A stretch of DNA of 63,922 bases, filler included, from Candidatus Woesearchaeota archaeon CG1_02_57_44 (GTDB lineage: Archaea > Nanobdellota > Nanobdellia > Woesearchaeales > CG1-02-57-44): the NCBI GenBank assembly GCA_001871415.1. It is 3 parts of 3 records of this genome, joined end to end, with 100 filler letters (N's around TTAATTAATTAA, not from the genome) between each part and the next. Parts side by side here need not be neighbours in the genome. Positions count along the whole stretch, not along the records: positions 23,162 to 44,039 come from MNWW01000004.1; 2 more parts are not named here. The stretch is one strand, 5' to 3'. Made by a program: the position numbers and the translations under genes. Under the pieces are notes generated by a model. It was not told the DNA's origin, made no database searches, and was given only the letters and a program-made list of their open reading frames with translations. Shown here in pieces: positions 1 through 63,922 of this stretch (position 1 is its first letter; every line of letters starts with the position of its first letter).

Positions 1-2
1 AG

Positions 3-173
3 AAGATCCTCATGGAGGTTGACAAGACCAAGCGTCGTGTCAACGCGTTGGAGTTCGAGCTCATCCCGCGCATGGACGCGCAGTCCGCGTTCATCAGATT
101 GCGTCTTGAGGAGATGGAGCGCGAGAACACCTTCCGCATGAAGCGCATCAAGAAGAAGGCGCAGGCGGCGTAG
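3..173 (+). CDS. atpD: A/V-type ATP synthase subunit D, C-terminal fragment (5' truncated by window edge)
   Basis: Manual translation [52 protein letters not shown]. 'TKRRVNALE' and 'LEE.ERE' are signature motifs of subunit D. Confidence 0.93.
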
Positions 174-303
174 CGCTGATTGCGCAGCGCTGCCGCTCTG
201 ACCATCTTGCTTGTTCTGGAGCGATGACCTGACGTGAGGCGTTGTCCCTATTGCCTTCGCTATCGCAATAAAAAATAAAAGCAGCGCTGTGATTGCGCGG
301 CGC

Positions 304-984
304 ATGGCTGATTTTTCTCTGGAAAAGACCACGCAAGGCCCCGGCGCCCCGCTCGAGCACCTCTGCTCATCATCTCATGGTTTGCATGCTGTCAGCGATG
401 GTATGCTGTTCCACTATCAGGGCAAGCGCTGGCATCCGGTCCCTGTCCGTTCGCCATTTCCGCTGGGGCAGCTGAGCGCGGGCACTGATGCGCTCTATTC
501 GCTGGTGGGCAGGAACACGGTGTTTGAGATAAACCCTGACGGAGACTATCGCCTGCACACGCTGAACACCCCCAAAGCGACGAGCATGGCCGCAGTGGAT
601 GGCATGCTCTTCTACGCGAGTGCTGATGGCGCGCTGTTGACATACAGCGGTGATAACCCCCGTGAAGGACATACTGAGTTCAGCGCAGGCCATACCGTGT
701 CTGTGGGAGATGGTCTCGCTTTGGTGGACGGCGCGGCCTATGACCTGACCGATGGTCTGCGCCACATCACCTTGCTTGAGGAGCCCGTCCAGAGGGCTGT
801 GCTGCTCCCTCGCTACATCGTGGGCATCCAGGACGACCAGGAGACGGTCATCGCGTTTGACCGCAGGGGAGCGATGCAGGCCATGATGCAGATAGATGAA
901 GGAGCGTTCGGCATCATCTCCTTCGGCGCGGGCGTGAAGGTGATCTGCGGGGACAATGCGATACGGGAGTATCATGTGCGATGA
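304..984 (+). CDS. Hypothetical protein, possibly beta-rich/propeller-like
   Basis: Long ORF; A-rich TATA-like element at about 268-281 precedes ATG 304; no recognisable motif. Confidence 0.55.
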   Translation: MADFSLEKTTQGPGAPLEHLCSSSHGLHAVSDGMLFHYQGKRWHPVPVRSPFPLGQLSAGTDALYSLVGRNTVFEINPDGDYRLHTLNTPKATSMAAVDGMLFYASADGALLTYSGDNPREGHTEFSAGHTVSVGDGLALVDGAAYDLTDGLRHITLLEEPVQRAVLLPRYIVGIQDDQETVIAFDRRGAMQAMMQIDEGAFGIISFGAGVKVICGDNAIREYHVR

Positions 985-1132
985 GATCCGCTCCGGCGCG
1001 CCCACAGACACACCCACCTGCGCGCCCACCACATCCTTGAGGAGCGAGGACCGCCCCGGTGAAGAGGAGGCGGAAATGAATTTCGTACAGGGCTGGCGCA
1101 ATGTTATTAAACCCGCCTGATGGCCAACATGC

Positions 1133-1495
1133 ATGCAGCCAGCGGGTGTTCTGTCTCATGCGTCCGGCGCGACGAGCCGCTTCACGTATGCCCAAGCGTC
1201 CAGGGAAACACACAGCCAACAACCCCTTGAGCAGCGCCTCTTTGAGCTGCCCGGTTGCTGGGCGACGACAGACGGCGATTACCGAGTGACATTCATCGCG
1301 CGCGATCCGCAGGAGGGGAGTATGCGTGCCGTGGAACATGTGCTGCTCGCGCCCATCATGGAGATCAGCGTGATGGCAGGCAGGCTATGCGTCAAGCACC
1401 CGCAAAACGTGTACACCATCGTTGGTTATGATGCAGAAGCGGACAGGATAACAGAAAAGTATCGTGTACACACACCCCCGCACAGGGGGTATTAG
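1133..1495 (+). CDS. Hypothetical protein
   Basis: 120-aa ORF with a TTATTAAA element about 25 nt upstream; no motif recognised. Confidence 0.45.
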   Translation: MQPAGVLSHASGATSRFTYAQASRETHSQQPLEQRLFELPGCWATTDGDYRVTFIARDPQEGSMRAVEHVLLAPIMEISVMAGRLCVKHPQNVYTIVGYDAEADRITEKYRVHTPPHRGY

Positions 1496-1575
1496 TGTTG
1501 AGGTGTTGGCGATTCCTTCTCACGCACCGCTATCAGGACTCCATGCTGAGCAACCGACCCGTGCGGTAAAGGACT

Positions 1576-2355
1576 TCACAGCGCGATATCCAGCATCACC
1601 GGGCAATGGTCAGAGCCCATGACCGATGGCAGGATGACGCTCTTCTTCACCTGCTGCATCAGCCGCCGTGACGTGAGGAAATAGTCGATGCGCCACCCCA
1701 CATTATTGGCGCGCGCGTTGCCCATGTACGCCCACCAGGTGTAGTGTCCGCCGTCCTTGGTGAAGTGTCGGAACGTGTCGACGAACCCTCCACCCGCAGA
1801 AAGCAGAGCTGAAAATCCTTCGCGCTCCTCGTCCGTGAATCCTGCATTCCCTCGGTTAGGACCTGGCCGCGCAAGGTCGATATCCTCGTGCGCGACATTG
1901 AGGTCGCCGCAGGCGATGACAGGTTTCTTCCTGTCCAGAGCGGCCAGATGCGCCTTGAATGTCCTGTCCCATTCCTGACGCTCCGGCAATCGCGTAAGAG
2001 CTCGTTGCGCATTGACCGTGTAGCAGTTGACAAGATAGAAGCTGCCATAGTCGAGAGTCATGACCCTGCCCTCCGTATCGTGCTGGCTGCCGATGCCAAA
2101 AGCAGTATGCGTCGGCGAGACCTTGGTCAGCACCGCTGTGCCTGAATACCCTGGCCGCTCAGCCGCGTGCCATAAGACGTGATATCCTGCAAGCGCCGTC
2201 ACCGATGTGAGAAGCCCTGCGCCAAGCGCCTGCTCCTGCGTCGCCTTGACCTCCTGCAGGCAGAGCATATCCGGCCGCTCTCTTGCGACGAACGCTCCGA
2301 ACCCCTTGTTCAGTATCGCCCGGATGCCATTGACATTCCAGGAGATGAGTCTCAT
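1576..2355 (-). CDS. xth: Exodeoxyribonuclease III / AP endonuclease
   Basis: Motifs MRLISWNVNG, LCLQEVK, GDLNVAH, GWRIDYFL and GSDHCPV. Start moved to ATG 2355. Confidence 0.96.
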   Translation of the reverse strand: MRLISWNVNGIRAILNKGFGAFVARERPDMLCLQEVKATQEQALGAGLLTSVTALAGYHVLWHAAERPGYSGTAVLTKVSPTHTAFGIGSQHDTEGRVMTLDYGSFYLVNCYTVNAQRALTRLPERQEWDRTFKAHLAALDRKKPVIACGDLNVAHEDIDLARPGPNRGNAGFTDEEREGFSALLSAGGGFVDTFRHFTKDGGHYTWWAYMGNARANNVGWRIDYFLTSRRLMQQVKKSVILPSVMGSDHCPVMLDIAL

Positions 2356-2434
2356 GATAAGCCCTCTGCCCGAAAGACAATATGCCCAAAGAGCATACGC
2401 CCGGATGGTAAACTGACCCGGCAATCACCGCCAG

Positions 2435-3235
2435 TCACTTCGCCTTCCCCTGGTTCTTGACCGCTGCGATGCGCTCGGCCAGCGCTGCATCGTCGAGCAG
2501 GAACTCGCGCCTGATGAAGCGCAACTCCGCGTCCAGATGCAGCACGAGCGGCACGCCTGTGGGGATGTTGAACTCGACGATCTCATCATCAGGCATGCCT
2601 TCGATGAGCTTGACGAGCGCGCGCAGGGAATTGCCATGGGCAGCGACGAGCACCCGCTTGCCATCGCGCACTACCGGCGCGATGGACTGCTCCCAGTAGG
2701 GCTGCACGCGAGCGACCGTGTCCTTGAGGCATTCGGTCAGCGGCAGCTGCTCTTTGGTGACCTCCTGATACATGGGATCATTGCCTGGCCAGCGCTCATC
2801 CTCCGGGGTCAGCGCCGGCGGAGGGACATCGTAGCTGCGTCGCCAGATGTGTACCTGCTCCTCGCCGTACTTGGCTGCCATCTCGGCCTTGCTCAGGCCC
2901 TGCAGCGCGCCGTAGTGGCGCTCATTGAGCCGCCAGCTGCGATGCACCGGTATCCACATGAGCCCCATGTCATCGAGCACCAGCCACAGCGTCCTGATGG
3001 CGCGCTTCTGATAGCTGGTGAACGCGATATCGAACCGATAGCCTCGGTCAGCCAGGAGCTTCGCTCCTTCATGAGCTTCCTGGATGCCCTTGTCAGTGAG
3101 ATCAACATCCGTCCAGCCCGTGAAGCGGTTCTCTTTGTTCCATGCGCTCTCGCCATGGCGAAGGAGCACAAGTCTATGTCCAGTATCGTTGTTTCCAGTA
3201 AGATTGTCTCCAGTATCGTGTTGCAAGGCAGTCAC
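2435..3235 (-). CDS. gpmA: 2,3-bisphosphoglycerate-dependent phosphoglycerate mutase
   Basis: Motifs [41 protein letters not shown] and IPTGVP; short repeat-derived N-terminal extension. Confidence 0.96.
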
Positions 3236-3389
3236 CTGACCAGTCCGGCACCGGAGGAATATTTAATGGTTTTGGATATGGGCCCGGAGTCCCGCTGGCG
3301 ACGGCTTAGCGGCAGGATGCAGACCTAATATCGCAGACCTAATATTATTAAACTGCGCTGCATCCCACCGTGGATAAGGGGGTGTTTGC

Positions 3390-3785
3390 ATGGATGTCAT
3401 CGGTATAATCGTCGCGACTGTCGTGAGCACAGCATTGGGCATGTGGTGGTATGGCCCTGGATTCGGTAAGCTCTGGACACAGCTTGCGGGCATCAGCAAG
3501 AAGCAGCGGGCCGACGCCAGGAAGATGGCTCCAAAAGCGATGTTGGCGGGCATCATCTCCACCCTCGTCATGGCCTATGTCATGGACCTGTTCATCATCA
3601 TGGCTGGCGCGGGCACCGCTGCTGCCGGCACATTAATAGGCCTGTTGGCATGGCTGGGATTCATCGCCACGACCAGCTTCGGGCGTGTCATCTGGGAAGG
3701 AGGATCAGTCCGCCTCTACTACCTGAACAGCGCCTATAACCTGCTCTCGCTGGCCCTTATGGGAGCGATACTGGCCGTCCTGTGA
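3390..3785 (+). CDS. DUF1761-type membrane protein
   Basis: Four hydrophobic segments with a 'GMWWYGPGFGKLW' motif; GGGGGTG RBS upstream. Confidence 0.8.
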   Translation: MDVIGIIVATVVSTALGMWWYGPGFGKLWTQLAGISKKQRADARKMAPKAMLAGIISTLVMAYVMDLFIIMAGAGTAAAGTLIGLLAWLGFIATTSFGRVIWEGGSVRLYYLNSAYNLLSLALMGAILAVL

Positions 3786-3934
3786 TGCGTCCTCAGGAGT
3801 GAAAGGGAGTGAAGGAACACGACCAAAGGATGGCGATAGCAGCATAAGCACCCACCATCTGCACCAATCATCTGAGGGCCGCGTCTAGCTGCTGACCCGT
3901 CTGCCTGACCCTGCCTGACACGTCTGCTGATGCA

Positions 3935-4420
3935 TCAGGACCGATATGCTCCCGCGGCCACGAGATACTGCTGCGTACCGATTCTCGCAGGCACCACATA
4001 CAAGGTCTTCAGGGTTGGTTCTATCTCGTCCGGCTTGATCCACCAGTAGTCCACAAAGCCCCCACCTTCACGCGCTGTGTCGCGAAGCTCATACCCATAG
4101 TTCTTCTCATAATAATCCTTGTCGTCACCGACATAGCTGTTCTCCTTTGAGACGTCCTGGGGATGATAGACCGCAGTGCCGTCGATGGTCCAGACTAGGT
4201 AATCCGCCCGGTCCCATGGCGCCTCTTTGAGCGTCGCATAGTCGCCTCCCTCGCCGAGCATGGTGGCGGCGTCGATGGCCAGCTGCCGTATCTGGTCCTT
4301 GGTCAGAGGCTTGTCCGTTGATGATAGCAATGAGCAGCCCGCGAGCAGTAGTACTGCAACAACCATCATGGCCCCAACCGCCAATGGTTTCTGACCGTTT
4401 ACCGCAAGATTCCAAACCAT
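3935..4420 (-). CDS. Stand-alone single Cache-domain lipoprotein
   Basis: Lipobox-like LLLAGC; Cache-type motifs 'VYHP' and 'GGGFVDYWWIKP...KTLYV...VAAGAY'. TTTTTTATT about 25 nt upstream supports a start at ATG 4420. Confidence 0.75.
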   Translation of the reverse strand: MVWNLAVNGQKPLAVGAMMVVAVLLLAGCSLLSSTDKPLTKDQIRQLAIDAATMLGEGGDYATLKEAPWDRADYLVWTIDGTAVYHPQDVSKENSYVGDDKDYYEKNYGYELRDTAREGGGFVDYWWIKPDEIEPTLKTLYVVPARIGTQQYLVAAGAYRS

Positions 4421-4488
4421 GAAACCACTCAGACACATCATCAATAAAAAACTACCGGTGCGAACGGACCCTTGGACTGCAGATTCAG

Positions 4489-4546
4489 ACAACCATAGCC
4501 AACCATCCGAACAACCATAGCCAACCATCCGAACAACCATAGCCAA
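4489..4546. repeat. 22-bp tandem repeat, about 2.6 copies (ACAACCATAGCCAACCATCCGA)
   Basis: Units at 4489-4510, 4511-4532 and partial 4533-4546. Confidence 0.95.
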
Positions 4547-4884
4547 GCTGTGGTCGCGCTCCATGAGCCGTGAGTCGAGCAGCACATCCTGATAGCCGAC
4601 CACGCGCTCTGCCTACGCTCCGAGCCTCCACGCCCCAGGAGCAGCGGCAACCCTCCTTCCACCGCAGGCACTGCCCTGCCGATCGCCAGCAAGCAGGTCT
4701 GCACGGCCCGCGAGAGCGGCGAGCTGACGATCACATCCAGCGAAGGCAAGACCCCAGACAGATACAAATCACGTGCCTGCTGCATGCCCTTGGCAGTAAG
4801 CTGCCAGTCTGCCTGTCCTGCCCAGAGATGCCGCACATTCGCTTTGCTCCCGCCGTGCCGCACGAACCAGTACTGATTGCTCAC
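4547..4884 (-). pseudogene. Frameshifted, truncated histidine phosphatase (PGM-like)
   Basis: WFVRHGGS...VSSPLSRAVQT lies in one frame. The expected 'LLDSRLMERD' motif lies in another frame (about 4550-4590), and homology ends at a 22-bp tandem repeat. Confidence 0.7.
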
Positions 4885-4954
4885 TTCAATCACACCGCAC
4901 AGGCAAGACACCTGCTCAGCAGGCTAGCGCTCGACATCGCTGCCAGGGAGTACC

Positions 4955-6310
4955 CTAATGGAACATGCCCTCCAGCGCGCCCAGACGTTGATGCAGCTTG
5001 TCAAGATGCGCCAGCTGCGCCTTCATGATGATCTTGTAGCTCTCCACGCCCGGCTGGCCGAAGTAGCCGAAGGGCGATGCCATACCGCCATCGAATTCCA
5101 TGTCAAGACCATACATCTGTCCCAGCAGGACGGTAGCCACCATGTCGCGCATGAGCAATTGCCCCATGGCACCAGCTGACGTGTCCCGCAGGAACGTCGT
5201 GTAGCTGGGCCTGCCAGCGTCAGCGAGCGACTGCGCGATGCCAAGGTAGGCGGCGAATTCCACATCACGCATGGTCTCGCCTGCGTATTTGGGGTCAGGA
5301 TTCTGCAGCAGCGCGCCCTGGTTGACCGGAAACACGAACTGATGGAACGTCGCGTTCGCGCCTTCCCTCCAGCCCTGAAAGTAGCTATGCGCCTTGTTGG
5401 ACAGCTCCGAGGTCTTGGTGGTGATGTTGATATCAGGCCGATGCACCAGGGATTCCTCGGTCAGCTGACCCAGCCAATCACCGTATTTGACGAGCCGTGG
5501 ACTGAAGACGCCGGTGTTCCAGACTGTCTTGCCATGCTGCGTGTTGAGCGCATAGGCATGCGCCGCAAGCTCGAGCGCGGGATTGTCCTCAATGCTCCTG
5601 CCGGATACGCATCGCTCGAGCATATGCACACCACCTGCATGGAACGCGTCGATATCAACGCCAAGCGCCGCCATAGTGAACAGGTTAGCCGCATGGAACG
5701 CCGTGTACCTTCCAGACATGGCGCCTTCGATACCAAGGAATTCCTGCCCTTGTGCCAGTGCGCCATCTTCATGCTCATAGCCGAGGATAGCGACCTGCCC
5801 GCTGATGCCTGGCACATTCTTGACCATGACCGCATAGGCAGTCAGGGTCTCTTTGGTGCCGTTGCTCCTGCTCACCTTGACCGCCACGGTGCGCTTGCCT
5901 TCCAGCGACGCTATGACATCAGAGAGATGCTGGTTGTTGAGTGTGGTGATAGGATGGTATTCCGCACGGCCATCGCCAGCTGCGCTGATGAGGCAGGTGG
6001 CTCCCAGCTCCGATCCTCCGATGCCGCAGTGCACGACCGCGTCTATCTCGTCCTGGTCGAGCGCGACGAGCATACCTTTGACCTTCTCGCGCAATCCCGC
6101 GTCGCGTGGGCTGTTGAGCACACCGAGCGGTCCATCGAATCCGTAGTTCTCATCGGCGCCCTTCATGGATACGGCCTGCATCCTACCCAGCAGGTCCTGC
6201 ACTCCCGCATCGTTCGCGACTGCGTATATCTCCGACGGTCTGAGTCCCACTGGTCGTTGACTGTGCGTAAAATCCTGCCAGAGCAGGTCACCGTGTTGCA
6301 TGGTTGCCAT
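4955..6310 (-). CDS. pgi: Glucose-6-phosphate isomerase (divergent)
   Basis: Motifs GIGGSELG, VSRSNGTKET, SGRYT, QLTEESL, HSYFQ and FGQPGVESYK; GGAGG RBS before ATG 6310. Confidence 0.85.
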   Translation of the reverse strand: MATMQHGDLLWQDFTHSQRPVGLRPSEIYAVANDAGVQDLLGRMQAVSMKGADENYGFDGPLGVLNSPRDAGLREKVKGMLVALDQDEIDAVVHCGIGGSELGATCLISAAGDGRAEYHPITTLNNQHLSDVIASLEGKRTVAVKVSRSNGTKETLTAYAVMVKNVPGISGQVAILGYEHEDGALAQGQEFLGIEGAMSGRYTAFHAANLFTMAALGVDIDAFHAGGVHMLERCVSGRSIEDNPALELAAHAYALNTQHGKTVWNTGVFSPRLVKYGDWLGQLTEESLVHRPDINITTKTSELSNKAHSYFQGWREGANATFHQFVFPVNQGALLQNPDPKYAGETMRDVEFAAYLGIAQSLADAGRPSYTTFLRDTSAGAMGQLLMRDMVATVLLGQMYGLDMEFDGGMASPFGYFGQPGVESYKIIMKAQLAHLDKLHQRLGALEGMFH

Positions 6311-6408
6311 GATTCTTGCCTCCATTCATGTATGTTGTTCATGTACCGTTCGCGTTCATCATGTACCGTTCGCTTTTGTCAGGTGATACGAGTCCCACCC
6401 CTGCCTCG

Positions 6409-7749
6409 TCAGTACCGAAGCCCTATGCGCTGCCACGCACCGTTGAGCGCCTCCTGGCCTATCTCACCAAGAGAAGGCCCCTGAGCAGACAGCGCATCAA
6501 GGGTGCCCAGCTGCTCGCACTTGATGCCTCCATTGCTCGCCGACTCCCGGAGTTTCCAGCGAAGCTCTGACGGGAACGGCGATATGCCGTCGATGCGCAG
6601 CGCTGAGCTGGCTGTGGCGAAGGCCATGATGTGGTAGATCTCGCTCTGCGCGTCCTGGTTCATGCCAAAGTAGTGCTCATGCTTGACGACGCCCGCGCAG
6701 AAGAAATCGCCGGCACCGTTGTACTGCTTTCCGTCGACAGGGAAGATGCCGACGCGATAGACATTGCCCCTGCGTCCAACGCCGATGCTCCCATACCCTC
6801 CGAGCGTGAGATAGATGCGCCGTACCGTCTCACCTTGCGCGTCCCGCACTTCACGGAGGGCCTCGAACAGCTGTCCATAGCTGATGTCAGATTCCTCTTG
6901 AGGAACATCCCGGCCAGTGAAGGCAAGTAGGTCCTCTGGACTGAACACCATGATGAATCCCTTCGGCACTGCCTCATTCCAAAGCAAGTCATAGGAACCG
7001 TCCATCTTCGGTGTCACTGCTGCCACACCGACAGGCGTGCGCTCCAGCCGTTGCTGCCCATACCTACCAAGGGCCTCGCGCACCATGCCAGGATGCTTGG
7101 CGGAATCAATGACAATTGTGCCTATCTTGTAGGCCAGTTCGCTGGTATCCACGGCGAAAGACGCAGGTGCAGGGATGCCCGGCCCCCGGGTGATGGCTCT
7201 GCCGCCATCGTGCTCAAAGACCATGTTGATTTGGTCCTGCGCTCCCGCGACCCCGATATACAGCGGGTCGACACCACGCATGAGATCGCGGTCTCTATCG
7301 AGCCCCTCACCTCGCAGCGATACCAGCGCCATGGGCGCCGTGGTCATGTAGCGGAACGCGTCAGCGACATTGGCGATGCCGCCACCTGCGGACAGTACAC
7401 AATCGACCCGATCAGTATAGGTTATGACCTGCGGAATTTTAGGCGCAGGGCCTTGTCCGCTGGTATGTTTCCTGCTCGCTTGCAGCGAGAAGGCAGCATC
7501 AGCGGGATCCGCCTTGTCCGCGAGATGCGGTCCAGCGATCTCCGCGAGCTTGCGGCCTTTCTGATAGATGTGAAAGACGCTGCCCTCTGGAAAAGATAGC
7601 CTGCCGTCCTTCAGCTTATCGGTGTATGGCACGGTGCAATCATAGTTGACATCACCAAAGCCGAGCACCCCGCTGCTGCTGGAGCGCTGATACAGGTCCA
7701 GTACGAGCTCAGCGAGCCCTCCAGCACCTGAAGCACCACTACGCCCCAC
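6409..7749 (-). CDS. Divergent PfkB/ribokinase-family carbohydrate kinase
   Basis: Motifs VLGFGDVNYD, AGGGIANVA, YLTLGGYG and anion-hole NGAGDFFCAG; AGGTGA RBS before GTG 7749. Confidence 0.75.
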   Translation of the reverse strand: MGRSGASGAGGLAELVLDLYQRSSSSGVLGFGDVNYDCTVPYTDKLKDGRLSFPEGSVFHIYQKGRKLAEIAGPHLADKADPADAAFSLQASRKHTSGQGPAPKIPQVITYTDRVDCVLSAGGGIANVADAFRYMTTAPMALVSLRGEGLDRDRDLMRGVDPLYIGVAGAQDQINMVFEHDGGRAITRGPGIPAPASFAVDTSELAYKIGTIVIDSAKHPGMVREALGRYGQQRLERTPVGVAAVTPKMDGSYDLLWNEAVPKGFIMVFSPEDLLAFTGRDVPQEESDISYGQLFEALREVRDAQGETVRRIYLTLGGYGSIGVGRRGNVYRVGIFPVDGKQYNGAGDFFCAGVVKHEHYFGMNQDAQSEIYHIMAFATASSALRIDGISPFPSELRWKLRESASNGGIKCEQLGTLDALSAQGPSLGEIGQEALNGAWQRIGLRY

Positions 7750-8941
7750 GACGATCACCTGCGCCGCTGCCAGCGCTGACCCCTGCCACGCCAAGATAGG
7801 GCCTGCTGCCCGCTGGATACCGTGACATCTCCTGCCGCAGCAAGGGCTCGATGCCCACGCCAGACAATTGCGTGGCGATTATATCCACGACCCGGTTGGC
7901 ATAGCCCCACTCGTTATCGTACCAGGCAACGACCTGTACCTGGTTCTTGCCGAGGCGCTGGGTGTAGCCTTCATCGACGACCGACGACGCCGGGTTGCCG
8001 ACTATCCAGCTGCTCACGACAGGTTCAGCAGTATACTGCACGATACCGTCCAGCCCTTTCATGCCCGCCCGCAGCGTCTCACGTAGCTCATCCGTGCTCG
8101 GGTCATCCTTCAGGGTCAACACCATGTCGACCGCGGACCCTGTCGCCACAGGGACACGCCAGGCCATGCCCGTGATGTCCGCGTCAAGGTCAGGCAGCAC
8201 CTGTCCGATGGCCTTGCGCGCCCCGGTCGTGGTGGGCACGATATTCTCGCCTGCCGCGTAGCCGCGCCGGGCATCATCGTGCACGCTGTCCACCAGCTTC
8301 TGGTCATTGGTGTACGCGTGCACCGTGCGCAATATCCCGCCGCTGACGCCGTATGCGTCATTGAGTATCTTGATGAGCGGCGCTGAGCAATTGGTGGTGC
8401 AGGAAGCGTTGCTGTACAGCGAGAATCCTGCCGCAGGGACATTGAAGGCGTTCACGCCCAACACGGCCGTATAGATCTTGGAGTCATCCGCGTCGCCATG
8501 CGGCCTGGTGAGCAACATGTATTTCGCCCCCGCGTCCAGATGCGCCGAGAGCGTATCAGACGTCTTGAACGCGCCGGTCGCCTCGACGACAACATCGATG
8601 CCCAGGTCACCCCAAGGCAGCTGCCGCGCGTCGCGCTCGCTGGTCAGCGTGACCTGCTGGTGGCCAATGCGCAGACCATCACCGTCAGCTTGCACCCTAT
8701 ACGGCGCGTGACCCAGATTGGTGCTATAGCGCAGCAACGGCGCGAGCTGCTCGGCGCCGCAGAGGTCATTGATAGCGACGATGTCGACATTCATGCGCTC
8801 GACATCGTCGGCGTATCCCATATGGTCGCCGTTCGGGTCGACAGCTTCGCCGTCAAAGCGCATCGGGTCAAGATGCTTGTTCATCGCCGCCCTAATGACG
8901 TTACGCCCTATCTGTCCAGCCCCGTTGATCGCTACTCTCAT
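7739..8941 (-). CDS. gap: Type I (bacterial-type) glyceraldehyde-3-phosphate dehydrogenase
   Basis: Motifs VAINGAGQIGR, catalytic SNASCTTNC, VHAYTNDQ and WYDNEWGY; carries an N-terminal insert and a C-terminal extension. Confidence 0.95.
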   Translation of the reverse strand: MRVAINGAGQIGRNVIRAAMNKHLDPMRFDGEAVDPNGDHMGYADDVERMNVDIVAINDLCGAEQLAPLLRYSTNLGHAPYRVQADGDGLRIGHQQVTLTSERDARQLPWGDLGIDVVVEATGAFKTSDTLSAHLDAGAKYMLLTRPHGDADDSKIYTAVLGVNAFNVPAAGFSLYSNASCTTNCSAPLIKILNDAYGVSGGILRTVHAYTNDQKLVDSVHDDARRGYAAGENIVPTTTGARKAIGQVLPDLDADITGMAWRVPVATGSAVDMVLTLKDDPSTDELRETLRAGMKGLDGIVQYTAEPVVSSWIVGNPASSVVDEGYTQRLGKNQVQVVAWYDNEWGYANRVVDIIATQLSGVGIEPLLRQEMSRYPAGSRPYLGVAGVSAGSGAGDRRGA

Positions 8942-9198
8942 AGGTTCCACCTCAAGGTCGTTTTATTATCCATGAAGAAAAGGACAGGACATGCGATGGA
9001 AAGGACAGAATATGCAATGAAGAGAACAGGAAATGCGATGAAGAGAACAGGATATGCGATGAAGAGAACAGGAAATGCGATGAAGAGAACAGGATAGGCG
9101 ATGGATGCCAGCATGCAGCAGCGTCGAGCAAGGCCGCCCTGCGCCACGCGCCGCTGCGCCGGCCCGACCAGTTTCCGACGACCAGGATCGCGTCTCAT
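8938..9198 (-). CDS. Possible small repeat-derived membrane protein, (IAYPVLF)n
   Basis: ATGA overlaps with both the upstream gene's stop (9195-9198) and the gap start (8938-8941); hydrophobic 7-aa repeats. Confidence 0.4.
   Translation of the reverse strand: MRRDPGRRKLVGPAQRRVAQGGLARRCCMLASIAYPVLFIAFPVLFIAYPVLFIAFPVLFIAYSVLSIACPVLFFMDNKTTLRWNL
8972..9103. repeat. 21-bp tandem repeat, about 6 copies (ATGCGATGAAGAGAACAGGAW)
   Basis: Units start at 8991, 9012, 9033, 9054 and 9075, with degenerate flanking copies. Confidence 0.95.
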
Positions 9199-9929
9199 TT
9201 CAGCACCGTCCCTGGCGGTATCCTGCCAGCCGCGAGCAGCGCTTCGGTCTGCTCAAGGCGTTCGAGCGTTCCGATGTCGCAATGGTAGTTGCCCGGCTGC
9301 ACATGGCAATACGCCTGTCCAAGCGCGACGTACTTCGGGATCACTTCTGACGAGAAATCACGTCCATAGCCCACAAGCTCATCTTCCAGCAGCCGTGGCT
9401 CGCAGATGAATTCAGGGATATTGGCAAGCAACGGCAGCGTCGGTTTCTCTTCCCAGGACACGATCTTGCCCAGATCGTCTGTCGAGAGATGGCTCGTTCC
9501 GACCGGGATGCCCCATAGCCCTGCCATAGTGATGGTCGCCTTGCGTCGCTCATGGAACTCGCGCATCTGCAGATAGTTGGTGCCTGAAAGTGTATCACCG
9601 TAGACGACAAGAAACGGCTCATCCGGTGTCAGGTATGGTGCCGCTTTCGCTATCTCCCCAGCGGTGTTGGGCAACTGCAAAGGATCATCTGGACTCGCCG
9701 CGTAGTGAAGCCATACACCCAGCCGCTCTCCGTCGCCGAGATAGTCTTGTATCTGCTGGCCCTTGACGCCACAGGTGACGACGATCTGCCTGACTTGATT
9801 GTCCCGCATATGGTCGATGATGCGCTCGATGAGCGGCTTGCCCGCGACAGGCACCAGTGACTTGGGGATATCATTCGTCAATGGGCGCATCCGCGTGCCA
9901 AGACCGTTGGCGAGTATGACGCCATTCAT
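9195..9929 (-). CDS. NDP-sugar pyrophosphorylase / nucleotidyltransferase
   Basis: Motifs GVILANGLGTRMRPLTNDIPKSLVPVAGKP, VVYGD, EEKP and DIGTLE. Confidence 0.9.
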   Translation of the reverse strand: MNGVILANGLGTRMRPLTNDIPKSLVPVAGKPLIERIIDHMRDNQVRQIVVTCGVKGQQIQDYLGDGERLGVWLHYAASPDDPLQLPNTAGEIAKAAPYLTPDEPFLVVYGDTLSGTNYLQMREFHERRKATITMAGLWGIPVGTSHLSTDDLGKIVSWEEKPTLPLLANIPEFICEPRLLEDELVGYGRDFSSEVIPKYVALGQAYCHVQPGNYHCDIGTLERLEQTEALLAAGRIPPGTVLK

Positions 9930-11005
9930 GCGATCACCTCCATCAGTACATCCTTGTGTTCCGCCGTGAATCCCAGATACGCCACAGCGGCGAGCGTCCC
10001 CTGGATGGCGCAGTCGATAGGACCTTTGCCCGCCAGCTGCGCGTAGAACACGCCGGCCGCGTGGGCATCGCCAGCGCCGCAGCTCGCCGAGTCCCGTGCT
10101 GCGATAGCGTTGCCTACCTGCGCCTTGGCGGCATCGGTGAGCTGCACCTGATACACATGATCTCCTTGGGCGACGAGCGTTCCTGCAGAGCCCAAGGTGA
10201 CATAGAGGCCCAGCTGCTTCTGCAGCGAGGAGAACTGCCCGATAGCAGACAGAGGATTTGCATCGCGAGCCACATATCCTATCTCGTCCTGGTTGAGCTG
10301 GCAGGCGGTCCGGTCTATCACCGTACTCAGGACATAGTCTCGCGGCAGGCTCTGGGTGACCACAGCGAGCTGTGTCTTGCCCGACTGCATCGCCCGCTCG
10401 AGCAGGAATGGATCCTTGGCGCTGTTGACCAATACAGCGTCAGAAGCGTCAAGCACCGTACCGATCCAGTCATGGTGCAATGGCGATATGGTCGGCTGCG
10501 TGATCTCGCTCCTGAGTATGACCTTGTCCGCCCTGCCGCCGACAACGAGGTTGAAGGGCATGGGCCTGCAGGAGAGAAAGTATGGCTCGATGCCCAGCGC
10601 AGCAAGATCCTGCGCCGCCGAGACTCCCGGCCTGCCAGTGTCCAGCGCGGGCGTTGACAGGTCAAGATAGCGTAGTAATTCAATAGGTGCATCCCGGGGT
10701 GCATCTGGCGCAGACCTAACAACATCAGCGTGCCCCCCTATCAGGCCCGCGAGCACAGTCGCGCTGTTGTAGCCCCCACCGCCGAAACGCGGCGTCCATG
10801 GCACCGTCAGGTCATACAGGAGCGTTGCCACCGTGTATTTCCCTCCGGCAGCGACAGGACCGCCTCTGCCATCGTCACGGGATGGGACCTCGACTGCCAC
10901 AGGCCCGGAATGGGTCATGAACGTCAGCATATAGTCGCCAACGCAGGCAGGACATCCGATGATCCCGTCAAGGGTCGCATTCCCGATGATGGTCGCAGTG
11001 CTCAC
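9926..11005 (-). CDS. Divergent PfkB-family carbohydrate kinase
   Basis: Motifs IIGNATLD, FGGGGYNSA, NQDE, VTLGSAG and SCGAGDAHAAG. Confidence 0.78.
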   Translation of the reverse strand: MSTATIIGNATLDGIIGCPACVGDYMLTFMTHSGPVAVEVPSRDDGRGGPVAAGGKYTVATLLYDLTVPWTPRFGGGGYNSATVLAGLIGGHADVVRSAPDAPRDAPIELLRYLDLSTPALDTGRPGVSAAQDLAALGIEPYFLSCRPMPFNLVVGGRADKVILRSEITQPTISPLHHDWIGTVLDASDAVLVNSAKDPFLLERAMQSGKTQLAVVTQSLPRDYVLSTVIDRTACQLNQDEIGYVARDANPLSAIGQFSSLQKQLGLYVTLGSAGTLVAQGDHVYQVQLTDAAKAQVGNAIAARDSASCGAGDAHAAGVFYAQLAGKGPIDCAIQGTLAAVAYLGFTAEHKDVLMEVIA

Positions 11006-11114
11006 GCTATGTTCGCCTCATGGTGCAGCTCGTGCGCGACGCCTGACGTTACCGGCCTATGCTCGGAGCCAGGGCGCCATCGCGTCTCGCAGGCTTGCCT
11101 GTTGATGCCGCCGC

Positions 11115-11597
11115 TCAGGCGATGGCATCGTCTGTCCCGCAGAGGAACTGCTCCTCCGCGAGAGTCTCAAGGATGGGGAACGACTCTGCTTCCGCGCCGA
11201 ACTGCTCCCCGAGCTCTTCGGTGAAGCGGTGCGGATCGAGCAGGTTGGGAAAGACCATCTCGAGCAGGTAGTCATAGCGATGGTTGGTGCGATACACGCC
11301 ATTGCAGTTGGCGTGCTGCCGGGCGAACTGCTCAAAAGCGACACGCTGCGGCTTTGGCACGCGCAGCGCGAGCATGGTTCGGACCGGAAGGCCTAGCGCG
11401 GGAAAGTCCAGCAGGCAGGTGTGCCTTGCGATGTACTTGCGCTCGTGGCTGCGCAGCTTGTCATAGACCGTGGTCGCGGGCAGGCCCATGCGCTTGGCGA
11501 TATGGGTGACCTTGGTGCGCGCGTTCTGTCGCAGATGCTTAAGGAGCATCTTGTCCGAGGGGACCAGTTCCATCGCCGCATGGTAGATGCCGACCAT
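11115..11597 (-). CDS. Lrp/AsnC-family transcriptional regulator
   Basis: HTH 'DKMLLKHLRQNARTKVTHIAKRMGLPATTVYDKL', then LLDFPALG and a C-terminal ligand domain with 'YDYLLE'. Confidence 0.88.
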   Translation of the reverse strand: MVGIYHAAMELVPSDKMLLKHLRQNARTKVTHIAKRMGLPATTVYDKLRSHERKYIARHTCLLDFPALGLPVRTMLALRVPKPQRVAFEQFARQHANCNGVYRTNHRYDYLLEMVFPNLLDPHRFTEELGEQFGAEAESFPILETLAEEQFLCGTDDAIA

Positions 11598-11639
11598 GGC
11601 AATTATGGAGGCGCCGGAGAATTATCAAATCGATGCGTA

Positions 11640-11712
11640 GTAAATATATTTCATCCTATTGAGATATATCCATAATAATTACAATAGTATCCGTAAGAAT
11701 TATATATATCTC
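11640..11712. promoter_or_regulatory. AT-rich divergent promoter region between the Lrp and AbrB-PhoU genes
   Basis: TATA-like runs on both strands; inverted pair GAGATATAT (11661-11669) / ATATATCTC (11704-11712). Confidence 0.55.
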
Positions 11713-11729
11713 CCCCCTCCACGCTGAGC

Positions 11730-12677
11730 ATGAAACGAAAGATCATCCAGCAGGGCAACAACACGCTGACCATAACGCTGCCGAGGCCATGGGCCAATGA
11801 GCACGCGCTCAAGGCCGGCATGGAAGTGGATGTCGAATGCCTGGGCCCGAGCATGCTCGTGCACGCAGGTCAGCGCAAGGCGGTGCGCACGGCGACGTTG
11901 GACGTCTCCTCCATGGACAGGACCTCCCTGATGCTCTGGATCCGCGGCCTGTACCGGCAGGGGGTCGATGACATCACCGTGACCTGGAAGGACCAGACCG
12001 TCATGCACTACCGCACAGGCAAGCCAGTGAAGGTAATCGCGGCCATCCATCTGGAGGTGAGCCGTCTCATCGGAGCGGAGATACTGGAGGAAGCCGAGCA
12101 CTCCTGCCGCATCAGGTGCATAGCAGGACAACCGCTCGATGACCTTGACGCCATGCTGCGCAAGATATACCACCAGCTGCGTCAGGTGGCGACCGACTTC
12201 GGCAATGGCCTCAAGGAGCGCCAGTGGGACCTCTTGGCAGCCACCGAGGAGAAGCATGACACCATAACGAAGTTCACGAGCTACTGCCTGCGCCTGCTCA
12301 ACAAGCAGGGCGCGGTAGGGACTGCTGCTTCATTGCAGTATGTCAGCATCAATGCGGTAGACATCATCGTTGATGCGTACAAGTACGCCGCGCGCGACCT
12401 GGTCGAGCACAAGCCGAAGATGAGCCCCAAGGCGGCAGAGATGATGCTGCGCATCTGCGATTTCACCCAGGAGTTCGCTTCGACTGCGTTCTCAGAGAAA
12501 TCAGCGCACGCATCAGAGCTGCTGCGAAAGCGCGATATCTTCCTGCGCGACCTGCGCGAGAGAGGCCCAAAGCTCACCGGGTCTGAGCTGCTGGAGGTGA
12601 CGCGCCTGAGCCAGGTGCTGCAGGTCATGTGGGAGCTGCTGGGAGCGAGACTGGGGATGATGGATGCGATAAAGTAA
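11730..12677 (+). CDS. AbrB/MazE-domain PhoU-like phosphate uptake regulator (archaeal type)
   Basis: N-terminal MKRKIIQQGNNTLTITLPRPWA (AbrB-like), followed by helical PhoU-like segments ('YCLRLLNK'). Confidence 0.85.
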   Translation: MKRKIIQQGNNTLTITLPRPWANEHALKAGMEVDVECLGPSMLVHAGQRKAVRTATLDVSSMDRTSLMLWIRGLYRQGVDDITVTWKDQTVMHYRTGKPVKVIAAIHLEVSRLIGAEILEEAEHSCRIRCIAGQPLDDLDAMLRKIYHQLRQVATDFGNGLKERQWDLLAATEEKHDTITKFTSYCLRLLNKQGAVGTAASLQYVSINAVDIIVDAYKYAARDLVEHKPKMSPKAAEMMLRICDFTQEFASTAFSEKSAHASELLRKRDIFLRDLRERGPKLTGSELLEVTRLSQVLQVMWELLGARLGMMDAIK

Positions 12678-12678
12678 T

Positions 12679-12750
12679 GCATTACTGAAGTCAAGCATTA
12701 CTGAAGTGAAGCATTACTGAAGTGAAGCATTACTGAAGTGAGGCATCACT
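12679..12750. repeat. 16-bp tandem repeat, 4 copies plus a partial (GCATTACTGAAGTGAA)
   Basis: Units at 12679, 12695, 12711 and 12727; lies at a convergent gene junction. Confidence 0.95.
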
Positions 12751-13134
12751 ACGGGAGAACGCCATCACTCCGCCCAGCTGACGTTCTGCAAGCAGAGGGT
12801 CAGGTGCCGGAGCAATACAGCCAGCAAGGTGCAGATTCGGGATGGCAGGATTGAACGCAAGGCCGGCCAGCGCGTCGTAGTCCGCGACGAGCGCCTGCGA
12901 GAGCTGCCTGAGATGCGGCTCATGCAAAGCGTCCCGAAGGTGCAATAGCAGCGGCGCCCAGCCGTAGTGGAGGATGCGACCTTCTTGGCCAAAGAGTTCA
13001 GGCACGGGAAAGCTTAAGCAGCATTCCCAGCAATCATTGACGCTGACCTCACCACGGTTGATCGGATCGGCGAACTCCGTGATGAGCAGCAATTCCATGT
13101 CTGAGCGTCGCATCTGCCCATGGGATTCATCCAC
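12730..13134 (-). CDS. RQSD-motif paralog A (type 1), C-terminally truncated, probable pseudogene
   Basis: MRRSDMELLLITEFADPINRGEVSVNDCWE...FNP..L..A..APAP aligns with paralogs B and D. The ORF stops inside the 16-bp repeat at 134 aa, versus 310-355 aa for intact copies. Confidence 0.7.
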   Translation of the reverse strand: MDESHGQMRRSDMELLLITEFADPINRGEVSVNDCWECCLSFPVPELFGQEGRILHYGWAPLLLHLRDALHEPHLRQLSQALVADYDALAGLAFNPAIPNLHLAGCIAPAPDPLLAERQLGGVMAFSRSDASLQ

Positions 13135-13234
13135 CGGTCATCACCGTGAAGATCTTGGCCAGCAGCGCCTCAAGGTCTGATTGGCGCATATTCAGGCCCA
13201 GTGCCCCACCACCTGATTCCAGTTGAATTTCCAT
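13127..13234 (-). pseudogene. RQSD-motif paralog F, 35-aa remnant (not in the ORF track)
   Basis: Manual translation MEIQLESGGGALGLNMRQSDLEALLAKIFTVMTGG*; GAGG RBS; stop overlaps the start of paralog A. Confidence 0.6.
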
Positions 13235-13279
13235 TCCATTCCTCAATGCTCTGATTACATCGACAAACGCCGACACGCA

Positions 13280-14215
13280 TCACTTCTCCGCAGCCCTGCG
13301 CTCACGCATCCCGTGCGTGATAGCCTCATACCCCCAGCCCCCGACGCGCTCGAAGGTCTGCCGGGACATGCAAGCAAGAGTGCATGTCCAGAGTATATCA
13401 GTGATATCTTCTTGATTACTGATCATCCCCTGCGTCCTGATACCGAAATCAGGGCCCATCTGCAACGTGCCATCGCGGACCTGGCGGCGGATATCATATG
13501 CCTGGCGGGCCAGATACATCTGGGAGAAAAACTTCCCGTCATAGACATAGATAGGCAGCATCTCCCGCAGAGCTGATTCCTGCTCAAAGCGAGCCACCAC
13601 ACCGTCAGGATCCTCTGCCACACCCCGGTATCCGGTCCCATCATTCGCGCACAATGCCAGATAGAACGCCCGCAGCACATCCTCTGGCGATAGCTCCGTG
13701 CACGATGACCAATGATACTGACTGACCAGACCATAGAGCGCATCCCCCATAGGCCTTACGCGCTCGAGCACATCAGCGTCAGCAGTGCGGGCGATTTGAT
13801 ATAACCAGAAGGGAGCAGACTCGAGCATCCATGTCTCGGTCCCGACGATCCCATCCAGTATCCGATGCGCAGTCAGCCCATGCGGCGTTGGCGCCAGGAG
13901 AACAGCGGCTTGCAGATTTGTCCGATAGGGATTGAAGAGCAAGGTCTGGCCGAGATCCCAGTCACCTATGAACGCATCATATAATTCCTCTGCCCGTACT
14001 GGCTCGAGCAACCGGGCCGCAAGAGACAACAACGGCAGCCATTCGGCGTGGAGAACAGGCCGATGCGCACCGAAGAACTCCGGAACCTTGGTATCCCACC
14101 AGTATTGCCTGCAATCCTCGACAGTGACAGCACCGTTGTTGATATCTGCGGCAGCCAGCCGGGTCAGGAGCAGCTGCTCATCAGAATGCCGCAGGGTCTG
14201 CGCAGGCTCAGTCAT
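13280..14215 (-). CDS. RQSD-motif paralog B (type 1), unknown helical protein
   Basis: LRHSDEQLLLTRLAAADINNGAVTVEDC...FNPYRTNLQAAVLLAPTP...FWLYQIARTAD; start overlaps the upstream stop. Confidence 0.8.
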   Translation of the reverse strand: MTEPAQTLRHSDEQLLLTRLAAADINNGAVTVEDCRQYWWDTKVPEFFGAHRPVLHAEWLPLLSLAARLLEPVRAEELYDAFIGDWDLGQTLLFNPYRTNLQAAVLLAPTPHGLTAHRILDGIVGTETWMLESAPFWLYQIARTADADVLERVRPMGDALYGLVSQYHWSSCTELSPEDVLRAFYLALCANDGTGYRGVAEDPDGVVARFEQESALREMLPIYVYDGKFFSQMYLARQAYDIRRQVRDGTLQMGPDFGIRTQGMISNQEDITDILWTCTLACMSRQTFERVGGWGYEAITHGMRERRAAEK

Positions 14216-15137
14216 GCGGCATCACCGTCAATGCTGATGGCCGGACGCGATGATGAAGCACCCGTTGCGCATCATAGCTCACCACGGTCTCCCCCTCACG
14301 CTGCGGGAAGTCAGGTCGCATACCAAAAGCGAGCGCATCACGATAATCCTCACGACGCAGACCACCGACCTGATAGCAATAGTGATGTGCCCTCCGCTGC
14401 GCCGCCACATCTTCGGATGCTAGTGCCTGCTGGATGTCGCAGCCAAAGAACTCCTGGAAGGGGGCAGCTCCATAGATAGTGGGGATGAATGTCGGGACCC
14501 AGAACGAAGGCGGCAGAAAGTCTATCCGCATAAGATCCGTCGGGACGCCACATTCATCGATCACCATCCGTTCGGCATAGCCATCCCATGCCTTTCGCTC
14601 CACATCGATGATGCCGGCGATATGCTGCTTGCCTCGCAATGCTTCTTCACCCGCCACCCTCTCGCCAGCAAGAAGGCAACAGACATAATCACGTACCTCA
14701 CCAATCCTCTCGTCCTGCAGTATAGTCCTTTGCAGCGTAGCCACAATGGCATCCTTGGATACATGCGCACCGGCGACTATGTGCAGCTCGGCTGCGAACA
14801 GGACATCATCCAGGAACGGATAGTATGGTGAAGGTGACGGCGCAGACTGCTGCGCATTGATGAGGCACCCTATCAATTGCTCGGAAGCTGCGCCATCCAA
14901 GTGAAGGTATATGCGCATGAGATACGGCTTCCATGCAGGGAGCAACGCTCTGCCGGCATACCCCCACAGCCCTGCGTCCTCTTCGTAGCTCCAGCACTGC
15001 TCCCAGCAGTCCTGGACAGTCACCGTGCCATCATTGATAGCGTCAGCGAACTGCTGTGCCAGCAGCACATCAAGGTCGGACTGGCGCAAGGAGGACATGA
15101 GGATGCGTTCGTCAGGGAAGACGGCAGAATCACTCAC
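14208..15137 (-). CDS. RQSD-motif paralog C (type 2), unknown helical protein
   Basis: LRQSDLDVLLAQQFADAINDGTVTVQDCWE...YYPFLDDVLFAAE...LHHRV; GGAGG RBS before GTG 15137, overlapping the upstream stop. Confidence 0.8.
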   Translation of the reverse strand: MSDSAVFPDERILMSSLRQSDLDVLLAQQFADAINDGTVTVQDCWEQCWSYEEDAGLWGYAGRALLPAWKPYLMRIYLHLDGAASEQLIGCLINAQQSAPSPSPYYPFLDDVLFAAELHIVAGAHVSKDAIVATLQRTILQDERIGEVRDYVCCLLAGERVAGEEALRGKQHIAGIIDVERKAWDGYAERMVIDECGVPTDLMRIDFLPPSFWVPTFIPTIYGAAPFQEFFGCDIQQALASEDVAAQRRAHHYCYQVGGLRREDYRDALAFGMRPDFPQREGETVVSYDAQRVLHHRVRPSALTVMPHD

Positions 15138-16194
15138 GAAAATCCCTCCAGGAGACAATATTTGCCATGGTGATATCCCGTCCCGAGCCGGGCGTGTAGC
15201 CAAAAGGATATCGCATGGCATACCTCATGCAGATGAGCTCGAATGTCCAGAGACCTTGCATACTGAGTCTTAGGTCGCGGTCGGGATTCGGCACAGGGCA
15301 TCCCTTTGGCAGCTTCGATCCGGTCATGAGATGATCAAGGACGCGATAGGACCACTCCGCCTCCTCCAGCGCGCGCCCGTACAGACACTCGCTGACCGGA
15401 TACGGAAGCGGAGGGAAGAGCGTATGCGTATCGTCGACCACAGGGACCTTCAGGTCCAGGGAGATACGAGGTTCCGGAGGAGGACGATGAGACGTCCCGC
15501 TCGGGCTTGTCGATTCATCTGCGCCTGGTAGAGAATGCAGGAAATGATAGATTGATCCAGGGACATCCCGATAGGACGAATCATCCGATAGGAGGTCCGA
15601 AGCCATGAGGAGCGGGAAACACCGCACCCACCCTGCGGGAAAATATTTCTGAGACGCCCTTTGGATGCGCCCGGCAATCATGCCGCTGTTCTGGGCGACC
15701 ATCGCGGTCGTGCCAGCGTCAGCAAGCCTGCTTGCGTGGTACATCCAGAAGTCAGGTTGGCGGGCAGCCCAATCTGGCCCGCCCAGGATAGCATGGACTA
15801 GTTCTCTGGAAAGGGGCCCGAAGGGAGCTGGTGCGACAAGCGCGGCACCTTGCAGACTCGTGAGATAGGGATTGAAGATCCTGTCAGCACCGGATTGCCA
15901 ATCCGCGAGAAGCCGTGATGCCAGGGCATCTGCGACTTCGTGGTCCAGAAGTCCTCGGGCAGGCAGGAGGACGTGCAACCATCCTGCATGGAACACCTTC
16001 CTCTGGCAGCCGTAGAAATCAGGAAGCGCAACACCCCACAGGTGATCGCAGCAATCCTCCACAGCTATCTCACCAGTATTGAGTGCATCAGCGAACTGCT
16101 GTGCCAGCAGCACCTCAAGGTCGGACTGGCGGATGGGTGCGAGAGATTCATCTGCTGAAGGCAGCCCTTGCGCACGTTCATGCTCAGGGCGCAT
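15130..16194 (-). CDS. RQSD-motif paralog D (type 1), unknown helical protein
   Basis: IRQSDLEVLLAQQFADALNTGEIAVEDC...FNPYLTSLQGAALVAPAP...FWMYHASRLAD; GGAGGT RBS before ATG 16194. Confidence 0.8.
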   Translation of the reverse strand: MRPEHERAQGLPSADESLAPIRQSDLEVLLAQQFADALNTGEIAVEDCCDHLWGVALPDFYGCQRKVFHAGWLHVLLPARGLLDHEVADALASRLLADWQSGADRIFNPYLTSLQGAALVAPAPFGPLSRELVHAILGGPDWAARQPDFWMYHASRLADAGTTAMVAQNSGMIAGRIQRASQKYFPAGWVRCFPLLMASDLLSDDSSYRDVPGSIYHFLHSLPGADESTSPSGTSHRPPPEPRISLDLKVPVVDDTHTLFPPLPYPVSECLYGRALEEAEWSYRVLDHLMTGSKLPKGCPVPNPDRDLRLSMQGLWTFELICMRYAMRYPFGYTPGSGRDITMANIVSWRDFRE

Positions 16195-17176
16195 CGTTGC
16201 CACCTCCCTGAGCTGAAAGGACGCGATGGTGCAGTGCCGCAAGGACCTGCTGATGCAGCCCCCGGTACGCCCCCTCTGGTGATACGGGTGCATGACGCAG
16301 CGCCTCGAGGGCTTCGCGGCAGTAGGATTCCGGCACATCCTCGCTTCGGGCGGCTCGCTCCAGCAGGTGATACGTCCCGGGATTTGCTTTTGCGATCAGG
16401 GCTGCCGCATCGGCCAATGCAGGAGCCGCGAAGACCTGTCCCCGGCAGGGCTCTGTCTCGCGGTGGAAGGTTTCCGTGAGACCGGTGAGCGATTCCCAGT
16501 CTCCCTTCCCGAATGCCCCCATGCCCGCGTGGTGCGGCCAGCCGCCGTTGCTGATGAGCACATGAGGATCCGATGGTGCGTGATAGCCCTTGAGCACATG
16601 ACTATCATAGGAAGTTGACCTATCAATCCCGTCGAAGAACACCTCAGCCGTGTGAACCAGCAGCGCGTCGCGCTGCTGCCATCGCCCGAGGCGATCGTAC
16701 TGCGTGTCCTCATTGTACATGAGGTCAGCGATGAGATGCACGCGGGCATCGTTGAAGTAATCCACGATGCGCGGTGTCATGGACACGACCTTGCCGAGTC
16801 CTCCGTTCACTTCTGCTCCGAGCAGGAAATCGCCGAGAAGCGGATGATATGCATCCAACGCAGCCCCGCTGTCCAGATATGGCCCGCAGAGCCTCTCGAC
16901 CAGCGCCCCTCCTGTCACCGCATCCATCAGCGTCGACGCGTGCAGCAGCGGCCGACGCAGCGCTGGAAGCACAAGGCGATGCGCCTCGCCAAAGCTCGTG
17001 TCCTCGAAGGTGAGGAAGTGCTCCCAAAGGTCATTGAGAGTGACTGCCGGCGTAGGTGAACCATCCTCAAGCGCGCAGGGATATCCCTTGACCGCGTCAG
17101 CCATCATGCAGCCTTGCATCACTTCAGCGTCAGAGCCGCGCATCCGGGTGCAAAAGCCATTCCACTCAGGCATCAT
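16184..17176 (-). CDS. RQSD-motif paralog E (type 2), unknown helical protein
   Basis: MRGSDAEVMQGCMMADAVKG..VTLNDLWE...YHPLLGDFLLGAE...LHHRV; ATGA overlap with the NACHT gene stop and a GGAGG RBS. Confidence 0.75.
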   Translation of the reverse strand: MMPEWNGFCTRMRGSDAEVMQGCMMADAVKGYPCALEDGSPTPAVTLNDLWEHFLTFEDTSFGEAHRLVLPALRRPLLHASTLMDAVTGGALVERLCGPYLDSGAALDAYHPLLGDFLLGAEVNGGLGKVVSMTPRIVDYFNDARVHLIADLMYNEDTQYDRLGRWQQRDALLVHTAEVFFDGIDRSTSYDSHVLKGYHAPSDPHVLISNGGWPHHAGMGAFGKGDWESLTGLTETFHRETEPCRGQVFAAPALADAAALIAKANPGTYHLLERAARSEDVPESYCREALEALRHAPVSPEGAYRGLHQQVLAALHHRVLSAQGGGNDAP

Positions 17177-19401
17177 GTCCCTCCTGCTGCCTTGCGCGCC
17201 GCGATGATCTGCGGGATACCCCACCCTTCCGCCAGACGCGCTTCAAGCACAGCTTCAGGAACACCCTGAGGAAACTCCAATGCCTGCAACAACGCCAGCG
17301 TCCCTTGGCGATGCAGCATCTTCTGGACATGCGGTTCCCTGGCTGTTTCATACGCTCTTCGTCGCTGGGCTCTCAATGCTTCTGGCTCACCGTCAGGAGC
17401 ATGCTGCAATCTCCTGAGACGCTGATAGTCCCGATTGGTCGGGTTCTTCAGCATGTCATGCTCAAGCAGACTGAATCCAAGGCCGCGAAGGTAGATGGAA
17501 GTTGGATTCGGATGGTCATCAAGGAAATCCGGATCCTCCTGCGCAACCTTTACCAGCGAGTACAGGCGCAGATAATTCTGCCGGAAGACAGGATCCTGGT
17601 TGTCCAGCACATGCCTGAACCAACGACGCTTCCCTGCGTCCTGCCAACGCGCGGCGATATACGTATCCAGACTTCCCATGATATGCTCGGTGTCGATGTC
17701 AAGCACCTGATAGCGACCGCTTGCGCTGTCAAGCCCGAGAGGCCTCGTGGTGACGATCACCTTGCCGGGCATCCGCTGCATCGCGTCAAGAAGCAGCGCT
17801 TGGAATTCAGGCGATTCGTCCAGCCCGTCTATCATCGTGACGAGCTGATAGTCATCGCGCAAGGTCGCCGGCAAAGCATCCCACTTACCCGAAAGATGCG
17901 CAACCAGAGCCGCGGTGCTGATTCCCTGCCCGTGGCTCTCCAGATCCGCGCTCAGGTCTCGCGCGATGACGAGATTGGCGACGTATCCCGGACGGGCATT
18001 GACATCCCGTACGAGCTCTGTCATAAGGATGCTCTTGCCTGAGCCCATCTCAGCCTGGATGATCGTCGGCACGTTCTGGTCGAGGATGTCCTCGACAGAC
18101 ACCGGTCGCACATCATAGGTCCGCGCTCCTGATGGGACAAGCACCTGCTCCATGATGTGCCCCTCCGGCCGCTTACCATTGGCATTGCGCACCAGTTGAT
18201 CGTAGCTGAGATTCAGCAGTCTGGCCCGGGCCGATACTGTCCTCTCGGTATACTCGCCCAGCTGTCGCGGATCATTCGTGTAGCGCATATCCTCATCAGC
18301 AGCCACGTGGATGATCTCGCCGCGCACCTTGGGCTTGGGCCTGCGCATGATGTTGATGGTATGCTGGTCTTCCTGATGATACAGCCATGAGAGAGCAGCA
18401 TCGAGCGTTCCACTGGGGAGCACGATATCGACAACCCTTCCCTGTATCACGTCATGCAACGGGCCGGCGAGCAAATCCATGAACTCGTACGTGCGCATGG
18501 CCATCATGATGCGGTTCTCTGAGATGGGCAGGCCTTGCTCGTGTGCGGCGTACGCAGGATCTTTCATGCCAGCGAGCCGGGCTTCGGTCCGTTCGAAGTC
18601 ATGGATGGCATCTTGTTCACTCTTTCCTTTCTGCACGACGCGTCGTATGTATTCAGGCTTGAAGGCGTCCCATTGGGCCTGCAGAGCATCTCGTTCGACT
18701 CCCTCAGGAAACCAGCTGGGATGCCGCTCAGGCCAGAGCTCGGCGTCTCGCTGGTACATGGTGCGAAGCAGGGGCGTGGGTATGATGCCGCGCTCCACGC
18801 AGAGGCCAATCAAGGCGATGTAATAGGAATGATCAACCGTATGGTGCACCGCGATATCTCGCTGTACCTTGAGCGCCATCGCGTCTAGACGCTCTTGCAG
18901 GTCATGATCATCAGGAAAATACATGCACAGCGCATCATCCATGGTGCGCAGCGCGTCAGCGACGACAACAACATCTGGCGCGCGTGCCAGGTATGGTTTC
19001 ACTGCGTCTGGCGCCCTCTCCGGAGCCCCGTAGTGCTCGATGCCGGCTGCCTGCTGCTCAACCAACCTCTTGCCGGTCTCATCAAGCATCGAGCCCTGCA
19101 CGCCCGTGCGCAGGTGTGCGGCATTGGTGTCGGTCTGCGCATGCGTGCGGAAGGTCAGCCAGGTATGGATTCCTTCAGGAAGCTCATGTCGTGGCGAGGC
19201 ATAGTGTGCGCTTGTCATCAGTTGCTCTAGTCCCTGCGCGCCCAGCTGGTTGAGCTCAAAGAAGAAGCCGGCAGAATCCGGCATGATGACATTCCCTTGC
19301 TGACGGCAGGGGAAACGAAAGACATTGTGCTCATACTGGCGCAGCTGCTCCTGCACAACCGCGCTGTCAAGGACCGGTGCGTTATAGTGCTGGAAAGTCA
19401 T
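17173..19401 (-). CDS. NACHT/STAND NTPase with N-terminal degenerate histidine-phosphatase-like domain and no repeat sensor
   Basis: Walker A AEMGSGKS, Walker B VTMIDGLDE, sensor-1 VIVTTRP. N-terminal FRTHAQTDTN...MLDETG...ALRT...VLPSGTLDA parallels the His-phosphatase motif order. Confidence 0.8.
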   Translation of the reverse strand: MTFQHYNAPVLDSAVVQEQLRQYEHNVFRFPCRQQGNVIMPDSAGFFFELNQLGAQGLEQLMTSAHYASPRHELPEGIHTWLTFRTHAQTDTNAAHLRTGVQGSMLDETGKRLVEQQAAGIEHYGAPERAPDAVKPYLARAPDVVVVADALRTMDDALCMYFPDDHDLQERLDAMALKVQRDIAVHHTVDHSYYIALIGLCVERGIIPTPLLRTMYQRDAELWPERHPSWFPEGVERDALQAQWDAFKPEYIRRVVQKGKSEQDAIHDFERTEARLAGMKDPAYAAHEQGLPISENRIMMAMRTYEFMDLLAGPLHDVIQGRVVDIVLPSGTLDAALSWLYHQEDQHTINIMRRPKPKVRGEIIHVAADEDMRYTNDPRQLGEYTERTVSARARLLNLSYDQLVRNANGKRPEGHIMEQVLVPSGARTYDVRPVSVEDILDQNVPTIIQAEMGSGKSILMTELVRDVNARPGYVANLVIARDLSADLESHGQGISTAALVAHLSGKWDALPATLRDDYQLVTMIDGLDESPEFQALLLDAMQRMPGKVIVTTRPLGLDSASGRYQVLDIDTEHIMGSLDTYIAARWQDAGKRRWFRHVLDNQDPVFRQNYLRLYSLVKVAQEDPDFLDDHPNPTSIYLRGLGFSLLEHDMLKNPTNRDYQRLRRLQHAPDGEPEALRAQRRRAYETAREPHVQKMLHRQGTLALLQALEFPQGVPEAVLEARLAEGWGIPQIIAARKAAGGT

Positions 19402-19516
19402 GGGCAGTCTCCGTGTTGTTCATCGCGCCTCACCGGCACAGGTGTTGGTTCCAGCCGGCCCGATTCCGGATTCTGGCGGACTCCGACACCACCTGAAAGG
19501 GAGAAATAGCCCGCGG

Positions 19517-19525
19517 TTTATAAAA
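19517..19525 (-). promoter_or_regulatory. Putative TATA box for the NACHT/paralog operon
   Basis: TTTTATAAA on the minus strand in the 183-bp gap between the two NACHT genes. Confidence 0.5.
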
Positions 19526-19584
19526 GATGTAGCAGGTGAGTACGAAAGTAGTAGCGTCAGATCATGCCTGCGCCATCGCTCCTG

Positions 19585-22500
19585 TCACATCTGTTCTGGA
19601 CGCGCATCTGCGCTGAGGAATTCCGTATTATCCACTGGTTTCCAGAGTCCATCGTGCGCGCGGATGTCATACGCCATGAACAGGCTACGGGACGATTTGC
19701 CTGCTTCGATGGCCTGCTCCTCAAGGCCCATGAGTCTATAGGTCGTGCTTAGCTCGTGCTGTGTCCTCGCGGCGCCAAGGTAATTGTCTATCTGCTGCCA
19801 GATGCTGTCCGCGACCATCAGGTGATGTATCGCATGATCAAGCTTTCCCTGCGCACGCTGTGCCTTCGCGAGTTGCACATGGCAGTAGGCAGCGCGGCGA
19901 GGGAAGTAGACCTGCTGGCTCACGTTCAGGGCCAGGTGAGCAAGCTCTTCCGACTCTTCGAAGTCCCCCATGCGCTCGCTGATGCAGGACAACCCGAGGT
20001 AGCACTCGGCTACGCCGCGCAGGTAATGCTGCTCCTCGAGAACCGGGAGAGCGAAGGAATAGAGGCGTTCTGCTTCTCCAAGGTGCTGGAGGTCCGGTGA
20101 GTCATCCTTGGTCCTGCCCCAATTGTGCAGATGTATCTCTGCCAGCTGGATCTTGCATCGCGCCGCGTTACGATCATCGTCCTTGCTGCGGACAGAGCCA
20201 CGGCCATCACCTGAGAAGAACCCATGACATTCCTTGTAGATGTCCCATGCCGCGCGGGCACCATTGATGGCCTTGATGACCAGCGCGTATTCGAACAAGG
20301 CCAGGTAGTAGTCTGTCCCCCTCGTCTCGGAGAAGAGCTGCAGCGCTGTCTGGAAGTGGTCTGCTGCGAGCTGCTGCGAGTTGCAGAGCCGAAAGGACCT
20401 GCCCAGCTGGACGTGCGCCTGCGCCGCGAGCCATGGACGAACATCCTCTTGCTCGAGCACCTCGCTGAAGCTGGCAGCTGCCAGGCGATAGTGCTCGGTG
20501 TTGTAGTGGATGAGGCCAAGACGGTAGTAGGCGAGGTCTGGCGGCGCACTCTCCAGAACCAGGTCAGAGAGATAGCCGAAGCGGGATGCGGCACTGGTGC
20601 GCGGGGCGAACGATGCGATCGTCTTGATGGCGTACGCGCGCACCGTATCGAGCGGCATGATGTTCTCCAGCAGAGGTGCGAGAAGGTTGCGCACCAGGTC
20701 AAGCGACACCGCTGGCATCTCGGGAAGGCTCGCGACGAGCGGCTCGAATCGCTCCTGCTCGGCCAGGTCCAGGAGCAGCGATGCATCCCCTGTCAGGCCG
20801 ATATAATAGGGCATGGCAGACTCATGGGAGATAGTTCCCGGGTTGAGTGCGCGCTTCTCGGTGATGGCATGGCGGGCGAGCAGATAATCCTGCCAGCTCA
20901 GATGCAGGAAGCGTGGCCCTCGACGAGTGGTATGAATCAGACGTGATGACATGCCGGGAGGAACGCTCATATCACCGAGCGTGAAGTCCCAGGCGATGGC
21001 AGCGAGCCGGCGTTTCGTGGAGGAGACCTCTGCGTAGAGCTTGTTGGGGCTGAGCAACTGCCCTTTCTCGCTGAGGACATCCTCAAAGACCTGTGCTGTG
21101 AGCGCGCCTTCCATGACCAGCCCCTTGGTGATAGGGATCTCACCGCGGAACGCGCGCACCGCGATATGCCTGATGCTCTCCACATCGATGCAGCGCAGGA
21201 GCTGGAAGGGATCCTCATGCACCAGTTCGCTGAGCAACGCAAGGGTCTGGTAATGGCCGCTCACCGTGTAGTGGCAGGCGCTCAGGCGTCGTTGGATCTG
21301 ACCGGCCAGGGAGCATTCATCGGCAGGATCACCCGGAAAATGGCTTGTGACGAATGAACCGACGTTGCTTGAGATGCTACGCCGGTCGATGGAGTGAGCA
21401 GAGAAGCCAGGGACTGCATCAGGACGTTTATTGAGCTCAAAGGGCCTCGCGAATGCCACGACCTTGTGCCCCTCCGCGCAGATCTGCGATAGTCCTTCTC
21501 GCATCGGCTCCAGGAGGGGGGGACTGCAATCATGCAAATCATCGATAAGGAACAGGTAGCGCAGGTCCAAGGGCGCGCCGGGCGGCATCGTGCAGGACCA
21601 TCGAGCCTGGCCTGATGCGCGTCGCAGGAGATAGTCACGCATCCGGTCGCCGTCCTCAGGTATCCCGAAACGCAGCTCATCATTGAGCTCCTCGGCCGTG
21701 AGCGTGACCAGGGCGTATCCTTTTGTCTGTGGATACAGGCCCATCTCATGGTCGAGCACGATCTTGGTCCTCAGCCAGGTCTTTCCGGTTCCCGGATGCC
21801 CATAGATGAGGACAGGCACCTGCATGGCCAAAAGCTGCTCCAGGGCAATGCCTTGCCGTCCTGCCTCAGTGCCGACCACCTGAAGCGGGATCTCCGAGAA
21901 GAAATGGGCGCTGTAGCGGGCGTGTTCCTCAGAAGTGCGATCAGAGGGGAAGAGCGGCGAGTGCTGGACGCGCATATCCAGGGAGCGACGAAGGGCCCTG
22001 CGGGCATCATTGCCCGCGTTGGCTGTGAGACCCCGACCATACGCGGGATCATTGAGCCAGAGTAGTGCAGGATTCACCTTGCAGCAGACCCGCTCTCCTC
22101 TGTGGTCGGGCTTGTCGCGCATGCTGACCTGCGCGGCCTGCGGCGCCAGTCTATGACGGAAATATGAGAACGCCCCGTCCAAAAACCCGCTCGGGATGAT
22201 GAAGTGCACATCCTGGCCTTCCAGGGACGCCATGACCTGCGGGGACGAGAACATGCCAAGGACCTGATAAGCGCGATGGGCCATCAGGAATCTGTTCTCG
22301 CTCAGCACATGACCTTCGTGCTCCAGGGTGGTCATGATATCGCCAGAGGCCTTGATGTGCGATTCGATGATGCCATAGAGATCCTGCGCGTCACGCAAAG
22401 CCATGCCAGACTCCCTGCAGCCAGCGACATACCATTGCTTGAAGTTCTGCCATTTGCGCAATGATGCGTCACGCTCGTCTGACCCCTCCGGAAAGATGCT

Positions 22501-23061
22501 ATAGTGATGGACAGGCCAGAGTTCGCTGGGACCCCCGCAGACCGTGCGCAGTCCGGAGGTGACAAGGACATTCCGGTCAAGGCAGAGTCCGGCGAGGGAC
22601 ACATAGTCATCGAGGGATATCCGGCGATGAGCATCATGGTGCGCATCGATACGCAGGGCCATCTCGCGCAATTGGGCGCGAAGCTCCTCATCATGAGGAT
22701 GCGAGAGCAAGAGGGCATAGTGCATGGTGCGCAGCGAATCAGCCGCCATCAGCAGCGCAGGGCGTTGTTGCATGATGGCCGCCTCATGGAGCGCGTGCGC
22801 CTCGCCAGCTGTGTCGAGCATCGTGCCCTGAAGGCCGGTGCGCTCGCCCTTGGTGTTCGTGCGCGTCGGACCGTGGGTATAGAACACGAAATGGGAATGT
22901 ACATTGGGCTCAAGCTCTCGGGGTTCGGGGAGTTGCTCTTGCAGCGCATGCTCCAGCAGCTGACCCATCCAGTCCTTGCTCCTCTTGATGAGCTCAAAGA
23001 AGAAATCATGAGGGTCATACGTCGTTCCTTCGACAGGGAACCTGAAATCATTCCGGCGGAA
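19585..23061 (-). CDS. NLR-like protein: degenerate His-phosphatase-like domain + NACHT + TPR repeats (5' truncated at contig end)
   Basis: Walker A GHPGTGKT, atypical Walker B FLIDDLHD, NACHT winged-helix motif FLHLSWQDYL and TPR-like tail (AYYRLGLIHY, AHVQLGRSF, AECYLGLS, ARTQHELS). The frame stays open upstream of 22968 to the gap and still aligns with the paralog (NDFRFP...DFFFEL). Confidence 0.85.
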   Translation of the reverse strand, partial: FRRNDFRFPVEGTTYDPHDFFFELIKRSKDWMGQLLEHALQEQLPEPRELEPNVHSHFVFYTHGPTRTNTKGERTGLQGTMLDTAGEAHALHEAAIMQQRPALLMAADSLRTMHYALLLSHPHDEELRAQLREMALRIDAHHDAHRRISLDDYVSLAGLCLDRNVLVTSGLRTVCGGPSELWPVHHYSIFPEGSDERDASLRKWQNFKQWYVAGCRESGMALRDAQDLYGIIESHIKASGDIMTTLEHEGHVLSENRFLMAHRAYQVLGMFSSPQVMASLEGQDVHFIIPSGFLDGAFSYFRHRLAPQAAQVSMRDKPDHRGERVCCKVNPALLWLNDPAYGRGLTANAGNDARRALRRSLDMRVQHSPLFPSDRTSEEHARYSAHFFSEIPLQVVGTEAGRQGIALEQLLAMQVPVLIYGHPGTGKTWLRTKIVLDHEMGLYPQTKGYALVTLTAEELNDELRFGIPEDGDRMRDYLLRRASGQARWSCTMPPGAPLDLRYLFLIDDLHDCSPPLLEPMREGLSQICAEGHKVVAFARPFELNKRPDAVPGFSAHSIDRRSISSNVGSFVTSHFPGDPADECSLAGQIQRRLSACHYTVSGHYQTLALLSELVHEDPFQLLRCIDVESIRHIAVRAFRGEIPITKGLVMEGALTAQVFEDVLSEKGQLLSPNKLYAEVSSTKRRLAAIAWDFTLGDMSVPPGMSSRLIHTTRRGPRFLHLSWQDYLLARHAITEKRALNPGTISHESAMPYYIGLTGDASLLLDLAEQERFEPLVASLPEMPAVSLDLVRNLLAPLLENIMPLDTVRAYAIKTIASFAPRTSAASRFGYLSDLVLESAPPDLAYYRLGLIHYNTEHYRLAAASFSEVLEQEDVRPWLAAQAHVQLGRSFRLCNSQQLAADHFQTALQLFSETRGTDYYLALFEYALVIKAINGARAAWDIYKECHGFFSGDGRGSVRSKDDDRNAARCKIQLAEIHLHNWGRTKDDSPDLQHLGEAERLYSFALPVLEEQHYLRGVAECYLGLSCISERMGDFEESEELAHLALNVSQQVYFPRRAAYCHVQLAKAQRAQGKLDHAIHHLMVADSIWQQIDNYLGAARTQHELSTTYRLMGLEEQAIEAGKSSRSLFMAYDIRAHDGLWKPVDNTEFLSADARPEQM

Positions 23062-23161
23062 NNNNNNNNNNNNNNNNNNNNNNNNNNNNNNNNNNNNNNN
23101 NNNNNTTAATTAATTAANNNNNNNNNNNNNNNNNNNNNNNNNNNNNNNNNNNNNNNNNNNN
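23062..23161. other. Artificial contig linker (N44-TTAATTAATTAA-N44)
   Basis: Six-frame-stop 12-mer flanked by Ns; an identical structure occurs at 44040-44139. Confidence 0.97.
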
Positions 23162-23423
23162 AGGAGAACGAAAGCGGATAAGGACGCAACCATCAGAAGA
23201 ACATCGCGCCCATGAGCATGGAACAAAGGAATTCGGGGAAGGCGAAGCGTGTCCGGAATACAGGCGCACACGCTTATCTTGCAGCGTCGCCCCACCAGAC
23301 CCCATGCAAAAGGATTATGTACCTCAAGCACCAAAATCCCTTTCGTCGCGGTGCAACAACAGGCAACTTCGCTCAGAACCCTCTAGAAGAATAAAAACAA
23401 AAAACAGAATATTTATCAGCAAA

Positions 23424-23467
23424 TTTTGCATAAAATATGCAAAAATAGGCAATAAATATATATATAC
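23424..23467 (+). promoter_or_regulatory. Palindromic operator-like site plus TATA box upstream of the AAA ATPase
   Basis: TTTTGCATA-AAA-TATGCAAAA (23424-23444), then AATAAATATATATA about 25 nt before ATG 23487. Confidence 0.6.
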
Positions 23468-23486
23468 GATTGCCTTCCGTGCCCCT

Positions 23487-24725
23487 ATGCTCCAGACAAT
23501 AAGCATCGAGAACTTCCTATCCATACGAGACAAGCTCACGCTCAGCCTTGAGGCCAGCGCCAGCAAGAAGAACCTGCAGAACACCATAGCCCTGCCCAAG
23601 AAGGATCGGCTGCTCAGGAGCGTCGCGCTCTACGGCGCCAATGCCTCAGGAAAATCCAACATCATCAAAGCGACGCTATTCATCTGGGACATGGTGAAGA
23701 ACTCGCATGCCTTCAATATCGACAGTACCATCCCAAGGACGCCATACAAACTCGACGAGGCATGGGCGGGCAAACTCAGCAGATTCGAGCTGACATTCTA
23801 TCATAAGAGGATACGGTACAGATACGGATTCTCCTGTGATGACAAGAAAATAATCGATGAATACCTCTACCATTGGCCAAAGGGCAGGGAAGCACTCATC
23901 TTCAAACGGAGCTCAACCACGGACTTCACCTTCATCAAAGACAAGCGCCAACAACAGCTCATCAAGAAGAGGCTCACCCCCAATGTCCTCTATCTTTCCA
24001 GAGCGACCGCCCTGGGCCTGAAGGCCACTGCGCCCGCCTATGCATTCATAACCGACAACCTCGTCATCAACTATTCTCCGACATGGTTCGTCTACACCGC
24101 GCAGAAAATCAAGGAAGATCCTGCACTCAAGACCAGGGTCCTGGGCATCCTGGCCAAGGCAGACTTCGGAGGCATCCAGGACATCATGGTGAGTACGGAG
24201 AAGAAGAAGGTCGATGGCGTGGAATTCAGGATAGAGAAGCAGAGGAAGATATTCAACCATCTTGTCCAGGAAGAAAGGGAATTCAACGAGTTGAAGACCA
24301 TACACACCACAGCCAAAGGCAAACACCTCACCTTCAGTCTCAAGGAGGAGTCGGAGGGGACCCAGAAGATAATCTCCCTGCTCGGACCCCTCTTTGACGC
24401 CTTGGACAATGGAAAAGTCGCCATCATCGACGAGCTGGAATCGAGCCTGCACCCCAACCTCACCAGGTCGCTCATCCGGCTCTTCAACAGCAGAAAGAAC
24501 ACGAAAGGCGCCCAGCTCATCTTCACGACCCATAGCACGACGCTCCTTGACAACCGGCTCTTCAGGAGAGACCAGATCTATCTCTGCACCAAGGCGCCCA
24601 ACAAGCAGACACTGCTCAGATCATTCCTTGACTATGACCTCAGAGAGGACTCAGACTTCGAACGCGCATACCTGAACGGGCGGCTAGGAGGCGTGCCGAT
24701 AATAGACCAGACCCTCCTTGATTAA
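23487..24725 (+). CDS. AAA_21/RloA (AbiLi-like) ABC-type ATPase
   Basis: Motifs IENFLSI, Walker A YGANASGKSN, signature EESEGT, Walker B IIDELESSLHP, QLIFTTH and YLNGRLGGVP. Confidence 0.92.
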   Translation: MLQTISIENFLSIRDKLTLSLEASASKKNLQNTIALPKKDRLLRSVALYGANASGKSNIIKATLFIWDMVKNSHAFNIDSTIPRTPYKLDEAWAGKLSRFELTFYHKRIRYRYGFSCDDKKIIDEYLYHWPKGREALIFKRSSTTDFTFIKDKRQQQLIKKRLTPNVLYLSRATALGLKATAPAYAFITDNLVINYSPTWFVYTAQKIKEDPALKTRVLGILAKADFGGIQDIMVSTEKKKVDGVEFRIEKQRKIFNHLVQEEREFNELKTIHTTAKGKHLTFSLKEESEGTQKIISLLGPLFDALDNGKVAIIDELESSLHPNLTRSLIRLFNSRKNTKGAQLIFTTHSTTLLDNRLFRRDQIYLCTKAPNKQTLLRSFLDYDLREDSDFERAYLNGRLGGVPIIDQTLLD

Positions 24726-24726
24726 G

Positions 24727-25329
24727 ATGGCACGGCAACGCGGCTACCTATCCACACGCACGGTCTGGATATTCTGCGAAGGAACGACAGAACGCCTTTA
24801 CTTCGAAAAGCATCGGGTCGCAGAGCGGCTCTCAAGGCTACGCATCGAGGTCCAGCGGAGCAGGCGAACGGACGTCGAAGGAATCATCCACTACGCAGTC
24901 AACTACAGGAAATCAAACAGCCGCGACTTCCAGAAGGACGATCTCGTCTTCTGCGTCTTTGACTGCGATCAGAGCACAGAAGAACAGCTGCAGCGCTGCG
25001 AAAAACTCGCGAAAGATAATGGCATCATCCCAATCTACTCGAACCCATCGTTCGAGTACTGGCTCCTCTGCCACTTCGGGTATCACCCAGACTACTACTC
25101 CCAGACGGCCCTGATGCAGAAACTCAGAGAGCACCTTCCCGGATACGAGAAGGTTGATCCCAACACCTACGATCATATCAAGGAACGGCAACACCAAGCC
25201 ATAGCCAATGCCGAAAAAATATTGCGAGCACACCGCGGGGCAGGAACGCATATCCTAAGTACGAAGTGCAACCCGGTGACGCTCGTGCACCAATTGATGG
25301 AAACGATACAAGAGCTGCCGAAAGGATAG
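24727..25329 (+). CDS. RloB-family (TOPRIM-like, AbiLii-like) protein
   Basis: Motifs IFCEGTTERLYF, FCVFDCD, SNPSFEYWLLCHF and NPVT; directly downstream of the AAA ATPase. Confidence 0.92.
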   Translation: MARQRGYLSTRTVWIFCEGTTERLYFEKHRVAERLSRLRIEVQRSRRTDVEGIIHYAVNYRKSNSRDFQKDDLVFCVFDCDQSTEEQLQRCEKLAKDNGIIPIYSNPSFEYWLLCHFGYHPDYYSQTALMQKLREHLPGYEKVDPNTYDHIKERQHQAIANAEKILRAHRGAGTHILSTKCNPVTLVHQLMETIQELPKG

Positions 25330-25775
25330 AGACCTGTCCTCACGTCCCCACCTCCATGCGGAGGCATCATCTATCCAGCAGAACCCGCCCACAAGAGGAA
25401 AGAAATACCATATCTCAGCGAAGAAGGTCCATGACACTAAGCGTCGCAACCTCGCTGAGAGTGCGTCATGCAGCACCCTCCTCGTATCAGCGAGCAGATG
25501 GAAGAGCACGCATGATATCATCCGCGGCGTCATGGTGACGACATAGTTGGGCTCGATGACGAGGCTATGGTCATCGTTGGCCGTCGACAGAAGGCATCTT
25601 TAGCGCGTCAAAACGCATTTTTGGTGAGCAACTCGTCGCGACGAGCGAAAAAGGCTTGCTGCAAGAAGCAACAAGCAAGATCTGGGCGTACCAACGAATC
25701 AAAAGATACGGCGAATCGTAGCGAGAGCTACGTCTCAATCTCAGGAGTTATGCAACACAGCATAAACAAATACAA

Positions 25776-25794
25776 AATTTCTACTATTGTAGAT
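25776..25794 (+). other. Solitary Cas12a (type V-A)-like repeat 3' handle; not an array
   Basis: AATTTCTACTATTGTAGAT (TCTAC-TATT-GTAGA stem) matches the Cas12a crRNA handle consensus. One copy only and no cas genes in the window. Confidence 0.55.
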
Positions 25795-25895
25795 ATCGCA
25801 ACCCTGCAAAAAGATGCACACTTGCACTGGAAAAGGCCGCACAGGAACGGATGATGCAACACTGCTATGCAAGGAGTGCTGACGACTCCGCTCCA

Positions 25896-26579
25896 TCATG
25901 CCTCAGGATTGTCCCTGCGCGTAGTGGAAAGGCGCGTCCTGCTTCTCCAGACATGCAGACTATGCGTGAGCAGACCCTTCATCGTGCCAAACGAGCGGTA
26001 GTGCCACCATGGACGGGTATCGGGTCCTGTCTTCTGCACCATGAGCATGTTCCTGGGAACATTGCCGACGCGACGATAGTTGCTCTTATCGCGCCGTATC
26101 CATGACGCCAGCGTCGCGACGGGCCGCAACTTCACGTCATGGATGACGACAAACCCGCCATGCACCAGCATCAGGTCGATGTAGTAGAAATCCACGAAAG
26201 CCTCGTCGAAGCGATGACCACCGTCGATGAACGCGAAGTCTATCCTCTCACCCTCACGCTGCAGGCGCGGCAGCACCTCGTGGCTGTAGTGCGGCTCAAA
26301 GCGCATGCCACGCGACAGACCAAGACGCCGCACATTCCTGAGCCCCACGTCCGCGTAGCGCTCCTGGAACGGGTCGATGACGATGTGTCTTGCCCCTTTC
26401 AGTCCCTGCTGCGCAGAGAGTATGTGCACGGCCGATGCGCCGTTGGCGAACCCTGTCTCCAGAGACCGACGAAGCCCCTGCTCTTTCACCAAGCCGTAGA
26501 GGAACTCGGCCTCGTGCTCCTTGACGCTCGCTGACGCCGTATCCTCCGGCAGCAGCAATTCCCGGTAGATGCTTCCCAT
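25896..26579 (-). CDS. Class I SAM-dependent methyltransferase (Methyltransf_24-like)
   Basis: Motifs LETGFANGAS, IDPF, FAFIDGGH and GGFVVIHD. Confidence 0.88.
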   Translation of the reverse strand: MGSIYRELLLPEDTASASVKEHEAEFLYGLVKEQGLRRSLETGFANGASAVHILSAQQGLKGARHIVIDPFQERYADVGLRNVRRLGLSRGMRFEPHYSHEVLPRLQREGERIDFAFIDGGHRFDEAFVDFYYIDLMLVHGGFVVIHDVKLRPVATLASWIRRDKSNYRRVGNVPRNMLMVQKTGPDTRPWWHYRSFGTMKGLLTHSLHVWRSRTRLSTTRRDNPEA

Positions 26580-26681
26580 GGACTAAAGAAATGCACAATG
26601 AGTAATAAATATTGAGTATTTTCAGCGCCCCGCATGATAGACAGGAAGCAAGCAGTGTGGACACAGACTCTTCCACACCCA

Positions 26682-27791
26682 TCACGGCAGCATCGCCTTT
26701 ACGAGCAGCTTCTCAAACTGCGCTGCCGATATCCTACGCTGCCCCTGCACCGCCCTGCGCTTGAGCAGCATCCGGGGCAGGCCCCAGAGCGATGATACTT
26801 TCGCCGCGAGCAGGACGTGCAGCTTGAACATCTTGGTGTAACGGATAATCTCGCCCAGCTGCACCAGCAGGATCTGATGCAGATGGCGCCATATCACGGG
26901 CGCGGGCCAGTCCTTGACCACGACCCAGAGCTCGTTCCTGCGGCCGTAAAAGATGGCCCTGTTCCTGACCTTCTTGCTGGACGCGCCGTGGATGTGGTCT
27001 AATACCGCGTCAGAAGCATACGCCATCGTATATCCTGCCAGACGGATGCGCAATCCCAGGTCAAGGTCCTCGGAATACAGGTGGAAATCCTCGTCGAGCA
27101 GGCCGCCGGGGAGTGTATCGAGCACTGTCTTTCGATACAGCACAGCCACGCCGCAAGGGCTCAGCACCAGATCCGCCTCCTCTTCCCTGCGCACATCCCA
27201 GGCAAGACCGCAGCCATACACCTTATGGCCAAGCGTGTCGATAGAGCCGTCCATGAGCAGCGTCTTGGCCGCCACCATGCCCACAGCAGCGTCGCGCATC
27301 GGAGCGAGCATTGCCTTGAGGAATCCCTTGTGCAGCACGGTGTCATTGTTGAGCAGCAGAACAAAATCCCCTCGCGCCGCCCTGATGCCGTCATTGTTGC
27401 CTCCGGCGTAGCCGCGGTTGGTCGCGTTGCGGATCACGCGCACCCATGGAAACTCCCTTGCCACGGCATCGGCAGAGCCGTCAACGCTGGCGTTGTCCAC
27501 AAAGATGACCTCATAGGTCACGCGCGCCCTGCCTGACGCTGACGCGCGCCCTGCTCTCTTGACGCCCTTGGCATCCCGAAACCCTGGCGCCGCCCCGCGG
27601 TCCGCGTCAACGCACCGCGCGTCCTGCGCCTGTATGGAGCGCAGGCAGTTACCATTGAGCTCCTTGCCGTTCCAGTTGACGATGATGATGGAGAGGGATG
27701 GACGAAGCAATCGGCCCCCTCTTTTCGCGCCAGATAAACCCTCGCCCGCCTCGCGCTTCCCTCGCATCTGCTTCTGCGCCATACCCTGCAT
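26682..27791 (-). CDS. GT2-family glycosyltransferase
   Basis: Motifs SIIIVNWN, VDNASVDGS, NRGYAGGNN, LLLNND and YSEDLDL. Start uncertain; carries a low-complexity insert. Confidence 0.9.
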   Translation of the reverse strand: MQGMAQKQMRGKREAGEGLSGAKRGGRLLRPSLSIIIVNWNGKELNGNCLRSIQAQDARCVDADRGAAPGFRDAKGVKRAGRASASGRARVTYEVIFVDNASVDGSADAVAREFPWVRVIRNATNRGYAGGNNDGIRAARGDFVLLLNNDTVLHKGFLKAMLAPMRDAAVGMVAAKTLLMDGSIDTLGHKVYGCGLAWDVRREEEADLVLSPCGVAVLYRKTVLDTLPGGLLDEDFHLYSEDLDLGLRIRLAGYTMAYASDAVLDHIHGASSKKVRNRAIFYGRRNELWVVVKDWPAPVIWRHLHQILLVQLGEIIRYTKMFKLHVLLAAKVSSLWGLPRMLLKRRAVQGQRRISAAQFEKLLVKAMLP

Positions 27792-27857
27792 GGATGACAA
27801 CAGGGTATAAAAAGATGGAGGATGAAAAACAGGAAAGGGACTGACGATACAGGAGGC

Positions 27858-29699
27858 TCAACTGATATCATACCGGTAGATAGTCCACCACAGCACTGCT
27901 GTCGGAGACTCGCTTCGCAGCCACCGATAGCACTGTGTGTCCATGGGGCGCAGGGCATTAGCACCGACAAAATAGGTACCTGGCGTCCTGACGCAAGGAA
28001 CGCCTGTATCGCCCGGGCCTATGGCCGTCGGATACAATCCCGCGTCCTCGTGGAAGCCATAGCGCGTGATATTGTTCTGCTCGACATAGCGCTGGACATT
28101 GTACACATTCGCGCCGCCGTAGAATGGACTGTAGGCGAACAGGTCAAGACCGTTCCAAGGGCCGCCTGCAAGCTCATTATAGTAGGCCTCGAAATGCGGC
28201 ATGATAAAGAACGCCGACGCGAGCGACCAGATGACGCAGAAGAGCACCAGGAAGTCAAGGCGACGAACGCTGCCTGACGCTGACGCCTTTGCGCTCCTTA
28301 TTGGCCTGGACGACCCTGCACCCTTCCTTTCACCTTCCTTCATCGCATCCCCGCAAACCTCGACGCTGCGCGATGCCAGCATCATCGCCAACGGGAACGC
28401 GAGCAGCACATAGCGCACGCTTATCTGCAGATTGTTTTTCAGCTGCAGCAGGAATCCCGCAAAGAAGACCAAGATGATGAGCGCTGATGCGTGGTCACGC
28501 AGCCTTCGGCGCGCCACCCACAGGCCCGCGGCGAGCAGGACGAGCAACGGCAGAGGACTCTTCAGCAGGAACAGGACCGACAGATACCATGGCACGGGCC
28601 CGGGCCAGACCCTGCCGAACGCGTAGGTTGGCAGGCCGCCGCCATAAAGGATGTCATTGGCCACAAAGCCCAGAGTCTTTGCGAAGTAATAGGGAACAGG
28701 ACTTGGGATAGACAGCAGGAACGATGCCCCTGGCAATGATTCCATGCGCGCCACGGTCGCCACCTTGTCCCAGATGATAGGGTCTTTGGCCAGGGAGGTC
28801 CCGACAGGCACAAAGGTCCCCTGAAAAAGATAACCCATGTTCAACCCGAGCCAGCAGAAGAGCAAGAAGACAAGAGCCACCTTCCAGGGATTTCGCACCC
28901 GAAGCCGGAACATGCGCGCCAGCAGGGGATAGAGCAGCATCACGGGGAAGAATATCAGCAACGGGCTTATCTTGGCCGCTATCGCCAACCCACACCAGAA
29001 GCCCGACCAGCGCATGTGACGGAATTGCTTGTCCTGCGTGTACGCCCAGTACTGGCTCATCGACAAGACCAGCAGCAGCACCATGACAATGTCGACATTG
29101 GCCGTGCTCGTGCGCATCAGCACCACCGGACTCGTGACGAAGAGCAAAGAGAACAGCGCTGCCTGCGCCTTGCCATACGCGCGTGCTACCCAGCCCGCAG
29201 CGACCAGCAGCAGGATGACGCCCATGAGCAGCGCCATGAGCCGCGCCGCGATGAGCATCTGCCGCTCTTTGCCCGGATTCATGACAAAGAGGAACTGATA
29301 CTCGCATTCCATGGCAGAATATGTATGTGTCCAGCCCGGCATGCCCTCTTTGGCATAAAGCTCTGTCCAGCAGGTATTATCGAGCGGAAACTGCGGGCGC
29401 ATCAACAAGAGAGGGATGCCGTAGATGACATTGCCCTGCGCGTGGATGAACGCGAATCGAAAATCGCCGGTCAGCAGCTTGCTATATCCTGCAGTGATAT
29501 CGCTATGCTCATCAGCCCATAAGGACTTGGTCAGTGTGAAAGAAAGCGAGAACAGTATCAGCAGGAGCACAGCACCGACACGCACCGCATCCGCATGGGT
29601 CTCAAGAAAACCTGCAAAGCCAGTCTGAACGCGCGTGGCCGTCGTTGCCAGATCTCCTTTGCTTTGGGACTTTGCCCGCGCAGCCATGGCACTCGCCAT
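27858..29699 (-). CDS. GT-C membrane glycosyltransferase (ArnT/PMT, GT39/83-like)
   Basis: Many TM segments; motifs 'WADE', 'ARL' and 'GLAIAAK'; GGAGGA RBS before ATG 29699. Confidence 0.8.
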   Translation of the reverse strand: MASAMAARAKSQSKGDLATTATRVQTGFAGFLETHADAVRVGAVLLLILFSLSFTLTKSLWADEHSDITAGYSKLLTGDFRFAFIHAQGNVIYGIPLLLMRPQFPLDNTCWTELYAKEGMPGWTHTYSAMECEYQFLFVMNPGKERQMLIAARLMALLMGVILLLVAAGWVARAYGKAQAALFSLLFVTSPVVLMRTSTANVDIVMVLLLVLSMSQYWAYTQDKQFRHMRWSGFWCGLAIAAKISPLLIFFPVMLLYPLLARMFRLRVRNPWKVALVFLLFCWLGLNMGYLFQGTFVPVGTSLAKDPIIWDKVATVARMESLPGASFLLSIPSPVPYYFAKTLGFVANDILYGGGLPTYAFGRVWPGPVPWYLSVLFLLKSPLPLLVLLAAGLWVARRRLRDHASALIILVFFAGFLLQLKNNLQISVRYVLLAFPLAMMLASRSVEVCGDAMKEGERKGAGSSRPIRSAKASASGSVRRLDFLVLFCVIWSLASAFFIMPHFEAYYNELAGGPWNGLDLFAYSPFYGGANVYNVQRYVEQNNITRYGFHEDAGLYPTAIGPGDTGVPCVRTPGTYFVGANALRPMDTQCYRWLRSESPTAVLWWTIYRYDIS

Positions 29700-29848
29700 T
29701 CCTCCGTCGTTAATAAATATTGCTGTGCGCAAAGCCTGCGAGGGAAAGCCCTGGGCAGACCCTAGGCAATGTCATCCCTGTCCTCGTCCATCGGGTCTGC
29801 CCCCCACCAACAGGAAAGTTTAAAAAAAGGGAAGATGTCAAGCAATTG

Positions 29849-30409
29849 ATGCAAGCAACGCTCCTCTATCGCAGTCGATTGATAATCAAAGCAATCACGC
29901 CTTATATTACGAAAGAAGCCAAGGTCCTTGACATCGGATGCGGCAATGGCGTCGTCAGCCATGAGCTCGCCAAGCACTTTGGATGCGCGCTGACCGGGAC
30001 CGACCCGCAATCCTACCTGACTACCAGCATCCCTTTTATCAAGATGCTGCGGGATGACCAACTGCCTTTTGAGGATGGCGCCTTTGATGTGGGCATGTTC
30101 ATCGACACCCTGCATCACGCCAGCAACGAGATGCAAGTCAAGATCATCCTGGACGCGCTTCGGGTCTGCAAGAAGCTGCTCATCTTTGAGGTGAAGCCCT
30201 CTCTGCTCGCCAGCGTCTCGGACATCATCCTCAACCGGCTCAACTACGCGGGAACACCTGTCCCCTGCACATTCAGGAACGAGCAGGGCTGGATGGACCT
30301 GTTCCATGAGAACCACATCACCGCGACAGCGCGCAGAATCAAGAAACCCATTCCGTTCTACCCGTTCTCTAATTATCTTTTTGTGCTGGAAAAGAAACAG
30401 GCCTCCTGA
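29849..30409 (+). CDS. Class I SAM-dependent methyltransferase
   Basis: Motifs VLDIGCGNG, LPFEDGAFD and LHH; TTTAAAAA upstream. Confidence 0.88.
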   Translation: MQATLLYRSRLIIKAITPYITKEAKVLDIGCGNGVVSHELAKHFGCALTGTDPQSYLTTSIPFIKMLRDDQLPFEDGAFDVGMFIDTLHHASNEMQVKIILDALRVCKKLLIFEVKPSLLASVSDIILNRLNYAGTPVPCTFRNEQGWMDLFHENHITATARRIKKPIPFYPFSNYLFVLEKKQAS

Positions 30410-30458
30410 AGAGATAGACCACCTGGCCCGCTGATGCGCACTGCGCAGATGTCTTGCG

Positions 30459-31562
30459 CTACACGAGTCCAGCGCCCCTGAGCGTATCTGCGACATACCC
30501 GCCAGCCGTCCTCGTGCCATCGACCGCCCAGTGACCGTCGACAGGATAGTACATCCCTTCATCACGATGCTGCTGAAACACAGGCAGCAGGTCGATGAAC
30601 GGCACGCCCACGTCGCCCAGATGCGATGCCAGCAGTTCCTCGGGACGCGCCATGTCCGCACCCTGCTCGCCCGCCAGTGCCAACGATCGATTGTCATCCG
30701 CAGGGAAAAGCTGCTCGCGCAGAGGGACCATCATGACGACCGGCTTGGCCCCGATGAGACGCGTATATGATGCGAAAGCATCAAGCAGCATATACGTCCG
30801 GTTCCACGCCGCGTCGACCTGCGAGTTCGAGCCGACGAACAACGCCGCCGGGACTGATTGCATGATGAACTTTGGCGCATCGCTGTCTGCGGCGATATTC
30901 GACACGCCCACCTGATGCAGGATGCGGATGATGAGCGGACTCTGCAGCAGGGTATTGTACGCCAGAGCGCAGACCTGCAGGCGCGCCGCGCACGCCATGG
31001 CTACGCGCTTGACCGGGCTGATGCGCAGCGGCACGTTATGCTGCAGCTGGCCTGACGCATCCACGATGAAGAGGTCTTTGACCGTGTTGTCCCAGATGTC
31101 ATTCATGCTCATGGCCAGCAGCACCACATCGGGATGATACTTGTAACCTTCTGTCTGCAGCCAGATGAGCTGGTTGTCCGTGCTGTAAGAACCGACGCCC
31201 ATGCCGATGACCTCGTAGTCAGGCAGCCGCTGTTGCAGGAAATCAATGAACTGCTCGTCCTCCTTGCCGATGATACCTCCGATGAAGGAGTCGCCGATAA
31301 CAAGGATGCGCGGCCGGGATCTGTTGTAGCTGTGCTCGATGTCATTAAGCCCCTTGGCATTGATGCGATTGCAGAAGTCAAGGTCCGCGGAACGTGACGA
31401 GCACGCCATCTTGTCAGGCACATAGCTATAGAGCAGGTACTCATCGGCACGCACATTGTTGAGCGATTGCGGCAGGAACAGGCGAAGGCCCAGCTCCAGA
31501 AGCAGGAGGGCGACGATGAGCGAGCCGCAGACGAGCAGGAAATTCTTGAGCACTTCACGCAT
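30459..31562 (-). CDS. Membrane-anchored SGNH/GDSL hydrolase-like (AlgX/AlgJ-like) protein
   Basis: N-terminal TM segment; motifs ILVIGDSF, GVGSY, MND and DGHW. Confidence 0.82.
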   Translation of the reverse strand: MREVLKNFLLVCGSLIVALLLLELGLRLFLPQSLNNVRADEYLLYSYVPDKMACSSRSADLDFCNRINAKGLNDIEHSYNRSRPRILVIGDSFIGGIIGKEDEQFIDFLQQRLPDYEVIGMGVGSYSTDNQLIWLQTEGYKYHPDVVLLAMSMNDIWDNTVKDLFIVDASGQLQHNVPLRISPVKRVAMACAARLQVCALAYNTLLQSPLIIRILHQVGVSNIAADSDAPKFIMQSVPAALFVGSNSQVDAAWNRTYMLLDAFASYTRLIGAKPVVMMVPLREQLFPADDNRSLALAGEQGADMARPEELLASHLGDVGVPFIDLLPVFQQHRDEGMYYPVDGHWAVDGTRTAGGYVADTLRGAGLV

Positions 31563-31669
31563 CCTGTCCCAGAAAAGCCATTGCGTAATAAAGCTTTCCC
31601 GCTGCTGCCAGCGTGCTGCCAGCACAACCCCGCCAATAGTTTTATTAAGAATCCCGGATCCGGTTATGC

Positions 31670-32710
31670 ATGCCCTCCATCGCGTTCCTCAGTTTCGGCA
31701 TCGGCAGATCCGGCGGCGAGAAAGTCATCGTCAAGCTCGCCAATGGCCTGCAGAAGAAAGGCTGGGACGCGAGCATCGTCGCGCCACGCAACGCGATAAA
31801 GGATTTCTACCCCATCACCGCAAAGGTCATCGCCACCGAGCCCTTCCGGCAGGTCCCTTTCCTGGAGATCCCCTGGAGCAAGCAGGTGCTTACCCGCAAC
31901 TGCCCGAAGGTCGATATCGTCGTCGGCACCTGGTGCCTGACCATACCTTCGGCCCAAGCAGCGGTCAGACAGGACAAGGCCAGACGCATGGTGTATCTCG
32001 CCCAGCATTACGAACCTATCATGTTCAGAGGCATCAAGCTACCCTACCGCGGACTGGTCGACCGTTACTACCGCACCCTCGGCCCGACGACCAGCGTCTC
32101 GTCGTGGATACGCGACCAGATAGTGCGGGTCGGCGGGCCTGACTGCACCATCATCCATCCAGGCATTGACCATAAGGATTTCTATCCGCGCAAGGTCACC
32201 AAGAAACCTACGCAGATCTGCGCCTTCGGCTCCACCCTGCAGTGGAAGGGCACGATGGATCTCATCGCCGCCGCGCAGCTCGCGCGCAAACAGACGCCAT
32301 TACGACTCGTGCTCATCGGCAGAGATGTCCCTCCGATACCACCTGAACTCGGCAACAGCGTCGCGCCTGACAACAACCATCTTGCGGAGATACTCAGCGA
32401 GTCAGCGTTTCATGTCATGCCCAGCTGGCTTGAGGGATTCAGCGCACCTCCGCTGGAAGCTGCTGCCTGCGGCATCCCCAGCATCATCACGGACTGCGGC
32501 GGACCCAGCGACTACGCCAGGCATGAAGAGAATTGCCTTCTCGTACGCCCCCATGACCCCGAAGGCATGACCGCTGCCATTGTCCGGCTGCTGCGCGATG
32601 ATACGCTACGGGATCAGCTGGGAAAAGCAGCGCTCAAGACCGCGGAAGCATTCACGTGGGAGCGCATGGTGACTCAGTTCGACGCATTCTGCAGACGGGC
32701 GCTCCACTGA
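31670..32710 (+). CDS. GT4-family glycosyltransferase
   Basis: Motifs SGGEKVI, WKG, EGFSAPPLEAAACG and FTWE. Confidence 0.9.
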   Translation: MPSIAFLSFGIGRSGGEKVIVKLANGLQKKGWDASIVAPRNAIKDFYPITAKVIATEPFRQVPFLEIPWSKQVLTRNCPKVDIVVGTWCLTIPSAQAAVRQDKARRMVYLAQHYEPIMFRGIKLPYRGLVDRYYRTLGPTTSVSSWIRDQIVRVGGPDCTIIHPGIDHKDFYPRKVTKKPTQICAFGSTLQWKGTMDLIAAAQLARKQTPLRLVLIGRDVPPIPPELGNSVAPDNNHLAEILSESAFHVMPSWLEGFSAPPLEAAACGIPSIITDCGGPSDYARHEENCLLVRPHDPEGMTAAIVRLLRDDTLRDQLGKAALKTAEAFTWERMVTQFDAFCRRALH

Positions 32711-33393
32711 GCCTCCACCGCACGCAAGCGCTCAGGCGTCCCCATATCTTTGATGAACTCGTCTGTCACGTACGCGTGCAGGCGCAGCCCCTGCGCCAAT
32801 GCTTCGGGAAACACATCCCTGCAGAAGTCGCCCTGCGCGGGCAAGCATCCCACGATACGCCTGTTGATGATGTAGAGTCCTGCGTTGGTCAGGTTCACAA
32901 AGGGTTTTCCCCGCTCTGGTTTTCCGGCAAAGCCCGTCACCCACGGGCCGTCAACGAGCACCAGGTCGCTGTCATAGGGGTGGTCGGTCGGATGCAGCAA
33001 CAATGTCGCGTCTGCCTGATGACGCTGATGCGCGGCCAGCATGGCAGGAAGCTCGACGTTAAGCAGGACATCACCATAGATGACTATGGTCTCAGCGTCG
33101 AGAAGGTCGCGGACCTGACGCACGCATCCCGCGGTGCCAAGCGGCCCCTCTTCGCGCACACAACGGACCTGGGGCACTTTCCTGCCCCGCACATGCTCTT
33201 GGATGCGCTCACCTAGGTGACCGGTCAGGATGATCGCGTGAGGTATACCGTGACGGGCAAGAAGATCCAACTGCCAGTCAAGCACGGGCTTGCCGCACAC
33301 CGCAACCAATGGCTTCGGGATGTCTTTGGTTAGCGCTCCCAGCCGGGTCCCTTTGCCTCCTGCCAGAATGCACGCCTTGACCATCGGGGTCAT
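32674..33393 (-). CDS. Nucleotidyltransferase, HddC-like (heptose-1-phosphate guanylyltransferase candidate)
   Basis: Motifs ILAGGKGTRL, PKPL, PLGTAG, YGD, HPYDSDLV and DMGTPERL; in an operon with gmhA and hddA. Confidence 0.8.
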   Translation of the reverse strand: MTPMVKACILAGGKGTRLGALTKDIPKPLVAVCGKPVLDWQLDLLARHGIPHAIILTGHLGERIQEHVRGRKVPQVRCVREEGPLGTAGCVRQVRDLLDAETIVIYGDVLLNVELPAMLAAHQRHQADATLLLHPTDHPYDSDLVLVDGPWVTGFAGKPERGKPFVNLTNAGLYIINRRIVGCLPAQGDFCRDVFPEALAQGLRLHAYVTDEFIKDMGTPERLRAVEAQWSARLQNASN

Positions 33394-34037
33394 CGCTGCG
33401 CGTTCCTCACCGCGACAGTCAGCACGTGGGTCACAATGATATGGAAGTCCTCAGCAGGACCGTACTCCCTTGACGAGCATACCATGGCAGCGTCGCACAT
33501 CGCTTTTGCTGCGCCACCGCCAAACCCAAGGATGCCCACGACGCTGACGCCCTTCGCCTTCGCCGCCGCGATGCCCGCCAGCAGGTTCGGAGAATTGCCG
33601 CTGGCAGAGAAGATTATCAAGACATCCCCTTTCCGCAGCAGCGCGTCAACCTGCCAGGACAAGGTGTCATTGTAGGAGATATCATTGGCCAACGCAGTCA
33701 TGACCGGCATACTATCATTCAGGCACTGCGCCTGCAGCCGCGGCTTGCCTTCCACTGCCGCGGTCTTGATCAAGTCGCAGGCCGCGTGACTCGCGGTAGC
33801 GGCGCTTCCTCCATTACCAAAGAGATACACCCTGCGGTCATCCTGCAGCGTACGCAGGAGCATCGTGGTGATGTCGCCGAGCGTCTCCTGCTGGGACGCG
33901 AGCTCGTCGAGCGCGCCACCCAGTTCCCTGAGATAGTCCGCGACCATGCCTCTTGACCTCACTGCATCCATGCTTCTTGACCTCACTGCATCCATGCTTC
34001 TTGACCTCACTGCACCCATATCATCACCCCGAGTCAT
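33390..34037 (-). CDS. gmhA: Phosphoheptose (sedoheptulose-7-phosphate) isomerase, SIS domain
   Basis: Motifs FGNGGSAATASH, TALAND, SASGNSPN and AEDFH. Start ambiguous because of the 24-bp repeats. Confidence 0.88.
   Translation of the reverse strand: MTRGDDMGAVRSRSMDAVRSRSMDAVRSRGMVADYLRELGGALDELASQQETLGDITTMLLRTLQDDRRVYLFGNGGSAATASHAACDLIKTAAVEGKPRLQAQCLNDSMPVMTALANDISYNDTLSWQVDALLRKGDVLIIFSASGNSPNLLAGIAAAKAKGVSVVGILGFGGGAAKAMCDAAMVCSSREYGPAEDFHIIVTHVLTVAVRNAQR
33944..34019. repeat. 24-bp tandem repeat, 3 copies, at the gmhA 5' end (encodes MDAVRSRS)
   Basis: CCATGCTTCTTGACCTCACTGCAT units at 33944, 33968 and 33992. Confidence 0.95.
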
Positions 34038-35004
34038 AGAGCATACGCGAGCCGCGCATGCTCAGGCGCACCTGCACCTGACGATAGTCAGAGAGCGCCT
34101 GGCGGACCAGCGCCCGCCGGCCTTCCGGCACCGCGAAGAGCACAAAACCTCCCTGGCCTGCGCCCAATAATTTGGCGCCCTGCGCTCCGGCCTTCATCCC
34201 CGCGTTCACGATGGCATCGACCCGGTCATTGGTGATGCCTGCCGCCAGCTGGCGCTTGCTTTCCCAATTCCTGCGCAACAAGTCCCCGAAGGTCGTGCAG
34301 TCAGCGGCGCGCAGCGCGTCACGCATCTCGAGCGCGAGCGTCTTGAGCTGCTGCAGATGCGCATTGACCGCGCCTGACTTTGTATTCTCGCGCTGCGCCG
34401 CGAGGATCAAACCCGCGCTCCGCGAGTCGCCGGTGTAGACAAGCAACAATGATTCTTCCAACTCCGTCAGGGTCGATTGCGGCAAGCGCAACGGCTCAAC
34501 CTTGACACTCTCATCCGGATTGAACCTGATAAAATTGAGCCCACCATACGCCACAGCATACTGGTCCTGTTTTCCTATCGGATCCTTCAGACGATTTATC
34601 TCAATGTCCACGGCTTCCTGCGCCAGCTGCTCAGCGCTCAGCTGCTTTCCCTGCATGCTGCTGAGCAGATTGACGAGCCCGACACAGAATGCGCTGGAAC
34701 TACCCAGGCCGCTGCCCTGAGAAGGTATATCCGCCATGCTGCCCAGCTCGATGGGACGCGCAGGCGGATACTTCCTGAGCGCCTCGCGGAACAACGGGTG
34801 CTGAATGGCATCGATGTCTGGCGTCTCCTCGGTCTTGCGGTACTTGAGCAGGTAGTTACCCTCAAAGTTCTCATGGGCGACATGATAGATATAGCGGTTC
34901 ATGGTCGCGCTCACCACGCACCCAAACTCTTCCTGATAAAAGGCAGGAAGGTCTGTTCCCCCGCCACAAAAACTCATGCGAAGGGGTGTTGCTGCTATGT
35001 GCAT
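34024..35004 (-). CDS. hddA: D-glycero-alpha-D-manno-heptose-7-phosphate kinase (GHMP family)
   Basis: Motifs TPLRMSFCGGGTD, GSGLGSSS, IGKQDQY and GAKLLGAGQGGF. Start moved to ATG 35004. Confidence 0.88.
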   Translation of the reverse strand: MHIAATPLRMSFCGGGTDLPAFYQEEFGCVVSATMNRYIYHVAHENFEGNYLLKYRKTEETPDIDAIQHPLFREALRKYPPARPIELGSMADIPSQGSGLGSSSAFCVGLVNLLSSMQGKQLSAEQLAQEAVDIEINRLKDPIGKQDQYAVAYGGLNFIRFNPDESVKVEPLRLPQSTLTELEESLLLVYTGDSRSAGLILAAQRENTKSGAVNAHLQQLKTLALEMRDALRAADCTTFGDLLRRNWESKRQLAAGITNDRVDAIVNAGMKAGAQGAKLLGAGQGGFVLFAVPEGRRALVRQALSDYRQVQVRLSMRGSRMLYDSG

Positions 35005-35101
35005 GGTAGTGAGCACATCCGGCGCATTTATAATTATTTCTACTCGACGCCACGAAGGCAGTACGGAAAACCTAATAAACTGAGCAGAGCCCCCGCGCAG
35101 C

Positions 35102-35923
35102 ATGGGAAAGGATACGTACCAAGACCCGCGCGCGTCTGCCAGCGACGAGCACCAGACGTATGAAGAGCTCGTCACCCAGAGTGTCAGATCCCTGTGCCTG
35201 GACGCGAACGGCGTCGCGGACTGGAAGAAGCATCTTGCCAACCGCTTGGAGCGGACAGCGGGCAAAGAGTATGTGCGCAGGCTCCGGGGGCTCGTAGCGT
35301 TGCGTGCGGATATGCGACTCCTTGACGTCGGCGCTGGATGGGGAGAGTTCCTGTATGAGCTCAAGGGACTAGTCAACGCCCAAGGCATCGAGCCCGACCC
35401 TGAGCGCATCGTCATCTCCCGTATGCTTGACCCAAAACTTCGCATCACACACGCGGTCGGCGAATCGCTGCCCTTCGAGGATGATTCCTTTGACATTGTC
35501 ACCAGCTTCACGGTCCTAGAACATGTCGATGACGTCGCAAAGACCCTGCATGAGATGATACGGGTCTGCAGGCCAGGTGGCACGCTCTTCATCATGTGCC
35601 CAAACTACCTGTTCCCATTCGAGGAGCACTATGAGATATTCTGGCCGCCCCTGCTGCCAAAGCCGCTCGGCCGAGCATACCTTCGCCTGCGCGGACGCAA
35701 TCCTGCGTTCATCAATCACATCAAGTACGTGACTAGTTGGGGGCTTCGCAGGATACTTTGCAAAGAGCCGGTGAACGTCATTGATCTGAGCGCGGAAGAA
35801 GTGCGACGCAACGGAAAGAAGAAAGGAGCGCTCTTCGGGCTGCTCGGCAGCATGCTCGCGACGACGAAGCTCTATCAGGGCAATATCCTGCTGCTCAAGA
35901 AACACGCTGAACGATCACACTGA
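35102..35923 (+). CDS. Class I SAM-dependent methyltransferase
   Basis: Motifs LLDVGAGWG, LPFEDDSFD, VLEHV and RVCRPGG. Confidence 0.9.
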   Translation: MGKDTYQDPRASASDEHQTYEELVTQSVRSLCLDANGVADWKKHLANRLERTAGKEYVRRLRGLVALRADMRLLDVGAGWGEFLYELKGLVNAQGIEPDPERIVISRMLDPKLRITHAVGESLPFEDDSFDIVTSFTVLEHVDDVAKTLHEMIRVCRPGGTLFIMCPNYLFPFEEHYEIFWPPLLPKPLGRAYLRLRGRNPAFINHIKYVTSWGLRRILCKEPVNVIDLSAEEVRRNGKKKGALFGLLGSMLATTKLYQGNILLLKKHAERSH

Positions 35924-36112
35924 ACCCTCGGCCAGGAAGCGCTAGCTCCATGCAATGAACGTCGGGTCCTATTATCTGCGAATGTCTCCAGCGCATGCTC
36001 GGCGCGCGCTGAACCACGCCCCAGCTTCTCCGCCGGTACCTATTGATTTCGCATACACCAGAACGTTCAGCGCGGCGCTGCCATGGCTTATTTATTCTGC
36101 AGCGCTCCAAGC

Positions 36113-37294
36113 TTATCTGTCCTGAAGCGCTCCATCCAGCGCTCCATGCGATAGTGTCCTGCCAGACATCCCGTCGGAGAGGTTGCCAAACAGTGGGTCT
36201 TCCCGTCTGCGCTCGAGGAACCAGTCCACAAACAGACGCAAGCCTGTGCGCAGGTCTGTTCGCGGCTGCCAGTCCAGCAACCGCTTCGCCTTGCTGATAT
36301 CCGCCCAGGTCGTCTGCGCCTCGCCGGGCTGCATGGGCAGCATGCGAAGCCTGGCGGTCCTGCTCGCCGCGCCTTCAAGCATACGGATCATCTCACGAAG
36401 TCCTGCGGGCACCCCTGAACCCAAGTTGATGATCTCACCGGACACCGCTTCTCTTGAGCGCAGCGACGCCATGACGCCATCGACCACGTCATCGATATAG
36501 ATGCAGTCCCGCTTCAGGCCCCCTTGATTGTAGACATCCACCGGATGTCCATCCAGGATGGCGAGCAGGAAGTTCCATATCGCCGTGTCAGGCCTGCCCC
36601 AAGGCCCGTAGACATTGCACAAGCGAAGCCCGATGCAATCAAATCCATGCGAGCGACTATATACTCCGGCCAGCAGCTCGCCCGCCCGCTTGGTCGCCGC
36701 ATATAGGGACAGTGGATTGCCCGGCGCGTCCTTCTCTGAGAAGGGAAGCTGCTGTGTATCCCCATAGACGCTGACGCTTGATCCGAACACAATCTTTGGA
36801 CGATACTCGCGGGAGCTCTTGCCTGGACCGGCTTTGCGCTTCCTGACCGCCTCAAGCACCGCCAGTGTCGCGCGCACATTGCCCTGCTCGAATGCTCCTG
36901 GCTTGATGAGCGAATGACGCACCCCGGGCTGCTCAGCGAGGTGGACTATCGCATCAGGGACGTGCTGTGCGATCACCTCATCCATCACGTCAGGACCTGC
37001 CAGGTCTGCTTTTATCTCCTGGTACGCGGGATACATGCACAGCAACTTCGAGCGTGCCTGCTTGATGCGCAGGTCATAGTAGGGAACATAGGCATCTATC
37101 CCCACGACAGCATCGCCCTGCTCGAGCAGACGACGCGCGACATGAAAGCCGATAAATCCTGCGGAGCCGGTGACCAGAATAGTTAAGCCAGGTGCGCGTG
37201 AACCAGAAGCAGGAGGGGATAGCCTCCTTTTGCTGGCCGCGCCAAATGTTCCTTCAACCATTCCTTCAACCGCCCCTTTTTTCGCTGTCTTCAC
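36113..37294 (-). CDS. NAD-dependent epimerase (UDP-glucuronate 4-epimerase-like)
   Basis: Motifs VTGSAGFIG, PGVRHS, YAATK and VYGPWGRPD. Start approximate. Confidence 0.85.
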   Translation of the reverse strand: MKTAKKGAVEGMVEGTFGAASKRRLSPPASGSRAPGLTILVTGSAGFIGFHVARRLLEQGDAVVGIDAYVPYYDLRIKQARSKLLCMYPAYQEIKADLAGPDVMDEVIAQHVPDAIVHLAEQPGVRHSLIKPGAFEQGNVRATLAVLEAVRKRKAGPGKSSREYRPKIVFGSSVSVYGDTQQLPFSEKDAPGNPLSLYAATKRAGELLAGVYSRSHGFDCIGLRLCNVYGPWGRPDTAIWNFLLAILDGHPVDVYNQGGLKRDCIYIDDVVDGVMASLRSREAVSGEIINLGSGVPAGLREMIRMLEGAASRTARLRMLPMQPGEAQTTWADISKAKRLLDWQPRTDLRTGLRLFVDWFLERRREDPLFGNLSDGMSGRTLSHGALDGALQDR

Positions 37295-37430
37295 CCGTCG
37301 ATGGAAGCGAACAGGGGATATAAAACCTCCTATGCACGCCGCGTGCGCTATGCATGGGCGCACGCGATATGCGGCAGATGCGCGGCACCATCATCCCAAG
37401 AAGGACGACGCACAAGTCCCGCCTATGCGC

Positions 37431-38939
37431 TCACGCCTTGAAGATGTCACGGTTCAGCACCAGCGCGAGCTCCTCACGCGAAATCACACCGAAACGCACG
37501 ACACAATACCCATACACCGCCAGGGCAACAATCACACACAACACCAGCTCCAGCCACATGTTCATGACCAGCACAGACTTGAGCAGCGCGACCACGCCCA
37601 CGAACGGACCAGACAATACCAGCACCGATAGCATGAGCCGAAGTATCTTTCCCCAGGTCAACGCGACCCCGTGCAGCTCGCGATGGATAAGCGCAAACCC
37701 GACAAGGAACATCACCAGGAACGAGAGGGAAAACGCGACAGCCGCGCCCTCCATGCCAAACATCGGAATCAGCAGCACGCTCAACCCGATATTGACAAAG
37801 GCGGAAACAAGGGAAAGCCACATCATGACCTGCGGCTTGCCAAGGCCTATGAAGGTCGTCGCGACCATCAGGGCCAGCGAGTAGATAAGCACACCGATGG
37901 CCAGGATGCGCAGGGTCAGCACCGCGGGCAGATAGTTTGCCCCATAGAGAAGATAGATGGCCTGCGGCGCGAACAGGGCAAGACTCAAGGACATGGGCAG
38001 GAGTATCAGGAGCGTATACTTGAGCACCAGCAGGATGCCCTTGCCGAGCTTCGCGCGCTCACCCTTGTGCATGAGCTCTGATGACAGCGGGAGCATGACC
38101 AGAGCGACGGCATTACCGAATCCCCACAGGATCATGGCCGTTGGCATGGCCGCGTTGTACCAACCCACTTCCTGCAGCGTGCGATAGTAGGACAGAAATA
38201 AAGAGCCCAGATTGCCCAGCGTATAGCCGCCGAGCATCGCGCCGAAGATGTACGCGCCATACTTCATGAACCTGCGACGCATGGGTACATCAAGGACCGC
38301 GCGCACGCGAAAGAACTGCGGAAATACCGACCTGAAGAAGACCACCACGAGAATCACTGCCAGGAGCGCATAGGACAGCACGGTCGCATAGATAGGGACG
38401 CGCACGCCCGCGATACCTGCCTTGAGCACCAGCAGCGCGAAGACGACCGAGCCGCCCATCTTGAGCACATCAACCATGGCAAACAATCCCATGCGCTGGA
38501 ATCCCGCGAACGCATCATTGATGACATGGAACGCGAGCAGGATGAGCATGAGCGCGAGATACTGCACGACACTGGCCGCCTGGACTTGATGAAACAGCTT
38601 CTCGGCTATAGACCCTGCGAATACAACCAGCATCAGCGCGATGAACGCTGTGATGACCAGACGAACGCCCAAGGTCAGGAGAAATGCCCCCTTGGCTCTG
38701 CCGTAATCCTTGTCGTGCAGATACTCTGGCAGGAATTTGATGAGCGCTTGGCCCAGGCGCAGGTCAGCGATGAAGTAGAGCGTCATCATCAGCGAGAACG
38801 CCGCGTAGTAGAGTCCATAGTCCTCTACGCTGACATGACGCGCGATGATGATGCGGAAGAGATAACCAGCCAGGGCTGCCAGGATAGACAAGGAGAACAT
38901 GATGATGGTCGAGCGCACAACACGCCTGGCGTAGGACAT
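37431..38939 (-). CDS. Wzx-type oligosaccharide flippase
   Basis: About 14 hydrophobic segments; motifs 'YGLY', 'EVGWYNAA' and 'LIPMFGMEGAA'; within the glycan cluster. Confidence 0.85.
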   Translation of the reverse strand: MSYARRVVRSTIIMFSLSILAALAGYLFRIIIARHVSVEDYGLYYAAFSLMMTLYFIADLRLGQALIKFLPEYLHDKDYGRAKGAFLLTLGVRLVITAFIALMLVVFAGSIAEKLFHQVQAASVVQYLALMLILLAFHVINDAFAGFQRMGLFAMVDVLKMGGSVVFALLVLKAGIAGVRVPIYATVLSYALLAVILVVVFFRSVFPQFFRVRAVLDVPMRRRFMKYGAYIFGAMLGGYTLGNLGSLFLSYYRTLQEVGWYNAAMPTAMILWGFGNAVALVMLPLSSELMHKGERAKLGKGILLVLKYTLLILLPMSLSLALFAPQAIYLLYGANYLPAVLTLRILAIGVLIYSLALMVATTFIGLGKPQVMMWLSLVSAFVNIGLSVLLIPMFGMEGAAVAFSLSFLVMFLVGFALIHRELHGVALTWGKILRLMLSVLVLSGPFVGVVALLKSVLVMNMWLELVLCVIVALAVYGYCVVRFGVISREELALVLNRDIFKA

Positions 38940-39054
38940 GGCGTGCAGGGAGGAGAATGGCTATTTAAGGATTGGCATCAGGTCGTCCTGCCTTGTTACG
39001 CTGTCCGCAAGCCCATCGCCTGCACAGACCTTGCCTTCGCCCTGTCGCGCTCAC

Positions 39055-39915
39055 TCACCTGAATCCGCGCTGTTCAGAATCCCGCTGGTTTCTCACAAAC
39101 GCGCTCGCGCGGTGCAGGCTCTCAAACGTGCCAGCGTCAGACCAGAAACCGTCGAGGATGTGGTATGACAACTGGCCTTTCTGCAGGTAGGCGTTATTGA
39201 CATCAGTGATCTCAAGCTCGCCGCGGCCTGATGGCTTGAGGTTCTTGATGATGGAGAAGACTCGCGCGTCATAGAAGTACAATCCGGTCACCGCGAGGTC
39301 CGACGTGGGATGAGTTGGTTTCTCTACTATCTTGGTGATATGGCCAGCATCCACGCTCGCCACGCCGAAACGCTGCGCGTCAGGCACCTGCTTGAGGAAG
39401 AGCATCGCACCGAGAGCGTCCTTTATTCCTGCTCCTGCCCGCTTTGTCGACGCCTCGCCTGACAGCGCGCTCATGCGAAGGAACGCCTTGACCTGATCAG
39501 GGTACGTCTGCTCAAAGATATTATCCCCGAGGATGACCGCGAGCGGAGCGCCATCAGCAAAATCCTCGGCCAGCGCGAGCGCCTGCGCGATACCGCCCGC
39601 CTCTTCCTGCACCTCATAGCTCAGGCGCAACCCGAACTCAGAGCCAGAGCCCAAAAGATCAAGAAAATGACCCGCGTGGCCACGGCCAGAGACTATCAGG
39701 ATATCCTGGATGCCGGAGCTCGCCAGCGTCTGCAAAGGATAGTAGATCATCGGCTTGTCGTAGACAGGCAGCAGGTGCTTGTTGGTCACCTTGGTGAGCG
39801 GTGCCAGCCGGGACCCTGTGCCTCCCGCGAGGATGACCCCTTTCATGGTGCGCTTCTTCACATCTCCTGCGACGCCTTTCACGCTCTTCTGGCTTGATTC
39901 TGTCACTTGTGCCAT
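39055..39915 (-). CDS. rfbA: Glucose-1-phosphate thymidylyltransferase (RmlA/SpsI type)
   Basis: Motifs GVILAGGTGSRLAPLT..NKHLLPVYDKPMIYYPL, LGDNIF, EKP, RGELEITD and WSDAGT. Confidence 0.9.
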   Translation of the reverse strand: MAQVTESSQKSVKGVAGDVKKRTMKGVILAGGTGSRLAPLTKVTNKHLLPVYDKPMIYYPLQTLASSGIQDILIVSGRGHAGHFLDLLGSGSEFGLRLSYEVQEEAGGIAQALALAEDFADGAPLAVILGDNIFEQTYPDQVKAFLRMSALSGEASTKRAGAGIKDALGAMLFLKQVPDAQRFGVASVDAGHITKIVEKPTHPTSDLAVTGLYFYDARVFSIIKNLKPSGRGELEITDVNNAYLQKGQLSYHILDGFWSDAGTFESLHRASAFVRNQRDSEQRGFR

Positions 39916-39940
39916 TGCTGTCTCACCTGCCACCGCAACC

Positions 39941-40861
39941 TCACCTGCCCTGCACCCTTGCCGTGTAATCGGCGAGCACCTCGTCAGTTGAACGGATAAT
40001 GAGCCCCTGCTTTAATGCTTTTGTGGTATCAAGGCTGCTGTTCTTCGGACGCTGCGCTTTTCCGGCCCAGAAGATTTCGCCGCTCACTTCACTGATACTG
40101 TTGGTCGGGTAGTTGAACGCCGCTGCCAGCTTCCTGGCTAACGCGTAGCGCGTCAGGGAGGATGAAGTGGCCAGATGATACGTGCCGGACAATTGGTTCT
40201 GCAGGGCGATGCGGATGGATTCTGCAGCATCTGGCGCGTAGGTCGGTGTGACTATCTCGTCTGTCGCCTGTATCGGCTTGCCTTCCCGCAGCGCTTCCAG
40301 CATCCAATCACGCCCATACGGGCTGATGGTCGCGCTCACGCGGAAGATAAGGTACTGAGATTCTGGGAGGAGAGCTCGGACCGACGCTTCGGCCTCGACC
40401 TTGGTCTTGGCGTACACGCTGAGCGGGCGCACATCGTCGGTCTCTTTGTAAGCTCCTTGCTCACCATCAAAGACATAATCGGTGCTGATAAAGACCAGGC
40501 GCGCGTGATGCTTCACCGCCCATCTGCAGAGCCATGCGGTCGCTTCCACATTCGCTCTTCGAGCCTCGTCCTGACGCTGTTCACACGCGTCAACGTTTGT
40601 CATGGCCGCGGTGTGGATGATGACCTCTGGTCGAAGCTCGCCAAGCAGCGCGCTCATCGCAGCAGGGTCTGTCATGTCCACGTTGCGATGGTTGCGGGTT
40701 TTGCTGGAACGATCCACGCTTATCGCGCCAGGAAACACTTCCTTGACACACGCGCCGAGAATGCCACAACCGGTGATGATTATTCGCTCGTACTCCTGCG
40801 CGCTGCCCGGCTGCCTATCCTGCGGGTCTTCCCGCTGGCCGTCTCCACTACGGTCTCGCAT
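39941..40861 (-). CDS. rfbD: dTDP-4-dehydrorhamnose reductase-like SDR
   Basis: Motifs ITGCGILG, AAMTNVDACE, ISTDYVFDG, YAKTK and RPKNSSLD. Confidence 0.85.
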   Translation of the reverse strand: MRDRSGDGQREDPQDRQPGSAQEYERIIITGCGILGACVKEVFPGAISVDRSSKTRNHRNVDMTDPAAMSALLGELRPEVIIHTAAMTNVDACEQRQDEARRANVEATAWLCRWAVKHHARLVFISTDYVFDGEQGAYKETDDVRPLSVYAKTKVEAEASVRALLPESQYLIFRVSATISPYGRDWMLEALREGKPIQATDEIVTPTYAPDAAESIRIALQNQLSGTYHLATSSSLTRYALARKLAAAFNYPTNSISEVSGEIFWAGKAQRPKNSSLDTTKALKQGLIIRSTDEVLADYTARVQGR

Positions 40862-41008
40862 ACGCCCAGGAAAGGCTTTTAACCATATAAGGTTACCGAC
40901 GCTCACTGGCAGGGCGGCGTCACGGGGAACCTTTGCTGCTCTCGCAGCAACATCTATAAACCCCCTGCTGACTCCCGCAGCACCATAGACCGACTCCTGG
41001 ATGGATCC

Positions 41009-42025
41009 ATGATGGACACGAACAAGACAACCATATCAGCCCAGAACACCCATCAAGGCATATTCCTCTATTCAGGCCCGCACCCCCTGCATCGCGAATG
41101 GGGCGATTCGCTGGGCCTTCGCCCGCTGCGCTTCTCGCCCGCGCCAGGGCCCATGCCCATCGAACAGGCATTCTCGCTCCTGCGCGTGCCCGCGGTTCGC
41201 AAGGCGCGCGTCATCGTCCTGGAGGGCGCTGACTGCCTCGCGCCAGCGGCCATGGGCAAGCGGCCCGGATGCATGCTCGTCATGATCAACAGCGACACGT
41301 TCTTCTACCGCTTTCCATCGCTCGGCAAGAAGCGCCAGCAGCTATTGCTGCGCATGCTATCCAAGGTGGACCTCATCGTCTCCACATCACCGTACATGAA
41401 ACAACTCGCAGAGCGCGTCATCGGAACGCCCAATATCGTCGCGACGCCCTATGTGAATCATGAGAAGTTCTCGAGCGTTGAACCGCACGGCAAAGACATC
41501 GGCTACATCGGCCGGCTGGACAGGCACAAGGGCATCGACGTGCTCATCGCGGCGACAGCACTGCTGGGGGAACGCAAACTGCGCCTCATCGGCTGGGCAG
41601 ACAATGACGTGCGCGAAAGCATCCACACCGCGGGCAAGCAGGTGCTGGTCACGGGCATCACCCCTCATCCAGAAAAATACCTTGGCCTGTGCGGACATTA
41701 CGTGAATTGCGCGCGACACGAGCCCTTTGGCATCAATATCCTGGAAGCCATGGCCGCGGGGTTCGCCCCTATCGTATCATCGCGCTGTGGCGCGTCGTGG
41801 ATCGTCAAACAAGTCTCACCTAAACTAGTGCTCGGCGAAGGCGAACCGAACGCGAAGACGGTCGCAGCCGCCGTGCGCTGGCTGGATGAGCATCCCATCG
41901 AGCATCAGGACTGGAAAGCGGCGTGCAAGAAGCTGTCCGCCACCTTCACGAAGGAGCGCAGCATGAAGGAATTCGCGGACGCTGCACGCACGGTGGTCGG
42001 GGAAACATTGAAAAAGCAGGGATGA
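41009..42025 (+). CDS. GT4-family glycosyltransferase
   Basis: Motifs YIGRLDRHKG and EPFGINILEAMAAG. Confidence 0.88.
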   Translation: MMDTNKTTISAQNTHQGIFLYSGPHPLHREWGDSLGLRPLRFSPAPGPMPIEQAFSLLRVPAVRKARVIVLEGADCLAPAAMGKRPGCMLVMINSDTFFYRFPSLGKKRQQLLLRMLSKVDLIVSTSPYMKQLAERVIGTPNIVATPYVNHEKFSSVEPHGKDIGYIGRLDRHKGIDVLIAATALLGERKLRLIGWADNDVRESIHTAGKQVLVTGITPHPEKYLGLCGHYVNCARHEPFGINILEAMAAGFAPIVSSRCGASWIVKQVSPKLVLGEGEPNAKTVAAAVRWLDEHPIEHQDWKAACKKLSATFTKERSMKEFADAARTVVGETLKKQG

Positions 42026-42116
42026 ACCCGACAGGGCAGCATAGGGAGACGCTGCCCAGCATCCTGAAACGCAGCGTAGACAGGCATCATAGACATAGAG
42101 ACAAGGGGGAATCACC

Positions 42117-43229
42117 ATGGTACGGATATTAGTCACGGGCGGCGCCGGATTCATCGGCTCGCATCTCACCGACACGCTGGTCAAGAAGGGACATGAGGTC
42201 ACGGTCTTTGACAACCTGGAGCCGCAAGTGCACCAGGGCAAGAAGCCCACGTACCTGAACCCTGACGCCGCGTTCATCGAGGGAGATGTTCTCGATAAGG
42301 AGAAGCTTAAAGCGGCTGTTCTCGACGCTGACGTGGTCTACCATGAGGCCGCCATGGTCGGTGTCGGCCAGAGCATGTATGAGATAGCACGCTACATGGA
42401 CGCGAACGCCATCGGCACTTCTCACCTGCTGGACATCCTGGTCAATGAGGAGCACGATGTGAAGAAATTGGTCGTCGCGGCCAGCATGAGCAGCTATGGC
42501 GAGGGCGCCTACGTCGACGCCGACGGCAACCCTTATGCGTTCCACATGCGCCCGGAAGCGCAGCTATCGGCAAAGCAGTTTGAGCCCGTGGATGCCAAGG
42601 GCGGAAAGCTTACGGCCGTGCCGACCTCGGAAGAGAAGCTGCAGGACTGCAACAGCATCTACGCCATCAGCAAGAAAGTGCAGGAGGACATGGTGCTCAA
42701 CATCGGCAGAAGCTACGGCATCCCATCTGTCGCGCTACGCTACTTCAACGCCATCGGCCCAAGGCAATCGTTGTCAAATCCCTACACAGGCGTCGCCGCC
42801 ATCTTCATGAGCCGCATCAAGAACGGCAATAGACCCACCATCTTCGAGGACGGCCTGCAGACGCGCGACTTCGTCAGCGTGCACGACATCGTACAGGCAA
42901 ATGTGCTGGCCATGGAGGGCCACGGCGCGGACTACGAGAGCGTCAATGTCGGAACAGGCAAGCCCACGAGCATCCTGAAGGTCGCGCAGGTCATCGCGCA
43001 GCTGTACGGCAGCGACGTCATCCCCGAAGTGACCTCGCGCTTTCGCAAGGGCGATATCCGCCACTGCTACGCGGACATCAGCAAGATACAGAGACTGCTG
43101 GGCTTTGAGCCCAAGGTGAGCTTCACTGACGCGATGAAGGAGATCATCGCCTGGTCGGACACGGTCGAGGCGAACGACACGGTGGATGAAGCCACTGCAG
43201 AGCTCGAGAAGAAAGGGCTCATCGTCTGA
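42117..43229 (+). CDS. NAD-dependent nucleotide-sugar epimerase/dehydratase
   Basis: Motifs VTGGAGFIGSH, AAMVGVGQS, YAISK, LRYFN and GDIRHC. Confidence 0.92.
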   Translation: MVRILVTGGAGFIGSHLTDTLVKKGHEVTVFDNLEPQVHQGKKPTYLNPDAAFIEGDVLDKEKLKAAVLDADVVYHEAAMVGVGQSMYEIARYMDANAIGTSHLLDILVNEEHDVKKLVVAASMSSYGEGAYVDADGNPYAFHMRPEAQLSAKQFEPVDAKGGKLTAVPTSEEKLQDCNSIYAISKKVQEDMVLNIGRSYGIPSVALRYFNAIGPRQSLSNPYTGVAAIFMSRIKNGNRPTIFEDGLQTRDFVSVHDIVQANVLAMEGHGADYESVNVGTGKPTSILKVAQVIAQLYGSDVIPEVTSRFRKGDIRHCYADISKIQRLLGFEPKVSFTDAMKEIIAWSDTVEANDTVDEATAELEKKGLIV

Positions 43230-43298
43230 GCAGGCGCCTCAACCCGCATCATCCCCTTCGCAAGCAATCGCGAACGCACCACCCACGAAAACCGCACC

Positions 43299-44003
43299 AT
43301 GCCACGCACCGCATCCCTGAGCATCGTCATACCCGCCTATAACGAAGAGGCGCGCATCGGCAAGACGCTCGCGCAGATACGAAAACATGTCCCTCATGCA
43401 GAGCTTATCGTCGTCGACGATGGCAGCAGCGACGGCACGGTGGCGCTCGCCCGCCGGGCGGGCGCCAAGGTGCTGGTCAATGAGCGCAACCGCGGCAAGG
43501 GATACTCTGTCCGCAGGGGGATGCTCGCCGCGCAAGGGGGACTGATACTGTTCTCTGACGCTGATCTTTCCACGCCCATCACGGAGCTACCCCGTTTTCT
43601 CTCGCTGGCGCGTGATCACGATGTCGTCATCGGGAGCAGGTCTGTCACCGGATCGAGAGTGGTGGTGCACCAGCCGCTGTATCGTGAGCTCATCGGTAAG
43701 ACATTCAACCTGCTCGTACAGGTCATGGCCGTCCCCGGCATCAAAGACACGCAATGCGGCTTCAAGCTGTTCTCGCGTGACGCGGCGCGCGTGTTCTCGG
43801 TGTGCCGCCTGGACGGGTTCTCCTTCGACGTGGAGGCGCTGTTCGTCGCGCGAAAACTTGGGTTCTCCATCAAGGAGGAGCCGGTCGAATGGCGCAACGC
43901 CGCGGGCAGCAAGGTGCATCCGGTGCGCGACGCGCTGCGCATGCTCCGTGACCTGTTCGTCATCCGATGGAATTGGATGAGAGGGATGTATAGAAAACCA
44001 TAG
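43299..44003 (+). CDS. Dolichyl-phosphate beta-glucosyltransferase-like GT2
   Basis: Motifs VIPAYNE, VDDGSSDGT, NRGKG, FSDADLS, DTQCGFKLF and FDVE. Confidence 0.9.
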   Translation: MPRTASLSIVIPAYNEEARIGKTLAQIRKHVPHAELIVVDDGSSDGTVALARRAGAKVLVNERNRGKGYSVRRGMLAAQGGLILFSDADLSTPITELPRFLSLARDHDVVIGSRSVTGSRVVVHQPLYRELIGKTFNLLVQVMAVPGIKDTQCGFKLFSRDAARVFSVCRLDGFSFDVEALFVARKLGFSIKEEPVEWRNAAGSKVHPVRDALRMLRDLFVIRWNWMRGMYRKP

Positions 44004-44039
44004 CGAGCGTCATCCCCCTTGTGGTACGACACGTCACGT

Positions 44040-44139
44040 NNNNNNNNNNNNNNNNNNNNNNNNNNNNNNNNNNNNNNNNNNNNTTAATTAATTAANNNNN
44101 NNNNNNNNNNNNNNNNNNNNNNNNNNNNNNNNNNNNNNN
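44040..44139. other. Artificial contig linker (N44-TTAATTAATTAA-N44)
   Basis: Same structure as 23062-23161. Confidence 0.97.
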
Positions 44140-44156
44140 CGAGAGGTAAGGGCGCG

Positions 44157-44243
44157 ATGGTCCTGTCACCAGAGACGCAAGCGGAATTTCAGCGCCTTGT
44201 CGAAGGACACCGTCGTCTGCTTGAGGCGATAGGGAAGCTGTAG
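44157..44243 (+). CDS. Possible 28-aa small protein
   Basis: MVLSPETQAEFQRLVEGHRRLLEAIGKL*, preceded by GAGGT; amphipathic helix pattern. Confidence 0.35.
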   Translation: MVLSPETQAEFQRLVEGHRRLLEAIGKL

Positions 44244-44247
44244 TGTT

Positions 44248-44378
44248 ATTGCAAAGCACGGGGTTGAATACCCCGTCCTTCAGGACGTGCTTTGCAATTC
44301 AAAAATCCGCCTGCAATGACGAGGCGCGGTAATACCGCGGCCTTCAGGCCGCGGTTAGCGCCGAGTGGCGGATTTTTG
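44248..44378. mobile_element. Paired nested hairpins, possible IS200/IS605-type end remnant or REP-like element
   Basis: ATTGCAAAGCACG...CGTGCTTTGCAAT (44248-44298) and CAAAAATCCGCC...GGCGGATTTTTG (44300-44378), each enclosing a CC-TTCA-GG hairpin; no transposase seen. Confidence 0.4.
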
Positions 44379-44462
44379 TTATTCATTCCTCGTCCTTGCA
44401 TTGCCTCCTTTCTTCCTCCTGCTCCGAAAAGCTCATAAAGAGGCGCGTCATCAGCATGGTCC

Positions 44463-45275
44463 ATGATCTCCACCCTCATCCCCTTGTTCCGCACGGTCAT
44501 CGCGGTCATGGTGCTGTATGCCATCTTCCAGACATTGCTTGGCATATTCACCCGCCGCATGCTCGCGCGCGCCAAGACCAAGCACCATGTCACCAATGTG
44601 CAACTCTTCGCGAGGGTTGCTCGATACGGATTCTTCCTCATCCTGCTGCTGGTCGCGACCTTCACCTACTCGGGCAGCTGGTTAGGCTTCGGTCTTACTG
44701 CAGGGCTTGTGTCCGCGGCGCTCGGATGGGCGTTGCAAAAGCCCATCACCGGTATCGCGGCCTGGGCCATGGTCGTCACCAAAAGGCCCTTTGAGATAGG
44801 CGACCGGGTCATCATCGGCACGGTGCAAGGCGATGTGGAGGATATCACGCTCTCGCATATCCAGGTCGCGGAGTTCGGCGGCACCATACAGGGCGAGGAG
44901 AAGAGCGGCAGGACCATCCTTATCCCCACGAGCACGCTCTTTGACCAGAATATCATCAACTACACGAGCAAGGATGACTATGTCAAGGATGAGGTCGTGG
45001 TATCGGTCACGTATGAGAGCAACCTGGACAAGGCGCTTGCGTTATGTGTGGGCGCAGCGAAAAAACATTGTCATGGCGAGCAAAAACCATACACGCGCTG
45101 CAAGTTCGCTGGCAGCAGTGTGGATGTGTACATACGCTACAATGTGCTCGCTAAAAAGCGCCAGGAAGTCTCCAGCGCCATCACCAAGGAAGTGTTCGAC
45201 GCGTTCCACAGGAACAGGAAGACGGTCGAGATAGCCTATCCGCACACGGAAGTCGTGTTCAGGAAGAAACGCTGA
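44463..45275 (+). CDS. Small-conductance mechanosensitive channel (MscS family)
   Basis: Three TM segments; motifs LGWALQ, RPFEIGDRV...GDVEDI, IINYT and IAYPH. Confidence 0.9.
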   Translation: MISTLIPLFRTVIAVMVLYAIFQTLLGIFTRRMLARAKTKHHVTNVQLFARVARYGFFLILLLVATFTYSGSWLGFGLTAGLVSAALGWALQKPITGIAAWAMVVTKRPFEIGDRVIIGTVQGDVEDITLSHIQVAEFGGTIQGEEKSGRTILIPTSTLFDQNIINYTSKDDYVKDEVVVSVTYESNLDKALALCVGAAKKHCHGEQKPYTRCKFAGSSVDVYIRYNVLAKKRQEVSSAITKEVFDAFHRNRKTVEIAYPHTEVVFRKKR

Positions 45276-45368
45276 ATCCGCTCAAGAGCCACTCTGCGCA
45301 ATTCTGTGCTTGGTTGTTTCTTCTGCTGACCTGCTCTGCTTTGCTTTCCTGCACGGTCTTGTCAGGTA

Positions 45369-45866
45369 TCATCTTCTGACACCTAATACTCCCATGGCGA
45401 GATGACTGCGTAATGGTTCCCAGGCCAACGCGAGCAGACCTTGTGGGATGCATGCATATGTTCCTTTAGCTGTGTCCGAAAGCAATCTGAGCTGCTCCTC
45501 GGTAGGCCTAAACTCGAATTGAGCGTCCCTTGGTATGTTCGAAGGGCCACGCTCGGCATCCGATGGCCATAAGGAAGGGTCAAGCACGAATTGTGAGACG
45601 TAGTCTATCTTTGAGAATCCTACTCCCTCCAGATTTCTGGAAATGACCTCTGGCAGAGAATTCAGAGAAACGTCTTTTGTCCACCAGATGCGATATTGCA
45701 GCCCGTGAAACAGGAATCTACCACTCTCTATGACAGAATCGTCCGCACATATCGACTGGAGCCCGTTCTCCACCTGCCTGCCTCCAGCGTAATCCAATGC
45801 GGTCAACTGAGCACCCATGACCATTTCAGGGGCGACCTGCTGCTGTCGGTAGTCAAAAAAGTACAT
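45369..45866 (-). CDS. Hypothetical protein
   Basis: 165-aa ORF filling the intergenic space; no motif recognised. Confidence 0.45.
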   Translation of the reverse strand: MYFFDYRQQQVAPEMVMGAQLTALDYAGGRQVENGLQSICADDSVIESGRFLFHGLQYRIWWTKDVSLNSLPEVISRNLEGVGFSKIDYVSQFVLDPSLWPSDAERGPSNIPRDAQFEFRPTEEQLRLLSDTAKGTYACIPQGLLALAWEPLRSHLAMGVLGVRR

Positions 45867-45915
45867 AGCAAAGGCAAATATCGTGGATTTCTTATGCTTA
45901 TTGTTGCTCAGGCCG

Positions 45916-46359
45916 TCAAGTCGGGGTCCTGGACTGCAGGTATGACGCTATGATGCGCATATTCGCCTCAGAGGTATCAATTTTCGCGAGTTGCTCTACA
46001 GGCACCCAGGCGAATTCCGTATGCTCATGGGACAAGGTGATATCCTTGTTGCTGCCATTGACCTGCACCGCGTATCCCAGGCGGATGCCATATCGGCTGG
46101 GTTCGTCTTGCGAGAACGCGCAGAGCAATCGGATATCAGTCGCCTTCAGGCCTGTCTCCTCCTCTATCTCACGGATGAGCGCCTCCTGCATATCCTCGCC
46201 CGTCTCCAGCTTGCCGCCGGGAAGGTCCCACTGGCCAGGATGCCGTTTGGAATCCATGCTCCGGCGGATGATAAGCGCCTTATCGCCATCAAGCGTCACT
46301 GCTTTCTGGACAATGACTATCGTCTTTCGTGAGGTGTGTTCCATGATGATGCGTTGCAT
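45916..46359 (-). CDS. NUDIX hydrolase
   Basis: Nudix box GGKLETGEDMQEALIREIEEETG; LSHEH..FAW. Confidence 0.92.
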   Translation of the reverse strand: MQRIIMEHTSRKTIVIVQKAVTLDGDKALIIRRSMDSKRHPGQWDLPGGKLETGEDMQEALIREIEEETGLKATDIRLLCAFSQDEPSRYGIRLGYAVQVNGSNKDITLSHEHTEFAWVPVEQLAKIDTSEANMRIIASYLQSRTPT

Positions 46360-46431
46360 TAATTGCCTGAATGTTGGCAGGTGATAGGTTGTCTTGGTTG
46401 GATGGCTTCTGTCATGACCGCGTGCGGCGGG

Positions 46432-47604
46432 TCAGAACCGCAGCTTCCCGATGCGCTCGGCAGCGGCCTTTATCTCTGCCATGGTGGGGACCAGGGCCAG
46501 GCGCACATAGCCTTCTCCCGGGTTCTTGCCATCGATGTCTTTGCTCAGCCAGGATCCCGGCGTCGATACAACAGCTACCTCTGGCTTGAGCAGGGCCTTG
46601 GCGAAATCAACGCTGGTCATGCCTTTGGGGACCTTTTGCCAGATGTAAAGGGTTGCCTCAGGGACGCAACGAGGCAGTCCTGCCTGTTCCAGCGCGTCAA
46701 CCATGATGTCGCGCTTCTCCTGATACTCATCGCGCATCTGCTTGACATGGGTCTCGTCTCCCAGCGCGGCCATGGCAGCGTCCTGGATGAATGTGGCTGT
46801 GCCTGAATCGATATTGGGCTTGAGCTTCTTGAATGCGCCGACAATGTCCTGGTCGCCTGCTATCCAACCGACACGATAGCAGGTCATGTTGCTGCGCTTG
46901 CTCAGGGACTGGACCGAGACCACGCCTTCCTGGGCCAGCTCCAGGATGCCCGTCGGTTTTTGCTCAAAGTACATCTCGGAGTAGCATTCGTCCGCCGCGA
47001 TGATGATGTCATTGTCCTTGCCGAAGTCGATGGACTCCCTGAGATATGCTCTTGGCGCGACCTTGCCCGTGGGGTTGTGGGGGGAATTGAGCCAGAGGAT
47101 CTTCGCCTTCCTGGCTATATCTGAAGGGATGCTGCTGATGTCGGGGAGCATGGTGTTCTCCTCATCGACCGGCAGGAAGTGGCACTTGCCATGCGCGAAG
47201 AGCGTGCCTTTCTCATAGGGCGGATAGCCCGGATTGGGCATGATGACATAGTCACCTGGATTGATGAATGCCAGGGGAAAATTGAAGACAGCCTCTTTTG
47301 CCCCCACGGTGGCGCAGACCTGGGTATCCGGGTCAAGGGTCGCGCCGAACCTGCGCTTGGTCCAATCAGCTACGGCCTGCCTGAACTCTGGCTCACCCGG
47401 CTCGCTCGGATAGCCAGAAGTCGCTCTCGCGTCAATGGCCTTCTTGCAGGCCTCGCGGACTATCACCGGAGTCGGCGCTTTTGGGTCGCCGATGCCAAAG
47501 TCAATGGGCGTTATGCCCTGCGCTTTGAGCTTTCGTACCTCGTTTCGCACATCGACGAACGCGTAGGTGCCCATGCCTGCCAGGATCCTGGATTGCGTGA
47601 TCAT
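46432..47604 (-). CDS. PLP-dependent class I/II aminotransferase (LL-DAP/DapC-like)
   Basis: Motifs FGIGDP, NSPHNPTG, DECYSE, SLSKRSNMTCYRVG and GYVRLAL. Confidence 0.9.
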   Translation of the reverse strand: MITQSRILAGMGTYAFVDVRNEVRKLKAQGITPIDFGIGDPKAPTPVIVREACKKAIDARATSGYPSEPGEPEFRQAVADWTKRRFGATLDPDTQVCATVGAKEAVFNFPLAFINPGDYVIMPNPGYPPYEKGTLFAHGKCHFLPVDEENTMLPDISSIPSDIARKAKILWLNSPHNPTGKVAPRAYLRESIDFGKDNDIIIAADECYSEMYFEQKPTGILELAQEGVVSVQSLSKRSNMTCYRVGWIAGDQDIVGAFKKLKPNIDSGTATFIQDAAMAALGDETHVKQMRDEYQEKRDIMVDALEQAGLPRCVPEATLYIWQKVPKGMTSVDFAKALLKPEVAVVSTPGSWLSKDIDGKNPGEGYVRLALVPTMAEIKAAAERIGKLRF

Positions 47605-47864
47605 GCGGAGATGGGAAGGGAGGGGTTAGAAAAAGGTTGTGATTTCCTGCGATGGGCTTGGTGATAGCTGCTGCGCATGCATTGATGCTAAGCGGCACAC
47701 TGAGGGATAAGGCAGGGGGCTTTTGTGGATGATGTCATCAGTGCTGCATCGTGTCAGGGACTACCAACGGCATCTCGCTGGAGTGCGTCAGGCATCTTTC
47801 ACTGCTGATCAACCGGACGTCATACATGCATCGCATGAGAATCTCAGAAAGGATTTCAATAACC

Positions 47865-49205
47865 CTACGACAGGATGACGCTGCTCTCCTGCAGCTCTGG
47901 GACAGCATCCGGCACCAGCTGGGTCTGGAATTCCTCGAGCGCGGCCTCTGGCTGGAGGGATTCCTGCGCTTGCGTGTCCAGCTCTGCTTCGCTGTCGCTC
48001 AGACTGCTCGCGGTCATCTCCCTGCGCTTCTTCTGGCGCATGATGGCGAAATCATTGAGCACGTTCATCATGGTGATGTAGGACTCGTACGGACTCTCGT
48101 ATGGGTTGAAGTACTTATGCACATCACCATCCGCGAACCATTTAGTGCACATGTAGTAGAAATGATCGCTTGTCTGCAGCTTGCGCCATATCTCCAACGC
48201 TTCAGGGTCCTGCAGGGATTCTACCTCGTCTTTCAGCAGGTATAGCTTTGCCAAAGAGGAGCGCTGCATGTCATTGCCTGTCCAGGCAGAGGTGTCGCGC
48301 TCCACGTCAGCCCAACTCACGGGATACGGCGCGTCTATCTCCCCGACTGGCTGGTACTTGTCCGCCACCTGGCTGGGGGTCAGGAACTCATTGTTCGGAT
48401 GACTGAGGACCTCATTTGGCATGTGCTCGAGGAACTTGAAGATGCCCGTCGTTGCCCACTGATGCTCGCCAAAGGTCTCATAATCCATGAACAGGTTGAT
48501 GCAGTGGCTGCTCTGGTCTGCTGAGACCCACTGCGCGAACTGCGGCGCCGTTAAGGGGTAGGCCTTCCATTCCTTGTTGCCAAAGCGAAACGCGATGTCA
48601 TCAGAGAGCCGGTAGTTCTTGAGCAGGGCCTTTATCTTCCTAGTGCCTGCAGGCTGATACAGGTAATTGGGCGAGCGCCAGGATAGTATCTTTTCAGTGC
48701 CCTCAGCAATGATTGCCTTGTAACCCATCTGCTCGACAATCTGCGCGATGCGATTGGTGAAGATGAGCTCGGTGTTGCGGAACACCTTGGGGCTTTGGCC
48801 AAAGAGGTCCTTCATGAGCTTCTTGTGCATGCCTACCTGTTGTTTGAATTCTTCCTCATTGTACAGGGCCGCAAGGGAGTGATAATACGTCTCACTGAGG
48901 AATTCGCAGCAGCCTGTCTTTGCCAGCTTATGGAACAGCCTGATGAGCTCAGGGCTGTACTTCTGCGCCTGCTCCAGGAAGGTTCCTGTCAGGGAGTACG
49001 AGACCCTGAATTTGCCGCCTAATTGATTGATTTTATTGTAGATGAGATTTGTCGCTGGAATGTAGCATTTTCTTGCGACACGTAGCAGAATCTCCCGGTT
49101 CTTCTCATCATCAAAATACTGCTGATGCTTGCCGATATCGAAGATATTGTACTGCCTGAGCCTGTGCGGCTGATGCACCTGGAAGTACATGCAGACTGAC
49201 ACCAT
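47865..49205 (-). CDS. GH57-family alpha-amylase / glycoside hydrolase
   Basis: Motifs YFQVHQP, ETYYHSL, FRNTELI, LSDDIAFRF, FMDYETFGEH and LQTSDHFYYM. Confidence 0.93.
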   Translation of the reverse strand: MVSVCMYFQVHQPHRLRQYNIFDIGKHQQYFDDEKNREILLRVARKCYIPATNLIYNKINQLGGKFRVSYSLTGTFLEQAQKYSPELIRLFHKLAKTGCCEFLSETYYHSLAALYNEEEFKQQVGMHKKLMKDLFGQSPKVFRNTELIFTNRIAQIVEQMGYKAIIAEGTEKILSWRSPNYLYQPAGTRKIKALLKNYRLSDDIAFRFGNKEWKAYPLTAPQFAQWVSADQSSHCINLFMDYETFGEHQWATTGIFKFLEHMPNEVLSHPNNEFLTPSQVADKYQPVGEIDAPYPVSWADVERDTSAWTGNDMQRSSLAKLYLLKDEVESLQDPEALEIWRKLQTSDHFYYMCTKWFADGDVHKYFNPYESPYESYITMMNVLNDFAIMRQKKRREMTASSLSDSEAELDTQAQESLQPEAALEEFQTQLVPDAVPELQESSVILS

Positions 49206-49546
49206 CAGCAGGGCCTCCGCAAGTCAAGGGTCAGCAAAAATTCGCTTCCCAGTACAGTAAGCAGGCCGATTCCAGCGGCCAGGGGCAGTTGCGCAAGGAT
49301 GATGGCTGGTGAGAAGAGCAGGGCCAGGCAGGTCGTTATCACCTGCATAAGTATCAAGTAGACCCCAAGGCGAGGCGCCCAGGCTATTCTCAGGATGAGC
49401 AGGATGGCTAGGGCGGTAAGCAGCACGGCGCAAGCAGCTGCTGCAGCTCCCAAAATAGCTGTTGTCGGGCTAAATGGCGCTCTGCTAAGCGCAATAGAAA
49501 TGGCTCCTGATGCCAGGGCTGCGGTGAGGGCTAGGGTGACTCTCAT
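49205..49546 (-). CDS. Small hydrophobic membrane protein
   Basis: Four hydrophobic stretches; the stop overlaps the GH57 start (TGATG). Confidence 0.55.
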   Translation of the reverse strand: MRVTLALTAALASGAISIALSRAPFSPTTAILGAAAAACAVLLTALAILLILRIAWAPRLGVYLILMQVITTCLALLFSPAIILAQLPLAAGIGLLTVLGSEFLLTLDLRRPC

Positions 49547-49587
49547 GATGATTTCCTCTTGGCATGCATGTCCTGTTGGCTCCTCAT

Positions 49588-50841
49588 TTACGCCAGAACC
49601 CTCATGGGCTGAAGTTGGGAGTACACGTCAACGCACTTTCGCGCTGGATCGTTCCAGCTGAACTGGTGGACTTCCTGCAGGCCCTTGTCAGACATCTCCT
49701 TATGCAGGGGGGCATAGCGCAGCACAGAGAGGATCTTGCCTGCCAGCTGCTCTACATCCCAGAAATCGACTTTCAGGCAGTGCTGGATGACTTCTGAGAC
49801 TCCTGACTGGCGCGAGATGATGACCGGCGTCTTGTTGCGCATCGCCTCCAATGGCGTTATGCCAAAGGGCTCTGACACAGAAGGCATGACAAAGACGTCA
49901 GCCATGCGAAATGCCTTATCTACGTCTTCTTTGCCTAAAAATCCGGCGAACAAGACCTTATCCCCGATGCCTAGGCTGGCCGCTTCCTCAATCAGCCGAC
50001 TGAGCATATCGCCTGTTCCCGCGATGATGAACTTGACATTCTTCTGATGCTCCAGCACTCGCTTGGCTGCCTTGATGAAGTAATCAGGTCCTTTTTGCAA
50101 GGTGACGCGACCAAGGAACAGGACGACCTTATCGCTCTTGTTGATGGCGAATCGATCGCCTGTCGGATTCGTGAATTCAACCGCGTTGTGGACAACGGTT
50201 ATTTTTTCATCCGGGATGCCGTAATGCTCCATGACCTGGCGCTTGGTGAAATAGGAGACGGTGATTACCCTGTCAGCGTTCTCCATGCCCCAGCGCTCCG
50301 TATCGTAGACCTGCTGATTGGCACCGTTATTTCCGCTCCGGTCGAATTCTGTGGCATGGACATGGACAACGAGGGGTTTGCCGCTGGCTTGCTTGGCCAG
50401 CACGCCCGCAGGATAGGTCATCCAGTCGTGGCAGTGGATGACGTCAAAATCTTCAGCAATAGCTGCTCGTTGCGCCAATAACGCGAATCGCTGGACCTCC
50501 GCAAACAGGTCACGGCCATAGAGCTCGCCCTGCTTATCCAGTTTAATGTGCAGTATCTGCTTATGATGCTCCAGCCAAGCCGCATACTCGCGTGTATTGA
50601 TGTACGGCTGCAACGGGCTGTCGATGGCAATGGTCTTGAGACGCTTCAGGTCGATAGTCGCGTAGCGCTGAGCGTCTTTGACGGTCAGTTTGCCGTTTAT
50701 TTCCTTTGGCAGCGGGCGTGGCAGGACCAGGATGACATCATGGCCAAGATTGGTCAGACCTGTGGTCAGACCTTCGCAGGCAGTTCCCAGTCCTCCTGAC
50801 GACAGGGGTGGAAACTCCCATCCAAACATCAGAATCCTCAC
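49588..50841 (-). CDS. GT4 glycosyltransferase, glycogen-synthase-like
   Basis: Motifs LMFGWEFPP..SGGLG, IHCHDWMT, HVHATEFDR, GRVTLQKG and SEPFGITPLEA; adjacent to GH57. Confidence 0.9.
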   Translation of the reverse strand: MRILMFGWEFPPLSSGGLGTACEGLTTGLTNLGHDVILVLPRPLPKEINGKLTVKDAQRYATIDLKRLKTIAIDSPLQPYINTREYAAWLEHHKQILHIKLDKQGELYGRDLFAEVQRFALLAQRAAIAEDFDVIHCHDWMTYPAGVLAKQASGKPLVVHVHATEFDRSGNNGANQQVYDTERWGMENADRVITVSYFTKRQVMEHYGIPDEKITVVHNAVEFTNPTGDRFAINKSDKVVLFLGRVTLQKGPDYFIKAAKRVLEHQKNVKFIIAGTGDMLSRLIEEAASLGIGDKVLFAGFLGKEDVDKAFRMADVFVMPSVSEPFGITPLEAMRNKTPVIISRQSGVSEVIQHCLKVDFWDVEQLAGKILSVLRYAPLHKEMSDKGLQEVHQFSWNDPARKCVDVYSQLQPMRVLA

Positions 50842-51019
50842 TGGTTCAGACCCCCAAGACCCATCATAAATGTGATGGAAACCCCCTCGTATATATACTT
50901 ATCCTGTCATTTATGAGTGAAAAAGTATTGTCAATATAAATACCTTATTACACAGTAGAAAGGAATAAATATAACATTATATCAGTTAATTGTGGTATAA
51001 ACATTCCAAAGGTGATGGC

Positions 51020-51604
51020 ATGGCAGAAATGACACTTGACCTTCAGGAACGCAAAATCATTGCACAATTGGTACGCAACCCCCGCGTATCGGACAACCAG
51101 ATCAGCAGACAGACCAAGATACCGCTGAATACGGTCAACAGGAAGCGCAAAGGCCTTGAAGCGCGTGGGCTTATATCGTACATGGCCAAAGTGGAATATG
51201 GGCCATATCCTCCGGGCACAGGAACGTTTGGGGCAAGGGTCTTGTACATGGTAACCTTACGTACGGGAGTCACCCGTGCTAGTTTTCTGGAGTTCTTCAG
51301 GCGATCAGAAAAACTAGGGTTCCTGGCAAAACATACCAAACTGTTCTACATGGGTGAGCGGGATGGCAAGGTCCTACTGGTCATGCTCATTGAAAGCAGG
51401 CTGGAGAGCGATATCATCGATATCTTCAATGCGGAGCTGATACCCTGGCTTGAGTCGCAATACGGGCTTGGCTGCGTCAGCCAGGTTGAAGCGGTCACGT
51501 TGCATGAAGGTCTGCAAGTGCTGCATAATTACTTTCAGGGCATCAACATGCAACATGGCAGCATGAAATCCGACTGGCCTGACAGCCTATTGTATCTGGG
51601 CTGA
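51020..51604 (+). CDS. Lrp/AsnC-like HTH regulator
   Basis: KIIAQLVRNPRVSDNQISRQTKIPLNTVNRKRKGLE; GGTGA RBS; divergent from the glycogen genes across an AT-rich promoter region. Confidence 0.78.
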   Translation: MAEMTLDLQERKIIAQLVRNPRVSDNQISRQTKIPLNTVNRKRKGLEARGLISYMAKVEYGPYPPGTGTFGARVLYMVTLRTGVTRASFLEFFRRSEKLGFLAKHTKLFYMGERDGKVLLVMLIESRLESDIIDIFNAELIPWLESQYGLGCVSQVEAVTLHEGLQVLHNYFQGINMQHGSMKSDWPDSLLYLG

Positions 51605-51704
51605 GATGAATCTAATCGGATATTGGTAACAATACCTATTGGCAGTCTGATTTCTATTTTTTACTTATTATTGCAATTATCGCTGAGTATATGTTTTATA
51701 CTAC

Positions 51705-52682
51705 TTATCTCGAAGAATTTGCGTATTCCAGTGCTGTCCTGACTGCAGAGGATTGCTGCTCGGTTGTTGGAAGAACGTTCGCAAGGTAGCGTTCTCCCAT
51801 GCTGTTGCCTGTTAGAGCGGCCATGGCAGGGAGCAGGCAATGTGCAGTATACTGCTGGCCTTCAGGCGTCAGGCAGTAGGACCGGACTTCTCTTGTGCTT
51901 AACCTGCGGACACGGCCTTGCTCAGCCCACCTGCTGAGCAGGGTGTGAAGATAGGGCAGCTTATATGGTCGGCTCAACCTTGCGTTGATGCCTTGTCTGC
52001 TCAGAGGCCCTTGCTGAAGCAATCCCGCAAGCTCTTGCTGCTGGGCGCCCCAAACGTCAATAGGGGTCCCGCTTTCCCATTGATAGAATACTTTTCCAGG
52101 CATCTGCTCCTTTGATTGGGTTACCAACGGCGTTGTAGCCAGGAATTCCAGGTACTCTTGGGTCAGCTGCACTTCGGTCCGGAGCATCTCGCTCGCTGAT
52201 GCTATACTCACCTCGGGTTGGTTGTTCCCTGCTCTAAGGGCCATCAGCAACAAGCAGTCGGCCCGGCCATGTGTTGCCCGCTGATCAGCTGTTGAATTCA
52301 CATAGCCAAAGACTTGCCTGTTGGTCGAGCCAAAGCGTATGCTCATCTGCGGGTACAGAAACTCTACCGTGTCCTGCAATGTCTCTCCCCTGTCACTCAG
52401 TCTCCAGAAGTGCCGGTTCCTGCGCCCCCATGTTTCTGCACTGTGATCCGCGAGATTCCACGGCTCATTGCCAAGGGTGCGCATCAGGTAGGTCAATATC
52501 TTCTGAGGGGACAGGGCAATGCCGTGCGATTGCCCAAGGCGTTCAACCAATCCGGTCGATGTAGTCCACTCCCTATCAAGGGCGCAGAAGACAGCAGCGC
52601 GGGGCTCCCAGGATATGGCGTCAATAAGCAGGTGGAACTGGTCAGACTGGTCAACCGAGGATGGGCTGCTAGCGCTGTTCAT
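51705..52682 (-). CDS. Hypothetical protein, possibly multiple winged-helix domains
   Basis: wHTH-like tails 'FWRLSDRG' and 'YCLTPEG'; otherwise unrecognised. Confidence 0.55.
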   Translation of the reverse strand: MNSASSPSSVDQSDQFHLLIDAISWEPRAAVFCALDREWTTSTGLVERLGQSHGIALSPQKILTYLMRTLGNEPWNLADHSAETWGRRNRHFWRLSDRGETLQDTVEFLYPQMSIRFGSTNRQVFGYVNSTADQRATHGRADCLLLMALRAGNNQPEVSIASASEMLRTEVQLTQEYLEFLATTPLVTQSKEQMPGKVFYQWESGTPIDVWGAQQQELAGLLQQGPLSRQGINARLSRPYKLPYLHTLLSRWAEQGRVRRLSTREVRSYCLTPEGQQYTAHCLLPAMAALTGNSMGERYLANVLPTTEQQSSAVRTALEYANSSR

Positions 52683-52878
52683 TGTGACGGGCAAATTCTG
52701 CTGCGCATATATGCGTTTGCATAATGGGTTTGTGTGCCTGAGCGGGGGTGCTGGTCATCGTTGTTGAGCACTGGGTAGTCTGCTTGGGATATTCCTGCAT
52801 CCCAGTTGCACTGCAATATATGTCATGTAAACGCTTAAATACTAGCGTCACCGCTACAAGACAAAAAGGGGTGAACTC

Positions 52879-54669
52879 ATGGAGCCAAAAGCAACGTTCT
52901 GCTTCGAAGTATCATGGGAAGTCTGCAACAAAGTTGGAGGCATCTACACAGTCGTCAAGAGCAAGGCAGGACAGATGATGGAGTACTATGGCTCCAACTA
53001 CTTCGTCATCGGCCCGTACTTTGTCAAGAAGGCCTATGGTGAGTTCGAGGAAGCAACGCCGCCTGAGCCCTTCAAGAGCATCTTCGCTGACCTATCACAA
53101 CAGGGCATCGACTGCCACTACGGTAACTGGGCGGTCGCCGGCGGTCCTGGTTGCATCCTTATCGATTTCTCACGCTTCGCATCCCAAAAGGACGCTATCA
53201 AGGGCACGCTCTGGGACAAGTATCGCGTCGACAGCTTAGGTACTCAATACTATGATTACGATGAGACCGTGGTCTGGTCGACCGCTGCCGCAAAACTTAT
53301 CGAAGCATTCGCCAAGAAGCAGGACAAACCCGTGGTAGCGCAATTCCACGAGTGGCTCGCGGGCGCTGGTCTGCTGTACTGTCGCATGAACAACGCGCCG
53401 GTCGCGACAGTCTTCACCACGCACGCCACGGTCCTTGGCAGGAGCATGGCATCAGGAGGCCATGATATCTATGGCAATCCTCCGACGGATCCTGATAAGG
53501 AGGCGTATGCCAGGGGTTGTCAGTCAAAGCATCTCACAGAGAGACGGGCGGCAGAGAACGCGCATGTGTTCACCACGGTCTCCGAGATTACCAGTATCGA
53601 GGCGGGCAAGATGCTGCAGAAGCCTGCTGACATCGTGCTGCCCAATGGCTTGCTCAACAAGAATTTTCCTGTCATGGAAGAGGCCTTGTTACAGCATAAC
53701 CGCTATAAGGCGCGCATCAAGGAGTTCATCAGCTATTACTTCTTTCCCTACTATACCTTCGACCTGGACAAGACCCTCATCCTGTTCTTGTGCGGCAGGT
53801 ATGAGTACCATGACAAGGGCATCGACATCTTCGTCAATGCGTTGGGCGAGCTCAACAAGCGCTTGAAGGAAGCCGGCAGCGAGCGCACCGTCGTCGCGTT
53901 CTTCTGGGTGCCGGGCAACATCAGAGGCATTAGGCCAGAGCTGCTCGAGAATCGTGAGCGCTACCATGACATCGCCGAGTCTGTAGATGACAACCTGTCC
54001 AGCATCAAGACTCGGATACTGTTCAACCTCATCCGAAAGCATGATGATATGCACAGCATCTTCCCTGATACGGTCTCCGGGGAGCTTTCGCATAAGCTGC
54101 GCACGTTCACACGCAAAGGGACGCCCCCGCTCAGCACGCACAATCTCTTCAATGAAGACACTGATGAGATCATGCAAGGCTTCAAGGCGGCGGGTCTCAA
54201 CAACACAGAGCAGGACCGGGTCAAGGCCATCTTCTACAGCATCTATCTCACAGGTACCGATGGGTTGCTGCAGACAAGTTATTATGAGTCCATGCTTGGC
54301 TCTCACTTGGGAGTCTTTCCCAGTTATTATGAGCCCTGGGGATATACGCCACTGGAAGCAGGCGCGCTTGGCGTACCTGCGGTCACCACGGACCTCGCAG
54401 GATTCGGCCAGTACATCAAGCATCTTGATCGCCACGACGCGGGCAAGCGTGGCATCTTCATCCTTGACCGGCTTGGAAGAACTGAGCAAGATGTCACAGC
54501 CCAGCTCACCAGAGTTTTGCACGATTTCGTGAACCTTGATAGGGAGGGCAGGATGCGTCATAAGCTTGAAGCGAAAAAGCTGGCGGCGCTCGCTGACTGG
54601 AAAGTGTTCGCGGAGCATTATCTCGAGGCCCACAATAAGGCAGTCACCCGGTTGCAGGGGGGAGCATAA
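52879..54669 (+). CDS. GT3-family glycogen synthase
   Basis: Motifs FEVSWEVCNKVGGIYTV, QFHEW, TTHATVLGR, GRYEY..KG and GVFPSYYEPWGYTPLE. Confidence 0.93.
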   Translation: MEPKATFCFEVSWEVCNKVGGIYTVVKSKAGQMMEYYGSNYFVIGPYFVKKAYGEFEEATPPEPFKSIFADLSQQGIDCHYGNWAVAGGPGCILIDFSRFASQKDAIKGTLWDKYRVDSLGTQYYDYDETVVWSTAAAKLIEAFAKKQDKPVVAQFHEWLAGAGLLYCRMNNAPVATVFTTHATVLGRSMASGGHDIYGNPPTDPDKEAYARGCQSKHLTERRAAENAHVFTTVSEITSIEAGKMLQKPADIVLPNGLLNKNFPVMEEALLQHNRYKARIKEFISYYFFPYYTFDLDKTLILFLCGRYEYHDKGIDIFVNALGELNKRLKEAGSERTVVAFFWVPGNIRGIRPELLENRERYHDIAESVDDNLSSIKTRILFNLIRKHDDMHSIFPDTVSGELSHKLRTFTRKGTPPLSTHNLFNEDTDEIMQGFKAAGLNNTEQDRVKAIFYSIYLTGTDGLLQTSYYESMLGSHLGVFPSYYEPWGYTPLEAGALGVPAVTTDLAGFGQYIKHLDRHDAGKRGIFILDRLGRTEQDVTAQLTRVLHDFVNLDREGRMRHKLEAKKLAALADWKVFAEHYLEAHNKAVTRLQGGA

Positions 54670-54721
54670 AATTTATAAGCAACCTGGGTCTCGAAACAAT
54701 CAAAAAAGGGGTGTATGATAC

Positions 54722-55387
54722 TTGCGTGACTTAGCAGCGCACGGAAAGGAGTTTTGGCTTCATTCAGGACGGCAGATCCGCAGCATCAAGGAGCTGCGCG
54801 ACGCCTTGCGCTATGTGGATGACAGCATCTTCTATTTCCATGTCACGAGCCAGAAGAATGATTTCGCCAACTGGATACGCGATGTCTTTGAGGAGCATGA
54901 TCTTGCGTTTCGCATCAACGAGATCCGCGGCCGCGAGCGTATGATAGACGCGCTATCGACATATATCCATCAGCAGTCTGGCGGTGCCCTGTCCGCGAAG
55001 CCAGCGCCAAAGCCATCAGCGCAGTCTCCTGTACTAGGTCCGACAACGACAGGGTCATCGCCCGCACAGGTAGCTGCAAGGGCCGAAGTTGCTCCTTTTG
55101 CGTCTCCTGTTACGCAATCAGCGCCTGTCCGTCCCGGCATGATTGGCAACGCCAAGGATGAGCCAAACGACCAGGAGATAAGCCAGATACTCGATCGCAT
55201 CAACAAGATACTCGAAGAAGAGAAACGCATCGAGGACCAGGGCAAGGAGATTCTACGCAAAGAATCCTTGCTCGAGCGGGTCATGAACACGCACCGCGAG
55301 CCTATCGAGCTCGTGCTCAAGGGCATTATGATGGGCCTTGCCATCAGCATTGTCATGATCATCGGCTATACAGTATTATTCACCTAA
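54722..55387 (+). CDS. DUF5752-like domain protein with linker, coiled coil and C-terminal TM anchor
   Basis: Motif 'FWLHSG..I.S..EL...FYFHV...NDFANWIRDVF'; Pro/Ser-rich linker; hydrophobic C-terminus. Confidence 0.72.
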   Translation: MRDLAAHGKEFWLHSGRQIRSIKELRDALRYVDDSIFYFHVTSQKNDFANWIRDVFEEHDLAFRINEIRGRERMIDALSTYIHQQSGGALSAKPAPKPSAQSPVLGPTTTGSSPAQVAARAEVAPFASPVTQSAPVRPGMIGNAKDEPNDQEISQILDRINKILEEEKRIEDQGKEILRKESLLERVMNTHREPIELVLKGIMMGLAISIVMIIGYTVLFT

Positions 55388-55398
55388 GGGGGGGAACT

Positions 55399-55773
55399 AT
55401 GGCACCAAGAAAAAAGAAAAGCATATCAGAACCAAAGGGATCAAAAGCACCGAAAAAGACCACTACCAAGAAAGCGGCCGCTGGAAACTCGAAGGTGAAC
55501 GTGACCTTCTTCAGCGATGTTCCAAACGATGTCGGGTTCGGTCTGTGCGATGGCACGCAGCTGCTCAACCTGCTTGAGCTCTCTGACGCGCTGCTTCGCA
55601 TGAGCGATGACGTGTTCTTCTATCACGTGCGCCACGACGCCAATGACTTCTCCAACTGGATACGCGATATCCACAAGGACGAGAAGCTCGCGGGCATCCT
55701 CTCGCTCTGCCAGAGCAGAGAAGAGATGAACCACTACCTGCTCCGGTATTTGCTGGAACAGATGAAGAAGTGA
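55399..55773 (+). CDS. DUF5752-like domain protein
   Basis: Motif 'F.LCDG..L.NL.EL...FFYHV...NDFSNWIRDI'; Lys-rich N-terminus. Confidence 0.75.
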   Translation: MAPRKKKSISEPKGSKAPKKTTTKKAAAGNSKVNVTFFSDVPNDVGFGLCDGTQLLNLLELSDALLRMSDDVFFYHVRHDANDFSNWIRDIHKDEKLAGILSLCQSREEMNHYLLRYLLEQMKK

Positions 55774-55909
55774 GATAGCAGGGCTGATTGCCCTGATTTG
55801 TTTTCTTTTTCCTTTTATATCCTTGCTGAATGCCTGCTACGTCTCTGCGCCGCTCAATATTTATTCTCCAATTGTTTCCCATCATCAACTTAGCTGATGA
55901 GGTGTTTGC

Positions 55910-56686
55910 ATGGCAGGATTCAACCTTGACGGTATCGAGCGCATGATGGTCTTCGGGGCGCACCCTGATGACGAGATCATCGGGCCGGGTGGAAGCATCC
56001 ACGGGCATCATGAGCGTGGTGGACAGGTAGCTGTCGTCACATTCACGGGTGGAGGAACGGCCGCTGCCAGCCCCGCTGCGATGGACGCCATGATTGAGCA
56101 GCGCAGGCGTGAGATGAAGGCTGCTGACGACATCCTGGGGGTCGACACCAGGTACCTCTTACAGGTGCCGTCACAACAAGTGTATGGCGCGGTCATGGGC
56201 AGTGTCCCGGTCTATGATAGGGACGCCCCGGGCAACCAGCTGACATTGCACCACAAGCTCATCAGACTTATCCGGGAGTATCAACCCGACCTCATCTTCA
56301 CGCACTCGCCTGACAACCACCGCGACCACTGCGGCATCGCGCTCATCACCTCCCAGTCTGTCTTCCAGGCATCTGAGGCCATACTCGACCACCTCGGCGA
56401 ACCGCACAACGCCTCTCTTGTGCTTCACTACAGCGTCGAGCGTGAGCTCGAGGGTGACTACTCGTCCAACCTGGTGCTGGAGATTGGACAAGCAGACCTT
56501 GACGCCAAGATGACAGCTATGGAGACGCAGGTCTCACAGACGCGTGGCGATTACTTGCAGCACTTCAAGGACATGATGCAGGGCAGGGCCCTGCTCTGGG
56601 GCGCGAAGCATTTCGGGGCGGGCAGATACGCAGAGCCATTCCATGTGAGCGGCAATACTCCGATCAGAATCGCGCTGGGACGGTAA
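55910..56686 (+). CDS. PIG-L/LmbE-family deacetylase
   Basis: Motifs GAHPDDE, RRREM..A, PDLIFTH..D.HRDH, SQ and YAEPF. Confidence 0.9.
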   Translation: MAGFNLDGIERMMVFGAHPDDEIIGPGGSIHGHHERGGQVAVVTFTGGGTAAASPAAMDAMIEQRRREMKAADDILGVDTRYLLQVPSQQVYGAVMGSVPVYDRDAPGNQLTLHHKLIRLIREYQPDLIFTHSPDNHRDHCGIALITSQSVFQASEAILDHLGEPHNASLVLHYSVERELEGDYSSNLVLEIGQADLDAKMTAMETQVSQTRGDYLQHFKDMMQGRALLWGAKHFGAGRYAEPFHVSGNTPIRIALGR

Positions 56687-57058
56687 ACTGGCCGTGATTG
56701 CGGTGAACCTTACCGTTGCAGCGATGTGTGGAACTCACAGATAATGCTATGCTTCCGTGTTCGCCTGCGCCTGACGTTCGCGCGTCACGCGTTCCTGGCA
56801 GGGAGGGCAGTAGATGAGCTTGGACTCCCCCTTGTTGACAAGAAATCTCTTCCTGCACAGTCTGCAGTGCTTCACGATACGATAGTCTACCATCGGGTCA
56901 GCGTTTAAAGCGCCTCCTCCCCGAAAACTCAGACTTGGACTCTATCGCATGCGAGCCACAGGCCTTGCACGTCAATGTCGTGGTCCCCCGCGAATTTTTC
57001 CCATGACGATAATTAGTGGTCGACTTTATCTTGGAACTCTTACACTGCTTGCAATTCA

Positions 57059-57382
57059 TCATCTGTCAAAGCCTCGTGGTGGCCGATGTTTCGCAAAACA
57101 ATCTCGGCAATAGACAGGCCTTCCTTCGGTCGGCTTGAATGGGACATCACATTCTTTCTTGCAGTCGGCGCAGGTCGCTTTGTGCATCTCGCGAGGGGCC
57201 ATGCTCCGTGGTCCTGACGAAAATCCCCCGCCGCCAAATCCGCCGCCGCCCGTGCGGGGCCGATAGCTGCTGAAGCTGTCAGAGCCATAGCTTTTCTCTG
57301 ACCTGCTTGACGAATCGCTGCTCTTTCCTGAGCGCTTGCCTGAGCCGCGCCCTTTTGTTGACCGTAGGTTTCCTCTTCCCAT
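57059..57382 (-). CDS. CxxC-x17-CxxC zinc-ribbon protein
   Basis: MHKATCADCKKECDVPFKPTEGRPVYCRDCF with a Gly/Ser/Arg-rich N-terminus. Confidence 0.9.
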   Translation of the reverse strand: MGRGNLRSTKGRGSGKRSGKSSDSSSRSEKSYGSDSFSSYRPRTGGGGFGGGGFSSGPRSMAPREMHKATCADCKKECDVPFKPTEGRPVYCRDCFAKHRPPRGFDR

Positions 57383-57580
57383 AGCGTATCCTTTCTCCTA
57401 TCGCTGTATTATATGTCAGCAACACCTGATCAGCATCCGCGGATCGCAGCGCCTCTGACTGTACCTTATGAAAAGGTGCATCCTTTTTATATGCTTCTGT
57501 TTTTTGACGATGAAGAGCCGGGTCGTCACTTCCTTCAATCGGATGGACACTTTTTATATTGCGTCCTTTTTTCTTCTTCC

Positions 57581-58222
57581 ATGGACTTGGTCATCGTCGA
57601 TGAGCACAATATGGTGCTGGCGCCCTGGTTGGCAGTGCCTGTTCAAGCTGTACTGCACCTCGACTATCACTCTGATATGTACGCGATGGATGTCCCCCTG
57701 CGCAATGGCGGGAGCGATGCAACGTACGCGCGCAAGGTCTCCTGCGCGGAATTCATCTGTCCTGCGGTGCATTACGGTGGTATCGCATCAGTCGCGCATG
57801 TGCTGCTCCATGAGGCGCGGGTCGATATGTACACCGATCTTCACACGCGCGAGCAGGATGATGGGCTCTATTGGGCTTCACCTTGTTTAGGCTTCAGCTG
57901 GCGTGTCCCGACAGCGTACAGGACCGGACTGGATACGCTGACAATCGATGCAACCTACATCCTGGATATCGATCTTGACGCGTTCATGTGTATGGAGGAG
58001 TCCGACTATGATCCTCCTTCGGCATTACCAGACAGCGCGACGCAGCGCATCGGCCAGATGCGTGGCATTCTTTCGGAGCTGCCGGAACCGCAGCTGGTGA
58101 CGATTGCCCAGAGCGCGCATTCAGGTGTCTTCACACCTGCCGCGCATGTCGGAATGCTACAGGAGCGCGTGGTCGCTGTGCTGCGAGAACTATATGGCGA
58201 TGCGCTCCATGAATGTGCCTAA
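57581..58222 (+). CDS. UPF0489-like (arginase/deacetylase-fold) protein
   Basis: Motifs IVDEHN, LHLDYHSDM, ILDIDLDAF and VTIAQS; TTTTTATA upstream of ATG 57581. Confidence 0.78.
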   Translation: MDLVIVDEHNMVLAPWLAVPVQAVLHLDYHSDMYAMDVPLRNGGSDATYARKVSCAEFICPAVHYGGIASVAHVLLHEARVDMYTDLHTREQDDGLYWASPCLGFSWRVPTAYRTGLDTLTIDATYILDIDLDAFMCMEESDYDPPSALPDSATQRIGQMRGILSELPEPQLVTIAQSAHSGVFTPAAHVGMLQERVVAVLRELYGDALHECA

Positions 58223-58350
58223 GAGATACTGCTTCTCAAGGATTCCTTTTCTCGTTTTCGACCTGACTCGTAGATTCTACTGCTGATAGCAGAACCCTTT
58301 CGATTTTTTTTGGCGCGTGCACATTAAGGTGCGATGCTACACTCCAAGCT

Positions 58351-58941
58351 ATGCGCAAAAAGATATTCCTTGCGGCGATGGCTGGTCTTGCGGCAGGCTT
58401 GCTCCTTCGGCCCGTCGCGGACCAGGGGATATACGCTGCGGCTCATCAGCAACAGTATACAGTCACGTGCGATGTCCTGGATCAGAACGCGCCGTCACGC
58501 CTTCATGCACAGGGCATTGACGCACTGGTCCTACATCGCTCTGACGAGAGCGTCATCGCTGGCGATCCTGCCTATGCGGTGTCATCTGCCCTTGATGTGG
58601 CGCTCGCGTCATCACCCCAGCAGTTCACGCCATCTGATTACTTTGCTACTACGGACGCGGCGATACGCATGCAACAGGGCCTTGCCAAGCGCCAGTATCA
58701 GGATTGTGGCATCCTCGCTGGCAGCTACGGCACTGCGCCACAGGAGGATATCTTCTCATTGGGCATCGCCTATGTGCAGGAAGGTGGGCAATTGGTCCCC
58801 TATCTTGTCGGTAGTTCTGGCAGGCAGCGTATCCGCAATGGGCTACGAAGCACAGACACTATCCTAGGTGACCTGCGCATCGATCTGGAGACGCTCAAGC
58901 AGGATATCATCGACAATATCCAGGATTGGAGGGGATTCTGA
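58351..58941 (+). CDS. Hypothetical exported protein
   Basis: Signal-like MRKKIFLAAMAGLAAGLLL; TGATG coupling to the next gene. Confidence 0.65.
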   Translation: MRKKIFLAAMAGLAAGLLLRPVADQGIYAAAHQQQYTVTCDVLDQNAPSRLHAQGIDALVLHRSDESVIAGDPAYAVSSALDVALASSPQQFTPSDYFATTDAAIRMQQGLAKRQYQDCGILAGSYGTAPQEDIFSLGIAYVQEGGQLVPYLVGSSGRQRIRNGLRSTDTILGDLRIDLETLKQDIIDNIQDWRGF

Positions 58942-59906
58942 TGCGAGGGATGCTACCAGCGACAGTCGGCTTTGACATGGCCGAGGAATATCGGACGGTT
59001 GTGCAGGGCACGCGTGAGGTCGCGTCCTTGCAGGATGTGCTGGAGAACGAAGTCATGCCCCAGGGATGGTACGCTCTGTTGCTTCGCTGGATTCGGCACC
59101 GCACGGGCAAGGCCTCGGACTGCGGCGCACCAGAGGATATTCTGGGGCGGCAGTTGGACATCATGGATGGTTTATCGCAATCTCTGGAACGCATGGCAGT
59201 TGGTGCCAAGCGGCTGGCTGATGGCATCGGGGAGCAGTACAATCAGTCAGTGGTCCAGGAAGAAGCGAACGTTGCGCACTACACAGAACTGTCAGGAATA
59301 TTAGATGACATCGACCCTGCTGCTGAATCCGAGCGCCTGGACTCATTGCGGGAGCATCGCAATCAACCTGGCGCCACAGCAGAGATGATCGCTGCGCGCG
59401 AGCGCATGCGCGAGCACGCGTATTCGCAAGGAGAATACGCCATGGTACTTTCAGAAGCGCACTGGCTGACGGTCGAGCAGGACTCACGGCGCACGTACAC
59501 GGATCTGCTTGATGTCATTGCAATCACCATGGCCCAGATGCGCCAGGGTATATCCCATGCTATCACCTCAGCGCACACGACGCGGGATGTATACATCGCG
59601 TTCAAGGCAGGCCGCCTTGGCATGGACGCCATGCAGGGAGCGCTCGCGACCTTGCGAGGACATGTTGCCAGCCAGCACGCCTACATCCGGGACACTTCCT
59701 CACATATCGCAGAGCGCGCCATGCAAGTGCGCGCCCTGCCCGATCGCATGTCACCGGGCAATAGCCTGGACCATAATCTTGAGCGCATGCGCCAGACGGC
59801 GCTCGCGGTCAATGAAGACCTGGCGCAGGATGTGCAATTCAGATACCTTGGTCAGGTGGCTGATCATCCTCACACAGGGCTTGGCGCTGGAGGCAGGGGG
59901 GGTTGA
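58941..59906 (+). CDS. Hypothetical coiled-coil/helical protein
   Basis: Long heptad-like helical composition; start coupled to the upstream stop. Confidence 0.65.
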   Translation: MRGMLPATVGFDMAEEYRTVVQGTREVASLQDVLENEVMPQGWYALLLRWIRHRTGKASDCGAPEDILGRQLDIMDGLSQSLERMAVGAKRLADGIGEQYNQSVVQEEANVAHYTELSGILDDIDPAAESERLDSLREHRNQPGATAEMIAARERMREHAYSQGEYAMVLSEAHWLTVEQDSRRTYTDLLDVIAITMAQMRQGISHAITSAHTTRDVYIAFKAGRLGMDAMQGALATLRGHVASQHAYIRDTSSHIAERAMQVRALPDRMSPGNSLDHNLERMRQTALAVNEDLAQDVQFRYLGQVADHPHTGLGAGGRGG

Positions 59907-59912
59907 TGCCAA

Positions 59913-60428
59913 GTGCGTTATGCCGTACTCGCGCAGCCTGACGCCTATGCGTACTGCGAGGCGTTACGAACGTCACTTTGGGCCTGTAGCCTGTTGTATT
60001 ATCGTCGCAATGGTGATGACCCGAGCCACGGATTGATGGGCCTAGCATCAGCGGCGCTAGGTTCACTGGGTCTTGACGTGCTCAAGGTCAATGCGGAGAC
60101 GGGATTCCCTGCGCAAGAAGAGTTCGCCAGGGTCGGGAATGCGCAAGGCACGCTGCTCATCGGTGATCGATGTCTCGGCTATATGCTCGGCGCTGACGCG
60201 GCATCCGCAGGCATCGCGCTTGGCGATGCTTGGCGTGCCCGGGCGTTGTTCCCTGAGGATGGCCTGAGTCATGTGCTGACCTCGGTCAGTTACGGGCAGT
60301 ACCTTGAAGTGCTCGCGTGCGCCTCGGACGCTTCGCTCACAGCGCTGCAAGGCTGCAGAACGCCATATGCTCTTGGATACATACTGCCCCTGGATATATA
60401 TTGCCCCCTGGACGGCTGTGGTTCCTGA
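59913..60428 (+). CDS. Hypothetical protein
   Basis: Co-oriented ORF 6 nt after the previous stop. Confidence 0.5.
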   Translation: MRYAVLAQPDAYAYCEALRTSLWACSLLYYRRNGDDPSHGLMGLASAALGSLGLDVLKVNAETGFPAQEEFARVGNAQGTLLIGDRCLGYMLGADAASAGIALGDAWRARALFPEDGLSHVLTSVSYGQYLEVLACASDASLTALQGCRTPYALGYILPLDIYCPLDGCGS

Positions 60429-60451
60429 CCCTTCCTGTCCTTCGCCTGTTC

Positions 60452-60991
60452 ATGTCATCACCTGACCCGTATGATGCTCGCGATTCCCGCACGGGCGATT
60501 GCGTGCTGGTTGCTTGGACGCGCGATGAACTGGCTTTTGCCCTTGAGCAACGTCTTGCCGGATATTGCCAGCCCCGCTCGGGAGAACACGCATTGGATTA
60601 TCTGCGACGCTGCGCCAGGGAAGCGGCCTCGCTAGAGCGTATGGGCATGCATGCTCCACGGCAAAGCGCAGCCTATGCGCTTGATGCTGAGCTGCTGGAG
60701 GACAGCTACGGCTCCCTTGCTGAAGGGCTTTCGCTCCTGCTGGAAGCGGAACTCTACCTGGGCATAGCGAGCCTCACCGACGCTGCGGCTCTTGATTTGC
60801 AACCAAGAATCGCGTCCTGTATGGGACGGCTTGGTCAACGAAACGCATGGTTGACTGACGATGCACACGTTGCCATGGCGCAGTGCTCAAAGGATTTGGA
60901 ATCGTTGCTCTCGCGTATTGGCGTTGAAGGAGACGGTGGCGCTCCCCAGCAGGACACTTGTGAGCAAAACCCTGCCGCGTTAACGGCCTGA
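60452..60991 (+). CDS. Hypothetical protein
   Basis: Co-oriented ORF; start moved to ATG 60452. Confidence 0.5.
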   Translation: MSSPDPYDARDSRTGDCVLVAWTRDELAFALEQRLAGYCQPRSGEHALDYLRRCAREAASLERMGMHAPRQSAAYALDAELLEDSYGSLAEGLSLLLEAELYLGIASLTDAAALDLQPRIASCMGRLGQRNAWLTDDAHVAMAQCSKDLESLLSRIGVEGDGGAPQQDTCEQNPAALTA

Positions 60992-61010
60992 CTGTGCACT
61001 TGCGACGTAG

Positions 61011-61361
61011 CTACTGGCGCAGCACGGTAGCCCCTAGACGAAGCAACTGTCTCTCATGCGCATAGAACTTCCCTGACTGCACACCTGGACAGCCAGTGCT
61101 GAGCGTGACGGTGTTGCCACGCACCCATATGGGGTATTCTCTGCATGCTGATGGACGGTTCTGGTAAATGCGACACTTGCTCGCGAACAGATGCGGACAG
61201 CCATTGTCGAGCACAATGAATGATCCTGGATTTCCGAAGCGCGGCTGGCTTTTCGCGTCAATGGGCAGTATGCCCTTGCTGCAGCAGAGCGCGCGGCACT
61301 CACTTTCGCAGTATGGGCCAAGGCTTCTTCTGGCGCTGGCAGCTACCTGGGCGATGGTCAT
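61011..61361 (-). CDS. YkgJ-like CxxCxxCC cysteine-cluster protein
   Basis: CESECRALCC...CPHL..SKCRIYQNRPSACREYP...CPG. Confidence 0.85.
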   Translation of the reverse strand: MTIAQVAASARRSLGPYCESECRALCCSKGILPIDAKSQPRFGNPGSFIVLDNGCPHLFASKCRIYQNRPSACREYPIWVRGNTVTLSTGCPGVQSGKFYAHERQLLRLGATVLRQ

Positions 61362-61591
61362 GGCGTGGATATGTTCCTGCAGGTATTTGAAGATGCAGAT
61401 AGTGCGTGCTTCTTGCGCACGAAGTACGACCTTAATGTTTCGGACGCAGAGAGCCCGGTGTTTACTTGCCTGGGTTGTTGTTGTCCATCGCATATCCTGC
61501 GGTTTTTCGTACTTCCTGTCGCTATTTTGCTACCCTTGTAGGGGGGCAAAGACTAGGGAAGGATTAAGAACAGGAGCATGCTTGTCCCCGC

Positions 61592-62503
61592 ATGATAATC
61601 CCTCATGGCATTGTAAGGGACCCGAAAGTGGCCCGGCGCATCGAGAACAACGCAGCAAAGACAGGTCTCTTGGTGATACCGGACACCGACGCCATCAGTA
61701 ATCTGTGGATCGTGGCAAGACACCTGCAAGCGCCCCGGGATACCGGTGATCTGCCTGCCTTCAACACAGAACTGCGCCACGCGTATCAGTCTATTGAGCA
61801 GATACCCGGAGTATCCTACGCGCACGTGCTTCCCAGCCAGGACGCACGCGATTTTGTCGTGCTCTTTGACCATCATGGGCCCAGGGCCCTTGCCCTGGAG
61901 CAACTGGCTGAGGTCCCTACCATCGCTGGCTACGCCACGCTCCTTGGCGGCGGAGCTCCTGTCCCTGATGATGTCGCTTATGTCACCATCAAGGATGTGA
62001 GCATAAGCTTTGACCGCATGGCCACGCTGCGCCTTGGGCATCTCCCTGAAGCTGAGCGAAAGCAATGGGCGGTGCTGAACGCTTCCACGGAACCTGGCAC
62101 TGCCTACACCATCCTGTTCGACCCGCGCTCTGTGTCTGCTGATCCTATCCAATGGCTCGCTGACGAGAACAAAGGCACTGGCGAATACGTGTTCAGGCAG
62201 ATAGTGCACCATCGGGTCAGATCCTATGCTGGCAGCGATGTCAATGTCACGGGCGGCATCTGGCTGCAGGAAAGCCCCATGGTCGCAGACCTGGAGGGGC
62301 AGCTGCGATTCATCAAGGCGTCCCGTGATGCGCAGATACATCCGGACTATATCACGATGCTCGCGGCTGGACTGCGGAAGGCTGAATCCACGGCCCCGGG
62401 TTTCATCACCAACTATATGCGCAGCACCTATCAGCCTGATGGCAGTCCGCTGATATCCAATCCCGTGCTCCGGGATGCGCTGGGTTGGGGCGCCGGGAAA
62501 TAA
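61592..62503 (+). CDS. Hypothetical protein
   Basis: 303-aa ORF with plausible coding composition; no motif recognised. Confidence 0.6.
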   Translation: MIIPHGIVRDPKVARRIENNAAKTGLLVIPDTDAISNLWIVARHLQAPRDTGDLPAFNTELRHAYQSIEQIPGVSYAHVLPSQDARDFVVLFDHHGPRALALEQLAEVPTIAGYATLLGGGAPVPDDVAYVTIKDVSISFDRMATLRLGHLPEAERKQWAVLNASTEPGTAYTILFDPRSVSADPIQWLADENKGTGEYVFRQIVHHRVRSYAGSDVNVTGGIWLQESPMVADLEGQLRFIKASRDAQIHPDYITMLAAGLRKAESTAPGFITNYMRSTYQPDGSPLISNPVLRDALGWGAGK

Positions 62504-62579
62504 GTGTCAGGGAATGCAGGCAGTCTTGCCGTATTTCCCATGCCCCTCTTTCAAATACTTCCTGTCTATTCCCCCTTCC

Positions 62580-63140
62580 ATGTTCACGACCATACGCTTC
62601 ACGATCGATGCTGGCGTCTTTGGCATTGAAGGTTCGCATCCGGTCTTTGAAGAGCCGATGCTGCGCGTCGGGATGGTTGGGCAGACCGGAATCGCAACGG
62701 GCACTCCTGCGGAAGTCAATGTGTCCAAAGGCATCGCCTGCACGTACCATGGCCAGCCCGTCACGTTCGAGCCTCGGCCCATCTACTTTGGCCACAAGGT
62801 GATCCTCCCTCCCAACCGGCTTTGGGAGCTTGGACAGGGCACGCTGGATTTTCTGCTTGAGAAAGAGGACATCCAGCATCTCTCTGTTCGCTACATGCAC
62901 GCGTCAGGCGTCATGCATCTGTATGACCCTCACAGCGGTGGGCTCACCACTGTCGCGTGCGCAGGTCAGCAGCTTGACCTGGGATTCCCCTCTGGCAATG
63001 CTGAGCGCTATCTGCTGCTGGGCGGCCACGATGATGAGGGAAAGGCCTCGCGACGCTTCTGGCACCTGGAGGTCAATGCGCCTGTCGGCTCGACCTACAT
63101 CCGGGTGAGCAAAGTTGGGTGGCGGGGACGCAAGACCTGA
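62580..63140 (+). CDS. Hypothetical beta-rich protein
   Basis: TTTCAAATA about 25 nt upstream of ATG 62580; no confident motif. Confidence 0.5.
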   Translation: MFTTIRFTIDAGVFGIEGSHPVFEEPMLRVGMVGQTGIATGTPAEVNVSKGIACTYHGQPVTFEPRPIYFGHKVILPPNRLWELGQGTLDFLLEKEDIQHLSVRYMHASGVMHLYDPHSGGLTTVACAGQQLDLGFPSGNAERYLLLGGHDDEGKASRRFWHLEVNAPVGSTYIRVSKVGWRGRKT

Positions 63141-63246
63141 TCGCCATCTCTCAGCCCTGCCGCGGAGAGCCCGCATCAGGCGAATCGGCATCGCACTCTT
63201 CAAAACTGTTATATACTCTGCGATGACCCAACCGCAAGGTGATTGC

Positions 63247-63922
63247 ATGAGACAGACGCTCCCTTTATGTTTGGTCGTGTTGATCATGGCTTCAGCCTGC
63301 GCGCCCCTGCAACGCATGGATCCTGAGACAACAGCGCCGGGCCAAAGCATGCAGCACGCGTATGGCATCGCGCTTGATTCCTGCCATGAGGGCACGGTCA
63401 GTGACCAGGGTTTCTTCAATCCCAATAGTCGCACCTGGTGGTTTGATATCGCGGCTGACAAGCCAGGGTGCAGCCCAGCTTGCGTCGTCGCAGAAGATGG
63501 TTCTGCTGAAGTGAACTGGCGCTGCACAGGAGCGCTGCCAGAGCGCATCGTCTTGTCGCAGGATGACGCGCGTGTCATCGCAGGGGACCAATGCGCTGAC
63601 ATCGGTCCTGTCGTGGCCGAGGGCATGTACAATCCGAACAGCAGGACCTGGTGGTTTGATATCGCGGCTGACAAGCCAGGGTGCAGCCCAGCTTGCGTCG
63701 TCGCAGAAGATGGTTCTGCTGAAGTGAACTGGCGCTGCACAGGAGCGCTGCCAGAGCGCATCGTCTTGTCGCAGGATGACGCGCGTGTCATCGCAGGGGA
63801 CCAATGCGCTGACATCGGTCCTGTCGTGGCCGAGGGCATGTACAATCCGAACAGCAGGACCTGGTGGTTTGATATCGCGGCTGACAAGCCAGGGTGCAGC
63901 CCAGCTTGCGTCGTCGCAGAAG
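63247..63922 (+). CDS. Lipoprotein-like protein with tandem 71-aa Cys-containing repeat domains (3' truncated; not in the ORF track)
   Basis: AGGTGA RBS; MRQTLPLCLVVLIMASAC signal/lipobox; repeated NPNSRTWWFDIAADKPGCSPACVVAEDGSAEVNWRCTG; open to the window end. Confidence 0.85.
   Translation, partial: MRQTLPLCLVVLIMASACAPLQRMDPETTAPGQSMQHAYGIALDSCHEGTVSDQGFFNPNSRTWWFDIAADKPGCSPACVVAEDGSAEVNWRCTGALPERIVLSQDDARVIAGDQCADIGPVVAEGMYNPNSRTWWFDIAADKPGCSPACVVAEDGSAEVNWRCTGALPERIVLSQDDARVIAGDQCADIGPVVAEGMYNPNSRTWWFDIAADKPGCSPACVVAE
63433..63922 (+). repeat. 213-bp identical tandem repeat, at least 2.3 copies
   Basis: ACCTGGTGGTTTGATATC anchors at 63433, 63646 and 63859. Confidence 0.95.

Follow-up and report, generated by a model that had tools for sequence, protein, structure and literature searches.

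The genome of Candidatus Woesearchaeota archaeon CG1_02_57_44 (GCA_001871415.1), a small archaeon from groundwater that belongs to DPANN, as the initial annotation had proposed, carries a locus that probably encodes a split STAND receptor assembled in trans: one head protein would be shared by alternative sensor tails, encoded in an array directly downstream, and the resulting receptors are probably immune. We put the probability of this reading at roughly 0.55. The head contains an effector slot, here occupied by a histidine-phosphatase-like domain, together with the nucleotide-binding domain, HD1 and one or two initial helices of the WHD. Each tail begins with what remains of the WHD (its third helix, the wing and the helix at the F-x-H position) and with HD2, followed by a variable putative sensor that consists of HEAT or TPR repeats in relatives and of unclassified sequence in this genome. 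A fuller version is proposed more tentatively, at slightly short of even odds: an NLR-type immune system of combinatorial design, with up to nine co-expressed tails joining one head by WHD fragment complementation, a recombining tail library and exchangeable effectors.

Organization and distribution of the locus

The window, that is, the whole stretch of DNA analysed (63,922 nucleotides), is stitched: past position 23061 another contig begins, which is not neighbouring DNA. The features of the locus, in positions of the whole window, are the following.

19585..23061, minus strand: fused receptor P0001 (His-phosphatase-like domain, NACHT, short WHD, HD2 and TPR sensor; 5' end cut)
19517..19525, minus strand: TATA-like box (TTTTATAAA), read by eye in the 183-nt gap, ∼116 nt before the head start
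17173..19401, minus strand: head P0002, 742 aa (His-phosphatase fold at residues 78–378, NACHT NBD-HD1 and first WHD helices)
16184..17176, minus strand: tail E, 330 aa, ATGA-coupled to the head, with GGAGG upstream
15130..16194, minus strand: tail D, 354 aa, with the shared N-terminal region by BLASTP
14208..15137, minus strand: tail C, 309 aa, the copy nearest the family consensus and the partner used in complex prediction
13280..14215, minus strand: tail B, 311 aa, with the shared N-terminal region by BLASTP
13127..13234, minus strand: stub F, 35 aa, only the first conserved helix
12730..13134, minus strand: stub A, 134 aa, the conserved WHD-end/HD2 part alone, lacking the variable region
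12679..12750, no strand assigned: 16-bp tandem repeat, 4.5 copies, supplying the stop codon of stub A
11730..12677, plus strand: convergent AbrB-domain regulator gene, a PhoU-like C-terminus being weakly suggested

All eight ORFs, from P0001 down to A, lie on the minus strand, as the described co-oriented array requires, and a hexamer model trained on other contigs scores the annotated frame best for each of the eight. P0001 is separated from P0002 by 183 nt. The reported ATGA coupling of the short NACHT gene to the array is present (junction of -4 nt to E), and the remaining junctions overlap (E-D -11, D-C -8, C-B -8, F-A -8 nt) except B-F (+45 nt). The TATA-like box is a possible promoter of the head-tail operon. 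The reading frame of P0001 runs off the end of contig C33, and its start therefore lies outside the window; compared with P0002, ∼22 residues are missing on its N-terminal side, and no contig overlapping the end of C33 was found among those of this genome. An assembly artefact was rejected, as a single 10,154-nt contig of run X1, a possible source of this assembly, covers 12725–22878; in run X3, a contig of 5,743 nt reaches from the large gene to D. No rearranged joints are listed in the contigs of four DNA runs, contigs being prone to drop rare variants, and no RNA data set containing the locus is listed.

The neighbouring genes are housekeeping and regulatory, none being a recognised defence gene; sugar-phosphate genes lie near the locus in this genome. 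A regulator of the AbrB type sits next to 13 of 14 loci, and a homologue is convergent downstream in 12 of the 14 loci with that flank; the PhoU match was obtained for one of nine homologues (E 0.001). The gene marks the locus in relatives and probably does not belong to the operon.

The array resolves into four full-length tails and two stubs, F and A. The six ORFs had been described as paralogous, and the shared N-terminal region bears this out by BLASTP (B-D 2e-31, A-D 4e-21, C-E 3e-9), with the qualification that F matches only the first helix (E 6e-4 to D). At the DNA level F is 87% identical over 31–32 nt to the 5' heads of C and D, and it is probably a remnant. The first 220 nt of tail E are hypervariable between strains: 17 of the 40 differences listed fall at 16955–17178, and among 17 changed codons in E, 13 are non-synonymous. 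The variable parts of the tails of this genome match no family and no other tail.

Single-sequence searches matched only this organism or nothing, so that profiles were required to find relatives. With profiles built from this window alone, tails were detected in nine and heads in eight of 400 other genomes; in seven of these the two are shared and adjacent, so that the array family accompanies a NACHT head elsewhere too. Heads are patchily distributed (9 of 401 genomes). In all 16 cases in which DNA downstream of a head is available, a tail gene comes directly after it, and up to nine tails are seen. The tandem pair of NACHT proteins, previously put forward as the defining feature, occurs at one of 16 loci, in this genome only. 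No match at 0.9 or above was found in the ESM Atlas and no relative on viral contigs, and the plasmid matches were confined to TIR-length ones to P0081. A tail search among long proteins yielded five weak matches from 8000 candidates scored.

The divided NACHT module

The N-terminal domain of P0002 has a PGM-like fold (Z 16.3, rmsd 2.6 Å over 189 residues against CobC) and the phospho-acceptor His of the histidine phosphatase superfamily (H87, invariant in 41 of 41 sequences). The catalytic set of these enzymes is completed by the RHG Arg, a second Arg and a second His. Here the second Arg is universal (41/41), 26 of 41 sequences retain the second His, Pro taking its place in P0001 and P0002, and the RHG Arg is absent from all 41. 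The fold thus supports the name given by the initial annotation, whereas the intact site is lacking; the site being non-canonical, a phosphatase output is only putative. The domain resembles branch 1 of the superfamily (PF00300) in fold and differs in its missing RHG Arg and its fusion to NACHT. Several relatives pass the Pfam cut-off for PF00300, and a profile comparison of the N-domain with a neighbouring His_Phos_1 protein was not significant. Among heads known from proteins alone, the same truncated form occurs with TIR (two), a DUF4365 nuclease-like domain (one) and a Ser/Thr kinase (one). In three genomes a corresponding genomic site is occupied by an intact NACHT protein with a Ser/Thr kinase, and one tail of genome G161 carries a receiver domain and lies beside a histidine-kinase-like gene.

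The Pfam NACHT matches (E 0.005–0.006) fall under the curated cut-off, and the assignment is drawn from the structural model and fold searches. The AF2 model of P0002 (pLDDT 90, pTM 0.86) superimposes on NLRP3 with Z 14.0 and rmsd 5.0 over 287 residues, and the top Foldseek matches are NLRP3 and NOD2; a fold prediction from a two-sequence alignment reached a pLDDT of only 42. Together with the NACHT-like fold, the Walker A Lys (40/41), Walker B Asp (40/41) and sensor Arg (41/41) of the family place the heads among the NACHT/STAND P-loop NTPases. P0002 keeps Walker A, the sensor Arg and the signature DGLDE; the general form of the latter, D[GAS]hDE, is found in 22 of 36 heads and is absent from P0001 (DDLHD) and from a DDY(H/Q)K subgroup. 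The claim that P0001 and P0002 share N-domain and NACHT was upheld (27.5% identity over 600 columns, E 3e-54), and a quick tree groups them (99), both being long-branched and compositionally odd.

The P0002 chain stops short of the wing and of the conserved WHD His. The last part of its model consists of three helices, strands being absent beyond residue 569; the structural match ranges are mixed, as that to 8fvu_B stops at its residue 415 and those to NLRP3 and NOD2 extend into HD2. The cut was located with an independent profile made from 71 unrelated NACHT proteins, in which the wing is followed by F-x-H at positions 419–421. All 36 heads end at or before position 387, ahead of both elements, and 15 of 36 stand-alone tail N-termini match the profile at E<=0.1, every match starting within 401–423; reversed-sequence controls gave 0 of 38. 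Among 40 full-length two-domain representatives, 36 are head-only and end at two stereotyped points. A complete WHD with its His is not found on the NTPase chain of the heads (one loose pattern match among 36), and is present in fused forms such as P0001, or in head and tail jointly.

The fused forms display the two parts on one chain. In P0001, whose short WHD has an F-x-H motif at about residue 718, residues 697–1089 align with an entire stand-alone TPR tail of genome G148 (26%, E 4e-24), and residues 567–686 of another fused protein, P0073, are 53% identical to the start of a tail of G074. P0001 is best read, from its sequence, as a sister head to which a single TPR tail has become joined. 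In relatives the shared tail N-terminus leads into HEAT or TPR repeats; NLRC4_HD2 matches were obtained in 2 of 38 rows, and PDB sequence searches with the tail alignment or a fused protein returned no NLR. None of the five tails of this genome tested alone (0/5) matches the independent NACHT profile, their link to it running via the family profile, and all five lack the WHD His.

These comparisons show, at the level of sequence and models, that the tail N-terminus is the missing remainder of the NACHT module of the head, the end of the WHD plus HD2. The 'split NLR' idea of the initial annotation is thereby sharpened to a cut within the WHD, and the shared N-terminus, which it had taken for a new adaptor helix, is reassigned. 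STAND proteins are described as autoinhibited by ADP and the WHD His in the available text of PMC13581612 and 10.1101/2022.07.19.500537. By a strict pattern this His is missing from 24 of 36 tail N-termini, so that the textbook His lock cannot be general here.

Assembly in trans and its alternatives

Recruitment in trans, also suggested at the outset, is weakly supported by complex prediction. Head residues 415–742 with residues 1–160 of tail C scored 0.56 (best of three controls 0.00), at a level where passing scores of 0.60 or under comprise 18 of 157 solved complexes and both of the mismatches that pass; overall, 116 of 157 solved complexes pass the mark, against 2 of 215 mismatches. At least 54% of contacts are common to the runs, and the partner pLDDT is at least 72; halves of a split gene may pass through their likeness to solved NLRs. 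As a working model, head and tails would be co-translated from one operon, and a tail would dock by completing the WHD, giving several receptors with one common output. Ligand binding to the tail would release the ADP-bound closed state, whereupon the head would oligomerise and switch the effector on. Sensing of viruses or other invaders is the likeliest role.

Sequence comparison indicates that tail arrays recombine in their conserved 5' ends: they are mosaics with blocks of 99.6–99.9% identity, three internal ends fall within the first 105 nt of tails, and turnover is fast between near-identical strains. Such exchange would add, drop and chimerise tails. It would also suit a cassette reservoir, an explanation that we consider unlikely, in which only the head-adjacent tail is used and the downstream tails are reserves moved up by recombination, as orphan toxin modules are moved into first place. 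Consistent with a reservoir, the tails of one locus (L047) are highly alike in DNA at their 5' (80–92%) and 3' ends (88–98%), tails cluster by genome (23 changes versus 41 in shuffles), the blocks differing between related strains break in tail heads, and stubs F and A are distal. Downstream tails nevertheless retain their own start codons, tight coupling and long open repeat regions, and the head has no shared 5' sequence, so that recombination cannot fuse a tail to it and even the first tail would still bind in trans. Much the same low credence is given to the same split architecture serving housekeeping or host-contact signalling, in which tails would sense proteins of the cell or of a host, and a sugar-phosphate or phosphoprotein would be the substrate of the phosphatase-like domain, perhaps countering the kinase found in intact relatives. 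The adjoining AbrB-type regulator, the sugar-phosphate genes nearby, the kinase-bearing NACHT protein at such sites and the receiver-domain tail are compatible with it, as is the non-defensive nature of some STAND clades in the available text of PMC13581612; patchy spread, fast tail turnover and TIR or nuclease swaps suit a conflict system better.

The recurrence of fused genes, gained or lost at least four times in a quick tree, would be expected if frameshifting, slippage or readthrough merged the head and first tail into an ordinary NLR. Eight of the 16 head-tail junctions are indeed in the -1 frame, in G148 an A-AAA-AAG is accompanied by an open -1 frame, and in G161 no ATG, GTG or TTG comes before the motif of the first tail and the stop of the head is preceded by an 11-A run. 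With five further junctions in frame 0 and three in +1, all three frames occur, which argues against recoding, and a uniform mechanism was rejected; a conserved frame with a slippery or readthrough signal was not found, G161 being a possible exception. Moreover, a start of its own lies within -17 to +15 nt for 15 of the 16 first tails, the -1 frame of G310 is closed by a stop, and tails 2–9 would be left unexplained. This is rated the least probable of the alternatives. Hardly more probable is that the family is real and the copy in this genome decaying, with the fused P0001 as the working receptor and the head-tail operon drifting. The two stubs and the long branches are as expected from decay, and so is the loss of three features, namely the WHD His, the second His of the phosphatase site and repeats that can be recognised; on the other side, the reading frames of the head and four tails are uninterrupted and score as coding by hexamer, no insertions or deletions are listed across the four DNA runs, and P0002 keeps its NTPase motifs and a confident fold. 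The split receptor assembled in trans remains the preferred reading.

Relation to known receptors

In NAIP-NLRC4 and plant paired NLRs, multiple sensors feed one signalling subunit and each partner has a whole nucleotide-binding module, whereas the tails described here lack an NTPase and would complete a domain of the head itself. Polymorphic toxins carry tandem variable C-terminal cassettes with conserved 5' ends, reshuffled by recombination; here, in contrast, the segment common to the modules is missing from the main gene and every module starts independently, so that its use does not require fusion at the DNA level.

The bNACHT proteins, in the available text of 10.1101/2022.07.19.500537, follow an effector-NACHT-repeat sensor plan on one chain, and their short forms retain the WHD. 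Likenesses to them include HEAT, TPR, pentapeptide and beta-propeller sensors, TIR, nuclease and kinase effectors, and the D[GAS]hDE Walker B; the differences are the cut WHD and sensors encoded as separate arrayed genes, and the words 'split' and 'phosphatase' are absent from the main text of that paper. The available text of PMC13581612 describes Avs/AVAST receptors with a predicted switch from an ADP-closed state to an ATP oligomer, helical-repeat sensors and exchangeable effectors, all resembling the present system; there, however, one gene is one receptor with one sensor, and no Avs model matched here. Effector, NTPase and sensor on one polypeptide, as in bNACHT and Avs, are found in P0001 and not in the head. 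The expectation that no named system would be recovered was correct: PADLOC and NCBIfam gave generic TPR, HEAT, TIR or weak NTPase matches, none to a named bNACHT/Avs profile, with scores far below the cut-offs where these are given. The survey in PMC13581612 kept C-terminal regions only if they spanned at least 400 aa on the NTPase chain, according to its available text, a rule by which the present heads would drop out of its sensor analysis.

A literature search, with most subscription papers outside its reach, found no WHD-split STAND with arrayed tails. To our knowledge, STAND receptors from bacteria to people have been described as single chains, the sensor being tied to the ATPase via the WHD, and the construction of many receptors from one head plus a tail array appears to be previously undescribed. 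Surveys that take sensors only from the NTPase chain would miss such systems. If the reading is correct, the WHD switch can be assembled in trans, by a cut that has been kept across many families of one archaeal order while the sensor half alone was multiplied; it would offer laboratory designers of modular receptors a split point taken from nature, and a phosphatase-fold domain would be added to the STAND effector slot. A small genome would hold a wide and fast-changing sensor repertoire for the cost of one head, and studies of immunity or host sensing in DPANN archaea would gain a concrete system open to testing.

Locus and gene content

The locus lies on contig C33, which fills window positions 1-23061 of this 1.53-Mb, 82% complete genome. 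As the window joins three contigs, separated by N spacers with TTAATTAATTAA (23062-23161 and 44040-44139), genes past 23061 are not neighbours of the locus. A head gene encodes an effector domain and a truncated NACHT; a tail gene encodes the rest of the WHD, HD2 and a variable sensor.

19585-23061, minus strand: P0001, large fused receptor; its frame continues past the contig end
17173-19401, minus strand: P0002, 742-aa head, His-phosphatase-like domain plus NACHT, ending inside the WHD
downstream of P0002, minus strand: tail genes E, D, C, B, F and A

All eight co-oriented frames of the initial annotation were recovered and are coding-like, and five of the six junctions from P0002 through A overlap, by 4-11 nt. 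The six array paralogues are likewise present; two of them are stubs, F of 35 aa and A of 134 aa, and this copy of the system is diverged. The pairing of NACHT proteins did not hold as a feature of the system: two heads stand in tandem only in this genome. Pfam gave strong TPR and sub-threshold NACHT matches for P0001 and P0002 and no match for the five array proteins scanned, all but F. As anticipated, PADLOC and NCBIfam scans name no defence system. Groundwater and aquifer metagenomes contain this DNA: five datasets hold at least half of its words, two of them being possibly the source.

Gene A is terminated by a 16-nt tandem repeat (12679..12750). Intergenic tandem repeats resembling it lie at 8977-9103 (21 nt, 6 copies) and 4489-4546 (22 nt, 2.6 copies). 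An identical 60-nt stretch, a repeated element at contig ends, opens seven contigs (window 44140-44199; C9, C37, C49, C52, C63, C66 and C74 of this genome). On another contig, a low-GC ATPase gene (473 aa) overlaps a 203-aa gene (23304-25329), a pair that we take to resemble the AAA_21/RloB type. An 888-codon frame near 7467 (plus strand) of contig C22 weakly matches a generic NACHT profile (E 5e-5) and is possibly another STAND gene.

Heads, tails and the NACHT module

Profiles of the array and head domains, built from window sequences alone, were searched in 400 other genomes of the order. The proposed co-occurrence was borne out: the array domain was found in 9 genomes and the head domain in 8, and seven genomes from six families carry both, side by side. 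The relatives' array proteins open on a wing and a helix of the pattern F-x-H-x4-[DE]-[FYW], in some cases degenerate; HD2 comes next, and then HEAT or TPR repeats. From 86 unrelated NACHT proteins, the 71 that match Walker A and continue for more than 330 residues after it were used to build an independent profile. All 36 heads end at or before its position 387, and 15 of 36 stand-alone tails reach E<=0.1, starting at 401-423 (the profile F-x-H is at 419-421), as against 0 of 38 reversed controls. The five tails of this genome, too diverged, gave no direct match to that profile; they are linked to the NACHT module through the family, as the window-only tail profile finds tails of other genomes (E up to 1.6e-18). 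Two fused proteins close the case for the array proteins as, on sequence grounds, the missing half of the head's module: in P0001, residues 697-1089 can be aligned to positions 5-375 of a stand-alone tail of genome G148 (26%, E 4e-24), and in P0073 residues 567-686 match the beginning of a tail of genome G074 at 53% identity. The shared N-terminus, initially suggested to be a recruiting helix, is instead the wing/F-x-H helix and HD2 that the head lacks.

In an AlphaFold2 model of P0002 (pLDDT 90, pTM 0.86, 54 aligned rows), residues 78-378 fold as a histidine phosphatase of branch 1 (Z 16.3, rmsd 2.6 Å, 189 residues), and residues 379-742 match NLRP3 (Z 14.0) and NOD2 (Z 13.5); the model has three helices at its C-terminal end and no wing strands. 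Of 41 full-length rows, 40 retain the Walker A Lys, 40 the Walker B Asp and all 41 the sensor Arg. At the phosphatase site every row has the first His and the second Arg, none has the RHG Arg, and 26 have the second His, which is Pro in P0001 and P0002. A phosphorylated metabolite or protein may be what the domain acts on in members that have both histidines, and in P0001 and P0002 it may do no more than bind one; this output is the weakest step of the model. The same truncated NACHT also carries TIR (P0075, P0081), a DUF4365 domain (P0078) or a kinase (P0076), classes listed for bacterial NACHT proteins in the bNACHT preprint (10.1101/2022.07.19.500537). P0075 also gives a match (E 1e-22) to the bSEFIR model of PADLOC that extends over residues 2-402, past the TIR domain.

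Distribution and diversification

A profile search of 1.84 billion representatives gave 57 matches at E<=1e-30. Forty of them span both head domains: four are fused, and the other 36, of 636-806 aa, consist of the head only and stop either behind WHD helix 1 or shortly past helix 2. These ends are stereotyped, though some of the proteins could be contig-cut. The split form is the norm in the family, with fused forms scattered across a quick tree (at least four changes). In all 16 distinct loci where the sequence continues downstream of a head, a tail gene comes next, and 15 have two or more on the same contig, up to nine; the unpublished genome G131 gives one of these loci and alignment rows, and no conclusion rests on it alone. 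Of 401 genomes searched with refined profiles, 11 have tails and 9 have heads, counts that are not independent as the profiles derive partly from the searched genomes; a phylum sample gave 4 matches in 301, all within the same order. Tails lack a head on their contig only where the contig ends within the array (G074, G070:C23, G072:C5). Three genomes encode an intact NACHT with the same HD2 and repeats and no evident effector, followed by a Ser/Thr kinase gene (L043:3108-7882, L045:736-6104, L139:6561-11248), at the same kind of AbrB-flanked site; in P0076 a kinase is fused to a truncated head.

Four tails of locus L047 are 80-92% identical to one another in the first 190-240 nt and 88-98% in the last 45-66 nt, and their middles are unrelated. 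Loci L059 and L061 share a 2,687-nt block (99.6%), and L059 and G074 one of 3,941 nt (99.85%); the three internal block ends sit 7-104 nt into tail genes, and outside the blocks the arrays differ. Tail heads, the conserved 5' parts, group by genome (23 changes vs 41.4 shuffled), the five tails of this genome forming a single branch (support 99). In sequencing run X3, 17 among the 40 differences listed, with 88 more outside that list, fall within the first 220 nt of E; among those listed, 17 E codons are changed, 13 of them non-synonymously, which would reflect an imported allele or diversifying selection. Strain variants also alter the tail heads of D (L26M, 16117-16119) and of C, where at the 5' end protein P0019 has the reading of F; such variants are what gene conversion between tail heads would give. 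Among 44 tails and fused proteins, 17 have a KPQGY-like motif at the C-terminus. L061 has nine tails, the last of which (15570-16587) is split into two frames. One tail of genome G161 has a response-regulator receiver domain within its repeats (L042:10478-11758), and a histidine-kinase-like ATPase gene is convergent at the end of that array (L042:15308-16084).

Alternatives and proposed mechanism

Recoding as a general means of joining head and tail is made unlikely by the junctions of 16 loci (L059/L061 and L055/L057 being close kin), which show three frames (-1 in eight, 0 in five, +1 in three), and by the start codons of the first tails, found in 15 of these loci between -17 and +15 nt from the head stop. 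In the exception, G161 (L042:9640-9700), no start codon precedes the motif of the first tail, 11 A's in a row lie at the head stop and the -1 frame is open; this may be a fusion, slippage-dependent or phase-variable, or else an error in the assembly. A regulatory role may be considered, since, of 14 loci with sequence on the downstream flank, 12 have an AbrB-domain regulator there in convergent orientation (one has it upstream, and in one, at a contig edge, it is unconfirmed) and the other neighbours are housekeeping genes, with no recognised defence genes beside the locus. The window carries a sugar-phosphate cluster (2435-11597: PGM-like His_Phos_1, PGI, two PfkB-like genes, GAPDH, a nucleotidyltransferase and an AsnC regulator), parts of which recur beside the system in relatives. 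An immune role is considered rather likely.

According to the Avs survey (PMC13581612), resting Avs7 is ADP-bound with a His-phosphate contact, and on activation NBD-HD1 turns ~90 degrees against the WHD; His443 in the WHD of NLRC4 has the same role, as stated in the bNACHT preprint (10.1101/2022.07.19.500537). As the cut falls inside the WHD and not at the NBD-HD1/WHD hinge, a tail completing the WHD would occupy the place of the sensor arm of an intact NLR. The predicted complex of head residues 415-742 with residues 1-160 of tail C, the one paralogue modelled, agrees weakly with such recruitment: it scores 0.56, where the highest of three controls scores 0.00. Contacts agree in at least 54%, and partner pLDDT is at least 72. 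The score mark is passed by 116 of 157 solved complexes and 2 of 215 mismatches, but the passes at 0.60 or below comprise just 18 of those complexes and both mismatches. This pass may stem from a resemblance to NLRs of solved structure. Assembly in trans is judged clearly probable.

Literature searches that took in the main text of the bNACHT preprint, whose supplement could list the clade, returned no account of a WHD-split STAND with arrayed tails; the Avs survey uses 'split' once, for Avs7/Dsr1 annotation, and a keyword search of its seven supplements gave no match. The head alone has neither the whole WHD nor the single chain that define STAND receptors; the head-tail system would work like an NLR and is placed within that kind, as a variant. 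The whole model, a split STAND receptor in which one head would be served by alternative sensor tails in immunity, is given a probability of roughly 0.55.

Follow-up and report, generated by a model that had tools for sequence, protein, structure and literature searches.

A lone type V-A repeat handle bordering an IS remnant in a Woesearchaeales archaeon, probably left from a lost Cas12a locus

A lone repeat handle of the type V-A (Cas12a-family) kind in the genome of Candidatus Woesearchaeota archaeon CG1_02_57_44 is probably the inert leftover of a lost Cas12a locus, clipped at its 5' end by an insertion sequence (IS). The window, the whole 63,922-nucleotide stretch of DNA that we analysed, consists of three contigs (C33, C36 and C37) joined by runs of N, so only positions 23162-44039, from C36, are physically linked to the handle, which is at position 2615 of that contig. 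The assembly has 1.53 Mb in 77 contigs with 57% GC and is 82% complete; genomes in the order range from 0.6 to 2.7 Mb. A sequence-only reading had offered three explanations, a relic of a lost V-A array, a single-guide mini-array, and a crRNA-like regulator tied to the neighbouring genes, and had also mentioned RNA anti-CRISPRs. The relic is the best supported of the three, and we think it likely to be right. No target was found for a mini-array, and the viral context of an RNA anti-CRISPR is lacking. The element joins a known class of orphan V-A repeat remnants. As a relic, it would be a further trace of how CRISPR-Cas12a is gained and lost, and would show, as a minor addition, that V-A systems are rare in these small-genome archaea (10 of 401 genomes) and leave lone repeats there.

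The handle and the V-A systems of the order

The handle is intact and present in a single copy. It occupies positions 25776-25794 on the plus strand, where the earlier reading had placed it, and has the sequence AATTTCTACTATTGTAGAT, made up of AATT, a 5-bp stem and a 4-nt loop. This agrees with the 19-nt V-A handle (AATTTCTAC-loop-GTAGAT, with a 5-bp stem), and the predicted fold has the same stem and loop. All 19 nt are identical to the array handles of two genomes of the same order (G157 and G202), and the loop is the one used by V-A arrays of the order. The claim that there is no second copy also held: the handle was the sole match in the window even with up to three mismatches (shuffle mean of 0.03), an exact match occurred once genome-wide, and the next-best site in the genome had 3 mismatches over the 16 constrained positions. 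Rfam, at the gathering threshold, gave no match in the window.

The handle is no assembly artefact, because contigs of four sequencing runs carry it intact. Single contigs from runs X1, X3 and X4 span the handle with no difference within it, and a contig from run X10 covers 25761-25911; X1 and X3 are possible source runs of the assembled DNA. The handle is also unchanged in a 98%-identical allele, but that allele has only 7 differences over 25713-27015 and is therefore uninformative on this point. Farther along the contig, positions 27016-27225, in a glycosyltransferase gene, have dense allelic differences and several short variant contigs, and are a patch of recombination or paralog exchange.

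V-A systems occur in the order. Cas12a scored above the cut-off in 10 of 401 genomes (12 at E 0.001), a tally that, along with that of IS homology in relatives, is the only one to include the unpublished genomes G273 and G315. The earlier reading would have been refuted by the lack of Cas12a from this genome and its relatives; none was found in this genome within the data searched, but some relatives have it. The handle pattern was found in 13 of the 401 genomes. Nine of these have arrays, all nine encode cas12a, and the other four (this genome, G147, G163 and G390) have one copy each. In G390 (L069:6362-6397) and G163 (L070:5999-6034), the single copy is a lone 36-nt repeat with a canonical GTCTAG start, lying between ordinary genes, and neither genome (one contig and four contigs, respectively) gave a Cas12a match. 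Canonical lone repeats are thus found in 2 of about 390 Cas12a-less genomes of the order. A further orphan unit, with two repeats and one spacer, is in G321 (L072:5900-6017), 300 kb from the V-A locus of that genome. Among the array ends listed, the handle of the last repeat is intact in 5 of 7, which makes an intact end the normal state in the order. This stands beside a published comparison in which terminal V-A repeats were disrupted in 11 of 14 bacteria (PMC6610086), a point against a relic with a perfect handle.

A chance match to the handle is expected to be rare, as had been claimed. Markov models (order 3-7) predicted 7e-5 to 1.4e-4 copies per genome when the 3-nt loop was left free and 5e-6 to 1.4e-5 copies when one base was left free, or about 1e-4 to 1e-5 overall. 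Canonical lone repeats (2/~390) occur at a rate 50-500 times higher than this expectation, indicating that real lone repeats are far commoner than chance would make them in this genome. Under coincidence, the sequence of the handle would have arisen by accident in an AT-rich hairpin that lies between convergent genes. Such a hairpin might be the terminator of the minus-strand glycosylation cluster, which ends with a methyltransferase gene (Methyltransf_24, 25896-26579, minus strand) whose stop codon is 101 nt from the handle, and the IS would have landed there because the DNA is AT-rich. Consistent with this, the hairpin read on the minus strand is followed by a T-rich run, and there is no canonical repeat start. 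A reversed control pattern matched 3 of 401 genomes, as compared to 4 with a single true match, showing that loose matches do arise by chance in the order; the single, non-canonical match in G147 looks like one. In L108, from an unrelated bacterium, a lone match of 24 nt precedes dnaK, and scanning many windows will yield some chance matches. Weighed against these points are the low expectation and a loop equal to that in arrays of the order, and we regard coincidence as rather improbable. We favour the relic because the chance expectation is to be set against a real source of V-A repeats in the lineage (Cas12a in 10/401 genomes, arrays in 9/401), and because G390 and G163 keep lone full repeats without Cas12a.

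We found no cas gene anywhere in this genome, in an assembly that is 82% complete, which extends the earlier claim for the window alone. Family models PF18510, TIGR04330, PF01867 (Cas1), PF18516 (RuvC_1) and PF07282 (Cas12f/TnpB) had no match in the genome. The blanks for PF18510 and TIGR04330 are weaker taken alone, as the controls for these two also gave no match; TIGR04330 matched none of 14 control genomes, but did match 10 genomes of the order. Searches by tblastn with the Cas12a, Cas12a3-like, Cas1, Cas2 and Cas4 proteins of relatives returned no cas protein match in the genome (one Cas4 match had E 0.086). With a leader profile built on 9 loci of the order, the genome gave no match, and a genome scan for regularly spaced repeats found only one irregular tandem, on C7. 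Whereas a V-A locus would have at least two repeats with spacers and a leader, here there is one copy genome-wide. The cas12a genes of the order have 24-37% GC, as compared to 57% for this genome, and with completeness at 82%, binning could have lost cas genes.

The IS5-type remnant and the proposed loss of the locus

The handle is bordered by a remnant of an IS5-type element that the sequence-only reading had missed when it called the gap non-coding. Positions 25548-25721 (plus strand) are the 3' end of a decayed DDE transposase gene; the fragment is interrupted by an in-frame stop (25557-25559) and has 70-73% identity over 56 aa to transposases of two relatives. Positions 25748-25762 (plus strand) are the terminal inverted repeat on the transposase side, identified by homology and shared ends. 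The order of parts, a DDE transposase C-terminus and then a terminal repeat common to full copies, is that of an IS5-family element, which we liken, as an assumption, to the IS903 group. A full copy in G275 (L025) has DDE_Tnp_1, DDE_Tnp_1_5 and a divergent DUF2080 gene between terminal repeats, and is 74% identical in DNA to the window over 197 nt of the transposase end and terminal repeat. In comparison to such a copy, only the last 215 nt (25548-25762) are left in the window, with the in-frame stop, and the remainder is missing here.

The IS ends at 25762, 13 nt before the handle. This boundary is placed there because homology stops at that position in several genomes, another copy in run X3 also stops there with a loose end, and the contig of one relative begins with the terminal repeat. 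On the other side, IS homology begins abruptly at 25548, indicating a deletion or rearrangement. The 218 nt between rloB and the IS fragment (25330-25547) have no assigned family; there was no Pfam match in the frames tested and no significant match elsewhere in the genome. We considered these nucleotides as a second transposase fragment and the searches gave no support. No target-site duplication was recognised: the genome has three DUF2080-side ends, all of which lack the matching flank, and the other end of the element is missing here. A degenerate second word resembling an IS end is present at 25854-25865 and may be explained by chance.

IS ends of this type favour AT-rich DNA. The genome has five such ends (on C20, C25, C36, C51 and C70), and their outward flanks are mostly AT-rich. 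The outward flanks of 13 IS ends in relatives average 28% GC, and the 32 nt outside the end at 25762 have 19% GC; among the 32-nt windows of the genome, 0.4% have 25% GC or less.

Two other repetitive arrangements were observed. In G388 (L026:1500-2900), a further transposase, different from that of the IS5-type element, lies nested in the end of this element; the terminal fragment left there resembles the remnant in the window, and this nesting is a possible model for the origin of that remnant. In the genome studied here, a dispersed repeat of at least 100 nt is present in four copies (C25:2963, C29:30352, C40:180 and C49:17988) and is unrelated to the IS5-type ends except for one common 10-mer.

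The 13 nt between the IS end and the handle (25763-25775, plus strand), an A-rich stretch, are likely what is left of a repeat's 5' half. The earlier reading had taken a 17-mer as completing a 36-nt repeat. That 17-mer begins inside the IS terminal repeat (25748-25762), to which 4 of its nucleotides belong, so only 13 nt could be repeat. These 13 nt do not have the GT(C/T)TA start seen in array repeats of the order, and there is no full 35-36-nt unit with a G-T-type 5' start, positions 1-4 being in the IS terminus. Against repeats of the order, 3-6 of the 13 positions match; against 9 unselected repeat types, the best match is 8/13 (shuffle P of 0.45). Four Treponema-type V-A repeats match at 11/13, a value that was partly selected for, since they were found by a search that fixed five of the 13 bases; leaving out the selected bases, the fit is 6/8, with P of 0.26 by shuffle and 0.04 by flank composition. 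The 13-nt stretch thus adds little support to the relic.

We infer the following order of events, from the parts that are visible in the DNA. An ancestor would have carried a V-A locus at this site. The IS, favouring AT-rich DNA, would have landed within a repeat, in its A-rich 5' half, and a later deletion would have taken the left side, that is, most of the IS plus any other repeats, leader and cas genes. What survived would be a single clipped repeat with the flank downstream of it, and the "spacer" of the sequence-only reading would then be trailer or ordinary flank. In variants of this scheme, the handle may be a stray of the virus type, or a repeat may have recombined in front of a former target.

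Several observations do not favour a relic. No trace of cas genes or of a leader proves a former locus, and no close relative shows a pre-insertion or cas-bearing allele. The 13-nt remnant fits the repeats of the order poorly, and the handle is perfect while the adjoining IS is decayed. The relatives searched did not include a second genome of the same genus or family. A metagenome scan yielded two contigs only, both from the same population and both with the IS, so no empty site was found, and an RloB scan of genome contigs confirmed no relative. In the congeners of G390 (5) and G163 (1), the matching sites hold neither repeat nor cas locus; most congeners also differ in gene order, and these genomes therefore neither prove nor refute that lone repeats are scars of lost loci.

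Downstream flank, RloA/RloB and possible activity

The putative spacer of the sequence-only reading (25795-25825, plus strand) is likely ordinary flank or array trailer. It contains a weak interrupted hairpin (25798-25825). The earlier reading had suggested searching the 20-28 nt downstream of the handle with a TTTV PAM, and no credible viral or self target came of it. The first 20 nt matched 4 viral contigs, as compared to 0 for the reversed control. The 4 matches are 2 distinct sequences, have no TTTV PAM, end at base 20 and sit on the coding strand of unrelated genes, and so fit neither DNA nor RNA targeting; we rejected them as targets and treated them as chance. Searches of viral contigs with the PAM plus a 14-nt seed, and with the PAM-distal 20-mer, each gave 0 matches, and in BLAST searches of phages and plasmids, the 133 nt beginning at 25763 had no matches other than those with E 0.4-5. 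In the genome itself, the best PAM-proximal run was 7 nt among 57,202 sites, a length reached in 82% of 60 shuffles. Three near-matches on C26 were rejected as targets because they are archaellin coding sequence. C26:4272-9928 holds seven tandem archaellin-like genes beside FlaJ/FlaI-like genes, as read from translations.

Transcription signals for the handle were not apparent. Consensus scans gave a TATA-like hexamer for rloA but none in 25330-25900, and no sigma-70-type site on the plus strand. There was no U-rich terminator behind the guide, unlike viral solitary V-A units, in which a hairpin and T-run terminator follow the guide.

The element could be a working solitary crRNA-like unit or decoy served by a Cas12a-family effector that is unbinned or supplied by a virus, which we consider unlikely. 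Such an effector would process read-through transcripts of rloAB or the IS into one guide or a decoy RNA; the unit, if it proved to be expressed and loaded, would represent a single-guide or decoy RNA encoded on an archaeal chromosome. Points consistent with such a unit are the intact handle with its correct predicted fold, the possible loss of an AT-rich cas12a in binning, and the matches of the 20-nt spacer pattern to viral contigs. Virus-borne solitary units often consist of a handle with just A-rich bases in front. In addition, according to one report, terminal V-A repeats can give active extra crRNAs, a lone repeat with the sequence downstream being able to yield an active crRNA (PMC6610086). 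Set against these points, the assembly has no detected effector, adaptation gene or leader, the region has neither the promoter hexamer nor the terminator, and the viral matches have no PAM and fit no targeting mode. For the lone, intact Cas12a handles on chromosomes of small-genome archaea of this order, this one included, it is improbable that they are working parts, whether through read-through and an unbinned Cas12a or tRNA-cutting Cas12a3-like effector, or as landing pads for regain of a V-A system.

In CRISPR-regulated toxin-antitoxin systems, a crRNA-like RNA guards a toxin module. The sequence-only reading had proposed a crRNA-like regulator of this sort, an antitoxin or repressor, for the RloA/RloB (AbiL-like) genes. 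The defence pair itself was confirmed: an RloA/AbiLi-like AAA ATPase of 413 aa (23484-24725, plus strand) and an RloB/AbiLii-like protein of 200 aa (24727-25329, plus strand) matched AbiLi/AbiLii models in PADLOC (2e-88 and 3e-25), and AAA_21 and RloB in Pfam. They are neighbours of the repeat, and no link to it emerged. Adjacency is all that speaks for regulation: rloB and the handle share a strand, and the handle follows 447 nt downstream. RloB homologs were found in 11 of 401 genomes of the order. At 12 rloB loci outside this genome, which are 26-59% identical homologs and not close orthologs, some of them shorter at contig ends and one (L087) from the unpublished genome G209, the handle was present in 0/12 within about 1.5 kb of flank. 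The tie to RloA/RloB is therefore unsupported, and the motif is not conserved at corresponding loci within the data searched. The rloAB region (C36:1-2200, including the rloA promoter) had no PAM-adjacent seed of at least 6 nt, the handle is separated from rloB by an IS fragment and a deletion junction, and no Cas effector was found. Other lone repeats adjoin mevalonate, tRNA-synthetase or SRP genes. Regulation of RloA/RloB by the handle is already largely refuted, and we consider it very improbable.

The surroundings of the pair vary. The contig of run X4 carries different DNA ahead of rloA, with a junction at 23293, so the upstream flank of the rloAB module differs between strains. On C33 (window 15130-22968, unlinked to the handle), large genes with few Pfam assignments follow one another on the minus strand, including one for 1127 aa with TPR repeats and one for 742 aa with a weak NTPase-type match, the N-terminal parts of which are similar.

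Of the systems described by others, the closest to a relic is in Francisella hispaniensis. One preprint reports that standalone repeats accompany about half of V-A loci, and that F. hispaniensis has a remnant repeat after loss of its V-A locus (10.1101/2023.03.03.530964). As in that account, we have a lone intergenic V-A repeat, no cas12a, and flanking sequence without a conserved target. As the account has it, the loss in F. hispaniensis is proven by a relative that has the same flanking genes and carries cas genes, whereas we found no such relative here; our element also differs from the one described in having an exact handle, an archaeal host, and an IS end that replaces the 5' start of the repeat. 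Viral solitary repeats, including RacrVA1-3, act as RNA anti-CRISPRs according to another report (PMC10651486). Like the units described there, ours is a single, intergenic V-A handle without cas genes. Unlike them, it is not in a virus or plasmid, judged from the nearby genes (C36 has rloAB, the IS fragment and glycosylation genes); consensus scans found no promoter of its own such as viral solitary units have, nor was a terminator found, and the assembly has no matching host system.

The handle is identical to, or one base different from, those of V-A array repeats of G157, G202, G321 and Treponema (L096, L098 and L112). The L112 repeat matches at 29/32 nt, a count that includes the 5 final bases of the 5' half, which the search itself had fixed. 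In contrast to these array repeats, the element has one copy, no leader and no cas genes, and its first 4 positions are the IS terminus. On present evidence, it resembles no active kind: it has the handle, but neither the promoter, the mobile-element setting nor the target. Our literature search found no report of lone V-A repeats in this archaeal group, though supplements may list some.

Several viral units were observed in the course of the searches. In Methanosarcina virus MetMV (MK170447.1; L132:2501-2521), which is recorded as archaeal, an exact V-A handle is intergenic and is followed by hairpins and a T run. Phage units at about 1440-1580 in L065-L068 and about 1460-1570 in L133 have a repeat end (GAAAC, GAAAT or similar) that we take to be type I-like, then, a short distance on, a V-A handle, and continue with about 20 nt and a terminator. 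These could be multi-type RNA anti-CRISPR cassettes.

Two genomes of the order encode a second large effector directly behind cas12a and ahead of the adaptation genes: 1114 aa in G260 (L077:6112-9456) and 1181 aa in G321 (L079:7236-10781). The only solved relatives of these proteins are Cas12a3 structures (E 5e-72 and 3e-69), and by this similarity we regard them as putatively Cas12a3-like. The Cas12a3 systems described in a recent report are bacterial (PMC12851939). The putative Cas12a3-like protein behind cas12a in two genomes of the order is a more promising lead than the handle.
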